Source: Okamejei kenojei (taxonomy: Eukaryota). From it: DNA of 64,000 bases. The DNA is taken from contig CM069131.1 of the NCBI GenBank assembly GCA_035221665.1, positions 87,172,001 through 87,236,000 of the forward strand. Direction: 5' to 3'. Both the position numbers and the translations under genes were made by a program. Below, piece by piece: positions 1-64,000 of the stretch; positions within the stretch are counted from its first letter, which is position 1; every line of letters starts with the position of its first letter. The notes under the pieces are model-generated. The model did no database searches, was not told where the DNA came from, and saw nothing but the letters and a program-made list of their open reading frames with translations.

Positions 1-159
1 ATTTAGTATATTGATTATTTATAAATTTTCTATATCATAAACGGTCAGAAAATATTGACCTTGACAGGTAACCTTCAGGCCTACAGACTGAAATTAAAGA
101 TCCTGAGGACAATCTCACTATTCAAAGAAAAAAATCCTTGTTCACACTCTTGTGCATTG

Positions 160-428
160 ATACACTGTCAAATAACACACTGGTAACTAAACCAACCTAC
201 CACCAACTAGAGAGCATTCCTGAGTTACTATCTACCTTATTGGAGACCCTCAGACTGTCTTTGATTGGACTTTTTCTTGCACTAAATGTGATTCCCTTTA
301 TCATATATCTGTACAGTGATTGGCTCAATTGTAATAATGTATTGTCTTTCCACTGACTGATTAGCACGTAACAAAAGCTTTTCACTGTACCTCGGTGCAT
401 GCAACAACAAACTAAGTGAACTAAGTAA
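160..428 (+). mobile_element. 3' tail of Rex1/Babar-type LINE
   Basis: Homologous to tail at 13233-13515 (acaaaagc.tttcactgt...), which continues the RT-bearing fragment at 12140-12640. Confidence 0.55.
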
Positions 429-675
429 GCATGGGAATTGAATTGATCAGCACCTGTTTTTACATTCAGAATGCACAGAAAATGGATTTGGCCAAAACTG
501 TCAGCAATAATTTTAGAATGAAGCTGCCTGTGAGAAGGGATTAGACTAGGCAATTTTACTTTGGAGTCACATGAGTGATTCCGTGAAGAAGACCCACCAG
601 GCCGCATGCGCACCAGTACATCAGCCGCATTGACGCACGGAGGCTGCGAGGAACAGAGTTCCTCCAGCGGTAAGC

Positions 676-797
676 GAGAAGGCAGGTACAGGATACTGAG
701 TTGGATGATCAGCCATAATCATATTGAATGGTGGTGCAGGCTCGAAGTGCCGAATGGCCTACTCCTGCACCTATTTTCTATGCTTCTATGTTTCTAT
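676..797 (+). mobile_element. CR1 LINE 3' end inside DIRS copy 1
   Basis: gatcagccat...gaatggcctactcctgcacc followed by (TTCTATG) tail. Confidence 0.85.
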
Positions 798-864
798 ATC
801 CTACGGATCAATCCTTATGCGTAAAAACACATTTGATGCAATTCATTGCAGCTAAAGAGAGTTT

Positions 865-1780
865 ACATAGAAACATAGAAACATAGAAATTAGGTGCAGG
901 AGCAGGCCATTCGGCCCTTCGAGCCTGCACCGCCATTCAATATGATCATGGCTGATCATCCAACTCAGTATCCTGTACCTGCCTTCTCTCCATACCCCCT
1001 GATCCCTTCAGCCACAAGGGCCACATCCAACTCCCTCTTAAATATGGCCAACGAACTGGCCTCAACTACCTTCTGTGGCAGAGAATTCCACAGATTCACA
1101 ACTCTCTGTGTGAAAAACGATTTTCTCATCTCGGTCCTAAAAGACTTCCCCATTATCCTTCAACTGTGACCCCTTGTCCTGGACTTCCCCAACATCGGGA
1201 ACAATCTTCCTGCATCTAGCCTGTCCAACCCCTTAAGAATTTTGTAAGTCTCTATGAGATCACCCCTCAATCTTCTAAATTCCAAGCCAAGTCTATCCAG
1301 TCTTTCATCATATGGAAGTCGTGCCATCCCAGGAATCAGTCTGGTGAACCTTCTCCGTACTCCCTCTATGGCAAGAATGTCTTTCCTCAGATTAGGAGAC
1401 CAAAACTGTACGCAATATTCCAGGTGTGGCCTCACCAAGACCCTGTACAACTGCAGTAGAACCTCCCTGCTCTTGTACTCAAATCCTTTTGCTATGAATG
1501 CCAACATACCATTTGCTTTCTTCACAGCCTGCTGCACCTGCATGCCTACTTTCAATGACTGGTGTACCATGACACCCAGGTCTCGCTGCATCTCCCCTTT
1601 TCCTAATCGGTCACCATTCAAATAACAGTCTACCTTCCTGTTTTTGCCACCAAAGTGGATAACCTCACATTTATCCACATTATACTGCATCTGCCATGCA
1701 TTTGCCCACTCACCCAGTCTATCCAAGTCATCCTGCAGCCTCCTAGCATCCTCCTCGTAGCTAACACTGCCCCCCCTAAA
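865..1780 (-). mobile_element. CR1 LINE, 5'-truncated
   Basis: (ATAGAAAC)n tail at 865-889; CR1 3'UTR; ORF2 C-terminal protein motifs. Confidence 0.95.
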
Positions 1781-1789
1781 CTGACACAT
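1160..1789 (-). pseudogene. CR1 ORF2 reverse transcriptase C-terminal fragment
   Basis: LQDDLDRLGEWANAWQMQYNVDKC, RDLGV, LVRPHLEYCVQFWSP, RRLRGDLIETYKI; continues out of frame as FFTQRVVNLWNSLP. Confidence 0.92.
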
Positions 1790-2023
1790 AAAAGAGTGTC
1801 AGTTAACACTATTTCGAGATGGCTGAAACAAGTTTTGGTTGATGGGTTTACACCTCATTCCACTAGGGCAGCAGCTTCTTCAGCGGCCAAAGTGAAGGAC
1901 GTGCCCGTCGAGCATATTATGGCGGCCACCGGATGGGCAAATGAGCTGATGTTTCAGAATTTTTATCATGGGCTGATTGTTGATCCAGGGCTGTTTGCTA
2001 ATGCCATTTTAAGTTCTGTTTAA
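1785..2023 (+). pseudogene. DIRS tyrosine recombinase C-terminal fragment
   Basis: TISRWLKQVL...HSTRAAASS...IMAATGW...FQNFY: HxxR, W and catalytic-Tyr region of YR. Confidence 0.88.
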
Positions 2024-2782
2024 GTGCCCTGGTATTAAAGAGTACTGTCGTTTGTTTATGTTATTAAATAAACCCTATTACTACATTGAATGCAATGCTA
2101 CTACTAATGCATTATTTCTCATTCGAGTCAATTAATGCAGTGGAATGCCGAGTTTGTAATCTGCGGCATGAAATCACAAAGCTTTGAACTCTTCACGGAA
2201 TCACTCGAGTGACTCCGAAGTAAAATAGTAAGATTAAACGAGAACTTACCAGTTTGAAGTTTGATCTTGATTTTATGAGGAGTTACATTGGTAATTACCT
2301 GCCCGCCATGCCCAACCCTCTCTCATAAAGGATGATGTGGTAGTTCTCGAGTCACTGATCTTACTATGTACTTCTGTGTTGTTTTTTGTGATTTCATACC
2401 GCTGCTTTGAAGATTGACGTGCATGCGGCCTGGCGGGTCTTCTTCACGTAATCACCAACGTAACTCCTCATAAAATCAAGATCAAACTTCAAACTGGTAA
2501 GTTCTCATTTAATCTTACTATTCTAGGCACCGTTCATGCTACTGTCATGGAGCTATACACCATGCAAACATGTCCTTTGGCCCATATTGTCCTTATTGGC
2601 TTGTCCCATTTCCCCGCATTTGACCCATAGGCCTCAACATTTCATAACCATATATTAATTTCTATAGCTTCATCAAGGCAGCTCATTCCAGGTAGGGACG
2701 ATCCTCTGAGTGAACCTTAATACGTCTGATGTTTCTCCAGTGTAAGATGCATAATTAATTACATCAATATTCTTGCACAAAA

Positions 2783-3012
2783 GGCACAGAGGTAGAGTTG
2801 CTGCCTCACAGTGCTGTCTGTACGGAGTTTGTACGTTCTCCCTGTGACTGCATGGGTGTTCTCCAGTTTCCTCCCACGCACCAAAGATGTGCAGGATTGT
2901 AGGTTAATTGGCTTCAGTAAAAAAAAAATTGTAAATTATCTCTAGTGCTAGTGCACGGGGTGATCGTTGGTTGGCGCAGAATTGGTGGGTTAAAGAGCCT
3001 GTAAAGTTGTGA
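2783..3012 (+). mobile_element. tRNA-derived SINE (HE1/V-SINE-like)
   Basis: ggtagagttgctgcctcacag head; ctgtacggagtttgtacgttctccc core; recurs in window. Confidence 0.75.
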
Positions 3013-3227
3013 CAGGCCACCATGGATTGAGAGGGATTATATTTTGTAGGAAGCACAGTCATGCCAATGACAGAACAGCCTTTTCGCACATGGAATTCAG
3101 AGAGATCTCTCTGATGCACAAAGCACAGACACAGGTTTTCCAAGGGTGCCATCATAGAGACAAGTGAAAAGCAAGAGCTTCAGTGACATTGTTGTACTTT
3201 GACTATACTTTATGGAGATCAAAGCAA

Positions 3228-3700
3228 ATCAGGCAGCATCTGTAGAGGTAATGGACAGACCATCACTCAGGTCAGGACCCTTCTTCAGATTGTTGGAACG
3301 GGGGGTCGGGGGGAGCTGGATAAGAAAGGCAGGATTTGAGCAAAACATGGCAAGATGCATACAGTGAGATAGGGGTGATTGGTAGAGCAAGTGACAAAGG
3401 TTAGAAATGAAAAGGAGACAAAGGGTGTCTGATAAGGAAAGAAGAGGAGGAGCGAAATGGAAGTTACAGAGCAAAAGGCACAAAGGCAGAGGCGACGAAA
3501 GAAGAGTTTGACATGAGGGTGGGCTTGGGACTTGTTGAGGTGTCAGTGTGGGGGTACATAGTAAAGGCTAAGAACAGAACAGCATTGGAGAGGAGGAGGT
3601 TAAGGGAGATGGTGAAAACATGCAGGATCAAAGGAGGGCACAGGGCTCATGGAGTGTTTTATCCCTCGTTAAGCTATTGAGAAAGTCAATGGGTGGCCCA
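3228..3700 (-). mobile_element. Old Penelope pLTR fragment (inverted arm)
   Basis: tcaggcagcatctg...gacccttcttcag then purine-rich tract, as in younger Penelope copies here. Confidence 0.55.
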
Positions 3701-4539
3701 CATGTGTTGGCAGGAAACCATTGCTAAAGGTATTGGTAGAGTGGTGACTGGCCACAATGGATTGGGAGGGATTATGTTGTGGGAAATGAAGCTATCCTAC
3801 ACCATAATGGTTGGATGGAGGGATGAAAACAGCACAGCACAGAGATGGATGTGCAGGGTGGAGAAGGATTGAGGACTCGGGGAAATGACGTGGGTAGTGT
3901 TACAGGAAGGGAAACTGGACCCGGTGGTGTCGGTGTTACGTTGCCTGGAGGTAGGCAGCCGGGGGAATGCGAAGACCCAACAGACTGGACGTTCGCAGCC
4001 CACAGGTGGCCAGAGAAGCAATCGGAACGAGCAGCATCAATGGCCATGGCCTGGAAAGTCGCACAATTTGCTGCTCCCCGCTACACCAGAGAAGTCAACC
4101 AGCCACTGCACTTACACAGAGATGACTTCAGTGATATCCTGGCATCATGGCCTTCATGGAGAGAGTACCCTGCAGCCTGTGGAGTTCTCTCCTCTCCTCT
4201 CTGCTAGGAGATGGGACTGTTCTGGTCTGCTCGAGCTTTCCCTGCCCTCTTGCCCTTACTGTTCATCAATCTGCACCTGATGTCCCCCAGGACCTGCATC
4301 TGTGCCCAGCTCTTCCTCCATCCAGCACAGGCTGTTGGCCTCAGATTACAGTGCAGAGCACAGCACAAAGCCATGGAGACTCCCATGCTCCCAGAACTGC
4401 TGGTATCCCACATAGGCAGGCAGCAGCTCATTGGATCATTGGTCCCGAGGGGCTCTCAATAGAGAGAGTTCCCACTCCTTCAAATTACATGTGGTTGTGG
4501 GTATGCAATAGCCAGAAAGCACATGGGAGCAGCAGATGA

Positions 4540-5395
4540 TGCCTTCATCCTCAGAGAACTACCACCTCCCTGCCTGACATCTCCGCTAACCTTGTCCATT
4601 AAAACCAATGCTCCCTGTGTGACTTCTTCGACATCGGAGAGAACAAATGCAAACTAAGCAACCACTTTGACAAGCACTTGCACTCTGCCTGCCGTGGCCA
4701 TCTGGAGCGCCCAGTCACCAGCCATTTTAATTCCACTCCCCATTCCCACTTTGACCTGTTGTCCTCAGTCTCCTCCCCACCATAACATGGCCAAATGCAA
4801 ACTAGAGGAGCAACACCTCATATTCTGCCCAGCCAATCTATGACCTAATGGCATGACCACTGAATTCTCCAAGTATACATAATCTTGACTCCTCCCCCCA
4901 CCCCTCGATCCCTTTATTGCTCATAATGACTAATCCAGGTCCTCTCCCACACAACCCACTTTTCAACCCCACCCCAGCCCAGCCTCCGATCATTGAGTTA
5001 CCCCTCTCTCACCTACTTTAATTATGCATCACCCACACCCATCCTCCCACTGAATCACCTCCCCTATTCTTCACATCTCCCCACCCTGCTTTCCTTATTT
5101 GGTTCCATGCTTCGTGCATTGTATCATCTACGATCCTTTATTGTGTCCACCTCTCTCATCCTAGCCTTTGTTGCAATTTCTACCCCTCCCTCTACCATCT
5201 GACTGCATCCACTAATCAATTCCTCCTCCACGGGCTCAACCTACCTCGGGCCACACTCACCTTTAACGTCTTTGTGCTGGCAATGTCCCCTCTACTCCTT
5301 CAGTCCAGATACAGGGTCACAGCCTAAATTGCCAACTGTCTATTTCCCTTCGTAGATTCTGCTTGACCCACTGAATTCCTCCAGCAGATTGCTTA
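4540..5395 (+). mobile_element. Old Penelope element: degenerate GIY-YIG and pLTR
   Basis: Decayed YIGE.K.KL..HF..HL, HFNSTPH, KLEEQHLIF motifs at 4630-4875; pyrimidine tract and pLTR end. Confidence 0.7.
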
Positions 5396-6642
5396 ATGCT
5401 CACAAAAGAGCTATTCAGTGAGGCAATTTGACTGTCTATTTTTCTCCTACATGCTTACTTTTAAAGTTATTATAGTTTTGGTTTTATTATTGATTCAGGC
5501 TCTTTCATTGACGTATAAAAATCAAATTATCTTCTAAAATGCATGCACACCCATGGAGCAGTGAAAATTGAAATAACCTGAATCCAGGGAATCTAGAACG
5601 AAACAGAACATTCCTGAAATACACAGCAGTTCAGGGAACATCTCTGGAAAGAGGTACAGGGTTAATATTTCAAGTTTTATACCCTTCACCAGGGTTGAGT
5701 TGACGTGAAATATTAACTCTGTTCTTCTGTCCACAGATGTTGCCTGACCTGTCGAGTTTAACCAGTGAAATTGTCTTGCCCTAATTAGCACGTGCACATC
5801 CTAAATGATTTTGATATCTCTATTATAGCACTTGTTAAAAATAAATCTAATTCTTTGGAAACAAATATACTGCACAGAAGGGGGAGGGGCGGTGGGGTGA
5901 CACCGACAGGGACTACCCTTGTCTAGAATGTTAGTATCGGCAGGTACAAGGTGGGACGAATGCACCCCCATTTGGCTCATTCTGTCCCTGCCAATACTTC
6001 CTATTCCATTTGCTCCCCTCTTGGCTTCTCCCATACCTTTCTATCCCATCCTCTCATGTACCTGGCTGGATTCCTTTTAAAATGCTTTAACCTCTCTGTG
6101 TGCTAGCAATATCATTAACTGAAGTAAATTGCATTTAGTTTATTATAAGTGGACAGATACCTCACTTCATAAACATGGACCTTGAAAAAGTGATATTAGA
6201 ATTTATTTCACTACAGGGAAATTTGGTTTGTGCAAAATCACTGAATAATGTTCTCATAATTTCAATGCTTTCATTGAATTCATCTGTTCTGAAGAACCAA
6301 GATTATTTGAGATGGTCCCAGGAGACGCACGGAAAGAACACACAATCCTATTAGCATGAAAAGTGTAATAAAATTTATTAGCTGTAAAATGAAAATACAA
6401 CCTCATTATATATTTTGATTCACATCAGTAAACTACTCATTAAAAATAGTTTCTCTCATTTAAACCAAGGAAATCTCAATGTCCTGAAATAATGCAAGCT
6501 TTGGTGCCACACTGTGTTCAGTCTACACTGAAATAAAAGCAAAGCACAAAATGCTGGTGGAACTCAGCGTTCAGGGTCAGGACCCTTCTTCAGACTGATT
6601 AGTCCTGGTCCAAAGCATTGCCTGTCCATTCTCCCTACAGAT

Positions 6643-6861
6643 AGACACAAAAAGCTGGAGTAACTCAGGGGGTCAGACAGCATCTCTGGAGAAAAGGAAT
6701 AGGTGATGTTTTGGGTCGAGAACCTTCTGAGTCTGAAGAGGGACCTCGACCCGAAACGTCACCCATCCCTTTTCTCCAGAGATGCCGTCTGACCCCCTGA
6801 TTTACTCCAGCTTTTTGTATCTGTCTTTGGTTTAAACCAGCATCTGCTGTTCCTTCCTACA
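6643..6861. mobile_element. Palindromic mini-Penelope (head-to-head pLTRs) nested in an older Penelope palindrome (~6540-6935)
   Basis: ~90-bp inverted arms; imperfect 16-bp flanking repeat CATTCTCCCTACAGAT 6627-6642 / CATTCTCCTGGCAGAT 6862-6877. Confidence 0.75.
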
Positions 6862-7987
6862 CATTCTCCTGGCAGATCCCGCTGTTCCTCTCAGCAATTT
6901 GTGTTTTGATTAAGATACTGGCAGCTTCAGTGACTACACTGAAATTAACCTTGGAAGAGAAACTGATTAAAAAAGCCTATTGTACATAATCACTTTCAAT
7001 GTTATTCACCACCTGCACTGCAACTTTAAGAGCAACCTGCAGATGTCACATTACAAACATAGTTGAATGTTTTCAACAATAACAAGTGAAGTGAATAGCT
7101 GTACCACTCAGGTGGTATAATATTGTGGCATCTTTACACAAAATACCTGCATTCGTTACAATTTTATTATGCTTTAAATGCTGAAAAAATTGATATATTT
7201 CTCTTTGAGTGCATCTAACTGCTACCTGCAAATTCTTTCAAGTCTGGCTTAATAATGCTTGTAACAAGGTCTCCTCCACCATGTCTGGCACTGTGCCTTT
7301 TAAATTTCAAGCATCACCAATTATAGCAATAGAAAATGTTTGTTGTGAATAAGTTGAAGTGAATAGTGAAGACAGTATTGTGGCAAAATATATATCCGAT
7401 TGCACTTCAATTTGCTGACAGTAAGCACCTCGGTCATCAGCTTGAGAATGTTGTACTTAGAACCTATGGTGACAAGTGTAACTTATTTTGTCCTCCATTA
7501 ACACCATGGAAATGACCATATAATATGTCTCATTAGTAATGACGGTGTGCCCCCAGGAAAGGGGACATGCCCAACACGGAGCCACTGGAAACATGCTAGT
7601 TTTAGGTATGAATTAATTTTATTTGGTATAAAAATAATTTTATTGCATAATTCAAGGCTCTGGGACGATTATTTAAGACTGTATGCTCTGAAGGTCATGC
7701 AAATATGTGATTTAGTTGTAGCATTAAGCCCCTCAACCAACCTAACCCTAATGCTTCTTTGTATTGAATCACTTATGCAACACAAGGGAAAAATACCCAA
7801 TAAGTGACAATAATGTGTTTGATAGCAAGTAAACAGGAGAATCTTTTACTGTCGGAATTAAATTGTAAGTTCTAAAAAACTTTAACACTGAAGAACAAGA
7901 TGTTTATATTGGAAGACTGGTTCGTTACTGCCCCATGAGTCATACCAAGTCCTGGTCATGCTGATAAGAATTAAACAAAGTGCTTAA

Positions 7988-8682
7988 GTCCCACTTACGT
8001 GTCCTTGGCTCGCAAATTTTGCAACCTCGTGGTCGCTTGAGGCGTACGGGCACCGTATGGCCACACGGGGCCGATCCCACTTAGGAGCGCGGAGGGATAT
8101 GGAGTTGTGCGGGGCCCGTCCTGACATCGATCAGGGCACCAAAATTCTTGCAGTGAACAAAATCTTCACGTGCCAATGGACTGTCGCGGAACTGACGGCC
8201 AAAGTGGTACAGGCCCAAGACCCTGGCGCGATACAACGTCTCACCTTCAACAGGAGCAGAAGCAGGCAAACGATCGCCGAACTCGGCCTGGGGCTCACAG
8301 CCGTTACGGTGCAGATCCGCCCCCACTTCTACTCCCAGAGCGGGGCCAAGAAAATTGAAGATAGACACAAAATGCAGGAGTAACTCACCGGGACCGGCAG
8401 CATCCCTGGAGAGAAGCAATGGGTGATGTTTCGGGTCGAGACCCTTCTTTTCAGACTGATGAAGTCTCGACACGAAACGTCACCCATTCCTTCTCTCCAG
8501 AGATGCTGCCGGTCCCGCTGAGTTGCTCCTGCATTTTGTGTCCATCTTCAAATGACTTCACGCGCTCCAGACGGCTGTGCGTACGCATGTAATCGCACTC
8601 GACCTTCGCTTGACCGTCTCGGCTCAACGCGACCACGAGGTTACGTAATTTGCGTGCCAAGGACACGTAAGGGGGACAGGCC
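7988..8682. mobile_element. PIF/Harbinger-type MITE
   Basis: ~55-bp imperfect TIRs gtcccacttacgtgtccttggc.../...gccaaggacacgtaagggggacaggcc. Confidence 0.75.
8355..8551. mobile_element. Palindromic mini-Penelope inside the MITE
   Basis: ~95-bp near-perfect inverted arms meeting at tcagactga; hammerhead-like cores on both strands. Confidence 0.8.
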
Positions 8683-8970
8683 GTTTAGTTTAGTTTATAT
8701 ATACAGCGCAGAAACAGGGCCTTCAGCCAACTGAGTCCACGCCGACCAAGGATCCGCACACACGAACACTATGCTACACACAGTACGGACAATTTACAAT
8801 TTTACCAAGTCAATTAATCTATAAACCTGTACATCTTTGGCATGTGGGGTGAAAGTGGAGTTCCTGGTAACAGGTAACAGGGAGAATGTACAAATTCCAA
8901 ACAGACAGCACCCATAGTCAGGATTGAACCCGGGCTGTAAGGCAGCTACTCTACCACTGCACCACCGTGC
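8683..8970 (-). mobile_element. tRNA-derived SINE
   Basis: (TTTAG)n tail at left; head revcomp ctctaccactgcaccaccgtgc at right. Confidence 0.8.
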
Positions 8971-9229
8971 ATCCACGATCAAAGGATTACAAACGCAAGT
9001 GCTACAAGGATAACATATTCGAAGCGGGATCATGGAAGATATGGAAAGATTGATGGCCGTCTGGTGAGGTTCAAAACCAAAGCACTGTACTTCTTTATGT
9101 TTGGTTGTACGACTCCTTAAAATTTGTAAAAAAAGCGAGAACTCCTCGAGGTGATGTTTAAGGCCTTGTGATTAGTTTTAATGATTTACATTTAATTATT
9201 CCAGTTTGTACAGTATCAAAGTGAAGGGT

Positions 9230-10740
9230 GATTCAGCTAGCTGCCTTGCTGAAGTGATTTGGAATTTTCCTACCTGTTTGAAGATTATCAAAGATGTAGC
9301 TACGAACTAAAATAAATCTTTAATGTTGATGAGATACAGCTTTATTTGGAAAAGTATGCCACAAAGAACACACATTTCCAAAAAGGTGAAGACGGCACCA
9401 GGATTTAAACTTGCCAAGGATTCATTAACTTTAATTGCAAGAATTATTCCAGGAATGAGTGGGTTAGCATACGATGAGCCTGTGACAGCACTGGGCCTCT
9501 ACTCGCTGGTGTTTAGAAGGTTGAGGGGGGACCTAATTGAAACTTACAGAATAATGAAAGGCATAGATTGAGTGGATGTGGAAAGGATGTTTCCACTGGT
9601 GGGAGAGTCTAGGACCGGAGGGCGCTCCTTTAAAGGGCGCTCTTTTAAAAAGGAGGTGAGGAGGAAATTGTTCAGTCAGAGAGTAGTTAATCTGTGGAAC
9701 TTATTGCCACAGATGGCTGTGGAGGATCAGTGGATATTTTTAAGGCAGAGATAGACAAGTTCTTGATTAGAATCGGTGTCAAGGGTTATGGGGAGAAGGT
9801 AGGAAAATGGGATAAGGTGGCAGAGATAAGCCATGATTGAATGGCGGAATGGACACGATGGGTCGAATGGCCTAATTCTACTATAACTTGTGAACTAGTG
9901 GGAAATTTCAAATCTGAGCCCTTCGTGATGCACCTCCCAGAGACACCAATGGTTTAGTGGGGTTGTTCGAAGGATATCTGCATGTGACTTGGAGACATGT
10001 TGATAATTATTAAGTCATAAAACTAGGACAACTTTTAGGAATCTTTTCCCTGATTAGAATTAAATCTCTGAAAACGATTTCACCTATTCCTTTTCTCCCG
10101 AGATGGTGCCTGATCAGCTGTGATACTCCAGCTTTTTATGTCTGTCTTCTCAAACTTTAAATACAGATTACACTTAAGACAATGGCCCAGACCAGCAATG
10201 TTCGAAGCTTGTTATTTATGTTGTTCCTCCTCTCAGCACATCAAAGCAACAGATGGTGGAGATGTCAGGGAATGTTGGAGTGTCAATAGCATCCATATGA
10301 TATTGAAATCATTGGAGATTTGTAGGCTAAATGATGAGCGGTGAAATGCGTGATTCAAATGTGCCAACAGCTTCTAAAAATGTATTGACATTGTCCCCTA
10401 AACCAACTTCTCAACCAAGGAAGTTGTCTTTGAAGAGATGGCAAGGCTGTCATGAGTGAAATAGCTTGAGACCCATGAAGAGGAATTGTCAGGTGGCAAT
10501 TTTGTGCAGATAGATGCACAAAAAGCTGAAGGAGAAATGCATCATCCATCAAATGTCAAAAACAAACAATTGACAGTTCAACTTGTTGAAGAAGGAATAC
10601 CAATCTTGATCATAGATGGTCTTAAGAGATCTAATCCTGAATAGGGTAATACAATGATGACATTTTTACAAGGACCATTAAACACAGAAGAGAAAAAAAA
10701 CTGTCCAATTGTCTTTGGATGTATTTTTTTTAAGAGTGTT
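9230..10740 (+). pseudogene. Tigger/pogo transposase fossil (split by CR1)
   Basis: IFNVDE..LFWKSMPQRTHISKKVKTAPGFKLAKDSLTL (9315-9435), GNFKSEPFVMH after the CR1, VQLSLDVFF near 10705. Confidence 0.7.
9440..9897 (+). mobile_element. CR1 LINE 3' fragment
   Basis: IPGMSGLAYDE...RRLRGDLIETYRI; FSQRVVNLWN; 3'UTR. Confidence 0.9.
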
Positions 10741-10945
10741 GAACAGAGAGAGATGGTGAAACTGGTGGAGTCTACAGTAGAAACTTCTAATGAAGAGGCA
10801 GATAATCCAGCCTTTTCACTCTGTTAACACCATCACTTGCCAATCTCTTAAAAATAAGCTCCACTACCATCATTAGTATTATTTCGTTTGTCATATATAT
10901 TTTTTTAATTAAAAAGTTATTTCCTTTATAAATTCACTTTTCTGT

Positions 10946-11126
10946 TAGAAACATAGAAACATAGAAATTAGGTGCAGGAGTAGGCCATTCGGCCCTTCGA
11001 GCCTGCACCACCATTCAATATGATCATGGCTGATCATCCAACTCAGTATCCTGTACCTGCCTTCTCTCCATACCCTCTGATCCCTTTAGCCACAAGGGCC
11101 ACATCTAACTCCCTCTTAAATATAGC
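10946..11126 (-). mobile_element. CR1 3' end, near-identical to 865-1045
   Basis: (ATAGAAAC)n tail and same 3'UTR. Confidence 0.9.
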
Positions 11127-11722
11127 ATTAGGCTGTTCTTAGGCAGAAGGCAGTGTGGCCTCAACACAAAGTAACCTAGATGGTGTGAGATCATAGCAGA
11201 ATAAATAATCCCATATGGAAGGATCTCAGTAGGACTGTCTGAAAGAGTAAGCCTTTCACCTGTGTATCTGAGGCTTTTGTGCCAAAGTTCCTAGAGATTG
11301 CAATGTTATTTTGAACGCTATTGATCACAATAAACTCAACTTTACTTGTTGATCTTACATTATAAAAAAAAAGGAATAATGGACATCTACTTCTTTAAAT
11401 TTATGTAATAATGGACATGTACCTCTTTGAGAATTGTTAATATTATATTGTTAGTATTGAACTATCTGCTTGAATAGTTGTACATGCAGTAGAAAATGCT
11501 CTCTCTCTCTAATGTTGTTTAATAAAGCATTTTGTTAGCTTAGCTTACCACCTTCATTCCAACGTTTTGGAACAGCAGACTGATCTACCCCATTTCAGCA
11601 GATTCTGGGCATAACTAAAATAGTATTACATTAATTTGTACTTACTTGAAATGCATATTTAATTGCATAACCATTTAAAAATGCTGAAAGCAAGTGTTTA
11701 AAAAACTCACTGTGGTTGAGAA

Positions 11723-11741
11723 CAGTGCCCTCTGTTGGCAA
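11723..11741 (-). promoter_or_regulatory. Candidate CTCF site
   Basis: Minus strand TTGCCAACAGAGGGCACTG closely matches CTCF core consensus. Confidence 0.5.
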
Positions 11742-11834
11742 TCTTAAGTTTCATGCAAACCAACCTCCCCTCCATTGAATTCATTTGCACTTCACGCTGC
11801 CTCGATAAAGTCACCAGCATAATCAATGATGATG

Positions 11835-11932
11835 AAGTCTGAAGAAGGGCCTTGTTCCGAAACATCACCCATTCCTTCTGTAATGAGATGCTGCCTGTCC
11901 TGCTGAGTTACTCCAGCATTTTGTATCTATCT
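11835..11932 (+). mobile_element. Penelope pLTR fragment
   Basis: ctgaagaaggg...cgaaacatc...gagttactccagcatttt. Confidence 0.75.
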
Positions 11933-12139
11933 TAAGTTTTTATTAACTCTATAAGGCCAATAAATGAAGCTTAATATGATGCATTTGGTCAAATATATTT
12001 TAATAATTCAGAGTTTACAACTTGTGTGTATTAATTTAGTTAATTTAGTGTGCAATAACATCATCCGATAATTTAGATTTCTGGTGATTTTTTCCAATTT
12101 ATTTCTGAATCCTAACTTTAGGTTTTAAGTTCCTGGGAG

Positions 12140-13515
12140 TAAATATCATCAGCAACATGTCATAGACCACCCATATTGATGCAATGACCAAGTAAGCACA
12201 TCAACGCCTTTACTTCCTGAGAAGGCTTAGGAAATCTGGCATTTCCGCAACAACTCTCACCAACTTCTAACAGAAGCGCCGTGGAAAGCATTTTATCAGG
12301 ATGGAACACATCATGGTTTGGGAACAGCTCCAACCAAGCCCCCAAGAAATTGCAGATAATTATGGATGCAGCCCAAACCACCACACAAACCAATCTACCC
12401 TCCATTCTGAAGAAGGGTCTCAACCCAAAACGTCACCCATTCCTTCTCTCCAGAGATGCTGCCTGTCCCACTGAGTTACTCCAGCATTTTTGTGCCTACT
12501 TCAATTGACAATATCATGCTGCCTGCACAAGGCCACCAGCATAATCAATTAAGAGTCTTACCCCAGTCACCCTCTTCACCCCTCTCCCACCGGGCAAGAG
12601 GTACAGAAGTATGAAAAAACACACATCCAGATGCAGACAAAATGTGTAGGAAGGAACTGCAGATGCTGGTTCACACTAAAGGTAGAAACAAAATGTTGGA
12701 AAAACTCATCGGGACAGGCATATCTCTGGATAGAAGGAATGGGTGATGTTTCGGATCGAGACCCTTCTTTAGACTGAAAGTCAGGGGAGAGGGAAACACG
12801 GTGATAAGGAAGGGGAAGGTGTCAAAAGGTGACATCACAAGAGATGAAGCTCAAAGAAAATGTAGAATAGATCATTGTTAGCTCGGAGAAGGTAACAACA
12901 AAGCAAACAGAGATAAAATGTAATCAGGGAGACAGTCCGACTGGTCTGAGAACTGGGAAGAGGGAGGGATGGAGAGTGAGGGAAAGCAAGGGTTACTTGA
13001 AGTTAGAGAAGTCAATGTTCACACCGCTGGGGTGTAAACTGCCCAAGCAAAATATGAGGTGCTGTTCCTCCAATTTGCGCTGGGCCTCACTCTGACAATG
13101 GAGGAGGAGGTGCAGGACAGAAAGGTCAGTATGGGAATGGGAGGGGGAGTTAAAAAGTTTAGCAACCGGGAGATCAGGTAGGTTTAGGCGGAATGAGTGG
13201 AGGTGTTCAGCAAAATGATCGTCGAGCCTGTGAGACAGTTTCTTCCCAGCTGTTAACAGACAACAGAACTATCCTATCAATAACTAGAGAGCAGTCCTGA
13301 GCTATCTATCTACCTCACTGGAGACCCTCATATTATCTTTAATCGGATGTCATTTGACTTTATCTTGCATTAAACGTTATTCCCTTTATCATGTATCTGT
13401 ACTCTGTGGATGGCTTGGTTGTAATCATGTACTGTCACACCGCTGACTGGTTAGCACACAACAAAAGCATTTCACTGTGCTTTGGTACACGTGACAATAA
13501 ACTAAACTAAATTAA
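12140..13515 (+). mobile_element. Rex1/Babar-type LINE 3' part with two Penelope insertions (~12405-12500, ~12642-13231)
   Basis: LYFLRRL-like and ESILSGWNTSWFGNS motifs; HP...LPxG.RY region; tail gtgacaataaactaaactaaa. Confidence 0.7.
12642..13231 (-). mobile_element. Penelope element, 5'-truncated
   Basis: pLTR with hammerhead-like core 12745-12775; GIY-YIG C-terminus RKLEEQHLIFCLGSL on minus strand. Confidence 0.85.
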
Positions 13516-14329
13516 ACAATATGCTTTCATGAACATAGCCCAAAGATCTTTGCTCTTCACGAAAATGGTTTAAAAAATGAAGATGCTGGCATTCTGAACC
13601 AAAAAAACTGAAAAAAGGCAGAACCAAAAAAAAGTCAGGCAGCATCTGCGGCAAGAGAAATGGGCAACATTTCAGGTCTATAACACCTTGTGCATGAGCA
13701 CAGTTCTAAAGACACTAAACAATGCATTTTCTTGTTCAGCATGAAGCAGCCCATGGAACTTGCAAGCCCATGAGCTGCCCTGATTTTGATCCAGGATTAA
13801 AACAATGCCTACAATGTCCATCATTTCCCAATGGAATTCAAGAAACATGTTCAATATTTCTTCCACTACCAAGAGAAGCTTCAACCTGTAATACCCAGAG
13901 GTTGCCTTGGTGGGTACTCACATATGAACAATGCTGCAATTGCCTCCAAAGCAACAGTGTAAAAATAATCTCACCACAAGCACTGCAGCAATTGAGAAGC
14001 TGGCTTCCACTTTCCTCAATAACAAACTGGAGATGAGCAATAAATGCTGATCTCACAGCGATGCCGAACACCGACATAGATTAACAACTAAAGAGAATTC
14101 CAAATCCGCACAATGATGGAACTATTGAGTTGTCATCCTTTGTTATTGATCTTCCTATTACCCCATCTTGCATGATCCTGAAAGCTAGAATTTCAATATT
14201 GCAAACATCTTCACACATCCAAAAGAAAATCCCCGTGACTGTGTTGGTTTACTGTGTTGGTGCTCTGATTTTATGCCACATCCCAAAGGTGTGCGGGTTT
14301 GTCAGTTAATTTGCCTGTAAAAAAAGTTT

Positions 14330-15190
14330 TCACCAATATGATTGGACTGATCCAGGATGGGGAGGAATCTGCCTACAGACAGGAAGTGACACAGCTGGTG
14401 CCCTGGTGCCATCGCAACAACGTGGAGCTCAATGCTCTTAAGACAGTGGAATTGATTGCAGACTTTAGGAGAGCTCCACTTCCCCTCACCACACTCAGCA
14501 TCAACAACGCCACAGTCACATCTGTGGAGTTTTTTAAGTTCTTGTGAACCATCACCTCAAAGGACCTAAATGGGGGGCCACCATCGACTCCATAGTCAAA
14601 AAAGGCACAAGAGAGGATGTACTTCCTGTGGCAGCTGAGAAAGCACAATCTGCCACAGGCAATGATGGTCCAATTATGCACGGCCATCGTAGAGTCTGTC
14701 CTCACCTTCTCCATCATGGTCTGGTTTGGTTCAGCCACCAAGCACATCCGGAAGCTGCAGCGAATCGTCCAATCAGCTGAGAAGGTTAATGGCTGCAACC
14801 TTCCCTCCATTGATGAACTATACACTGCAAGGGCGAGGAAGTGAGCAGGCAAGATCATCTCTGACCCTCTCACCCTGGCCACAAACTCTTTGAATCACTT
14901 CCCTCTGGAAGGCGACTTCAGACTGTCAAAGCTGCCACAGCCAGGCATAAAAACAGCTTTTTTCCAGAGTAGTAGCTCTACTCAATAACCAAAAATCTGT
15001 AGCCTCCTTTTGTTCTGGTATTTTATTTAATTCACATGTTTAATCGATAATGTTTTATTATTAATGTTTCATGTTTTATGTGTCATTCCTGTCACTGTGT
15101 GTCAGGTTGTCACTTGTAGGCAGTGCACCAAGGCAAATTCCTTGTATGTGAATACTTGGCCAATTAACTTTTTTATTCATTCATCCATCA
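14330..15190 (+). mobile_element. Rex1/Babar-type LINE 3' fragment
   Basis: IGLIQDGEESAYRQEV...WCHRNNVELNALKTVELIADFRR; MYFLWQLRK...IVESVLTFSIMVWFG; (ATTC)n-like tail. Confidence 0.85.
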
Positions 15191-15605
15191 AATTGGATCA
15201 GCTACTTTCCAATCAGGCTTCTCTCAAACACCAAGTAACAGATGCTGCATAATAAGCTGCTCTGATTCTCCAGTCCAGTCATTCCACAACCTAATCACAT
15301 CTTTCATTCAAACATGACTAGACATTCCAATGAGTTTAGTTAATCTCCAGTTTTGCTAACTACAAAAACTGCTAACAAATATCACCCAATTCATATTTGT
15401 TAAGGCTCGTCCATGAGAATTCAGTCATACGATATCATAGAACTTTATTCATCCCAGGTGAGAAATTGGGCTGCCCATAGTAATAAAACACAAAAAGATA
15501 CGTGAAACGTGAAACTTAAAGTGACGAGTGGAGTGTCCAGGATTGGGGATGTGCAAAGATTGGGGGAAGGGGAGTCAGTCCACCCCACGACAGTAGGGGA
15601 AGGAC

Positions 15606-16222
15606 AACAGACAATAGACAATAGGTGCAGGAGTAGGCCATTCAGCCCTTTGAGCCAGCACTGCCATTCAATGTGATCATGGCTGATCATCCACAATCAG
15701 TACCACATTCCTGCCATCTCACCATATCCCCTGACTCTACTATCCTTATGAGCCCTATCTAGCTCTCTCTTGAAAGTATGCAGAGAACCAGGCCACCATC
15801 CACCCACTGAGGCAGAGATATCCACAGATAACTCTCTGTGTGAAAAAGTGTTTCCTCGTCTCCATTCTAAATGGCTTACCCGTTATTCTTAAACTGTGGT
15901 CCCTGGTTCTGAACTCCCCCAACATCTGGAACATGTTTCCTGCCTCTAGCATGTCCAAACGTTTAATAATGTTATATGCTTCAATAAGATCCCCTCTCAT
16001 CCTTCTAAAATCCAGAAGCCTATTCAAGCCCAGCCGCTCCATTCTCTCAGCATATGACAGTCCCGCCATCCTGGGAATTAACCTTGTGAACCTAAGCTGC
16101 ACTCCCTCAATAGCACGAATGTCATTCCTCAAACTCGGAGACAAAAAATGCAATAAATATTCCAGCTGTGGTCTCATTAGAGCCCTGTACAATTGCAGAA
16201 GGACATTGTTGCTCCTATACTC
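15606..16222 (-). mobile_element. CR1 LINE fragment
   Basis: (AGACAAT)n tail; LQLYRALMRPQLEY, RRMRGDLIEAY. Confidence 0.9.
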
Positions 16223-16530
16223 AACAGGAAGGAGTTGTACAGTTTGATAGATACAGAGAAAAAGTATCTCCTGTGGCAATCTGTACTGCATCTTGGTGGA
16301 ACCAGTCTGTTGCTAAAGGTGCTCCTCAGGTTAACCAGTATGTCATCGAGGGGGTGTGATGTATTGTCCAAGATGCTTCGCATTTTGAGGACCATCCTCC
16401 CCTCCAAGATCACCTCCAATGAATCAAACTCCAGCCCCAGGATGGAGCCATCCTTCCTGATGAGCTTGTTAATCCTGTTGGTCTGTGGCCTTCACCCTGC
16501 TATCCCAACACACATAGGCCCCACCACCGT
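16223..16530 (-). mobile_element. Rex1/Babar-type LINE fragment
   Basis: RSILDNTSHPL...STFSNRLVPPRCSTDCHRRYFF. Confidence 0.7.
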
Positions 16531-16539
16531 CTGTTTGAA

Positions 16540-17735
16540 AATGTTGTCCCTCAGGCTCCTATCTTTTCCCCCTCAACTTAACCCTGTGTCCTCTGTTTCA
16601 TGATTCCTCTACTCTGGGTAAAATACTGTGCATCCACCCCAGCTATTCCCCTCATGACCTTATATACCTCTTTAAGATCACCCCTCATCCTCCTCCTAAG
16701 ACTAAAGTCCTAGCCTGCCCAACGTCTCCCTACAGCTCAAGGCCCTGATCCTGGAAACATCCTCATAAATCTTCTCTGTACGCTCGCAAGCTTAACATCT
16801 TTCCCATAGCAGTGCGACCAAAACTGAACATAATTATCCAAAGGTGGCTTGAACAACACCTTGTGCAACTGTAAAATAACATCCCAACTTCTATACCCAA
16901 TACCTTGACTGATAAAGGCCAATGTGTGAAAAGCTTTCTTGACCACCCTATCTCCCCCTGACACAATTTTTTAGGAAACATGAAGCACTCCAAGATCCCT
17001 CTGCTCTACAACACTCCCCAGACCCCTGTGCATCACTGTGTAGGTCCTGCCATATTTAGACTTCCCAGAATAGGCAATACGCAATAGGTGCAGGAGTAGG
17101 CCATTCACTGTGATCATGGCTTCGAGCCAGCATCGCCATTCACTGTGATCATGGCTGATCATCCACACTCAGTGCCCCATTCCTGCCTTCTCACCATATC
17201 CCCTGACTCCGCTATCTTTAAGAGCTCTATCTAACTCTCTCTTGAAAGCATCCAGAGAATTGCCCTCCACTGAGGCAGAGAATTCCACAGATTCACAACT
17301 CTCTGGGTGAAAAAGTGTTTCCTCATCTCAGTCCTAAATGGCCTACTCCTTATTCTTAAACTGTGGCCCCTGGTTCTGGACTCCCCCAACATCGGGAACA
17401 TGTTTCCTGCTTCTAGGTTGTCCAATCCTTTAATAATCTTATATGTTTCAATAAGATTCCCAAAGTATACAAGCCCAGCCGCTCCATTCTATCAACATAT
17501 GACAGTCCCGCCATCCCGGAATTAGCCTTGCGAATCTACACTGTACTCACTCAATAGCACACATGTTCTTCCTCACATTTGGAGACCAAAACTGCAGGTG
17601 TGGTCTCACCAGGGCCATGTACGTCTACAGAAGGACCTCTTTGCTCCCATACTCAATGCCTCTTGTTATGAAGGCCAACATGCCATTAGCTTTCTTCACT
17701 GCCTGCTGTACCTGCATGCTTACTTTCAGTGACTG
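16540..17735 (-). mobile_element. Adjacent CR1 fragments (two subfamilies)
   Basis: LAFISQGIGYRSWDV, ERDLGV-like, FFTQRVVNLWNSLP. Confidence 0.85.
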
Positions 17736-17739
17736 ATTA

Positions 17740-18402
17740 AATTAGATTAGATTCCTTTATTGTCATTCAGACCTTTCGGTCTGAACAAAATTGGTACCAT
17801 ACAGTCATAACATATAATAAAAAACAAAACACACAATAAACACAGATCCAATATCCACCACAATGAGTTCACCAGGCACCTCCTCACTGTGGTGGAAGGC
17901 AAAAGTCTTAAGTCATTGTCTTCATCCCTCCTAGTTCTCCCTCTGCGCTGAGGCGATCCAGACTGCCGCCGCCGCTGGAGCATATAACCATGTAACAATT
18001 ACAGCACGGAAATAGGCCCTCTCGGCCCTTCCAGTCCGTGCCAACCATTTATTTTCCCCTAGTTCCATCTAATATAACCATATAGAGCACCGCAGCTCTA
18101 AGCTGGGCCGCCGCCGCCGCTGGAGCACTGCAGCTCCAAACCAGGCCGCCGCCACAGCTCTGCCATTAGGTCTCAGCACAGACGGTGACAGGGGACATGC
18201 ATCCCACCGAAGGGAGAGACTAAAACTCTGTTTCTCCCACCCACCCCCCCCACCCCCCCCCCCCCCCCCCCACACCCCACATACACAACCTAATAAAACA
18301 AAGTTCTACTAAAACAAACACTAGAAGACAACAAAAAAAAGAAAAAGCAGATGGACTGCAGGTGAGCCGCAGCTGCCAGCCAGCGCGGCCACTTCCGGAA
18401 AT
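17740..18402 (-). mobile_element. GC-rich non-autonomous retroposon (family shared with 30705-31597)
   Basis: Tail gacaataaagg(aatct)n on minus strand; shared ttccaccacagtga motif and poly-G tract. Confidence 0.55.
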
Positions 18403-19910
18403 GTACAAGGACCCCCACAGATCTCTTTGTACTTACCCTTTTCCCAACTTGACACGATTCAAATATTAATCTGCTTTCCTGTTTTTACCACCAAAGTGGA
18501 TAACCTCACATTTATCCACATTAAATTGCATCTGCCCACTCACCCAACCTGTCCAAGTCACCCTGCATTCTCATAGCATCCTCCTCACAGTTCACACTGC
18601 CATCCAGCTTTGTGTCATCTGCAAATTTGTTAATGTTACTTTGAATCCCTTCATCTAAATCATTGATGTATATTGTAAATAGCTGCGATCCCAGCACCGA
18701 GCCTTGCGGAATCCCATTAGTCACTGCCTGCCATTCCGAAGGGACCCGTTGATCCCTACTCTTTGTTTCCTGTCTGCCAACCAATTTTCTATCCGTGTCA
18801 GTACCTCACACTTATCTATGATAAATTACATTAACCATTCCTACACCCACTTGCCCAACTGATCAAGATCTTGCTGTAATTTTTGATAACTATCTTCACT
18901 ATCTACAATACCACCCACTTTAGTGTTATCTGCAAACTTACTAATCACGCCTCGTACATTCTCTTCCAAATAATTGATATAAATTACACCAATGAGCCCA
19001 ACATCAATCTTTGAGACACACCACTGGTCACAGGCCTCCATTCCGAGAAACAAACACGCTTAGCTTCCATCCATGAAGCCAGTTTTCTGTCCAGTCGGCT
19101 GGCTGTCCCTGGATCCCTTCCAGAGCAGCCTACCGTGCAGACTCTAATCAAATGCCTTGCTGAAATCTATATAGATAACGTCTCCAGCTCTGTCCTTATC
19201 AATCTTTTTGGTTACATCTTTGAAAAACTCAATCAGATCAAACTCAATCAGTAAGACACAATCTGTGTCTGATTATCTCATGCTGATTATCCCAAGTTAA
19301 CCCCAGTCTATCCAAATGTATACATATCTTATCCCTCAGAATTCCCTCCAGTAATTTGCCTATAACAGGTGATAGGCTCACTGTTTCCAGGGTTTTTTCT
19401 TGCATCTCTTCTTTAAATAGAGGCACAACATTAGCCACCCTCCAGTCGTCCGGCACCTCAATGGTATCTAATGATGATTTGTGTATCTCAGCCAGGGCAC
19501 CTGCAATTTCTTCTCTAGCTTTTCAGAGTTTCTTCGGATACACCTGATCAGGCTGAAAATAATTGTCCACATTCATATGCCTTAGGACAATCAGCACCTC
19601 GTTGACTGTTGTACTGACTGTCCTCAAGACACTTCCTTACCTCCACTATGCCTAGTTGCCCAGTCTTTAAGTCTTTGTTTTGGAGAAATAGTAATTGACT
19701 ACTGCTCATCCCCTGTGGCTCCATATAGAGTCGACTGCTTGGTTTCGGAGGGGCTCTATTCTCTCTCTAGTCACCCTCCTTCGTTAATGTACTTATAAAA
19801 TCTCTTTGGATTTTCCACAATATTATCTGCCAGAGCTATCTCCTGCCCCTTTTTGCACCCCTGATTTTCGTCTTAGGTATGCACCTCAGTTCACATTCTC
19901 TCCTCTGGGG
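18403..19910 (-). mobile_element. CR1 RT-region fragments
   Basis: GIPQGSVLGSQLFTIYINDLD...KFADDTKL; KFADNTKVGG; PDDWRVANVVPLFK. Confidence 0.88.
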
Positions 19911-20441
19911 ATACACTTAATCACAGAAATCAACAGAAATGTGTGCTGATGTCAGGTGTATGACATCAAGAATTCTGATGCCCTACGTGCTTTGGTTCTC
20001 CAGGACTTGTTCATTCACAATAATGTTGTTATAATTACGACCAAACATCCTCTTTCTCGGATTCTTATTTTAGTGTAGAAATAGAGATTTTTTAAAGATT
20101 TTCTCTCTTTTGAAGATATTACCCTGAAAAGGACAGAATGCTGTTTTGCCTTTGACATTGACCGCAAGATGCAACCCAATGAAGTTGAAACACAGTTGTT
20201 AATACTGGCTAAATTAAAGACACCATAAAATGGAGGATCCTTGCACTTGTCAGAATTGCTTAATCCTTGTCAGCTGAAATGTACAGGCATTGGATGGTGC
20301 CAGCGAGTCTAGGCTCAGACTGGTATGCACGATGGTGAGGGGTCCAGGTGTTCTCTTTGTTTCTACTAAATCGATAAAATGTATAGCAGTTTTGCAAACA
20401 ACCCTAAATGCATCATTTTGATTGGATCGCTGCAGGGGCAT

Positions 20442-20963
20442 TGTAAATAGTATAAATAATGTTGCGAGACGGAAATCCTGTTGGTTGATGATTGGTCGAA
20501 CTGTTGAGCCTTGGGGAAACTGTTTGAACCTCAGGGCACGTTTCAATGTTTATTCTTGTTTGCTTCCTTCCAGAAGCTCCGTTTGAATACAATGTATTAG
20601 TTACTGTATTATTGGGTTAGGGAAGTGTCCATCATGCACTGTGTTCATCGATATCTGTTATTGGACTGTATAGAGACCACCCCCATGCGGCCCTTCAAGG
20701 TTCGGGGACCTATAAAAGATAGCTCCCATGAGGTCCTGTATCGATCTTCTGGGAGTACGCTTAAGACTGGAGTGTCTCTCCTTGCACGAGGCTAGGAGGG
20801 CTTGGCCAGGGAGATACCAGGATCGAACCCGCGGTGGTTAGGTATAGTAGTGAGAAACTGTTATTGTGTTTTTCCAAAATAAAGTTTAGATGCGCAAGTG
20901 TTTGACTCAGTATTAAATTGACTGAAACTAGACTGGGGATAAGCTTAGAATGAACTATTTACA
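20442..20963 (+). mobile_element. Solo LTR (522 bp)
   Basis: Perfect terminal IR TGTAAATAGT...ACTATTTACA; TATAAAA 20711; AATAAA 20878; homologous to 43751-44371; no clear TSD. Confidence 0.8.
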
Positions 20964-21014
20964 CAGTGACCCAATTTCCTGCTGTTGTCAGGGTCAAACA
21001 GTAAGTCACAATGA

Positions 21015-21858
21015 CACAAAAAGCTGGAGTGACTCAGCGGGACTGGTGGCATCTCTGGAGATAAGGAATGGGTGACGTTTCGAGTCAAGACTCTTCTTCA
21101 GACTGGTTAGGGATAAGAGAAATGAGAGATATAGATGGCGATGTGGAGAGATAAAAACAATGAATTAAAGATATGCAAAAATATAATGATGATAAAAGGA
21201 AACAAGCCATTGATAGCTGTTTTGTAGGGTGAAAATGAGAAGCTAGTGTGACTTGGGTGGGGGAGGGATAGAGAGAGAGGGAATGCCGGGACTACTTGAA
21301 GAGAGATAAATCAATATTCATACCACTGGGCTGTAAGCTGCCCAAGCAAAATATAAGATGCTGTTCCTCAAATTTGCATTTAGCCTCACTCTGACAATGG
21401 AGGTGACCTAGGACAGAAGGTCTGTGTAGGAATGGGGAGGAGCATTAAAGTGTCCAGCAACTGGGAGATCAGGTAGGCTCAGGAAGGCTGAGCGACAGGT
21501 GTTGCATCTTCTGCAATTGCAGGGGAAGTTACCTTGGGTCAAGTCACCCCAGCATTCCCTCTGTCCCTCTCTATTCCTCCCCCATCCAAGTCGCACTTGC
21601 TTTTCATTTTCACCCTACAAACTGCTAACAACAGCCCGTTTCCTTTATCATCATTAATTTTTTGCATATCTTTCATTTATTATTCTTCGTCTCTCCACAT
21701 CACCGTTTATATCTCTCGTTTCCTTTATCCCTAACCAATCTGAAGAAGGGTCTCGACCTAAAATGTCACCCATTCCTTCTCTCTAGAGATGCTGCTGAGT
21801 AACTCCAACTTTTTGTGTCTATCTTTGGTTTAAACCAGCATCTGCAGTTCCTTCTTAC
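21015..21858. mobile_element. Penelope insertion with inverted (tail-out) pLTR arms
   Basis: 17-bp TSD ACAGTAAGTCA(C/G)AATGA at 20998-21014 and 21859-21875; ~290-bp inverted arms; GIY-YIG remnants FPCNCRRCNTC, PDLPVAGHFN. Confidence 0.88.
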
Positions 21859-24133
21859 ACAGTAAGTCAGAATGATTCAATGCTCTTTATTAGAGACTGG
21901 GGTGGGAGATTGCAACCTTCACGTGGTCCTCCCTGTTTTGACTAATGCAAACAACCCGATGAGAACAAACAAACTGATGTACTGTTTTGTTAGGCTGTGC
22001 ACGCCATACGCAAGAAGAAGAAGATAAGAGACTGGCATCCAGAAGTTAGTATTGATGGAGACAATGGTTAATATTAACATGACAGACAGAAGGGCTTGTT
22101 TTTCTTCTGCATGATTGTATGCTTCTTCATGTCCTTCTTTCCAAAGCACAGACGTTGTTTACTTAAAAAAAACTTATACGAGTTTCCCTAAGTGTAATGG
22201 TGGTGTTCCCTCGTTGGTGTAAGGCTGACCAGCCTGAGGCCCATCCTCTCAAATATGTTTACTATAACCAGCCTGAAAAGCTCTGCAAATCAACTGGCGA
22301 ACTGTATCAAGAAAACTCAATTTGGTACTAAATTATTTATTGTCGTCACTTGATAAAATGGCTCTAAGATATATTTACCCTTTAGTATAAACTAATAATT
22401 TGCAGGGACATCAAGAGCATAACAGCTTATAATTACATTCATCTCACAATAAAAATTCCCTGCATACAATGCCTGCAAGCAAAACGTGTTAGATTATTGG
22501 CAGTGGCAAGGGTAGCCAGCATTAGATTAGTTTTCCACATTGTGTGATTATTATTCAACCAATGGACCAGTCTACACGTTTTTTAATTAATTTTTATGTT
22601 TGATAGTAGTTTGGGTAGAAACAGAATTAGCTTATATTTAATGTTCAGATATGCTATTGACATCCAGATGTTGTAGTTGTTACAGATGTTGGTGAATAAT
22701 ATAGTACACCATTTCTCACTGCTGCTTTCATACTCATTCACAACTATGGTTTGGGTTTGATATTTTTAGTGACCAATTGTTGTGGCAATAGAAGATAAAA
22801 TTAAAGGCAATAGTTATTCCTGGAGAAGGCTTTGTGAATGGATAAAATTAAGATTGGTCATATTTATCCCACAGAATGATATTTGTTCCAGATCTGAGAC
22901 ACTAGATTCTGTGTTCTCCACATTTGCTGATGGTACAGGAATTTGCAAGACATTTTTCCTCAGGGAATGGGAAGTTTTCATCTTTACCAGAGCAAACAGG
23001 CAACTCCAGACTAACATCAATGCCACTGACTCTTAGGTGCTTCTTGAAATGGTTCAGTAAGCCACCCATCTTAAGGAGCCATTAGTTAATGGGATGCATA
23101 TGCCCAGCTTCCCAGTGAAGTCCATATCCTGAGAATAACAATGTTTTTTTTTTATTTGTCCAGCACAGCAAGCATCCAACATCTTTTGTGTTGAAGATTT
23201 GAAATTGAAAAATCATGATGGTGTCATTGTTGAAATCTGCACCACAGTCACTATTTAAAGAGGTCTCTTTCTGCTTGGAATGGTCCCCAGATAGAATAAT
23301 TGATCAATCACATTCTCAACTGCAATTTCTATCTGGGGGAAAGAAAAAACCCCATCGATGTTCACTTTCCACCCTGTTAAAGGCCTGTGGCTCACGTAAT
23401 TGGAGCAGCTGGATCCAGAGACATACTTATATAGATAAACCTAGTTTTGGATGCAAGTCTTCCCTTCCACCTATTCTTACTTTATTTTCTTGCTCTAAAC
23501 AATATACAAAGGAAAATAAAATGGAATTGACAGTTCCAGAATCAGCAGTGATAAACTGATAGTTTGAAAACAGGCCCTTCAGCCCATCGGGTCCACGTCG
23601 ACCATCCCTCACCTATTCACACTAGTTCAATTTTATCCCACTTAGGTAAAAGCTGACTAAAAGCTCCAAAATACCAACATTTAACTGTCACAAACTTAAA
23701 AATAAATGCCATCCCTAATATTTTAGCAGGCCTTAGCAGCACAAGGGAGCACTTTCACAGTGATGACTGCAACAGTTCAGAAAGATGACTACCACCTTTA
23801 CAAGAGCAATTATCTAGGGCATTACTTCTGAGTCTACGAGCAATGGCCATATCCCACGCACAATATTTTTGAAATTCACCTTTTTGGAATTCCTGTAGTT
23901 GCACCATTGTAACTTTGTCAAAAGTGAAGCCGATAACCAATTTTGAGGAGTGTATGGGGGTCTTGTTGGGGTTTTGAGACATTCTCAGCTCAGATGGATC
24001 TCAGCACAGAAACTTCCTTTCTCTGGTTAAATGTTTCCATAACAAAGTACATCTGCAGCAAAATAGTTTCAAGAAATTAAAGCTTAGACTTCCTAGTGAA
24101 TCTTAGGTGGTTCAAATTGCAGTTTGGGATATA

Positions 24134-25770
24134 CAGTGGCTTGCAAAAGTATTCATACCCCTTGAACTTTTCCACATATTGTCATGTTACAACCACAAAT
24201 ATAAATGTATTTTATTGGGATTGTATGTGAGAGACCAACACAAAAGGGTGCATAATTGTGAAGTGGAAGGAAAATGATACATGGTTTCCAAATTTTATTA
24301 CAAATAAAAAACTGAAAAGTGTGGCGTGCAAAAGTATTCAGCCCCCCTGAGTCAATACTTTGTAGTACCACCTTTCGCTGCAATTACAGCTGCAAGTCTT
24401 TTGGGGTATGTCTCTACCAGCTTTGCACATCTAGAGACTGAAATTTTTGCCCATTCTTCTTTGCAAAATAGCTCAAGTTCAGTCAGATTGGATGGAGAGC
24501 GTCTGTGAACAGCAATTTTCAAGTCTTGCCAGAGATTCTCAATTGGATTTAGGTCTGGACTTTGACTGGGCCATTCTAACACATGAATATGCTTTGATCT
24601 AAACCATTCCATTGTAGCTCTGGCTGTATGTTTAGGGTCGTTGTCCTGCTGGAAGGTGAACCTCCGCCCCAGTCTCAAGTCTTTTGCAGACTCTAACAGG
24701 TTTTCTTCCAAGATTGCCCTGTATTTGGCGCCATCCATCTTCCCATCAACTCTGACCAGCTTCCCTGTCCCTGCTGAAGAAAAGCATCCACACAGCATGA
24801 TGTTGCCACCACATGTAACACAGTGGGGATGGTGTGTTCATGGTGATGTGCAGTGTTAGTTTTCCGCCACACATAGCGTTTTGCATTTAGGCCAAAAACG
24901 TCAATTTTGTTCTCATCAGACCAGAGCACCTTCCTCCACATGTTTGCTGTGTCCCCCATATGGCTTGTGGCCAACTGCAAATGGGACTTCTTATGGCTTT
25001 GTTTCAACAATGGCTTTCTTCTTGCCACTCTTCCACAAAGGCACGAGTTGTGGAGTGCACGACTAATAGTTGTCCTGTGGACAGATTCTCCCACCTGAGC
25101 TGCGGATCTCTGCAGCTCCTCCAGAGTGACCATGGGCCTCTTTGCTGCTTCTCTGATCAATGTTCTCCTTGCCCGGCCTGTCAGTTTAGGTGGACGGCCA
25201 TGTCTTGGTAGGTTTGCAGTTGTGCCATACTCTTTCCATTTTCGGATGATGGATTGAACAGTGCTCCGTGAGATGTTCAAAGCTTGGGATATTTTTTTAT
25301 AACTTAACCCTGCTTTAAACTTCTCCACAACTTTATCCCTGACCTGTCTGGTGTGTTCCTTGGGCTTCATGATGCCCAAGGAACATTGTTTGTTCACTAA
25401 TGTTCTCTAACAAACCTCTGAGGCCTTCACAGAACAGCTGTATTTATACTGAGATTAGATTACACACTATTTATTTAATTAGGACTCTATTTATTAATTA
25501 GGTGACTTCTAAAGGCAATTGGTTGCACTGGATTTTATTTAGGGGTATCAGAGTAAAGGGGGCTGAATACTTTTGCACGCCACACTTTTCAGTTTTTTAT
25601 TAGTAAAAAAATTTGAAAACCATGTATCATTTTCCTTCCACTTCACAATTATGTACCACTTTGTGTTGGTCTATCACATAAAATCCCAATAAAATACATT
25701 TACGTTTGTGGTTGTAACGTGACAAAATGTGGAAAAGTTCAAGGGGTATGAATACTTTTGCAAGCCACTG
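24134..25770 (-). mobile_element. Tc1 DNA transposon, full length, IR/DR-type TIRs
   Basis: TA flanks 24132-24133 and 25771-25772; ~213-bp TIRs starting CAGTGGCTTGCAAAAGTATTCA with inner repeat TGCAAAAGTATTCAGCCCC. Confidence 0.97.
24352..25370 (-). pseudogene. Tc1 transposase (DD34E), one frameshift near 24810
   Basis: MKPKEH..., HTH and [23 protein letters not shown] (34 residues D to E); 1019 nt, one base short of 339 aa plus stop. Confidence 0.95.
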
Positions 25771-26555
25771 TAGCTAATACTGTTGGGAACGGGTCAAAAC
25801 TGTAGTAACATCCTTATTATTTCATCTTCTGTATTAGCTGTCTGATTTTAGGATTTATACTAGTCTCATCACATATCAGTGACATTGAAATAATAAGAAT
25901 CTTTTTTTCCCCATGGTGGGGGTATCTAAAAGTTCAGTTCTGTTCAGTATCAAGGTACTGTGGACAGCTTTTGTTGCGTGCTGTAAAGTTAGCAGAAAGC
26001 AAACAACAGAATATATGTTTAAGATGAGAGGAAGAAAGATTAAGGGACATCAGAGGGTAAAGTTTTTCACAACAGAATGATTGATATCTGGAACATGCTG
26101 CCAGAGGAGATAGGGAAGGCAGGAACAATCACAACATTTAAAAAGCATTTTACCAGGCAATCAAATTACCAAAGCATAAAAGGCTACTAATCTAATACCG
26201 GCAATTAGGATACATACAGATAAGGGTAGCACAGGGGCAGAGCTTGTAGAGCTGTTACCTCCCAGTGCCAGAGAGCCGTTTTCAGCTTTGACCTCAGATG
26301 CTAAATAGGAGAATTTGCACGTTCTTCCTGTGACTGCATGGTTTCCTCTGGATGTTTCGGTTGCTGCCCCCAACAGAAAGGAACCGCAGATGCAGCCATC
26401 ACCGCAAAATGTCTAAGAAGGAACTGTAGATGTTGGAAAATCGAAGGTAGACAAAAATGCTGGAGAAACTCAGCGGGTGTGAAGCCCTGTCCCACTGTGC
26501 GAGTAGGATGAACGTAGGATGAACGTAGCGGGTACGTCGGAGCTCGGGACATTTC

Positions 26556-27197
26556 AATAGACAATAAACAATAGGTGCAGGAGTAGGCCATTTGGCCCTT
26601 CGAGCCAGCACCGCCATTCAATGTGATCACGGCTGACCATCCGCAATCAGTACCCCGTTCCTGCCTTCTCCCCATATCCCCCTGACTCTATTTTTAAGAG
26701 CCCTATCTAGTTCTCTCTTGAAAGCATCCAGAGAACCAGGCTCCCCCGCCCTCTGAGGCAGAGAATTCCACAGATTCACAACTCTCTGTGAGAAAAATTG
26801 TTTCCTTGTCTCCGTACTAAATGGTTTACTCCTTATTCTTAAACTGTTGCCCCTGGTTCTGGACTCCCCCAACATCGGGAACACGTTTCCTGCCTCTAGC
26901 GTGTCCAAGCCTTTAACAATCTTATATGTTTCAATGAGATATCCTCTCATCCTAAACTCCAGAGTGTACAAGCCCAGCTGCTCTATTCACTCAGCAAATG
27001 ATAGTCCCGCCATCCCAGGAATTAACCTTGTAAACCTAAGCTGCACTCCCTCAATAGCAGGAATGTCCTTCCTCAAATTAGGGGAACAAAACTGCACACA
27101 ATACTCCAGGTGCGGTCTCACTAGAACTCTGTATAACTGCAGAAGGACCTCTTTGCTCCTATATTCGATTCTTCTTGTTATAAAGGCCAATATGCCT
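26556..27197 (-). mobile_element. CR1 fragment nested in Harbinger
   Basis: LVRPHLEYCVQF, FFSQRVVNLWNSLP, (AGACAAT) tail. Confidence 0.92.
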
Positions 27198-27861
27198 GTT
27201 CTAACAGCAGGTACTTGGAAACGTGGTAACTCGTGAAGATTTTTCAATATGTTGAAAAATGTCCGCATGTAAATGTAAATGTCCACACTCAGGATGTAAA
27301 AATTTGATACTTTTTAACACATAGTCATACCTTAGTAGCTCGTAAGTTTACCATAGTAGGACCTGGTGTCCTATATCACTATTGCATATTCATGATGGAA
27401 ATAAGAATACTCTGTATATTCATTACCTTTGAATTGTAGTTTTATGTTATCCTCCCATAATTTCTGAGTTCCATTTCACAATATCTAACAGACATACAGA
27501 ATGTTGCAAGGTAATATCTTGCCCAAACTCAGTTGTATCTTTCTATCTCAATAAATATCACAAAATATGCCATTATTTCAGCTACTTTATGACAAAATAT
27601 AGAATGTAGGTTATTTGTTATCAGAAATCCCATCCCAGAAACAACAGTACTTAAAGAACATTTGTTTTACTAATTTACGACCATGTGTTATTGTCTAAGA
27701 AATTTGGTGTGGAATGATAATCCATCTCATATTCATTCAGGCAAGTCCCAAGCTATAGATACTTTTCTCCCACCCCCAATCCCCCCTCGCCCGATCTTCA
27801 TTGAACCTACCATTTGACTGATCTTTCACTCAGCTGCTGTAACGTTTCCTTCCTAACAAAG

Positions 27862-28238
27862 TCTCTGTGTAGCATCTCTGTCCCTATCTTCCAATTCCCA
27901 CTTTGAAATACAACTTTTGACAAAATTTTCACAGCAGGATCGCTATTATAAATGCAAATATATGGTATTGTATATATACCCCCCTCCTCTTAGCACCACA
28001 CAAGAAGTGTAACTTGAGGCGTTTGCATTTATTACTATTCATCACTATTTATTGTAATGTACTGTATCTTTAAAAAAAACTACATCAACCATGTGTGAAA
28101 ATTACACTGAATCGAACGATGGGTGAAAATGCGTGGGAATTGACTAATCGCAATCCTGCTGCGAAATATTTAAGTCGAAAACTGTATTTTATTTCAAAGT
28201 GGGAATTTGAAGATAGGGACAGAGATGCTACACAGAGA
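27862..28238. repeat. Inverted-repeat (MITE-like) element inside the Harbinger
   Basis: ~80-bp imperfect arms tctctgtgtagcatctctgtccctatcttc.../...gaagatagggacagagatgctacacagaga. Confidence 0.75.
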
Positions 28239-28640
28239 TTTTAAAATCTTGGGTGAACTCGCACAGTGGGACAGGGCTTGAGGCAGCATCTATGGAGCGA
28301 AGGAAATAGCCGGGTCTGAAGAAGGGTTTCGACCTGAAACGTTGCATATTTCCTTCGCTCCATAGATGCTGTCTCACCCGTTAAGTTTCTCCAGCACTTT
28401 TGAATACCGCAAAACATCAATGATTCCGGGAATGCCAAGAGAGCTAGTGAGAGAGGTGGGGAACAGGTGAGAGAGAGCGTGCAAGAGAGAGAGGGGGAGA
28501 GAGAGAGGGAGGGAGGGAGAGAGCGAAAGACGGAGAGACACAATGTGGGTCGGTAGGTAAATTGAATGACTAACCTGCAGACCAAGAATGTCACCAAGAA
28601 GAAGCATGATGGTGAGTTTTAAGAAATTCTCAATTTATCG

Positions 28641-28797
28641 TCAATGCATCAATCTACATTCCTCAGTAAAATGTTATTATGTTTTGAAGAAGTGTCAATG
28701 ACGCCACGTGAATTGTACTCAAAGGAACGCAACATCATTAATGCTCCATCTAAAACACAATTACACATTTACTGAGGAATGTGGATCAATGCATTGA
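28641..28797. repeat. Short inverted repeat
   Basis: tcaatgcatcaatctacattcctcagtaaaatgt / acatttactgaggaatgtggatcaatgcattga. Confidence 0.7.
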
Positions 28798-29582
28798 TGA
28801 CACATTGGATAACTACTTGTTAACTACTAGCTATTAACACATCTGGCTGTTAACACTACAGTGGTTAACACATCGTTTGCATCTGATGACCGTACATCGC
28901 TTTTATTCCATGTACAAAACCATGTAAGTTTTGTAAAATTTTTTTTTTTTAATCTTGTAAGCGGATTTATATTTCCATCTGAAATACGGAAAATTAACGC
29001 AGGGCCCCCCTTGGGCGCGGGGACCAATTTGGAAAAATCGGTCCATTCGGCCTAGGGCCGGCCCTGCCAAAGAGGTGTGTGTTGGTAAGTTAATTGGCTG
29101 CCGTATATTGCCCCTTGAGCAAGTGGTAGAATTAGGGGGGGGGGGGGGGGGGGGGGGGAATTGATAATAATATGGAGAGAATAAAGGAAATAGGATTTAT
29201 GTAAAATGGGTGGTTGATGATCAGTGTAATTTCGTGGGCCTGAGGTACTATTTCCATACTGTATTTCTCTCAATAAAAAATAAAACAGTTTAGAGATACA
29301 GCCAGGCACGTGCCGTGAATAATTACTCAAGGTAGGCAGTCAGTCAGCTTTTTTAAAAAAAATTAACCGCGCATGCAAAGATTGTTATCTAAAAAATAAA
29401 AATAAGTAACAATTTAATTTTCGCAAGGCTTCTAAATCTCCTTCATTTTTTAATTATTGAATGGGTGGGGGACGGGGGATGAAGGCAGGTGGAGAGATGG
29501 TGGTTAAAACGGGAGCACACCGGGGCGTTGAATCAGTTGTTATCTTATTGAATGACAATACTAATTCAAGGGTCCAATTGGA

Positions 29583-30181
29583 GGGAGAGTTCCTTTCACA
29601 GCGTGTGGAGAGTCTGTGCCAGGGGTTAAAGATACGGGGAGGGCAGGAGTGTTCAAAAGGAGGGGGTCAGAGATCATGTCAGACTCACTCACCGCTGCCG
29701 CAGCGCTCCAGGCACGGACAGCAGAACTGGCTGCCACTTCCGGGGAAGGAAGCAGCTCGAATGGCTGCGAGCGGCTGCCGGGACCCGACTGCAGAACCGG
29801 CTGCCATTCAGCGCATTCTGCCGGCCCGTTCACCTCTGGCAGTGCTCTCCGTCTGAACACCTACCTCCTGCCGCTCGCCAGCCGGCTTCCCGCAAATCCT
29901 CAAATTCCGACAGCGCGCTTAAGGGACCAATTTGAGCTTACTCGGCTGTGGGAATTTAAGGATTTGTGGGATGCGGCTGACATGAGTGAAGCCGGCGTGC
30001 AGCATGTGGGAGGCACTGCGGCAGCCACCCGAGCTAATTCACTTCCCGGCCACAATGCGGTGGCTCCGTGCCTGAGCGTCGCAAGCGGGTTACTGGTCCC
30101 GATCCCTTCCACAACGCCTCTGCCCTCCCCGCAACTTTACCCCGGGCCAGACTCCCTAAACACTGTGAAAGGAACTTTCCC
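29583..30181. repeat. GC-rich inverted repeat, probably in a non-autonomous DNA transposon
   Basis: gggagagttcctttcacagcgtgt.../...acactgtgaaaggaactttccc; about 70 bp of imperfect arms. Confidence 0.65.
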
Positions 30182-30704
30182 CACCCACCCCGGGAAATAC
30201 GGTATTTTAAAAACATAAAGCACCAAGAAATGTACTTACCACGTTATTGGTACACGAAATCCATTCTTCTCACTTTGTTTCCTAAGATACACTTAAAATA
30301 ATGACAATCCATATATGAAAAACCCGCCAAGAAACTTGCGCTGCGAATGCGCAGAGGGCTGCTGCACATGCACAGTGCTGCAAAGGCAGAATTTCAGCTG
30401 CCTTCAGCCCCGCTTTTAATTGACGGCTTGAAGCAGCACTGACGGCACGTGGGCTGCACAGACCTTCAAGGGTTACAAGTGCTGCGGATGAAAGGCACGG
30501 AGAATGATGCCTACCTAAGAGATCAATCTCTTAGATAGGCATAATTCTCCTATGCCTTTACTATTTATATTTAATAATTGCCATTTCATAATTTTAGTCA
30601 GGGTAGGCAGTGCCTAATGTGCCTGGATACAGCGTGGATCCAGGCCATTAAAATCAATACTAAGTACCCACTGAAATGCTTTGTGCTTCAATAGAAGTTC
30701 TTAA

Positions 30705-31597
30705 GGCGGAAGGTTTTGCTCTCGCCAGCAGCTGTTCGTCCTTTCCATGTTTTTTTTTGTTTTTAGTATGTCTAAAAGTGTGTTTTAGTGTGGGGGGGGG
30801 GGGTGGGAACGGGAATTGGGGAAACTGTTTTTTAGTCACTTACCTCGGTGGAATGCGACTTTTCTCCTAGTTGCATTTCACCCTCCCTTGCAGCCTAACA
30901 GCTTGGATTGGTGCGGCCTCTCCCGGAGTCGGGTCCAGAGCTTCAGCAGCGGGCGCAGCGCGGACTTTCCATCGCGGAGCCAGGCGATCTCTTGCCGGGG
31001 CTCACTAGAAGAAGTGCTTCGATCGCTGGCCCGCGGACCACGACATCCTGAAGCCGTGGTCTGCGTAGCTTCTAGCCACGACGCGCCATGGACTTGCCAT
31101 CGCGGAGCGGGAGAACCCTTGCCGAGGGTCACCAGAAGAAGTGCTCCGACCGCTGGCCTGCAGCCTATAACATACTGAAGCTGCGGTCTGCGGAGCTTTT
31201 AGCAGCGGGCGCGGTATGGACTTTAAGAGCTCCGACCATTGGCATGCGGCCTATAACATCGTGAAGCCCCGGGTCTCCAGTAGGAAGCGGCCAATTCAGG
31301 ACCTCCAAGCCGAGGAGTGTCCATCCATCCCGACGTTGGAGCTTCGAGCATCCTGACGAGAGGGCCTGTACATCGGGCCATCCATAGCGGCGACTGCAGA
31401 GGTTTCATGTCCCCGACCACGGATGAACAAAAGAGAACTGACAAAGTTATTGCCTTCCACCACAGTGAAGCAGTTGATTCCATTGTGGTGGATGTTCATG
31501 TTATATTCTATCGTGTATTGTGCTCTTTTGTTTACATGGTAAGTCAAATTCCATTGTACCTTAATTGGTGCATGTGGCAATAAATGTGAACTTAAAC
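30705..31597 (+). mobile_element. GC-rich non-autonomous retroposon with internal repeats
   Basis: Repeated agcagcgggcgc..ggactt and gctccgacc..gcctataacat units; tail gtggcaataaa(tgaact). Confidence 0.55.
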
Positions 31598-34500
31598 TTT
31601 TTCATAATGATTCTCAAATATTCATTGCAACTAACAGTTAAGTATCCTTCTATTATTTTATACAATGGTGGCATCTGCAAAATTTTGCAAGAATGTTCAG
31701 AACCATTGTGACTTTTATGTTTTCTTCTTTGAGAGATTTCACAAATTCAGGCGCACATTCATTTCAATTAGTAAAACTTATTCTAAGATCTCCAAAGCTG
31801 GGGGAAAAAAAACAATCCACAATATAAAAAAGCTGGAAATGCTGGAGATCTTAAATAAAAACAGAAAATGCTGAAAACACTCAGCAGTTCAAGTAGCATC
31901 CATGGAAAGAGAAACTTGTTAATGTTCCAGATCAAAGATGCTTCATCAAAACAGGAAAAGTAGAAAACAACTATCTATGTAATGAATTACTGCTCTCAGA
32001 AATGAAGATATGACCAGACCTGTTGTCAGCTAATGCACCTCCACTCACATGACAACTCATTGCAACAAAGATGAATCCATCGCAGATCCTTTTTTTCATA
32101 CCACGAGGATTCCAATCCATCATTTCAATGTCAATTCATTAATCCCTTTCAATAGGCTTCATGGACTCTGTTATTGATCTATGGCAGAAAATCAGAATGG
32201 TATTCTGCTCGGAGCTCCTAGATTTGTTTGTATGGCGATACTGTGATAATAAGATTACCCATCTTGCATTTTCAATATGGGGAGCATAGCCACATAGGGA
32301 ATCAATATTTTGAAGTCTTCATTGACTTGTGGTGATTAATTGTCTGTTACTGGAGTAATGGATCTGCTAAGTAAAAATTGATTTTTAAAAATTCCGCAGA
32401 TTGTTCCAAGTGCTGCCTTCTTGATACACTTAATTTAGTTTATTCCTTCTGCGCGTGTTAGAAGGGTAAGTATATTTGCATTCATCATGTGGTTTAATGC
32501 TGTGCCTTCATCATTACCTTGATGTATCACATGCCAACCTTGGTTTTGTAATGAACAAGAGGAGCCCCACTACCTAATCTGTTCTTGAATTCATCATTTG
32601 CACGTTATTACTCCTTACAATGCAAGGACAAGTTCTTTACTGAAGCAACATATTCACCGTGCTTCTGGATCAATGCCACAAACTTAGAGTTTTCAGCCAC
32701 TTCTAACAGCTTTGAATTGAACTAATCTTTTGCTTTCTGTACATCAAGTTATTGGTCAATGCGTTATGAGACCATTTGTCAGGGGATCATATGCCTCTGG
32801 CCTGATCTCCATCAGAGATGCTGCATCTTCACAGTCTCCTATTACCTAGTTTTGGGCTCTCAACAGACACCTTTTCCCTCAATCTCCATAATATTGAGCA
32901 GGATCACAGACATCTACCCATTTTTTTACATAGAGAACTGCCAGCTAGCAGAAGTGTGTGCACTTTAGTGTATTTTGGCCTTTTGCACCCATGCACTTCA
33001 GAGTATAGGCATTGACTGAAATGGAGGTCAGATATAAGCACAACTATCCTCTCGTTCCTTTCACCCTGACCCATCAGGAACAAACAATGGAAAAAAAGAA
33101 TAATCACAGCGAAATCTGAAGCTCATTTTATATCTTGCACTTGAATTCATTATCACTTCAACCTTGCTTTAAATAAAGCACATAATAATGCAAAAAAAAA
33201 AATCCAAATCCATTGTTCTGCATATCACTGCATTACACAGAACTGCAACATTATTTTAGATGCAAAGATTGAGAATTCAAGCAATCTCAAGAAAACCTGA
33301 TCATTTTAACAATACAAATGATTCTACAAGCACCATGTTCAATCACTGATAATTGAAATGGTTCACACATGATTCAAGTTTGAATGCACAAAATAACCCA
33401 CAATTTTTATAAGCATAGTGATTGCACATTTCCTCACACAGATGAAGCACTTCAACAGGTTTGAAGAACCCTCATTGACATATGCATGCTTGGTAACTGC
33501 ACCCATTTGCACTTGGTTAGCTATGCATAAAATCACAGATTAAATGCTGCATCTGCTTTGAAGGGTCTGTGCCCATTTGCTTTTGAAGCACCATCAATCA
33601 CAAATCAGACTGGGCATTTCCTATCACAATTCACCCCAGCTTGGGTATCAGTTCTCAATTCTATTTTGTACATGTGACAACATCACAAACTGGCAATTTA
33701 AACTAATTAAATTACTTAATAACAGAACCCCAATCAAAGGTTGCACCTTAAGATCTCCATAATTAACACCAACAGAATACACCATGCCAAAAATAGTGAA
33801 TTAAAATGACAACCCACCACCCACACTGGGACATTATTTTTAAAAAGGTATCCCTGTGTATTTTCTTAATTCACTATTTCTAATGCACTGGCACTCCACT
33901 GCAACACTGAGATTCCCGCTACTGGGTCTGATGTGGTCACTGATGAGAAAGTGGGATAACACAGAACAGAACGGGTAATAGATGGTTGGAATGGACTCGG
34001 TGGGCCGAAGGGCTTGTTTCCATGCTGTGTCTCCAAACTCAATTTTACTTTGGAGTCACGTGAAGAAGTCCCGCCAGTCCGCATGCGCATCATATCGTCG
34101 TTCGCATGGCGAAGCACCGGACTGGCAGGGCATCGCTCCTGCCGGCGGTAAGTTTAAACCTAGAAGGTACGTTTATTTTACTTACCAGGGTTTGCTGTTC
34201 AAGCAGGAATCTCTCTTCACAAAGGTTTCCTGCTAGTCTTATTGCAAAGTCTGGTGAATGAGCCGGCTATGGACTGTGGGGAGAACCTGGTTCCGACCGT
34301 GTAAGCGGATAGCCGGTAAATGTTGGGCTCGCGATTCCAGCCACTGACAAGGGGGTCAATGTTACCGCCAGAGTCGCTGACAGTGGGGTCAGTGGCTCAC
34401 AGACATATCATCGTTCGTAGTGGTCCCCAGGCATGGGGTGAAGTCACCGAAAAATGGATCCACCTTATTGTACTCCGGGGGGGGGGGGGGGGGGGGGGGG

Positions 34501-35629
34501 GCAGCAAGGGTTCCCCTCTGGTAATAAGTATGTATTTTGCATGGATGCTGTTATCATTTTAACCCTTCACAGGTGAAGCTCCAAAATTAATGTCCCCGCT
34601 TGGAGAAGGACACCATGCCGGGTCAGTACACCTCAGACACTAGATCTGTAACAGCGTGGGCCTACGGGGCGGGCCTATGGGACAGGCTGCGCCAGCAGCA
34701 CCTGGGACAGGGCTGCTTAATGTCTCCCTGTTGGAGGGGGAGACCATGACGTGTCAGTGTACTGCTGATTCTGAATTTGTCACAGCGCCGGCCCACGGGA
34801 GAGCCCGCCGCAGCAGCACCTGTTGACAGGGCTGCTTAATGTGTGACAGCGCCAGCTTGTAGGAGAGCCCGCGCCAGCAGCGCCAGGGACAGGGCTGCTT
34901 CATGTCTCCCCCTTGGAGGAGGAGAGCATGCCAGGTCAGTGTAATTCTGAAGCCGAGGCTGAGGGTAAAGCTGTGAAGCATACCCCAAGGGAAGAAAGGC
35001 ATGTGTCAGAGGTACCATTCCTGACAACAAAGTTTGCCATTCCAACAGAATGTTCCATCCTAGTAGAGGTCCATTGGGGGCCGTATCAGCGCAGGTATCC
35101 TCAGGGAATTGCAGCACCTGTTTAGGGCTGCCTTCGAATCGCCCTCTCTGAGGAGGGGAGTGCGAAAGGTCAGATGTAACTGACTCCAGATTCTAAAGAT
35201 GTCGGTGGAACATACTGGAGCACATGCGTGCTGGCAGTGAACAGCGCTAACAGGGGGATATGAGAGCCAGCCGCCGAATCTGCTATTCAGGTAAGGTATA
35301 TTCAACAGGAAAAACCTGGCTGACTGACCAATCAAGGCCAACGGTGGGCAAAGTTTCATCGTTTCAGAACGCACCCCAGGCGCTCATCGGCAGTAAGCGG
35401 TTCACTGAAGCTGGTGGCAGCATGACCGCTGGGCAGACGTTCCATGTACCCTACCAGTCCTACTCAACAAGGTGGGTCTGGCATTTCCGAAACGTGGGTA
35501 AGTGGACCAATCACAAGTTGGTAATAGTTACACTTGTTTGTACAACAAACAAATGATAAAAGCAGGGTACACAAAAGGCTGGAGAAACTCAGCGGGTGCA
35601 GCAGCATCTAAGGAGCGAAGGAGATAGGC

Positions 35630-35657
35630 GACGTTTCGGGTCGAGACCCTTCTTCAG
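35630..35657 (-). ncRNA. Minimal type I hammerhead ribozyme motif (best-preserved copy)
   Basis: CTGAAGA-A-GGGTC-TC-GACCC-GAAAC-GTC: both core boxes, 5-bp stem II, GUC triplet. Confidence 0.65.
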
Positions 35658-35894
35658 ATTGGTCAGGGATCAGGGAAACGAGAGATATAGACGGTGATGT
35701 GGAGAGATAAAGAACAATGAATGAAAGATATGCAAAAAAGTATCAATGATAAAGGGAACAAGCCATTGTAAGCTGTTTGTGGTGCAAAAAATGAGAAGCT
35801 GGTGCGACTAGGGTGGGGGAGGGAGATAGAGAGAGTGGGAATGCCAGGGCCCGAGGGCTGAGGGAGAGGTGGGAAGGGGAGGAGACAGCAAGGG

Positions 35895-36315
35895 TTAACA
35901 GAATTGAGAAAATTCAATGTTCAAGCCCAAAGGATGCAGACTCCCCAAGCGGAATATGAGGTGCTGTTCCTCCAACTTGCGGTGTTGCTCATTCTGGCCG
36001 TGGAGGAGGCCCAGGACCGAGAGGTCGGATACGGAATGGGAGGGGGAGTTGAAGTGCTGAGCCACCGGGAGGTCGGGTTGGCTAATGCGGACCGAGCGGA
36101 GGTGTTCGGCGAAACGATCGCCAAGCCTCCGCTAGGTCTCACCGATATAGATCATCTGGCATCTGGAGCAGCGGATGCAGTAGATGAGGTTGGAGGAGGT
36201 GCAGGTGAACCTCTGTCGGACCTGGAAGGACTGCTTGGGTCCCTGAAAGGAGTGGAGGGGGGAGGTGAAGGGACAAGTGTAGCATTTCTTGTGGTTGCAA
36301 GGGAAAGTGCCCGGG
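35895..36315 (-). pseudogene. Penelope GIY-YIG endonuclease with one in-frame stop
   Basis: PGTFPCNHKKCYTC...FTCTSSNLIYCIRCSRCQMIYIGET*RRLGDRFAEH...RKLEEQHLIFRLGSLHPLGLN. Confidence 0.9.
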
Positions 36316-39300
36316 GAAGGGGTAGAGCGGGAGGGAAGGGAAGAATTGACAAGGGAGTTGCAGAGGGAGCGGTCTTTGCGGAAGGCAGACAGGGGAGGAG
36401 ATGGGAAGATGTGGCAAGTGGAGGGGAAGATGTGGCGAGGAAAAGCATCTGCTTAGAGGCATTTAACCATGTAAAACTGCACAATACTAGTATTCCAAGC
36501 AAGTTTGGGATTATGGCCTGTTCATTATGAAATATTGGGAATTTCAGTTAACTCGCATATGAACTTTCCAAATAGGAAACTTCTTTAGTGACTAACAATG
36601 GATTCATAAGGGTCTCAAAGATCCATTCTATGCAGTTCCCATTACAGAGGTTATCAAAAGGCAATGATAACTGTACTAATAACAGTAAAACATTGTTAAA
36701 TGGGATAAACTATTTACCCAGGTTATTAAACTAATTAATAAAATCGGTGTTTGGACTCAGAATTTAAAAACACTTGTTATGTCTTGTCTGGATGATATTC
36801 TAACGCTGTATTTTTGTTAAAATCATCTGTTTCAGCCTCAACTACATTTTAGAAATTGGCATCCATCCAGTTCACTTTAAGTTGTTACCAAATAGACTTG
36901 TTGGTCATTGGGATTTACCTTTAACTATTAATTAGCCTTTGACTCCACCCTGTGGCAAGAGATTGGAGTTAATAGCAACCTGTTATAAAACTGACTTTTA
37001 TTCATCAAGAGTAATTGGCAATATTGTAGCTGTGTTTCAGCTGTGCAAGTCGGAATGGACATAGTGCAAAGTAGCAACCTCTTAAAGGACATGTAGATCA
37101 TTGTTAACAACCTTATGCTATTGCCAGCTGAAGCTACCTAAGTCACAATGATGAACAAACAGTATTCAGCATTGCTCCAGTAGTTTGGTCAGTCGAATTT
37201 CAGTTATTTACAAACTGATGCTAAGAGTTCTAAGATGGGAAATTGTGAATATCATCTCTAGTTTGGAGGTGGAGGAGAATTGCATGAGTTGCCAATTCTT
37301 CAGTTGTTGGTATCAACTAAATATATACACCAGATGCACCCCATGGGTAAAGGGCTATTGAGCGAATATATATAACCTACATGCTCAACCTCAAGTGGCT
37401 GCACTCCGATGGTGGCATATGTTAATCACATGGCAAACAAGTAAAAGTATCCTGTAATAATTTACCTAATCTTCTTGCCACCGGTGTACCATCAAGTTCA
37501 GATCGATGATAACACAGAATAGGTATTGGATCTCAAAATATTATGGAAGTATGGTTCAATGGAACACAGAATATTGACATGTTGGTTTCATGCTTATTCA
37601 CTGATTGCAAAAATATGTGGCATAACTGTGGTGAGAGATACATTCTCACTACGAGAAGGAGGAATGTTCTTTTCTGTCTTCCTCCATTTTGTCTCATTCG
37701 TCGGGCCTTGAAATAAAATCAGCAAGATCTTGCTTTAGATTTCGTACTGTCTGACCGGCTATGCAGCCATATTTCCTGCTTTCATCAGGGCATAATTATA
37801 CAACTGTATATGGTTATTCTAAGAAACAAAAACTTTGCTGGTTCAAACTGTGGTTCGGGAAACCGGCCTCTGCATAATAAAACAATTATTGACTTACACA
37901 TTCTGAATGAACTGCCTTACTGTTCGGGTTGTCACATCAATCCATGCATGTGCTCGCTACAGAGTGCAGGGATAGCACCAAAAAAGCAGTACATTTCCTA
38001 TTGAGGGGATTGGAAGCGGTTTGTTTAATGTTATTGTTACATTTAATACGGTACAGATTACTGACGTCTTCCAGTTCATTCTTAAATGGTCTTTGACAAT
38101 AATTCAGTTATAGGGCCACTAACTGTGCCCAACATGTCTTCCCATCATATTAGCTGCAGCAAATGGGAACCACTGAACCCCGGATATCGAGTTGTAAAGG
38201 AGATCTTTGACACAAGTTCTCCCACTTCAAGTATATGCAGTTTTGGATATTGACAGTGTGTTAACAATACTTCACCGGGGGTTCCGGCTACATCCTTAGT
38301 CAGTACTCTAATATCAGCACAATGAGGGCAGACATTGCAAACGCTGCGGCTAGGTAGGATGGAAATGGCTGCAGATGCCATTACGTTTTACATTTCTGAT
38401 CTACACAAGTAGAGCAGACCAGGGGTGGCAGGATTTCAAACATATTTCGGCATACCCCACGGACTTACATCTATGTGTGAGGGCAGGCATGCTATATTAT
38501 ATTAAGGCCACCAGAGTCCTAAGAGGTGTGGAATCAGCATTGTTTAAGGTGGCTGAAGCAGATTCTGTTTTTTGCAGGTATTAACACCGACAATTTTACA
38601 TCTCATTCCACCAGGGCGGCATCAACATCAGCGGCCAGGGCAATGGACATTCCCATCGATCATATCCTCGCGACTGCAGGATGGTCAACTGAATTGATTT
38701 TTTTTTAACGTTTCCAAAGGCCGATTACTAACCCGGGCTATTGCCCATTCTGTTTTGCGTCCACTTTAGCCTCTGAGATAGATGGGTTGCTATTGATTTC
38801 TTTATTAACGTAAACCATTAATACATTTGAATCAATGTCATGGTTAATGCATTGTTGATTATTCACTCATCCTGAGTCAATCGATGCAGTGAGACGCGGG
38901 GGTTTCAATCTGCGGCATGAAATCACAGAGCTTTGAACTCTTCACAGAATCACTCATGTGACTCCGGAGTAAAATAGTAAGATTAAATGAGAACTTACCA
39001 GTTTGAAGTTTGATCTTTATTTTATGAGGAGTTACGTTGGTGATTACATGCCCTCCACTCTGCACCCTCTCTCACAAAGTTCATCTGGTAGTTTTCAAGT
39101 TGCTGATCTTACTATGTTACTTCAATTACTGTTACCTGTGATTTCATACCGCCGTTTTGAAGATTGACGTGCATGCGGACAGGCGGGGCTTCTTCAAGTA
39201 ATCACTAACGTAATTCCTCATAAAATAAAGATCAAACTTCAAACTGGTAAGTTTTCATTTAATCTTACTATTAAACACTGATTTTGGAAACAAGAGACAA

Positions 39301-39699
39301 CCAAAAACCATTGGGTAAAATCTGCTTGCTTGAATGTGGATCTTTCAGGAGGTCCATGCAACTATTATCCCACTCCTATACATTTTCTGTCTCTCCCCCT
39401 AATTTTCAACAATACACTGTTTGAACCCAACGATCACCCCCATTCCCACAATAGCTCAGGCTGTTGTCTATTGAGAATACTGCAGCATCTACGAAACCCA
39501 AGCAAAGATGTCTCAATATTTTAAAAACATTTACTGTAAAATCTTAAGGTAGAGAGCCTCTATCTCCTGCTCCCCTGGAAATATCTAGTCCAAGATCCAG
39601 ATGGTAGGTCTAATATTAATGTTTCATGTTTAGACCTGCCATCCAAAACATACTAGAAATATGAATTAGGTCTTAATTATGTTGAAAAACGTCGCAAAA

Positions 39700-40020
39700 T
39701 ACATTTTTTCAGAGCAGAGGTAGTCCATTCTCACTATTCTAGACCAGCAGATACAAGCCTAGTTGGCCCAACCTTTCCTATTAAGATAACCTGCTCATTC
39801 CAGGTGTTAACTTAGTAAACCTTCTCTAAACTATTTCAAATGTAATAACATCCTTTCTTCACTAAGGAAACCAATATTGTACACAGTTTGCACAGGATTT
39901 GTTATTTAAGTGGCCTTCAATAAGCAACAACATTCTGGTAGCGTTTCTGATTGCTCGCTTTATCCACATACTTACCTTCTGCCAATCATGCACCAGGACA
40001 CCCAGATTTATCTCAGAATC
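39700..40020 (-). mobile_element. Old CR1 fragment
   Basis: Degenerate attccagg...gtaaaccttctct...ccaatattgtacacag CR1 ORF2 signature. Confidence 0.6.
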
Positions 40021-40247
40021 CTGAAATCACTCACAATTTTGATATATGATTCTTTTTTATTTAGAATTCATCAGATTAAAAAGATTCAAGAAACAAACAG
40101 AAAGCCTTGAGAAAAATATTAAATGATTTTAACATCTGCTTCATTGATTTTCTTAAAGCATTAATTTTACAGATGTGTGGACAATATTTCAGAGGCAGAG
40201 TTGCTATTCAGTGGTAATGATTTTTTAATAGACTGTTAAAACAGATT

Positions 40248-40570
40248 TTTAGTTTAGTTTAGAGATACAGCGCGGAAACAGACCCTAGGGCCTACCGAGT
40301 CCGCACCAACCAGCGATCCACGCATATTAACACTATCCTACACACACTAGAGACAATTTACACATACGCCAAGCCAAATAACCTACATACCTGCATATCT
40401 TTGGAGTGTAGGAGGAACCCAAAGATCTTGGAGAAAACCCATGCAGTCACGTGGAGAAAATACTGTACAAACTCCATACAGACAGTACACGTAGTCGGGA
40501 TCAAACACAAGTCTCCGGTGCTGCAAGCGCTGTAAGGCAGCAACTCTAATGCTGTGACACCATGCCGCCC
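40248..40570 (-). mobile_element. tRNA-derived SINE, full length
   Basis: (TTTAG)n tail; head revcomp gtaaggcagcaactcta. Confidence 0.85.
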
Positions 40571-40675
40571 ACAACAATATTATCTACATATAAATTACCA
40601 GATCTATTGGGAACTGGCCATCATCCTGGGGCAGCTTAATTCAAACCTGCACCTAACATCCTGTGGATGAGCACA

Positions 40676-41333
40676 TCTATATAATTAAAAGTCTCATCTT
40701 GACCACTTTCTGTCTGCGCTGTATATTGATTTTAGAAAGATTGCTGCCATATATCGCTATGATTTTTGGCCATCTTACTTACAGTCCTCCTCCACTGAGC
40801 ACGCCCCGAGGATTTTTCCCATCGATGAAAAATAAAAAAGTTATGAGTGTTTAAAAAACCTCAAGATCCTCTCGCCTGTCAATCATTGTGATGAAGGTAA
40901 CGCCCCGTCTGGGGGGGTGGGGCAGGATTATAAAACCCCAGATGCCTACGCGTGACTCAGTCACTCTGCAAGATCACGAGGGAGAGACCACGACTCTCAT
41001 TCTAATCTGTGAATCAACTGAACTGTGAGTCTGCAATGTACTTGCAATAGATTATTTTTGTTCGCCCTTAATGACAATGCCATGAGTTGTTTGGCCTGCT
41101 GCCTTGCCTGTGCTTGAAACTGCAATGCTTTATTAAATCCGACTGTGTTTGGAAAGGATAAATGCTTTATTAGGTCCCAATGTGTTTGGTTCAAAAGTCC
41201 CGCTCATTTCGTGACTTCCCCTTAGTGGACAGGTCGCGCTGATTGTGTAATTTCCTGTAAGTGCAGAGATCACTCTGATTGCGGAAGTGTCACTGACTGT
41301 GGAAGTCCCAAAGTGGAGAGGCCACACTCAGTC

Positions 41334-41366
<33 letters not shown>

Positions 41367-41560
41367 CACACACACACACACAATGTCCATACAAGCCCTC
41401 TGGAAACCAATCCCTTCAGCCCACAACACTCCATGCGAGCGATCCAGAAAGCCCCGCCCACCCTGGACAGCATTATTGGAATTGGTGGAGAGGTGGAGTA
41501 TTGCGTTGGGGGACCAGCCCTCCCATGTGAAGCTAGGACCCAACGGGTCCCACAGTCTAG
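40676..41560 (+). mobile_element. Non-autonomous Helitron
   Basis: A|TC start; 3' hairpin GGACCC-AAC-GGGTCC then CTAG; internal (GT)n/(CA)n. Confidence 0.8.
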
Positions 41561-41599
41561 CTCAACTTAAGCCTTCGAGCCAACATCTCCAACATACAT

Positions 41600-42187
41600 T
41601 TAGTGTCATAGAGTTATACAGCATGGAAACTGGCCCTTCGGCCCACCTTGCCCATGCTGGTCAAGATGCCCCATCTACACTAGTCCCTGCCTGAAATTGG
41701 CCCAAATCTCTCTAAACCTTTCCTATTCATGTACCTGTCCAAGTGTCTTTTAAAAACGTTGTTATAGTACCTGCCTCAATTACATCCTCTGGCAGCTCAT
41801 TCCATGTGTACATATCACCCTCTGTTGTTTCACAGATTCCTATTAACAGCTTATCCTGTCACCTTAAACCTATGTCCTATAGTTCTTGATTCCCCTACTC
41901 TTGATGTCATGTAGCCAGCCTGGAAAATTGTTCATGCATACCTGAAGTTTTGCCAGTGTGTGTACTGGTTTGGAGCTTACAATCTGAAATCTATCAGCAT
42001 AGATTTAGGTGCAGAATTAGGCCATTCAGCCCATCAAGTCTATTATGCTATTCAATCATGGCTGATCTATCTCTCCCTCCTAACCCCATTCTCCTCCTGC
42101 CTCCCCATAACCTCTGTCACCCGTACTAATCATGAATCTATCCATTTCTGCTTTAAATATATCCACTCTCTTTGCCTCCACAGCCTT
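41600..42187 (-). mobile_element. CR1 3' fragments (two pieces)
   Basis: CR1 3'UTR motifs ggcccttcggccc and gccattcagccc...caatcatggctgatc. Confidence 0.7.
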
Positions 42188-43175
42188 TAATGAGCTGTTC
42201 AAAGACAATTACCTATTATTCTCAGTACAAGATGTATCTTATAGTTGTTTTTTTTTGTTCATGTTGCCCTGCCTTTATTTTAGTAATTAGACTTACACTT
42301 CACACTGCTTGGTATTTCCACATACTGCTATTATGCAGTCCTCATTAACATTTATCAGCCCTTTGCTGACATCTGTGTTTGCCGCGCAGTGAGGAACAGT
42401 TCTGTTTTAGTATTGAAGGTGTATTCCACAGTTTAGTAATTAGAGTGCAGAATAAGGGATGAGGAATGTGAAGACATTTCTGGAAAGGTCCCCGAGGCTA
42501 TTGGTAGCTGAAATGCTAAATACTGAAAGCTGCACTCAAATTACCAATGAGTAAAATAAAATCAGCCACCAGGTGAAGCTCTCATTTTTAAACCTGCTGC
42601 CTTTCTGCATATAATACTTTTGCATCATAAATGGACACAATTATTTGTACAAAATGAAGATAACTCAACAGCAATAAAGTTCCTCCTTGATTCCAGCAGC
42701 ACTCATCAGCAAAGATCATCAGACACAATTATATTGGATTCCTGTTGACTTTGCTCAGTCTGCTTTGAAAGTGATTCAGCCTTTGTCGGCTTATTATAAG
42801 GTCAATAATACTGTGGGGAGCTGGAGATAGAAGCACTGAGGTTTCCAACTCTAAGGCTAAGGAGAGATCTAACATATGAGTGGAGGATGGTGCAATGAGT
42901 CAGAAGAGGTTCACTCACTATTAGAACTGGACTTCACACAGAGGACGAAGGTGACAAATGTGGTACTCAGTAAACAGCAGGGTATTTTTTGCTGAATAAT
43001 CAGAGACATTGAGAAAGTTGCATTGGAGCCTGGAAACAGACAATCTGCAGGTTCAGGCCACACATAGATTTCAGACACAAATCAAATAAATTCCCGTCAC
43101 TGACTCTTTCAAGTTCTCAATGGCTAAAGAGCACTACTGATCCCATCCCCGAATATCTAACTTTTACTTATCAAT

Positions 43176-43746
43176 GTGGTGAGACCACATCTGGAGTATT
43201 GTGTACCGTTTTGGTCTCCTAATTTGAGGAAGGACATCCTCGTGTTTGAGGCAGTGCAGCGTAGGTTCACGAGATTGATCCCTGGGATGGCGGGACTGTC
43301 ATATAAGGAAAGATTGAATAGACTAGGCTTGTACTCACTGGAGTTTAGAAGGATGAGGGGGGATATTATAGAAACATCTAAAATTCTAAAAGGACTGGAC
43401 AAGCTAGATGCAGGAAAAATGTTCCCAATGTTGGGCGAGTCCAGAACCAGGTGCCACAGTCTTAGAATAAACGGGAAGACAGAAGTGAGAAAAAACTTTT
43501 TCACTCAGAGAGTTGTGAATTTGTGGAATTCTCTGCCACAGAGGGCAGTGGAGGCCAAGTCACTGGATGGATTTAAGAGAGAGTTGGATAGAGCTCTAGG
43601 GGCTAGTGGAATCAAGGGATATGGGGAGAAGGCATGCACGGGTTATTAATTGGGGACGATCAGCCATGATCACAATTAATAGCAGTGCTGGCTCAAAGGG
43701 CCAAATGGCCTCCTCCTGCACCTATTTTCTATGTTTCTATGTTTCT
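43176..43746 (+). mobile_element. CR1 3' fragment with open ORF2 C-terminus
   Basis: VRPHLEYCVPFWSP...FFTQRVVNLWNSLP...GY*; (TTCTATGT)n tail. Confidence 0.95.
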
Positions 43747-43750
43747 AATA

Positions 43751-44371
43751 TGTAATTTAGCTCCTAAAGCTTAGACCTCTTAGTCTAGTTCAGTCAAACA
43801 CTGAATCAAGCACAGGACCACTAAACTTTATTTTTTGAACGAACAACAATCCCCTATACGATAACTAAACCACAGCGGGTTCGATCCTTGTCTCTGCCTG
43901 TCCAAGCCCTTCAGCCTTGTGCAAGCAGACACTGAAGAAGGGTCTCGGCCCGAAACGTCGCCTATCTCCTTCGCTCCTTAGATGCTGCTGCACCCGCTGA
44001 GTTTCTCCAGCTTTTTGTGTACCTGAAGAAGGGTCTCGGTCCAAATAATCATGCAGTCCCAAGCACCCTTCCAGAAGATCGACAACGGACCTCATGGGGG
44101 CTACCTTTTATAGGTCATCGGACTCTGTGGGGCCGAACTACATAGGGGTGGCACCCCTTACAAGCCAATCACACATATCGATTACATTAAAGTATTATTG
44201 ATTACAAAGAGCTCCATTGCAATGTTTCTACAGAAGCGTCTGGAAAGTAGTCAGCTAACTGAATAATGCAACATTTCCCCTGGCAGTATAAACAATTCGG
44301 CCAGGGCTTCACACCAGCCACTCATCAAACAGCAGTACAAACATCCTGCAACAATATTAACATTATTTACA
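43751..44371 (-). mobile_element. Solo LTR, same family as 20442-20963, with a Penelope pLTR insertion (~43931-44040)
   Basis: TGTAAATA...ATTACA on minus strand; shared gacctataaaag.tagc.cccatgaggtcc and ggatcgaacccgc blocks. Confidence 0.82.
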
Positions 44372-44954
44372 ATCCCTTTGCAGCTATCCAATCAAGACCA
44401 TGCATCTACAACACCTTGGAGTTTCTTTGCGGAGTCCTCATACATTTTAACAATGAAGAGGACATCTGGACCTCACCTTATCTGATATATCGATCTAGGA
44501 CCTAGACTTCCTGGCACCAACTCGCAGCTTGTGGCTTCTTACCGAAAAAGGCTAACAGACCTTGGAGGTGGATAAATCCTTTACTTTATACTAAATCTGA
44601 TTTAGCCAGGATTTACAAATGCACATTTGGAGCCAGTTACTTAAGGGAATATTAAAGAGACAAATAGAGTGAAATCAGCCTAACCCATCATCATATCTTT
44701 ATTCCATCTTTCCGCTGACTGGGAATCTCAGCCTATACTTCACATTTTAATGAACCCTACCTGTAATATCCGAAGAAGAGTTTTGGCCCAAAACGTTGCC
44801 TATCTCCTTCGCTCCTTAGATGCTGCTGCACCCACTGAGTTTCTCCAGCTTTTTGTGTACCCTGGTATATTATATTTCCGGTCAAAAATAGTCCAGTTGC
44901 ATTTCATTCATTGAAATATAAAAGCCATGTGCAGTGGTATTTAAGCCTTTTGTC

Positions 44955-45465
44955 TAGGGTTGCCAACTGTCCCGTATTAGCCGGGTCATCCTGTATATTG
45001 GGCTAAATTGGTTTGTCCCAATTGGTCCTTGTCCCGGATTTGACTGCTACTACTCGGGTCGAAGGGACTGACGGGTCGATGCGGCGCGTCCAGCCTCGCC
45101 TCACCCGTCCCGATGTAGTGCAGCCCATGGAGTGCTGCAGCAGCGCCTCGCCCGTGGCCCCGTCAATCAGAGCCCGGCCAGCTGTCCGCCTTTTGGACCT
45201 TCACTTACCGCTGACACCACCACCCTGCCTTCTCATGGCCGATCATCGGTTCATGAGTTGCGCGTGACGTCGCGTGCAAAGTCCAGCGCCCGGGCCAAAA
45301 CTCCTCAGCTGGCTTGCCGACTGGGCTTTGTGTGCAGTCCAGCACCCGGGCCAACTCATCATTCACCCAGACATGGCCGAGTTGAACGACGAATTGCCGT
45401 CGGGAAGTTGTCCCTTATTTTCACATTTTATCCCTTATTTGGGAATGAGAAAGTCAGCAACCCTA
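44955..45465. mobile_element. Non-autonomous hAT (Blackjack-like)
   Basis: TIRs TAGGGTTGCCAACT / AGTCAGCAACCCTA; 8-bp TSD CTTTTGTC / CTTTGGTC. Confidence 0.85.
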
Positions 45466-46076
45466 CTTTGGTCCCACTGATGAAAGTGCCCAAATTACAT
45501 TGTCTATGCCCAACATGATTTTGAACATTTCAATCATCTCAAGGAGTCTTCTTTTCCAGAGAAACCTTTGGCCTGAATTGCAGGCCCATCCCACAACCAC
45601 CAACCCCTCCTTCCCCGGTTTCTCCACGTTTAAATATCCTTACTGATGGTTTATCTTGAGTCCCAAATTATTCTGGGCATCTGCCAACCCTAATGTTGCA
45701 ATGAGCTGGAGCTGGTCACCAAACTGCACCAGAGCTTCTGTATTCATGAACGTATAGAATATATTATAGTAATTAAAGTGCTTTTATTCAAAACATAAAC
45801 ACAGTTAAGCACATTGAAACACCCAAAAACACACAAATAAGCATAAACAATAAATTAAAGCAAAACAGTTTTAGCATTCTAAATCAAAACCATACAATCC
45901 CCTTAGAGGATCTTAGATTACTTGAGGGGGGGATTTACCAAGCTATTCATTAATGAGAAGAACTGATGAATTCAATGGCCCATATCCAACAGGAATTCTG
46001 GCGTTTCCACGTTCAACAGTGCATGCACAGCAACCCCAGGCTTGCTTTCATTTCAATGGCTAAACATCAAAGATTC

Positions 46077-47684
46077 TTTTGCGTTCTTTTTCTAGGTCTG
46101 CATGAAACGAGAGTCTTCACGGTACAACAGAAGTCTTTAATACTTTACTCAATGCTGGCAGCAAGACAACTCAAAAATGGCTGCACACTCACACTGTCTA
46201 GAGACAGGAAAAAACTATATACAAAACATCTCCCTTTGTCCTTGCAGCGCCACCTGCTGCTCGGGAGGAGCAATGGGTCCTCCCACCCTACACAGTCCAC
46301 CAAACATCACACTCCCCCTTTCCAGTTTGAACATCTCTATTCCTGAATGAGTCGCCTTGGGGGAGTACCACGATTGCAACGTATTGATCTACGAAGGACC
46401 ACAGGCGGATCAGTGGGGAGTTGGTCTGGCGGAACTCCGTCAAAGTCAGGCATCCAGTATCCACACGATTCGGCACCGGGGTGTCCGACTGCTTGGTTCT
46501 GGTCAGGTTCTGTGCAGTCTTCGCTGGAGGAACGCGGCTTCTTAATTGGTCATCATGCCGTCGGCATTGTCCTTCTTGTCCTTGGACGGTGTACATTTTG
46601 GTTCTAATGTGACCCATGATCCTGCCAACGAAACATTTGCTTTGCTTGGCCGTATAATTGGGTAATATACGTAGTCGCCAATGTTGAATTTGGACTTGTT
46701 CGACTTCGTTGGCTGAGTGCGCGCCGTATAAGAGTTACGGGTCGGGTTCAAAACTGATAGGGGAGAGCGCACTTAATGTCCAAGCATCATCTCCGCTGGA
46801 GTTCGACCGGTAGTGCAGTTTGGAACGATTTGATATTGCTGTAAGGAATCGCGCAATGCCAATAGTTTCGATTTCTTTTCGATTCCTACAGCACATTTCA
46901 TGACCTACTTGAAAACGCCGATGAGCTGCTCTGCATCACCATTTGAGGCTGGATGAAAAGGTGCTGATGTCAGTTGCACAATTGAGTGTTTTTGCACCAG
47001 TCAGCGAACATTTGCGAGGCAAATTGGGGTCCATTGTCGCATACGATTGTTAAGGGCAATACCCAAATGGCGAACAATTGTCAGAATCTGCACTTGTCCA
47101 TGCGCAACTTCATGCCGTGGTTGTTCAGTGTCGTGAGGACCTGTTTTAGGTTCTGCAGGTGTTCTTGACAATGATGTCATGCACGTAGGCGGCTACGTAC
47201 GGAATCCCGGCAACCAGATTGTCGACCAGTTTCTGGAAGATGGCCGACGCCGGTGCGAGTCCAAATGACAATCGGTTGTATCTGAACAGTCCCTTGTGCG
47301 TGTTGATAATGAGCAGGTTTTTTGTCTCGTCGCCCAGTTCCACTTAGAGATACGCATCCGACATGTCCAATTTCGAGTACTGTCCTACTTGCAGCTTGAT
47401 GAAAAGCTCGTCCACTCTTGGTATGGGGTGTTGATCAATGTGCAATTGAGAGTTTGCAGTCACTTTGTAGTCGCCACAGATGCGTACCTTGCCGCAAGGC
47501 TTCTGAACGACAACTATGGGTGTGGTCCATTCTGAATAGTCCACATGGGTGATAGTTCCCATTTCCTCAATACAGCAGAGCTCCTTGCCGACGGCAGTCA
47601 TCTGACAGAACAGAAATGGTCTTGGTTTGAAGAACTTAGGGACGACATCGTCTTTGGACCCCACACAGTCCACCAAACATCACA
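46077..47684 (-). mobile_element. Gypsy (Mag-like) LTR retrotransposon, internally deleted
   Basis: 5-bp TSD GATTC 46072-46076 / 47685-47689; 3' LTR 46077-46311 after PPT AAAGGGGGAG; ~22 bp of 5' LTR; RT WTTPIVVV, RICGDYK, YNRLSFG, YVHD; integrase DNGPQF, HPASNG. Confidence 0.9.
46245..46262 (-). promoter_or_regulatory. Candidate CTCF site in Gypsy LTR
   Basis: Minus strand GAGCAGCAGGTGGCGCTG. Confidence 0.5.
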
Positions 47685-47897
47685 GATTCCTTTCCAGGCA
47701 TGAGCCAGCAAGGAGCCAAAGCCCTTCTAATATATTTTTTATTTTGTTGCTGTTGACGCGCTATTTTAAAACTATAGATGTTGCGGATTTTTGAGAAGGG
47801 CAATATGGCAAAATCCCAGCAAGGGTTGGTCTTGCAGTTTTGGAACTTTCTGGCTCAATCACATCCAGCAGGCAAGTAAATTAACATCTTATCAATT

Positions 47898-48166
47898 AGG
47901 GCAACACAGCAGGTGGAGCTGCTAGATCACATCATCAGCGACTCGGATTTGATCCTGACCATGTGGATTTCCTCTGGGTGCTCCAGTTTCCTAAAAACGT
48001 GCGAGCATGCAGGTTAATTGGCCTCTGTATATTGCCCCAAGTGTGCAGGTAGTGGATGCGAGAGTGGAGTAACATAGAACTAGCGTGAATGCGTGATCGA
48101 TGAGCGGTGTGGACTTGGTGGGCAGAAGAGCCTGTTAGGATGTTGTATCTCTAAACTAAAACTAAA
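47898..48166 (+). mobile_element. tRNA-derived SINE
   Basis: SINE core ggttaattggc; tail ctctaaactaaaactaaa. Confidence 0.7.
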
Positions 48167-48284
48167 TATCTCACCCAAGGAGAGGGACCAGCAGAAGAGA
48201 CCATAGCCAAGGACGCATAGGATTGTTAAGGGGCAGGGAGCGAGTGACTTGCATCGAAAGTTCCAATTCCAACCAAATCAGAGG

Positions 48285-48456
48285 ATACTTTAAAGGTGGA
48301 GATAGGTAGATTCTTGATTAGTTCATGTGTCAAGATTTATCGGGAGAAGGCAGGAGAGAGGGGTAGAGAGGGAAAGATAGATCAGCCATGATTGAATGGC
48401 GGAGTGGACTTGATGGACCAAATGGCCTAATTCTGCTCCTATAACTTATTAACTTA
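48285..48456 (+). mobile_element. CR1 3' end
   Basis: gatcagccatgattgaatggc...gcctaattctgctcct. Confidence 0.8.
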
Positions 48457-49489
48457 TGAGAGCCATTTTGCACATTCAGTTTTCTTGGTAAGGGTAAATC
48501 ATTAAGAAATTTTAAAATTGAAGCAAATTTGATCTGACTAACAGCTGAATATTTCAGTGCTTTCAGAAAGAGGAATACAGTGTAAAAACATTTCATTCAC
48601 TTCATTATTTGCTATTAAATTCTTATTACTTTTGCTTTTTTTGGTGGGAGGTGGAGCTTTACGATTGCCATTTGGTTCAGGTGCACTATGTTTTTCCATG
48701 CAGCCAAACGCGAACATTGAAAGAATATTAAATTGAGTTTGCCTGTTCACAGAATGCTAATGTTTTTTAACCAGTTAAAAAAAGTGTAAACCCATGGATT
48801 CCAAACACATCTCTGAATCATGAAGGCAAAATGATTAAGGCAGCATTACTACACCATGAAGCTACATTTACGATCCAAACATTAAATTACATTAATGAAA
48901 AAGATGTAATTTGGTTGTCATAATCTCAGCAACAACTTTCATAAAAATATGAAATAGGCGAGTTGATGATATTGTTTCTTTTTTAAACACTGCCAGACCC
49001 ATAAACTGCCAGGTTTTATAGTACCTCAGACATTGTTTAGGATGGTATTCAATATCTGTCCTTCCACAAATTGCAACAATGACAGGTGGCAGAGGATTCT
49101 ATGCATAATTTCCCTTGATGAATGTCTTCCTATTTTCATTTTTTTTAATATGGTGCAGGATGAAGGAGAGTCTGAAAAAATTGAAAGCAGTAATCTAGAT
49201 GTGAATATCAATACATTTTGGTTGGCAGGACCACTGAGCCTCTCTCCTTTCCTATCAAGTGAGAAAGTACTGAACAGAACAGACAATTAGCCTGGTTGAG
49301 ATTGCAGCCACGTTCAAAGCAGATAAAACACAACTCGGGAGAAGATCCATTGAAATCAGTATGGGAGTGGTCGTGGGGTAGGGTTTTTGGCTTAATTGCC
49401 AGAATATAATCCACTGTGGACATTTGGTGGAGCCAGAAATTACATGCTGTGAAAGGGTTGTTGCTAATGGCTGATGGTCACAGTGGATG

Positions 49490-49800
49490 TTTTAGAGCTT
49501 TACAGTTAGAGCATGGAAACAGGCCACTCGGTCCACCAGGTCCAATCCAGCCAGCGATCATCCCATATGTTAATACTATCCTGCACACTAGGGACGATTT
49601 ACAAAAGCCAATTAACCTACTAACCTATACATCTTTGGAGTATAGGAGGAAACCAGAGCACCCGGAGTAAACCCACAAGGTCACAGAGAGAACGTACATA
49701 CTCCGTAAAACAGCACCCAGGCATCAGGAACAGCATCGGGATCAAACCTGGGTATCTGGTGCTGTCAGGCAGCAACTCTACCGCTGTGCCACTGTGCCAC
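49490..49800 (-). mobile_element. tRNA-derived SINE
   Basis: Head revcomp ggcagcaactctaccgctgtgccac. Confidence 0.8.
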
Positions 49801-51153
49801 AATTTTCAATCGTATATTACATTTTTGTTCTTATGCCGCCAAGAGTGTGAAGGTTAGTAAGGCTCTCCGAAAAAAATGTGGCTAAATCTGCTTGGCAACA
49901 CTGTAAAAGATGCATTCCACTGGGTATGATAATCGATGAACAAAACTCATTGGTGACACAAGGGTGAAACTTAACTGAGTAGCATGCTAAATTTCCAGAA
50001 TGGTGTGATTTAGCACAGAAATAGTCACAAGCACGTTCCACCAAAAATACAACCTGCAATGAAAAACTAAATCTAAACCCACTTGTCTGAATTTATAAGT
50101 TGACATGCGATTCGGAACAAAGATAGATATTGTTAGCTGAGTGGCAATTTAACCACAAACAAGTAGAATAGCAGAACTGATTCAAATGCTGAATGGCTCC
50201 ACTTTGTTTTTATTAAAAAGGGCTTTCAAAGGTGATGTCACTCATTAACACAGGTGGTTAGGGAGCAATGTCTTGCTTAAAAGGGTGCTATTCTGAGAAT
50301 AAATAGGAAAATTAAACAAAAATATGTTCCCAAGTAAAATAATATTCCATCTGCAGTAAAGTGCATATTTTGTCTGTCAGCAAAACAACAACATGTTCAT
50401 GAGACATGACATAGTTTCATTATATTTCATTTTACAAAAAAGTGGGGGGGGGGGGTGGGAATACTGCACACTCACAACTTTTATTTCATCGGTTAATAGA
50501 GAATGGAGAAAACATTAAGCTAATTGAATGGAGACATAAGAGACTGCCGATGTAGGAAGCTTGAGCAAAAAACAAATAGCTGGAGGAACTCAGCGGGTCA
50601 GGTATCTTCTGTGGAGGGAAATGGGGAAACAACTTTTCCAGTTGAGACACTTTAAGCTCATTAGCAGCAGCACTAACAGTGACAAACATTAAGTATCTTT
50701 TCAGCACTAAAATGATTTGAAATAAATGAGTTTTTAATCAATGTCTTGGCCCATGTATGACAATAACTGTGCAAAGCTTATCAATTGGCAATAATTACTT
50801 TCTGCAATTAATTAAGAATTTAAGTTAAAATCACTGCCACAATCACAATATTTATATGCTTTGTAAAATATAAGACAATTATGTGGAATGGTTTTGTAAA
50901 ATGTAATATATGTAAATTATTTTTTTATCAGTTGCACTAAATAAGAATGATCATTTTTCATGGATCTAGTAATTTAGTAATGATGCAACTGGAGATTTCA
51001 GCAATAATAAAAGACTTCCCAGATCACTGAACAAGTGGCTACAATGAACAAAGGAATGATTGAGGGTATTGATAGAAAACAGATTTCCCCATGGCCACAG
51101 TTCAGTGAAGGATGGTCCATTCTGCTGTTTCTTTGGAATCCCAACTACCGATA

Positions 51154-52225
51154 TCTATACTATTACTAAAACTCTTCATCTTGTTTGTGGCTGTGTGTTT
51201 GTACCAATTTCTATTCTCCTATTTTCTTCCAAAGGCTTGGCCACAGCCTTCCCATTTTCAGACATTCTACTCACATTTTTCCCGTTGAGGCGATAAACGT
51301 CTTCCAGTCGCATTCCCACCTATATTTCCACACTTTTTAATTGTTTAAAGTTTAAAACAAAGCCAGAAAACTCACCCATTTCGAAAAAAAACCCCGAGTG
51401 CCGTCACAATGCACTCGCAAGGCAGGACGGGACATTCTGGGAGGGAGGAGCACTTCAGCGCACTCGCATGGCAGCTGCCAGCACCCAACCCCCGACGGGG
51501 AGGGTGCTGCTGGAGCTGGAGTGAGAGCCGAGCCCGGGGCTTGGGATGAGGCCGTGACCACTGACGCCCGGCACCTGGTGGCGAGGATGGAGCCGCAGGC
51601 CCTGGCTGGAGCCGAGCCTAGTGCTCGAGCTGGAGTGAGAACCGAGCCCGGGGCCGAAAAAAAGCAGCCGCTGGAACCAAGTCAGGGCCGGGCCGAGTAC
51701 AAGAACCAGGCTGAGTTCTAGGCCCTGGTGCTGCTCCACGACCTGGGGCAGGGAATGGGAGTGAGGGGAGGTGGATGAGGTAAATGAGGAGGAGGGAGAG
51801 GATGGGGGCTGGGGTGGTAGAGGGAGATGGTGGGGGGGGTGGAGGAGGGAGATGCCCTATCAGCCCTCACTCCCACCATCTCTCTCTATACCCCCCTCCC
51901 TCTCTACCACACTCCCTCTCCCTCTCTACCCTCCCTGCCCCCCACTCTATCACCCTCTCTACACTCTCCCTCTCTACCCCCCTCCTTCTCTACCCCCTCC
52001 CTCTCTCTCCCTCTCTACCCTCCCTCCCCAAACCCTAACCACTTCCCTCTCCCTCTCTCTACTCCCCTCCCTCTCTCTCCCTAACGGGTCTGCACTTAGC
52101 CTGGACAGTAATGACTCCATCTTTTACGTCACAATGGGAACCCGTGAGCCGAGCCTGCGCAGTTGGGAGCTATGGGTGAGTGATGGAATATTGCGTTCGG
52201 GGACCAGCCCTCCCATGTGATGCTG
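51154..52225 (+). mobile_element. Non-autonomous Helitron (composite)
   Basis: A|TCTATACTATTACTAAAACTC start like 40676; CT-rich tract; 3'-type motifs aacgggtc (52083) and gggaccagccctccc (52200). Confidence 0.65.
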
Positions 52226-52559
52226 TGCCGCACCCCCACCCCCCCCCCCCCTACCCCCCCCCATAAATTGACTGCCTCAAATAGAGGTCCTAAAACAGGA
52301 TGGGCAGTGCATAAGGATTTTCTGGACAAATAAATTCTATTGAGAAATATTTGAATTTCTACAAGCAAACCAACTGAAGATGATGAGGGCCTCATGTTTC
52401 CAAGTGGGTCTACGGAACATTTGATAGACCATTCAGAGAAATAGCGCAGGTTAATCATTTTCTCATTTCTTCAGGAGCCTTCTCTACACAATTGTGATTC
52501 TGTAATCCCATTTTTGTTCAGGAATTGCTGCGAATGTATTCAGTAAAACGGGAATCCAA

Positions 52560-52940
52560 ATAGGGATGGCACAGTGGTAGAGTTGCTGCCATACAGCACC
52601 AGAGACCGGGATTGATCCTGACTACAGGCGTTGTCTGTACGGCATTGGTACATTCTCCCTGTGTTCGTGTGGGGTTGCTCCGGTGTCCTCCCACACTCCA
52701 AAGACGCACAGGTTGGTCGGTTAATTAACTTGGGTAAAATTGTAAATTGTCCCTAGCATGTAGGATGGTTGGCGTGGACTCAGTGGGCCAAAGGGCCTGT
52801 TTACATGCTGCATCTGACTGGTCGACACAGACTCAGTGGGCCAAAGGACCGGTTTACATGCTGCATCTGACTGGTCAACACAAACTCAATGGGCCAAAGG
52901 ACCTGTTTCTGCACTGTATCTCTGGAGTAAAGTCTAAAGT
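52560..52940 (+). mobile_element. tRNA-derived SINE with 3 x 53-bp tandem repeat in its tail
   Basis: Head ggtagagttgctgcc; units at 52777, 52830, 52883. Confidence 0.8.
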
Positions 52941-53182
52941 AAAGATGATACTGGTAAAGATGTTGAAAGAACAGGAGAGTTAAATTCACTGATGAATATG
53001 AAATAAAAGTTCCAGAGGAATCAGTGTTGCTTGGCCGTGAGAGACCTGAAAATTTAGTGTTGGGCATTGAAGATTTTAATATTTAGAAGAATCAAAATGA
53101 GAAGTTTTGAAAATATGATATTAGTAGTCTAACTTTGACAGAAGCCTGATGAAATCTTGTTGTGCCTCTTATTGAACTATAG

Positions 53183-56100
53183 ATTTTACTTCGGAGTCAA
53201 GTGAGTGATTCCATGAAGAACCCCGCCAGTGCGCATGCTCGTCATTTCGCATGGCTCAGCGACTGACTGGCAGGTGCAACGGTCCTGCCAGCGGTAAGTT
53301 TAAACATGCAGGTAAGTTTATATTTCTTACGAGGTTTTGTTTTCTCTTGCAGGAACCTCTTCTTATAGAGGATTCCTGCTGGATATTGTCGCGAAGTCCG
53401 GCGAGCCGCAGGGAAACCGACTTGTGCTTTGGGGAGTCGCAGGAGCCGGCGGCCGTCGGGTTCGCGACTCCAGTCGCTGACAATGCGGTCAGTGGCTCCC
53501 AGACCGCTGTGGTTCCCGTGGAGAGGTATCACTGTCAGAGTCGCTGACAAATCGGTCAGCGACTTCCAGACCGCCGTGGTTCCCGTGGAGGGTTAAATCC
53601 AGAAGGAAGGCGGTATCACCACCAAAGTCGCTGACAGTACGGTCAGCGGCTCCCACACCGCTGTGGCCCTCAGGACATGGGGTATAATCACCCATAAAGC
53701 GGTCAGCCTATGGATTCGGGATGAGTCGGGCCGGGAGGGTTCCATTCCGGTGATAATTAACAGTTTGGGCTACACTGGATGGAGCTCCTAATGGAAATGA
53801 TGTTCCATCATGACACACTCCAAAAGGAGGAGTAGTGTCAGCGCCGGCCTACGGGAGAGCCCGGGCCAGCAGCACCTATTCAGGGCTGCTTAATTGGACG
53901 GTTGTCCAGGATGGAGCTCCTAATAGAGAGGATGTTCCACTAACACACACTCCAACAGTAGTGTCAGCGCCGGCCTATGGGAGTGCCCCCGCCAGCAGCG
54001 CCTAGTTAGGGATGCTTAATGTCTCCCTCTTGGAGGAGTTATTCTACCACCGAGTATGTTCCATTCTGGTATAGGTCTGTTGGGAGGCCATATCAGCGCA
54101 GGTACCCTCAGGGGCCTGAGCCAGCACCTGTTCAGGGCTGCCTACAATCTTCCCCTTTATGGAGTGGAGTGCGAATGGTCAGTTGGTAACTGATTTCAAA
54201 TTCTAAAGTATGTCCGTGGAACATACGGGTGCACATGTGTATGGGTTCAAGGCAATCCTCGCAGACGAAGGTGTTGCTGCCAAAAGTGTTGGTTACCAGC
54301 CGTTGGCAGAATACCTGGAAGGGGTCAGAGTTCCCCTCACGCTACAAGTGCCGGCAATGAACCGAGCTCTAGCCGCCGAATCTTCTATTCAGGTAAGTCC
54401 TGGATGAGGAAGCAAAAGCTGTCGGACCAATCAAGGTACCAACAAAGCTTCATCGGTTCGGCGACAACACACTTCACGCCTCCATTGGGAGTGAGCGGTT
54501 CACTGAACCTATGGCAGCGTGAAAACTGGACAGATGTTCCACGCACCCTACCGGTCCTACTCTATAACCGGGCATGGGGTAAGTGGACCACTTACAAGTT
54601 GTTAATTTACACTTGTTTGTACAACACACTTATGGTTAAGGCATTGTCACCTAACCATGTAAAACTGTACAATACAAATATTCCAAGCTGGTTTGGAATT
54701 AGGGCCAGTATTATCTTTTAAGGCAGGCTCAGTATTATGGCCAGGATCGCTTCGAGACAGGATCGAAATATGGCCAGAATTGTTTTCACGGCAGGCTTAG
54801 AATTATGGCCAGAGTTGCCTTTAGAGGCAGGTTCGGAATTATGAGATAGGCTCATTTTTATGGCCAGGATTGTCTTCCAAGACAGGCTTGGAAATTGGGC
54901 CAGAGTTGTCGATCCAGGCACAGAATGATGGCAGACGTGGCTGTTCATTGTTAAGATGGAGAAGGTTGTGTAAGTGTAAATTTCTGAATAGGAAACTTCG
55001 TCACTGATTAACAACTGATTTTCATAAGGATCTCAAAGATACATTCTAAGCAGTTCCCATTTACAGGGATCACCGGAGACATTTGAAATTATCAGAAGAA
55101 TGATAACAGTAATGCTAATTTGCTAATGATGAGGCAATGAGAACAGTAAAACATTGCAAGATGGGCTAAATTATTTATCCAGGTATTTACCAGGTATTTC
55201 AAAAATCGGTGCTTTGGCTACTCAGTCTAAACTTGTTATGTCTAGTCTGAATGATATTCTAACACTCAATTTTGCAAAAATCAATTGTTCAGCTTCAAAC
55301 TTGAGAAATTCAAAGGTGGGAAGGGCTTTGTAAGATCCCTCATCCATCCAGTTAAAATTAAGTAGTTACCAATATACTTGTTGGTTATTGGAATTTACCT
55401 TCAACTATTAATTAGCCTGTGACTCCGCCCTGGGACAAGAGATTGGAGTTAATGGGAACTTGTAACAACCTTGTTGTTATAAGCAGCTGTCTATTCATCA
55501 AGAGTAATTGGCAATATAGTAGCTGTGCTCAGCTGTGAAGTAGCAACCTCTCAAGTGTTGACTAGGTCATTGTTAAGAGACCTATGCTATTACCAGCTGA
55601 AGCTGATAAAGTCATAATGATGGACAAACACTATTCAGCATTGCTCCACTAGTTTGGTCAGTAAAAACTCAGGTTTATTACAAACTGATGCTAAGTGCTC
55701 TAAGGTGGAAAATTGCAAATGTTCACCTCTAGTTCGGAGGTGGAGCAGATTTATATCAGTTGCCAATTCTTCAGTTATTGCTATCAACTATAAACCCTAG
55801 GTGCATTATATGGGTAAAGGGTTATGGAGCAAATATGCATGTTCAACTTCAGGTTGATACACAATGGTGGTGGCATATGTTAGTCACATGGGTGCAATCA
55901 AGTAAAAGCATCCTGTACTAATTTACATAATCTCATTTGCCACTGATGTATCATCAAGTACAAATCAATGACAACACAGAATGAGTGTTGGATCACAAAG
56001 TATTTATGAAATTATGGTTCGGTGGAACATCGAATGTTGATGTGATGTTTCATGCTTATTCATGGCTGCAAAACTATGTGGCATAACAGTGGCGAGAGAT

Positions 56101-57753
56101 ACATTATCACTACAACAAGGAGGAATGTTCGTTATGTCTTCCTCCATTTTGCCCATCAGTCGGATCTTGAAATAAAGTCAGCAAGATCCCGCTTAGGCTT
56201 TCGTACTGGCTGACTGGACTATGCAGCCCTGATTCCTGTTTGTCAGGAATATTAATACAACCTTATATGGTTATTCTACATGCAACGCTTTGCTGGTCAG
56301 CCTGTGGCTCGGAAAACCAGCCTCTGCATGATAAAATCAAATTATTATTTTGCAGATTCTGAGTAGACTGCTCCTACGGCTCGGGTTGTCACACCGACCC
56401 ATGTATGTACTCACTGCAGAGGGCAGGGATACCATCCCAAAAAAGCAGTACAGTTTTCGCCAGGAGATGGGAAGAGCTTTGTTTAATGCTATGTTACATT
56501 TAATATGGTAGATACTGATGACTTTAAGTTCATTTTCCAATAGGTCTTTGACAATAATTGAGTTATAGGGCCATTAACTGTGCTTAATGTGCCTTCCCAT
56601 CATATTTACTGCAGCGAATTGGATCCACTCTGTCGGGCTCACCCCGGATATCGAGTTTGTAAAGGATCATTAACACATATTCCCCCAGGACAAGAACAAG
56701 GCTGTATGGGATACTGACATCGTGCTGGCACTGCTTAGCCGGGGGCTCCAGCTACATCCTAGCTTTGGCCGTCTCATAAGCTGGTTATCCTCATGGCACT
56801 GGTCCCAGCGCAACGGCTCCAGTCACTACATAATTGTGACTGGACAGGATGGTTACATCTGCAAATAATATTATATTTATGTTTTAGTTAAGCAGAGCAG
56901 AAGGGGAGTCAGGTCCCAAATTAGTTTCATGACATATTCAGGGACCTTCAGTTATGTGAGGTCACACATTTACAACAATATGTCAAGGTCACCAAGAGCC
57001 TAGAGGTTTCCTGCTGGATATTGAACTAGCAATGTTGTTAGTTACAAAAAGGCTTTATAAAAATGTGTCAGTTCAGACCATCCCCAGGCAGTGAAACGGG
57101 GTTTGGTTTATATGGGAGTAGATATGAATTAAATCACTCCACCAGGTCTGCTACATCATCAGTAGCAAGGGTTAGTTACGTTCCGCTGGATCGCATCCTA
57201 GCAGCTGCAGGACGGTCGAATGAACGAACCTTCCAAACACTTATAATAACCCATTGTCAGGCCAGGGGTTTTTTACCAACTCTATTTTACGTTCAGTTCT
57301 ATAGTCCCTCTCGGATGAGAGTGGTTACTATTATGATTATTTATTCATTATGAATGTTTCCCTCATACTGTCAATAAAGCGGCTGTGGTTGTGTAGACTC
57401 ATTTCTCACAGCATGAAATCACAGAGCTTTGAAATCTTCATGGAATCACTCATGTGACTCCGAAGTAAAATAGTAAGATTAAATGAGAACTTACCAGTTT
57501 GAAGTTTGATCTATATTTTATGAGGAGTTACGTTGGTGATTATGTGAAGAACTCCGCCAGTGCGCATGCTCGTCAATCTTCAAAGCAACAGTGTGAAATC
57601 ACAGAAAACAGTAATTGAAGTGACATAGTAAGGTTATAAACCTAGAACTACCATATGACCTCTGTGATATGAGGGTTGGGAGCAGAGGGCACATAATCAC
57701 CAATGTAACTGATCAAACTTCAAACTGGTAAGTTCTCATTTAATCTTACGATT
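53183..57753 (+). mobile_element. DIRS-type retrotransposon, decayed (copy 3)
   Basis: ATT termini; ICR 57435-57546; colinear with copy 2; YR HSTRSATSS...ILAAAGRS (57063-57353). Confidence 0.92.
54722..54935 (+). repeat. Degenerate ~33-bp tandem array inside DIRS copy 3
   Basis: Recurring ggcaggct...attatggccagg unit. Confidence 0.7.
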
Positions 57754-58717
57754 TCCCTCTATTACATTGGAGGAGCCCTTGACTGCATCCAATCTATTTC
57801 CTGCAGTTCTGCCCTCAGCCTCTTCCAAGATAAACTAATCTCATCTGCAAGCACATGATCCATATCCCTCTGTTCCCTGCATATCTGTGTGACTAGCAAA
57901 GAGCCTCTTAAATGCCACTAATGTATCTGCCTCCATCACCACCCCTAGCACAGTCCTGCACATCTCCTTTAAACATTTCCTCCATCCATCTTAAGCCTAT
58001 GCCATTTAGTCTTTGACATTTCCACTCTGGGAAAACAATTCTGATTTTCTACCTTATCCATGCTTTGCAAGATTTTTAGATACTGCCATATACCATTCCT
58101 ACTTTAGAATTAATGGGGAAATCCAAAATCATTGCTGAAGTAGTCGAAAATGGGCAGACCGATAACCATGGTCCTTTTGCTTTCTGCTGGGGCAGAGATA
58201 ATTACTGCCCATCAACCTTAGCAATCTGTGTTGGAAAGAACTGCAGATGCCGGTTTACAACGCGTGTACACACCCACAATGCTGGAGTAACTTAGCGGGA
58301 CAGACTGAATTCTGAAGAAGGGCCTCAACCCAAAACATCACCCATTCCTTCTATCCAGAGATGCTGCCTGTCCCACTAAGTCACTCCAGCATTTTGTGTC
58401 AACCCTAACAACTTTATCTATCCCCTTTGCTAGGTAGACTGCTGTTATCGGAAAGTTTTCCTCGTGATTCCCATTCAATTCAGTTTACAACTTTAAGATT
58501 ATTATTATAAATTATGAGAAAATGGGGTGTTTTGCGGATTGAGGAGCATACTTAAGAAGGAAATCAGGAGGGCAAAGAGGGGGCAGGGGATAATATTTAG
58601 GAGATTTTGTATGTAAATTTACCAAGGAGAAAGACATGAAGACTGGGAAACTTGGGAGAGTCCATTTTATTGTTGAGGAGGTGCTAAATGTCCTAAGGCA
58701 CATGAAGGTGGATAAAT

Positions 58718-59514
58718 GGAAGAGAAGGGGGGGAGAGACGGGGAGGGAGGAGGAGGGGGGAGAGGAGGGGGGGAGGAAGAGAGGGGAGAGGAGGAGAGGG
58801 GAGAGGAGGAGAGCGGGGGAGAGGAGGAGGTGGGGAAAGGAGAAGAGGGGGAGAGGAAGAGGGGAGCAGGGCAGGCAAGCGGGCTGCGAGCGAATGGGCT
58901 GTGAGCGAGCGGGCTGCGGGGCCCACGGCGAGCAGGCGTCGGAGACTCGAGGGAGGTTGCAGGCGGGCGCGATCTGAGGACGGTCAAAAGCAGCGGAGGG
59001 CTGGCCGATCATGGCTTCCGCTAGGGGAAGCCTACCCACCCACTTGACAGGCAGCCAAGTGTAAGGAGTAAGCGGGCTGAGGGAGGCCACGGGTGGGGCA
59101 CGATCTGAGGACGGTCAAAAGCAACGGAGTCGACTGCGAGTTGGGAGGGGTTACATAACTCGCAGCCTATGGGCAACAGTGGCCAGCAGGCTGTGCGTTG
59201 AAAACTCTGCGCTGCTGGCCATGAGGAGCACAGCCATTGTGATGTCATCAGCTCGCTTCAGATCATTAACTTCAAAAAAATCCCACATTGGTGAACAATT
59301 TTAGTAAAAAACTCGGGAAATAATTAATCAAATTTTCAATGAGGCTATTTTCAAGATCATGAGGTAAATCTTTACCGGAATATGTAAAAATTTCACCTTA
59401 GCGCGTCGGGTTTTTGAGGAGATGTGAATCAAAGAAAAAGAGACAAGCAAACTAACAAACAAATAAATCAGTAAACATCCAAGATCAGTGTTTTATATTA
59501 TAATAATAGATAGA
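58718..59514 (-). mobile_element. Non-autonomous Helitron between CR1 fragments
   Basis: Minus-strand start TCTAT...TAAAACACTGATCTTG like the other Helitrons; CT-rich tract; 3' end not seen. Confidence 0.6.
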
Positions 59515-62367
59515 TGGACCAAACGCAGACAGGTGGGACTAGTGTGGATGGGACATCTTGGTTGGCATGGACATGTTTTTTTAGAAATGTAGAATGTTCC
59601 AACATTGGGACTGATTGGAGGCAACCATAAACTTCAAGAAAAATATATAAAATTAGAAACAAATGAAATCAAGAAAGTGAAGGAAGATAAAAGGCAATGG
59701 GCATAGTTAAACAGAGGATTTCCATTATGATTACTTCAGCAAGTTAGTCGTGTTTAATGTCTTTGGTTCCATGGTTTCAGGCATGGGTAGACAACACTTC
59801 ATGACATATGCAACATCCTGACGTCTCATATAAAAACATTACTGAGAAATCCACCTTGACTCGAGACATTTCAGGGTCAGCAACTCTATCATTGGATTTT
59901 AAGTTCTTTGTTATTTTGCTCTTGTTTCTTCTCCCATCTTATTCTTTCAGGACTTATCATACTTACTTCATCACAAATATCAGTTTCTCTGTCTATACCA
60001 GAGGTGTTACTTCATTATTAAATAATTTAGGATTAGTAACATTTCAAGCGGATGTGAATAGCATTTTGCAGAGGAAAAGTTAATTAAACAGATTGTGAAA
60101 TCCATTTACCACACTGACTCAATACCTATGTAAAATAATTGTTAGATTGTAAATATTCAATCAGATAAATATAATTAATACACTGCAGTAAAATGGCAAT
60201 AGCAGATTCTGGAAACAAATTATATTATTTTATAATTACTTCCTCTGGAGAATACACTAATTGATCTGGTTATGGGAATGATTGCATAATTAGGTCATGA
60301 AAATATTTCTGAATATCTCCCTGCAAAGATAATATGTGGGAATGTTTCATTAAACTAATTTCAAATGGAAATCATCACAGATCAAAGTGTGCTTAGAAAT
60401 TTCTGAATTAACGGCTCACATTTTATCTTTCTAGCTTTTGCTCATTTGCCTCAAGCAATAAAAGTGCAATTTATTAATCTAATAAGTGAATAGCTTTAAA
60501 CATTTAGAAAATACATTTATGAAGAAATATTTTGACATGACATATTTTTTTAGAAGATTGGATTCACAGCTGTGAATATTAGTGAGCAGATAGTATCCTA
60601 GCATTGCGGGCAGATTATAAATACAGTCTGATTACACAGTGAGGAGTTGTTTTCCTGAATCATCGAATTCTAATCACTGCCTTTTCAAATTCACTTTTTT
60701 AATATGGAAATATTATTGTTCCAAACTCCTCACCAATCAATTCAACTTTTAACCAAAGAAGCAAATCTTCACAAGGAGCAAATTGCTTCTTGATTATTCC
60801 TCTCGAGGCTGTGAATTTATGTAACTCTTCCAACCTCCTGCCATAAATTTGGCAGCAGCTCAGCACCAGCAGTATAGTGTAATTTTTAGCCTTTACAGTT
60901 GAGGAACTTCCATCAAAATGCAAGCCTTCCTCCTTTTTAAAATAAGCTGCAAGAATCCATACCTGATTACGAAATGAGAGATATTTGACCAATCACATAT
61001 TGCAAATTCAGCATGGAAGGGGAGGTTAGCAAATATATTTGTAAGATATAAATTGGTCAGAAATTGTTTTGTACATGAATGAAGATAGTTCATTGCATCC
61101 TTGCCTAAAGTAATAGCTAAAAAAAAAGACATTTCCCACCCACGCCCTGCCGATTAATTAGCATACCCAGCGCAGGGACGAAGAATTGCTTAGCAACACA
61201 GTCCAGTTCTTTCCTGCCTCCTCGTGTATTTCTTTCATCTTCTGCTCCACGAGCCAATGTTGTCCATTATATAAACCTACAGCTGAATATGGGCAAGCAA
61301 AAGAAACATGCCTTCAATTAATTTCTGTCAATTGGTGTAGTTTGAATGTGCATTGCACGGGGCATCTTTTAAGGCCAAATATCCAAAGACTTCAGGTTTT
61401 CATGATATGCAGAATTCAATTTTCATTTGATTAAGAATGTGTAACCATTCTCAAAGCAATAACGGTGCACAGGTCCAGAAGGTATAGAGAATAATTTCAG
61501 GATTAATAGGTCACCTTTGCACCTATTGTACGAATGGAAGTTGCCTTTTTGAAATTCCCTGAGGCAAAAGCAAACCTCAACATTCTGAAACTAAACTTTC
61601 TTTTTGTTGTTAAAAATTCTAGCCTCGAGCCATGTGGCAAGTATCTAACCTCCAGCATTCAAATCGCTGGAGGTTAGAAGGTCAGCTGATACCTGGGATA
61701 CATCCTTGTGTTGGGTGAAATCTCTAGCCTGTGAGATGTATCAGATTTATTTTTGCAGGATTCTAGCATGTAGGCCGTTTTTGTTTTTTTTTGCCAAGCC
61801 TATATCATTCTACAACAGTATTAAATGAAAAGAAATAGGTGCAGGAGCAGCTCAATGAGAATTTTTAGCTGGCTCTAACATTTACTAAGATCACAGAAAT
61901 CTACCATCTAACGCTTTTATTTTAACCTTGATTTTAATGCTCAATCTAAAAAAATCAAAATCTTTCAAAAACACCATATTCCTGACTGGCATTTTATTGA
62001 CAATATTAATTCAGGAGCTAGTCAATGCTATCGCTAAAAACAAGTCAGGACCTGTTAAGGCTATCGGAGTTGCTCGATGATTTAATCAATTACATAATGA
62101 AAAACGAGCATCCAAGTAAGAGAGTTCAGTGCTGTGTGCAGCTCAATGGTGGAGCTAATTGTCTGAAAGGGAAGTGGTTTGAAAAGTGATTTGTCCCTAG
62201 TGTGTGTACAATAGTGTTAGTGTGCGGGGATTCCTAGTCGGCACAGACTCTGCGGGCCAAAGGGCCTGTTTCTGCGCTGCATCTCTGTCCTCCAAGGGAT
62301 AATAAGGAAATTAGTCTAGTTTAGTTTATGGGAAGACCAATTCCAAGGGATGACAAGATTAATAGTC

Positions 62368-62660
62368 TAGTTTAGTTTAGCGATGCAGTGCAGAAATAAG
62401 GCCCTTCCGCCCACTGCGTCTGTGCCAACCAGGGATCCCCGCACACTAACAATATCCGACACACAAAATTTACAATGTTATCAAGCTAATTAGCCTACAA
62501 ACCTGTACGTCTTTGGAGTGTGGGAGGAAACCAGAGAACCCAGAGAAAACTCACGCAGGTCACAGTGAGAACATACAAATTCCATACAGACAGCACCCAT
62601 AGTCAGGATCAAATCCGGGTTTCTGGTGCTGTAAGGCAGCAACTCTACTACTTGGCCCGT
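62368..62660 (-). mobile_element. tRNA-derived SINE
   Basis: (TTTAG)n tail; gtaaggcagcaactctac. Confidence 0.8.
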
Positions 62661-63026
62661 AATTATGCCAGATTTTATGCCCATCTTCGTGAATCTTCAA
62701 TCCAACCACATGATCTTCAGGGAAACTCCTAAACTAGACAATTTCAATAAAAATAAAATAAGCTTTGATTTCCAGGCATAATTTCTGAAAATCATTCTTC
62801 CTGCCAAGTCACATTCCCAAACAACATCTATATTTACACACTGAATATGAGTCAAGCTGAAACCTTGGTAATTGTGTGTTCTACAGTGTTATTTTAAATG
62901 AGGTCTGTCATGGACTTTGACAGTCCCCCCACATCCCTAAGTTTGCTCGCTGTGGAATTCATTACCACAGATAGATGTGGAAGCCAAGACAATGGATTTT
63001 TTAAAGTCAGAGATTGATAGTACAGG

Positions 63027-63267
63027 TGTGTGAGTGAATGTGTGAGTGTATGTGTGTGTGTGTATATGTGCGTCCGTGTGAGTGAGTGTATGTGTGTGAG
63101 TGTGTGAGTGTGTGCGTGAGTCTGTGAGTGTGTGAGTGTGTGCGTGAGTCTGTGAGTGTGTGAGTGTGAGTGTGTGTATATTGGAATTGGTGGACAGGTG
63201 GAATATTGTGTTGGAGGACTAGCCCTCCCGTGTGAAGCTGGGACCCAACGGGTCCCACTTAGTCTAG
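63027..63267 (+). mobile_element. Helitron 3' end with (GT/GTGA)n microsatellite
   Basis: GGGACCC-AAC-GGGTCCC hairpin, then CTAG|T. Confidence 0.8.
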
Positions 63268-63773
63268 TTATTATTATTTTTGAAACTGCTGAGGCAAGGG
63301 TGGCTAAATAAGGGTTCCTTGATATCATGCTGCAAGCTGGAGGTGGACCGATACATTTTTAGTTGCAGGTTTTACACAACCTTCCTGTATATCGCAGCAT
63401 CAGGTCAGTGATATTCAATGGCACTGCGACGACTCCTGACCAGAAATTAGCTCTAAGATTCCAGTAATTGTCTGTGTAACTGTTCAGTTGAACATCAATG
63501 AGTTTTATTTCATGACATGGATGACCAACCTGGTACAGTCCCTCGGCTGCAGAGCACAAGCGAGTTTGAAGTCCCTGAAGTGCCCCTTCATCAATTCCCC
63601 AGGTTGTGTCTGTGAGTTTGCAGGTCATGTTAATCCATGTTTTAGTTTATTTTCAGCCTTCCTCGTATGATCTTATAAGGTCAGTGAGCTGTCAAAAGTG
63701 TCACTCCAATCCATGAAGATGTTGGGACATGATGAGGTTACTCTCCATGAGATACAACATCAAGTCAATCGAT

Positions 63774-63898
63774 AATAGACAATAGACAATAGGTGCAGGA
63801 GTAGGCCATTCGACCCTTCGAGCCAGCATCGCCATTCAATGTGATCATGGCTGATCATCCCCAATCAGTACCCCATTCCTGCCAATAGACAATAGACA
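63774..63898 (-). mobile_element. CR1 3' end
   Basis: (AATAGAC)n tail and CR1 3'UTR. Confidence 0.85.
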
Positions 63899-64000
63899 GT
63901 ATGTAGTGCGAGGCAGTTTGAAAGGCGGATATTGCCAGAGTTAGTCAGAGCTCCTACTACCGGAAGCATTTAGCCGCAGTAAGCAAGTGTGAGTGCTCTC

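Follow-up and report, generated by a model that had tools for sequence, protein, structure and literature searches.

The DIRS1-like copies at the locus

The window, by which the whole 64-kb stretch of DNA analysed here is meant, carries three copies of a single family of DIRS1-like retrotransposon, all of them old and broken. The remnant of a tyrosine recombinase (YR) precedes the ICR in 3/3 copies (tblastn), with the C-terminus of the enzyme lying at 1772-2020 in copy 1. The YR fragment of copy 1 matches 997 proteins at E ≤ 0.001, and Phage_integrase was present in all 10 of those scanned, two of which also carry RVT_1; the homologue P0030 combines RVT_1 with Phage_integrase. In the window itself, Phage_integrase was matched by one of 57 fragments, at a sub-threshold E value of 0.0014. 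The search of the window for RT, RNase H and methyltransferase gave no significant match and left weak collinear traces at 55029 and 36614, in a heavily decayed region, and there are no long open reading frames in the three DIRS copies. The extent of decay can be gauged from the bodies of copies 2 and 3, which are about 75% identical in a gapped alignment with 7 of 52 gaps measuring at least 10 bp, from the 3-15% divergence between repeats expected to be identical at insertion, and from a 12-bp deletion at the left end of copy 2. The three copies and the parts of copy 3 are as follows.

553-2522, + strand: copy 1, standard orientation, with arms at 2224-2301 and 2445-2522 and the loop at 2302-2444 (143 bp, reading CCC..CTT)
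34042-39272, + strand: copy 2, standard orientation, with arms at 38973-39050 and 39195-39272 and the loop at 39051-39194 (144 bp, reading CCC..CTT)
53183-57753, + strand: copy 3, DIRS1-like, decayed, starting and ending with ATT
53183-53219, + strand: left terminus of copy 3, complementary to the left ICR half
53215-53244, + strand: left ITR core of copy 3
56772-57269, + strand: broken YR gene remnant of copy 3 (HSTR...AG motif region; tblastn E 1.4e-9 with P0090)
57408-57424, + strand: 17-nt repeat upstream of the copy 3 ICR, its partner in the loop at 57588 now direct
57435-57471, + strand: left half of the copy 3 ICR, 37 bp
57469-57546, + strand: right half of the copy 3 ICR, which is also the left arm, 78 bp, with the AAT circle junction at 57469-57471
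57546-57575, + strand: right ITR core of copy 3, repeating the left end in direct orientation
57547-57689, - strand: loop of copy 3, 143 bp, reading AAG..GGG, inverted; the C-rich tract that normally follows the ICR here abuts the terminal arm on the - strand
57690-57753, + strand: terminal arm of copy 3, with a 14-bp deletion between 57710 and 57711, ending in CTTACG followed by ATT

A 24-nt arm motif occurs six times in the window against 0 expected and a left-end motif six times against 0.06 expected, in both cases exclusively inside the three copies; nhmmer found no fourth loop or arm in the window. All three copies (3/3) begin and end with ATT, this terminal trinucleotide matches the ICR junction, and no ordinary TSD is seen, which is the configuration that characterizes DIRS1-like elements. 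Joined and read as their reverse complement, the ends give the ICR (37 + 78 bp with an AAT overlap), which in copy 3 is complementary to the left start at 35/37 positions and to the right end at 62/64 aligned positions.

Inversion of the loop at the right end of copy 3

The right end of each of the three copies consists of two inverted arms of 78 bp enclosing a loop of 143-144 bp, and in copy 3 the 143-bp loop is inverted, the inversion being bounded exactly by the rICR arm and the terminal arm. When reversed, the loop of copy 3 agrees with that of copy 1 at 111/140 aligned bases (z 16.6) and with that of copy 2 at 115/142 (z 19.0), a reversed identity of 79-81% that none of 300 shuffles equalled in either comparison, whereas the forward comparisons give 67/131 (z 0.8) and 67/129 (z 0.5), respectively. 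The loops of copies 1 and 2 agree with each other in the forward direction at 116/142. Both the inversion of the loop and its polarity are thus direct observations. A sequence-only reading of the window had described this arrangement, and re-measurement reproduced its coordinates and loop sizes for the three copies as well as its claims that the copy 3 loop is the reverse complement of the other two and that both arms of copy 3 are kept, one of them with a short deletion.

The arms differ at 4 of 78 bp in copy 1 and at 4 of 78 bp in copy 2, and those of copy 3 show 2 differences in 64 aligned bases in addition to the 14-bp deletion. Because the loop that carries the right ITR core is inverted, this core stands in direct and not inverted orientation relative to the left end: 53213-53244 and 57544-57575 differ at 2/32 positions, and the similarity extends over 57514-57575 if its divergent part is counted. 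The corresponding ITRs of copies 1 and 2 are inverted, with 28/32 and 28/33 matches. The direct repeat announced in the sequence-only reading is accordingly present at 29/30 over the interval that it had given. The same reading had drawn attention to variants shared by the left and right ends of copy 3; these exist, but they do not set copy 3 apart, as matched variants peculiar to each copy occur in the ITR cores and in the arms of all three. Such matching is expected from the recopying of the ends at each transposition under the model set out in PMC7192593, and all that the variants establish for copy 3 is that the loop belongs to it.

Several smaller features surround the inverted segment. 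The loop and the region before the ICR share a 17-nt repeat (2163/2402, 38912/39152 and 57408/57588), which is inverted in copies 1 and 2; both partners in copy 3 read ACAG where the other copies have GCGG, matching changes that are possibly compensatory and partly CpG decay. The terminal half-site CTTACTAT recurs within the loop, at 2359, 39107 and 57633, as a possible second recombinase-binding site or alternative pairing site. At the outer boundary of copy 3 a G precedes the terminal ATT, the same base as in the left flank, and the ICR has T at this position. Both junctions of this copy (53179-53187 and 57750-57754) read GATTT, two bases beyond the ATT core, which is absent in copies 1 and 2 and may reflect a wider region of strand exchange. 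In the left ICR of copy 1, at 2204-2213, two adjacent changes create a perfect 10-bp palindrome, the pattern of quasi-palindrome template switching.

Polarity of the right end in other DIRS elements

A YR alignment scan of the genome contigs returned 111 pattern matches, of which two (L001 and L002) were confirmed, both belonging to other families; the exact 24-nt arm motif had 0 matches in the same contigs. The standard polarity is seen in L001, whose ITR is inverted and whose C-rich tract directly follows the ICR arm. In L002 the C-rich tract likewise follows the ICR arm, the polarity being read from this marker only as the left end is absent from the contig; its arm resembles that of the window family and shares several motifs with it. 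L001 occupies 4967-8661 of a 705-kb contig in a Nitrospirales bin and L002 about 900-5006 of a 5.4-kb contig in a Sedimenticola bin, and these eukaryote-type DIRS elements in bacterial genome bins are most likely host DNA in the bins.

Standard polarity is therefore found in four of the five elements examined (copies 1 and 2, L001 and L002), three of the five belonging to the window family. Since copies 1 and 2 and two unrelated elements share the opposite polarity, the arrangement in copy 3 is the derived state. In Table 3 of PMC3266345, termini are annotated for 27 of 28 elements, and these show the standard layout; conserved ITRs and an ICR have been reported for 8/10 copies of DIRS in X. 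tropicalis (10.1101/2021.08.05.455354). Published annotations rest on selected or consensus elements, in which a minor isomer could be hidden. Within the window family, the flipped frequency is 1/3, with a 95% interval of 0.8-91%, and the selection of the window for its oddness bears on this figure. The arm pair formed by the rICR and the right terminus has been described for all DIRS1-like elements (PMC3266345); as the arms of copy 3 are an ordinary pair of this kind, any DIRS offers a substrate for such an inversion.

Origin of the inversion

Symbolic bookkeeping of the segments shows that three routes reach the observed order, a I body a' b' I C' b, namely an exchange between the two arms of an integrated copy by crossover or template switch, recombination of the circle junction with the ICR on the double-stranded circle before normal integration, and fold-back priming on the ICR by the 3' end of the plus strand. 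Hairpin priming and arm-arm recombination, both put forward in the sequence-only reading, thus each yield the product seen, and the signatures in the window do not separate the three routes. Minus-strand run-through synthesis was also considered as a route and gives the wrong order. Other candidate signatures were discarded as uninformative: the TG in both copy 3 arms and the A common to the ICR arm of copy 1 and the terminal arm of copy 3 are CpG changes that leave the breakpoints unplaced, and the 14-bp deletion, considered as a template-switch scar, lacks microhomology and is of a size common among the gaps of this family.

The probabilities expressed below are judgements and not computed values. 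As to the time and the agent of the event, we infer, at about even probability, that the flip of copy 3 is a sporadic host inversion between the arms, which took place after insertion in a dead copy whose parent had the standard layout; among the readings considered it is the most likely, and it is of a known kind. In such a scheme, copy 3 would have been inserted from a parent in the standard layout, and its right-end inverted repeat (rICR and right terminus, 78 bp around 143 bp) would then have become the substrate on which replication template switching, break repair or homologous recombination between the arms could act, the spacer being turned round while both arms and both ATT ends stay. 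The event is exact and bounded by the arms, and the right-end hairpin is very stable (z -12.1). Inversion of the spacer of an inverted repeat is a known, recurrent host process (PMC8604942), and microinversions flanked by inverted repeats of 3-75 nt have been described (PMC8755829). The ITR variants matched between left and right in copy 3 are consistent with a parent in the standard layout, and the G before the right ATT weakly suggests that the junction made at insertion survives at the outer terminal arm. A permuted copy, which a flip on the circle predicts, does not occur among the three copies of the window, which also counts in favour of a host inversion. Against it stand the published spacers, which are far shorter, at 2-5 bp in yeast genes (PMC8604942) and 17-33 nt in apes (PMC8755829), and the chance of finding one flipped copy in three, which is 3% at a true frequency of 1% and 14% at a true frequency of 5%.

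A possible but less probable explanation is that the flip arose as an occasional by-product of the element's own cycle, just before integration, a setting in which one flipped copy in three is easier to obtain because the event is tied to transposition. Either the YR would flip the loop between the circle junction and the ICR, which are two inverted full recombinase sites on a double-stranded circle, or the 3' end of the plus strand would fold onto the ICR arm and prime synthesis, the wrong strand then supplying the loop as in parvovirus flip/flop. Both variants give exactly the observed order, and the normal ATT ends of copy 3 are as expected if integration came after the flip. The divergence of the repeat pairs carries no sign that the flip postdates insertion, as the arms of copy 3 show no late homogenization (2/64 against 8/156 differences, p = 0.73; dating tests p = 0.73 and 0.30). 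A 3' hairpin primer has been suggested for DIRS-1 (PMC7192593). The variant on the circle nevertheless predicts permuted integrants, equal in number to normal ones if the YR cannot tell the sites apart, and such integrants are absent from the window and are not mentioned in the literature covered; the fold-back variant would require that the hairpin primer persist and be copied. The cDNA of DIRS-1 proved to be single-stranded and mostly linear (PMC7192593), and the sequence bears no positive signature of either variant. A broader proposition, which we regard as doubtful, is that DIRS replication intermediates isomerize in general, the double-stranded circle flipping like the 2-micron plasmid or the plus strand self-priming on the ICR, so that every family would leave a minority of flipped and perhaps permuted integrants hidden by consensus annotation.

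Regular flip/flop, with both isomers common (10-50%) or the flipped form constituting a replicating lineage, is improbable. The wide interval around the frequency in the window family accommodates it, but neither of the two unrelated elements is flipped (0/2), published annotations show the standard layout, and a flipped minus strand would be without an ITR template; the ACAG changes in the 17-nt repeat of copy 3 could pair solely in the standard layout, a weak argument given that they are partly CpG decay. The YR might instead have inverted the whole arm-loop-arm block after integration, the ICR junction and the right end crossing over at their 3-bp core. This would yield the observed order, and the AAT core agrees with the ATT core, yet a full swap of the arms would move the G before ATT into the ICR, which has T, a weak objection that holds only if the G came from the target site and not from later mutation; we consider this very unlikely. 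Lowest in probability is an assembly error that mis-oriented the loop between similar arms. Although an inverted repeat does flank the segment, the copy 3 arms match exactly over 39 bp at most, which is less than any usual read, the arms differ by the 14-bp indel, the window contains no N and thus no gaps, and the loop carries the ITR variants of copy 3 itself. A sporadic host inversion after insertion remains the reading that is preferred here.

Comparison with known systems

The short-ITR DIRS1-like elements AcaDIRS1, LgDIRS1 and LgDIRS3 (PMC3266345, Table 3) are alike to the window family in their ATT...ATT ends, their AAT junction and a YR with the HSTR motif. The sizes in these mollusc short-ITR elements are close to those of the window family: the ICR halves measure 37 + 78 bp in the window and 39 + 86 in LgDIRS1, and the conserved ITR about 30 bp in the window family as against 31 in the short-ITR elements (PMC3266345). 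Copy 3 departs from the DIRS1-like elements of that paper in that its loop and right ITR core are reversed, a form of which the portion of PMC3266345 available here makes no mention. The host inversions and microinversions of PMC8604942 and PMC8755829 resemble copy 3 in the clean inversion of a spacer with the arms kept; they differ from it in that the 143-bp spacer of copy 3 is much longer and its arms are functional parts of a mobile element.

In the Cappello model, the DIRS circle contains two inverted copies of the recombination site, although the circle junction has not yet been amplified experimentally (PMC7192593). The predicted DIRS circle has the layout of the 2-micron plasmid, in which a tyrosine-recombinase site lies at the centre of each of two inverted repeats. 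In that plasmid, Flp generates the A and B isomers; DIRS integrants, by contrast, are overwhelmingly of one form, and we know of no demonstration of flipping by a DIRS YR. In the flip/flop of parvoviruses and AAV, the loop of a terminal hairpin occurs in two orientations on an unchanged stem, in an obligate process that yields both at about equal frequency. Copy 3 shares the reversed loop and the unchanged stem, and differs in being a single genomic copy with no sign of terminal resolution. PAT-like elements, Ngaro and VIPER are YR retrotransposons with split direct repeats (SDRs) in the order A1...B1 A2 B2, whereas copy 3 has one short direct repeat; their internal copy of the circle junction is direct, and the ICR of copy 3 is inverted, which places copy 3 outside the SDR type.

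Consequences of the inversion

The sequence-only reading had suggested that the flip could offer a route from ITRs to split direct repeats. This proposal fails, as the ICR stays inverted and the flipped copy is still a...a' b'...b, whereas SDR architecture needs a...b a...b. According to the symbolic bookkeeping, the SDR order is reached only by inversion of the ICR itself, which the 17-nt inverted repeat flanking the ICR in copies 1 and 2 could in principle mediate; no inversion of the ICR is seen in the three copies. The Cappello model has the left ITR rebuilt by fold-back, with the inverted right ITR as its source (PMC7192593). In the same bookkeeping, the minus strand of a flipped copy presents the ITR in the wrong sense, so that the flipped isomer should not propagate, and the flipped form is predicted to be a dead end under a model that has itself been tested only in part.

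An effect on transcription is plausible by analogy with Dictyostelium DIRS-1, where the two ITRs act as strong promoters and transcription in opposing directions supplies RNAi (PMC4482531); in copy 3, a promoter switch of this kind would concern a core of about 30 bp in a decayed copy. With the flip, the antisense ITR promoter, which is putative here, would face outward, towards a GGTAAG donor-like site at 57727, and that of flipped copies in general would likewise face outward if isomerization were real. The 30-bp ITR core contains the motif GCGCATGC, which we take to be NRF1-like.

As a structural variant of a DIRS1-like element, the flip in copy 3 is apparently undescribed. The literature searched on DIRS termini, which lay outside the founding papers (Cappello; Goodwin and Poulter) and Repbase and does not establish absence from print, yielded no account of a right end turned round in this way. 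Taken as a single host inversion in a dead element, the flip would carry little weight beyond the warning that DIRS copies can lose the ITR signature used for annotation. If flips proved common among copies, they would reveal how DIRS elements handle their DNA intermediate. Should isomerization be true, the frequency of flips and the breakpoints within the arms would provide a genomic read-out of the late steps of the DIRS cycle, including priming, second-strand synthesis and the choice of site. Counts of flipped and permuted integrants in young copies would bear on whether the intermediate is a double-stranded circle with two equal sites, a self-priming plus strand, or neither.

Other repeats in the window

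The window had 0 Rfam matches. The repeats around the DIRS copies resemble those known from cartilaginous fish. The body of copy 1 is mostly replaced (676-1770) by two oppositely oriented copies of another repeat, presumably CR1-like tails, whose arms at 676-797 and 867-988 (95%) are separated by a 69-nt spacer. Copy 2 contains an insertion of about 900 bp at about 35565-36460, negative in Pfam for 2/2 fragments, which we assume to be GIY-YIG/Penelope-like and whose repeat family also makes several short palindromes (6639-6826, 8348-8558). A further element at 24132-25772 has 222-nt terminal inverted repeats (93%) and pieces of a transposase-like open reading frame on the - strand, and is presumably Tc1/mariner-like.
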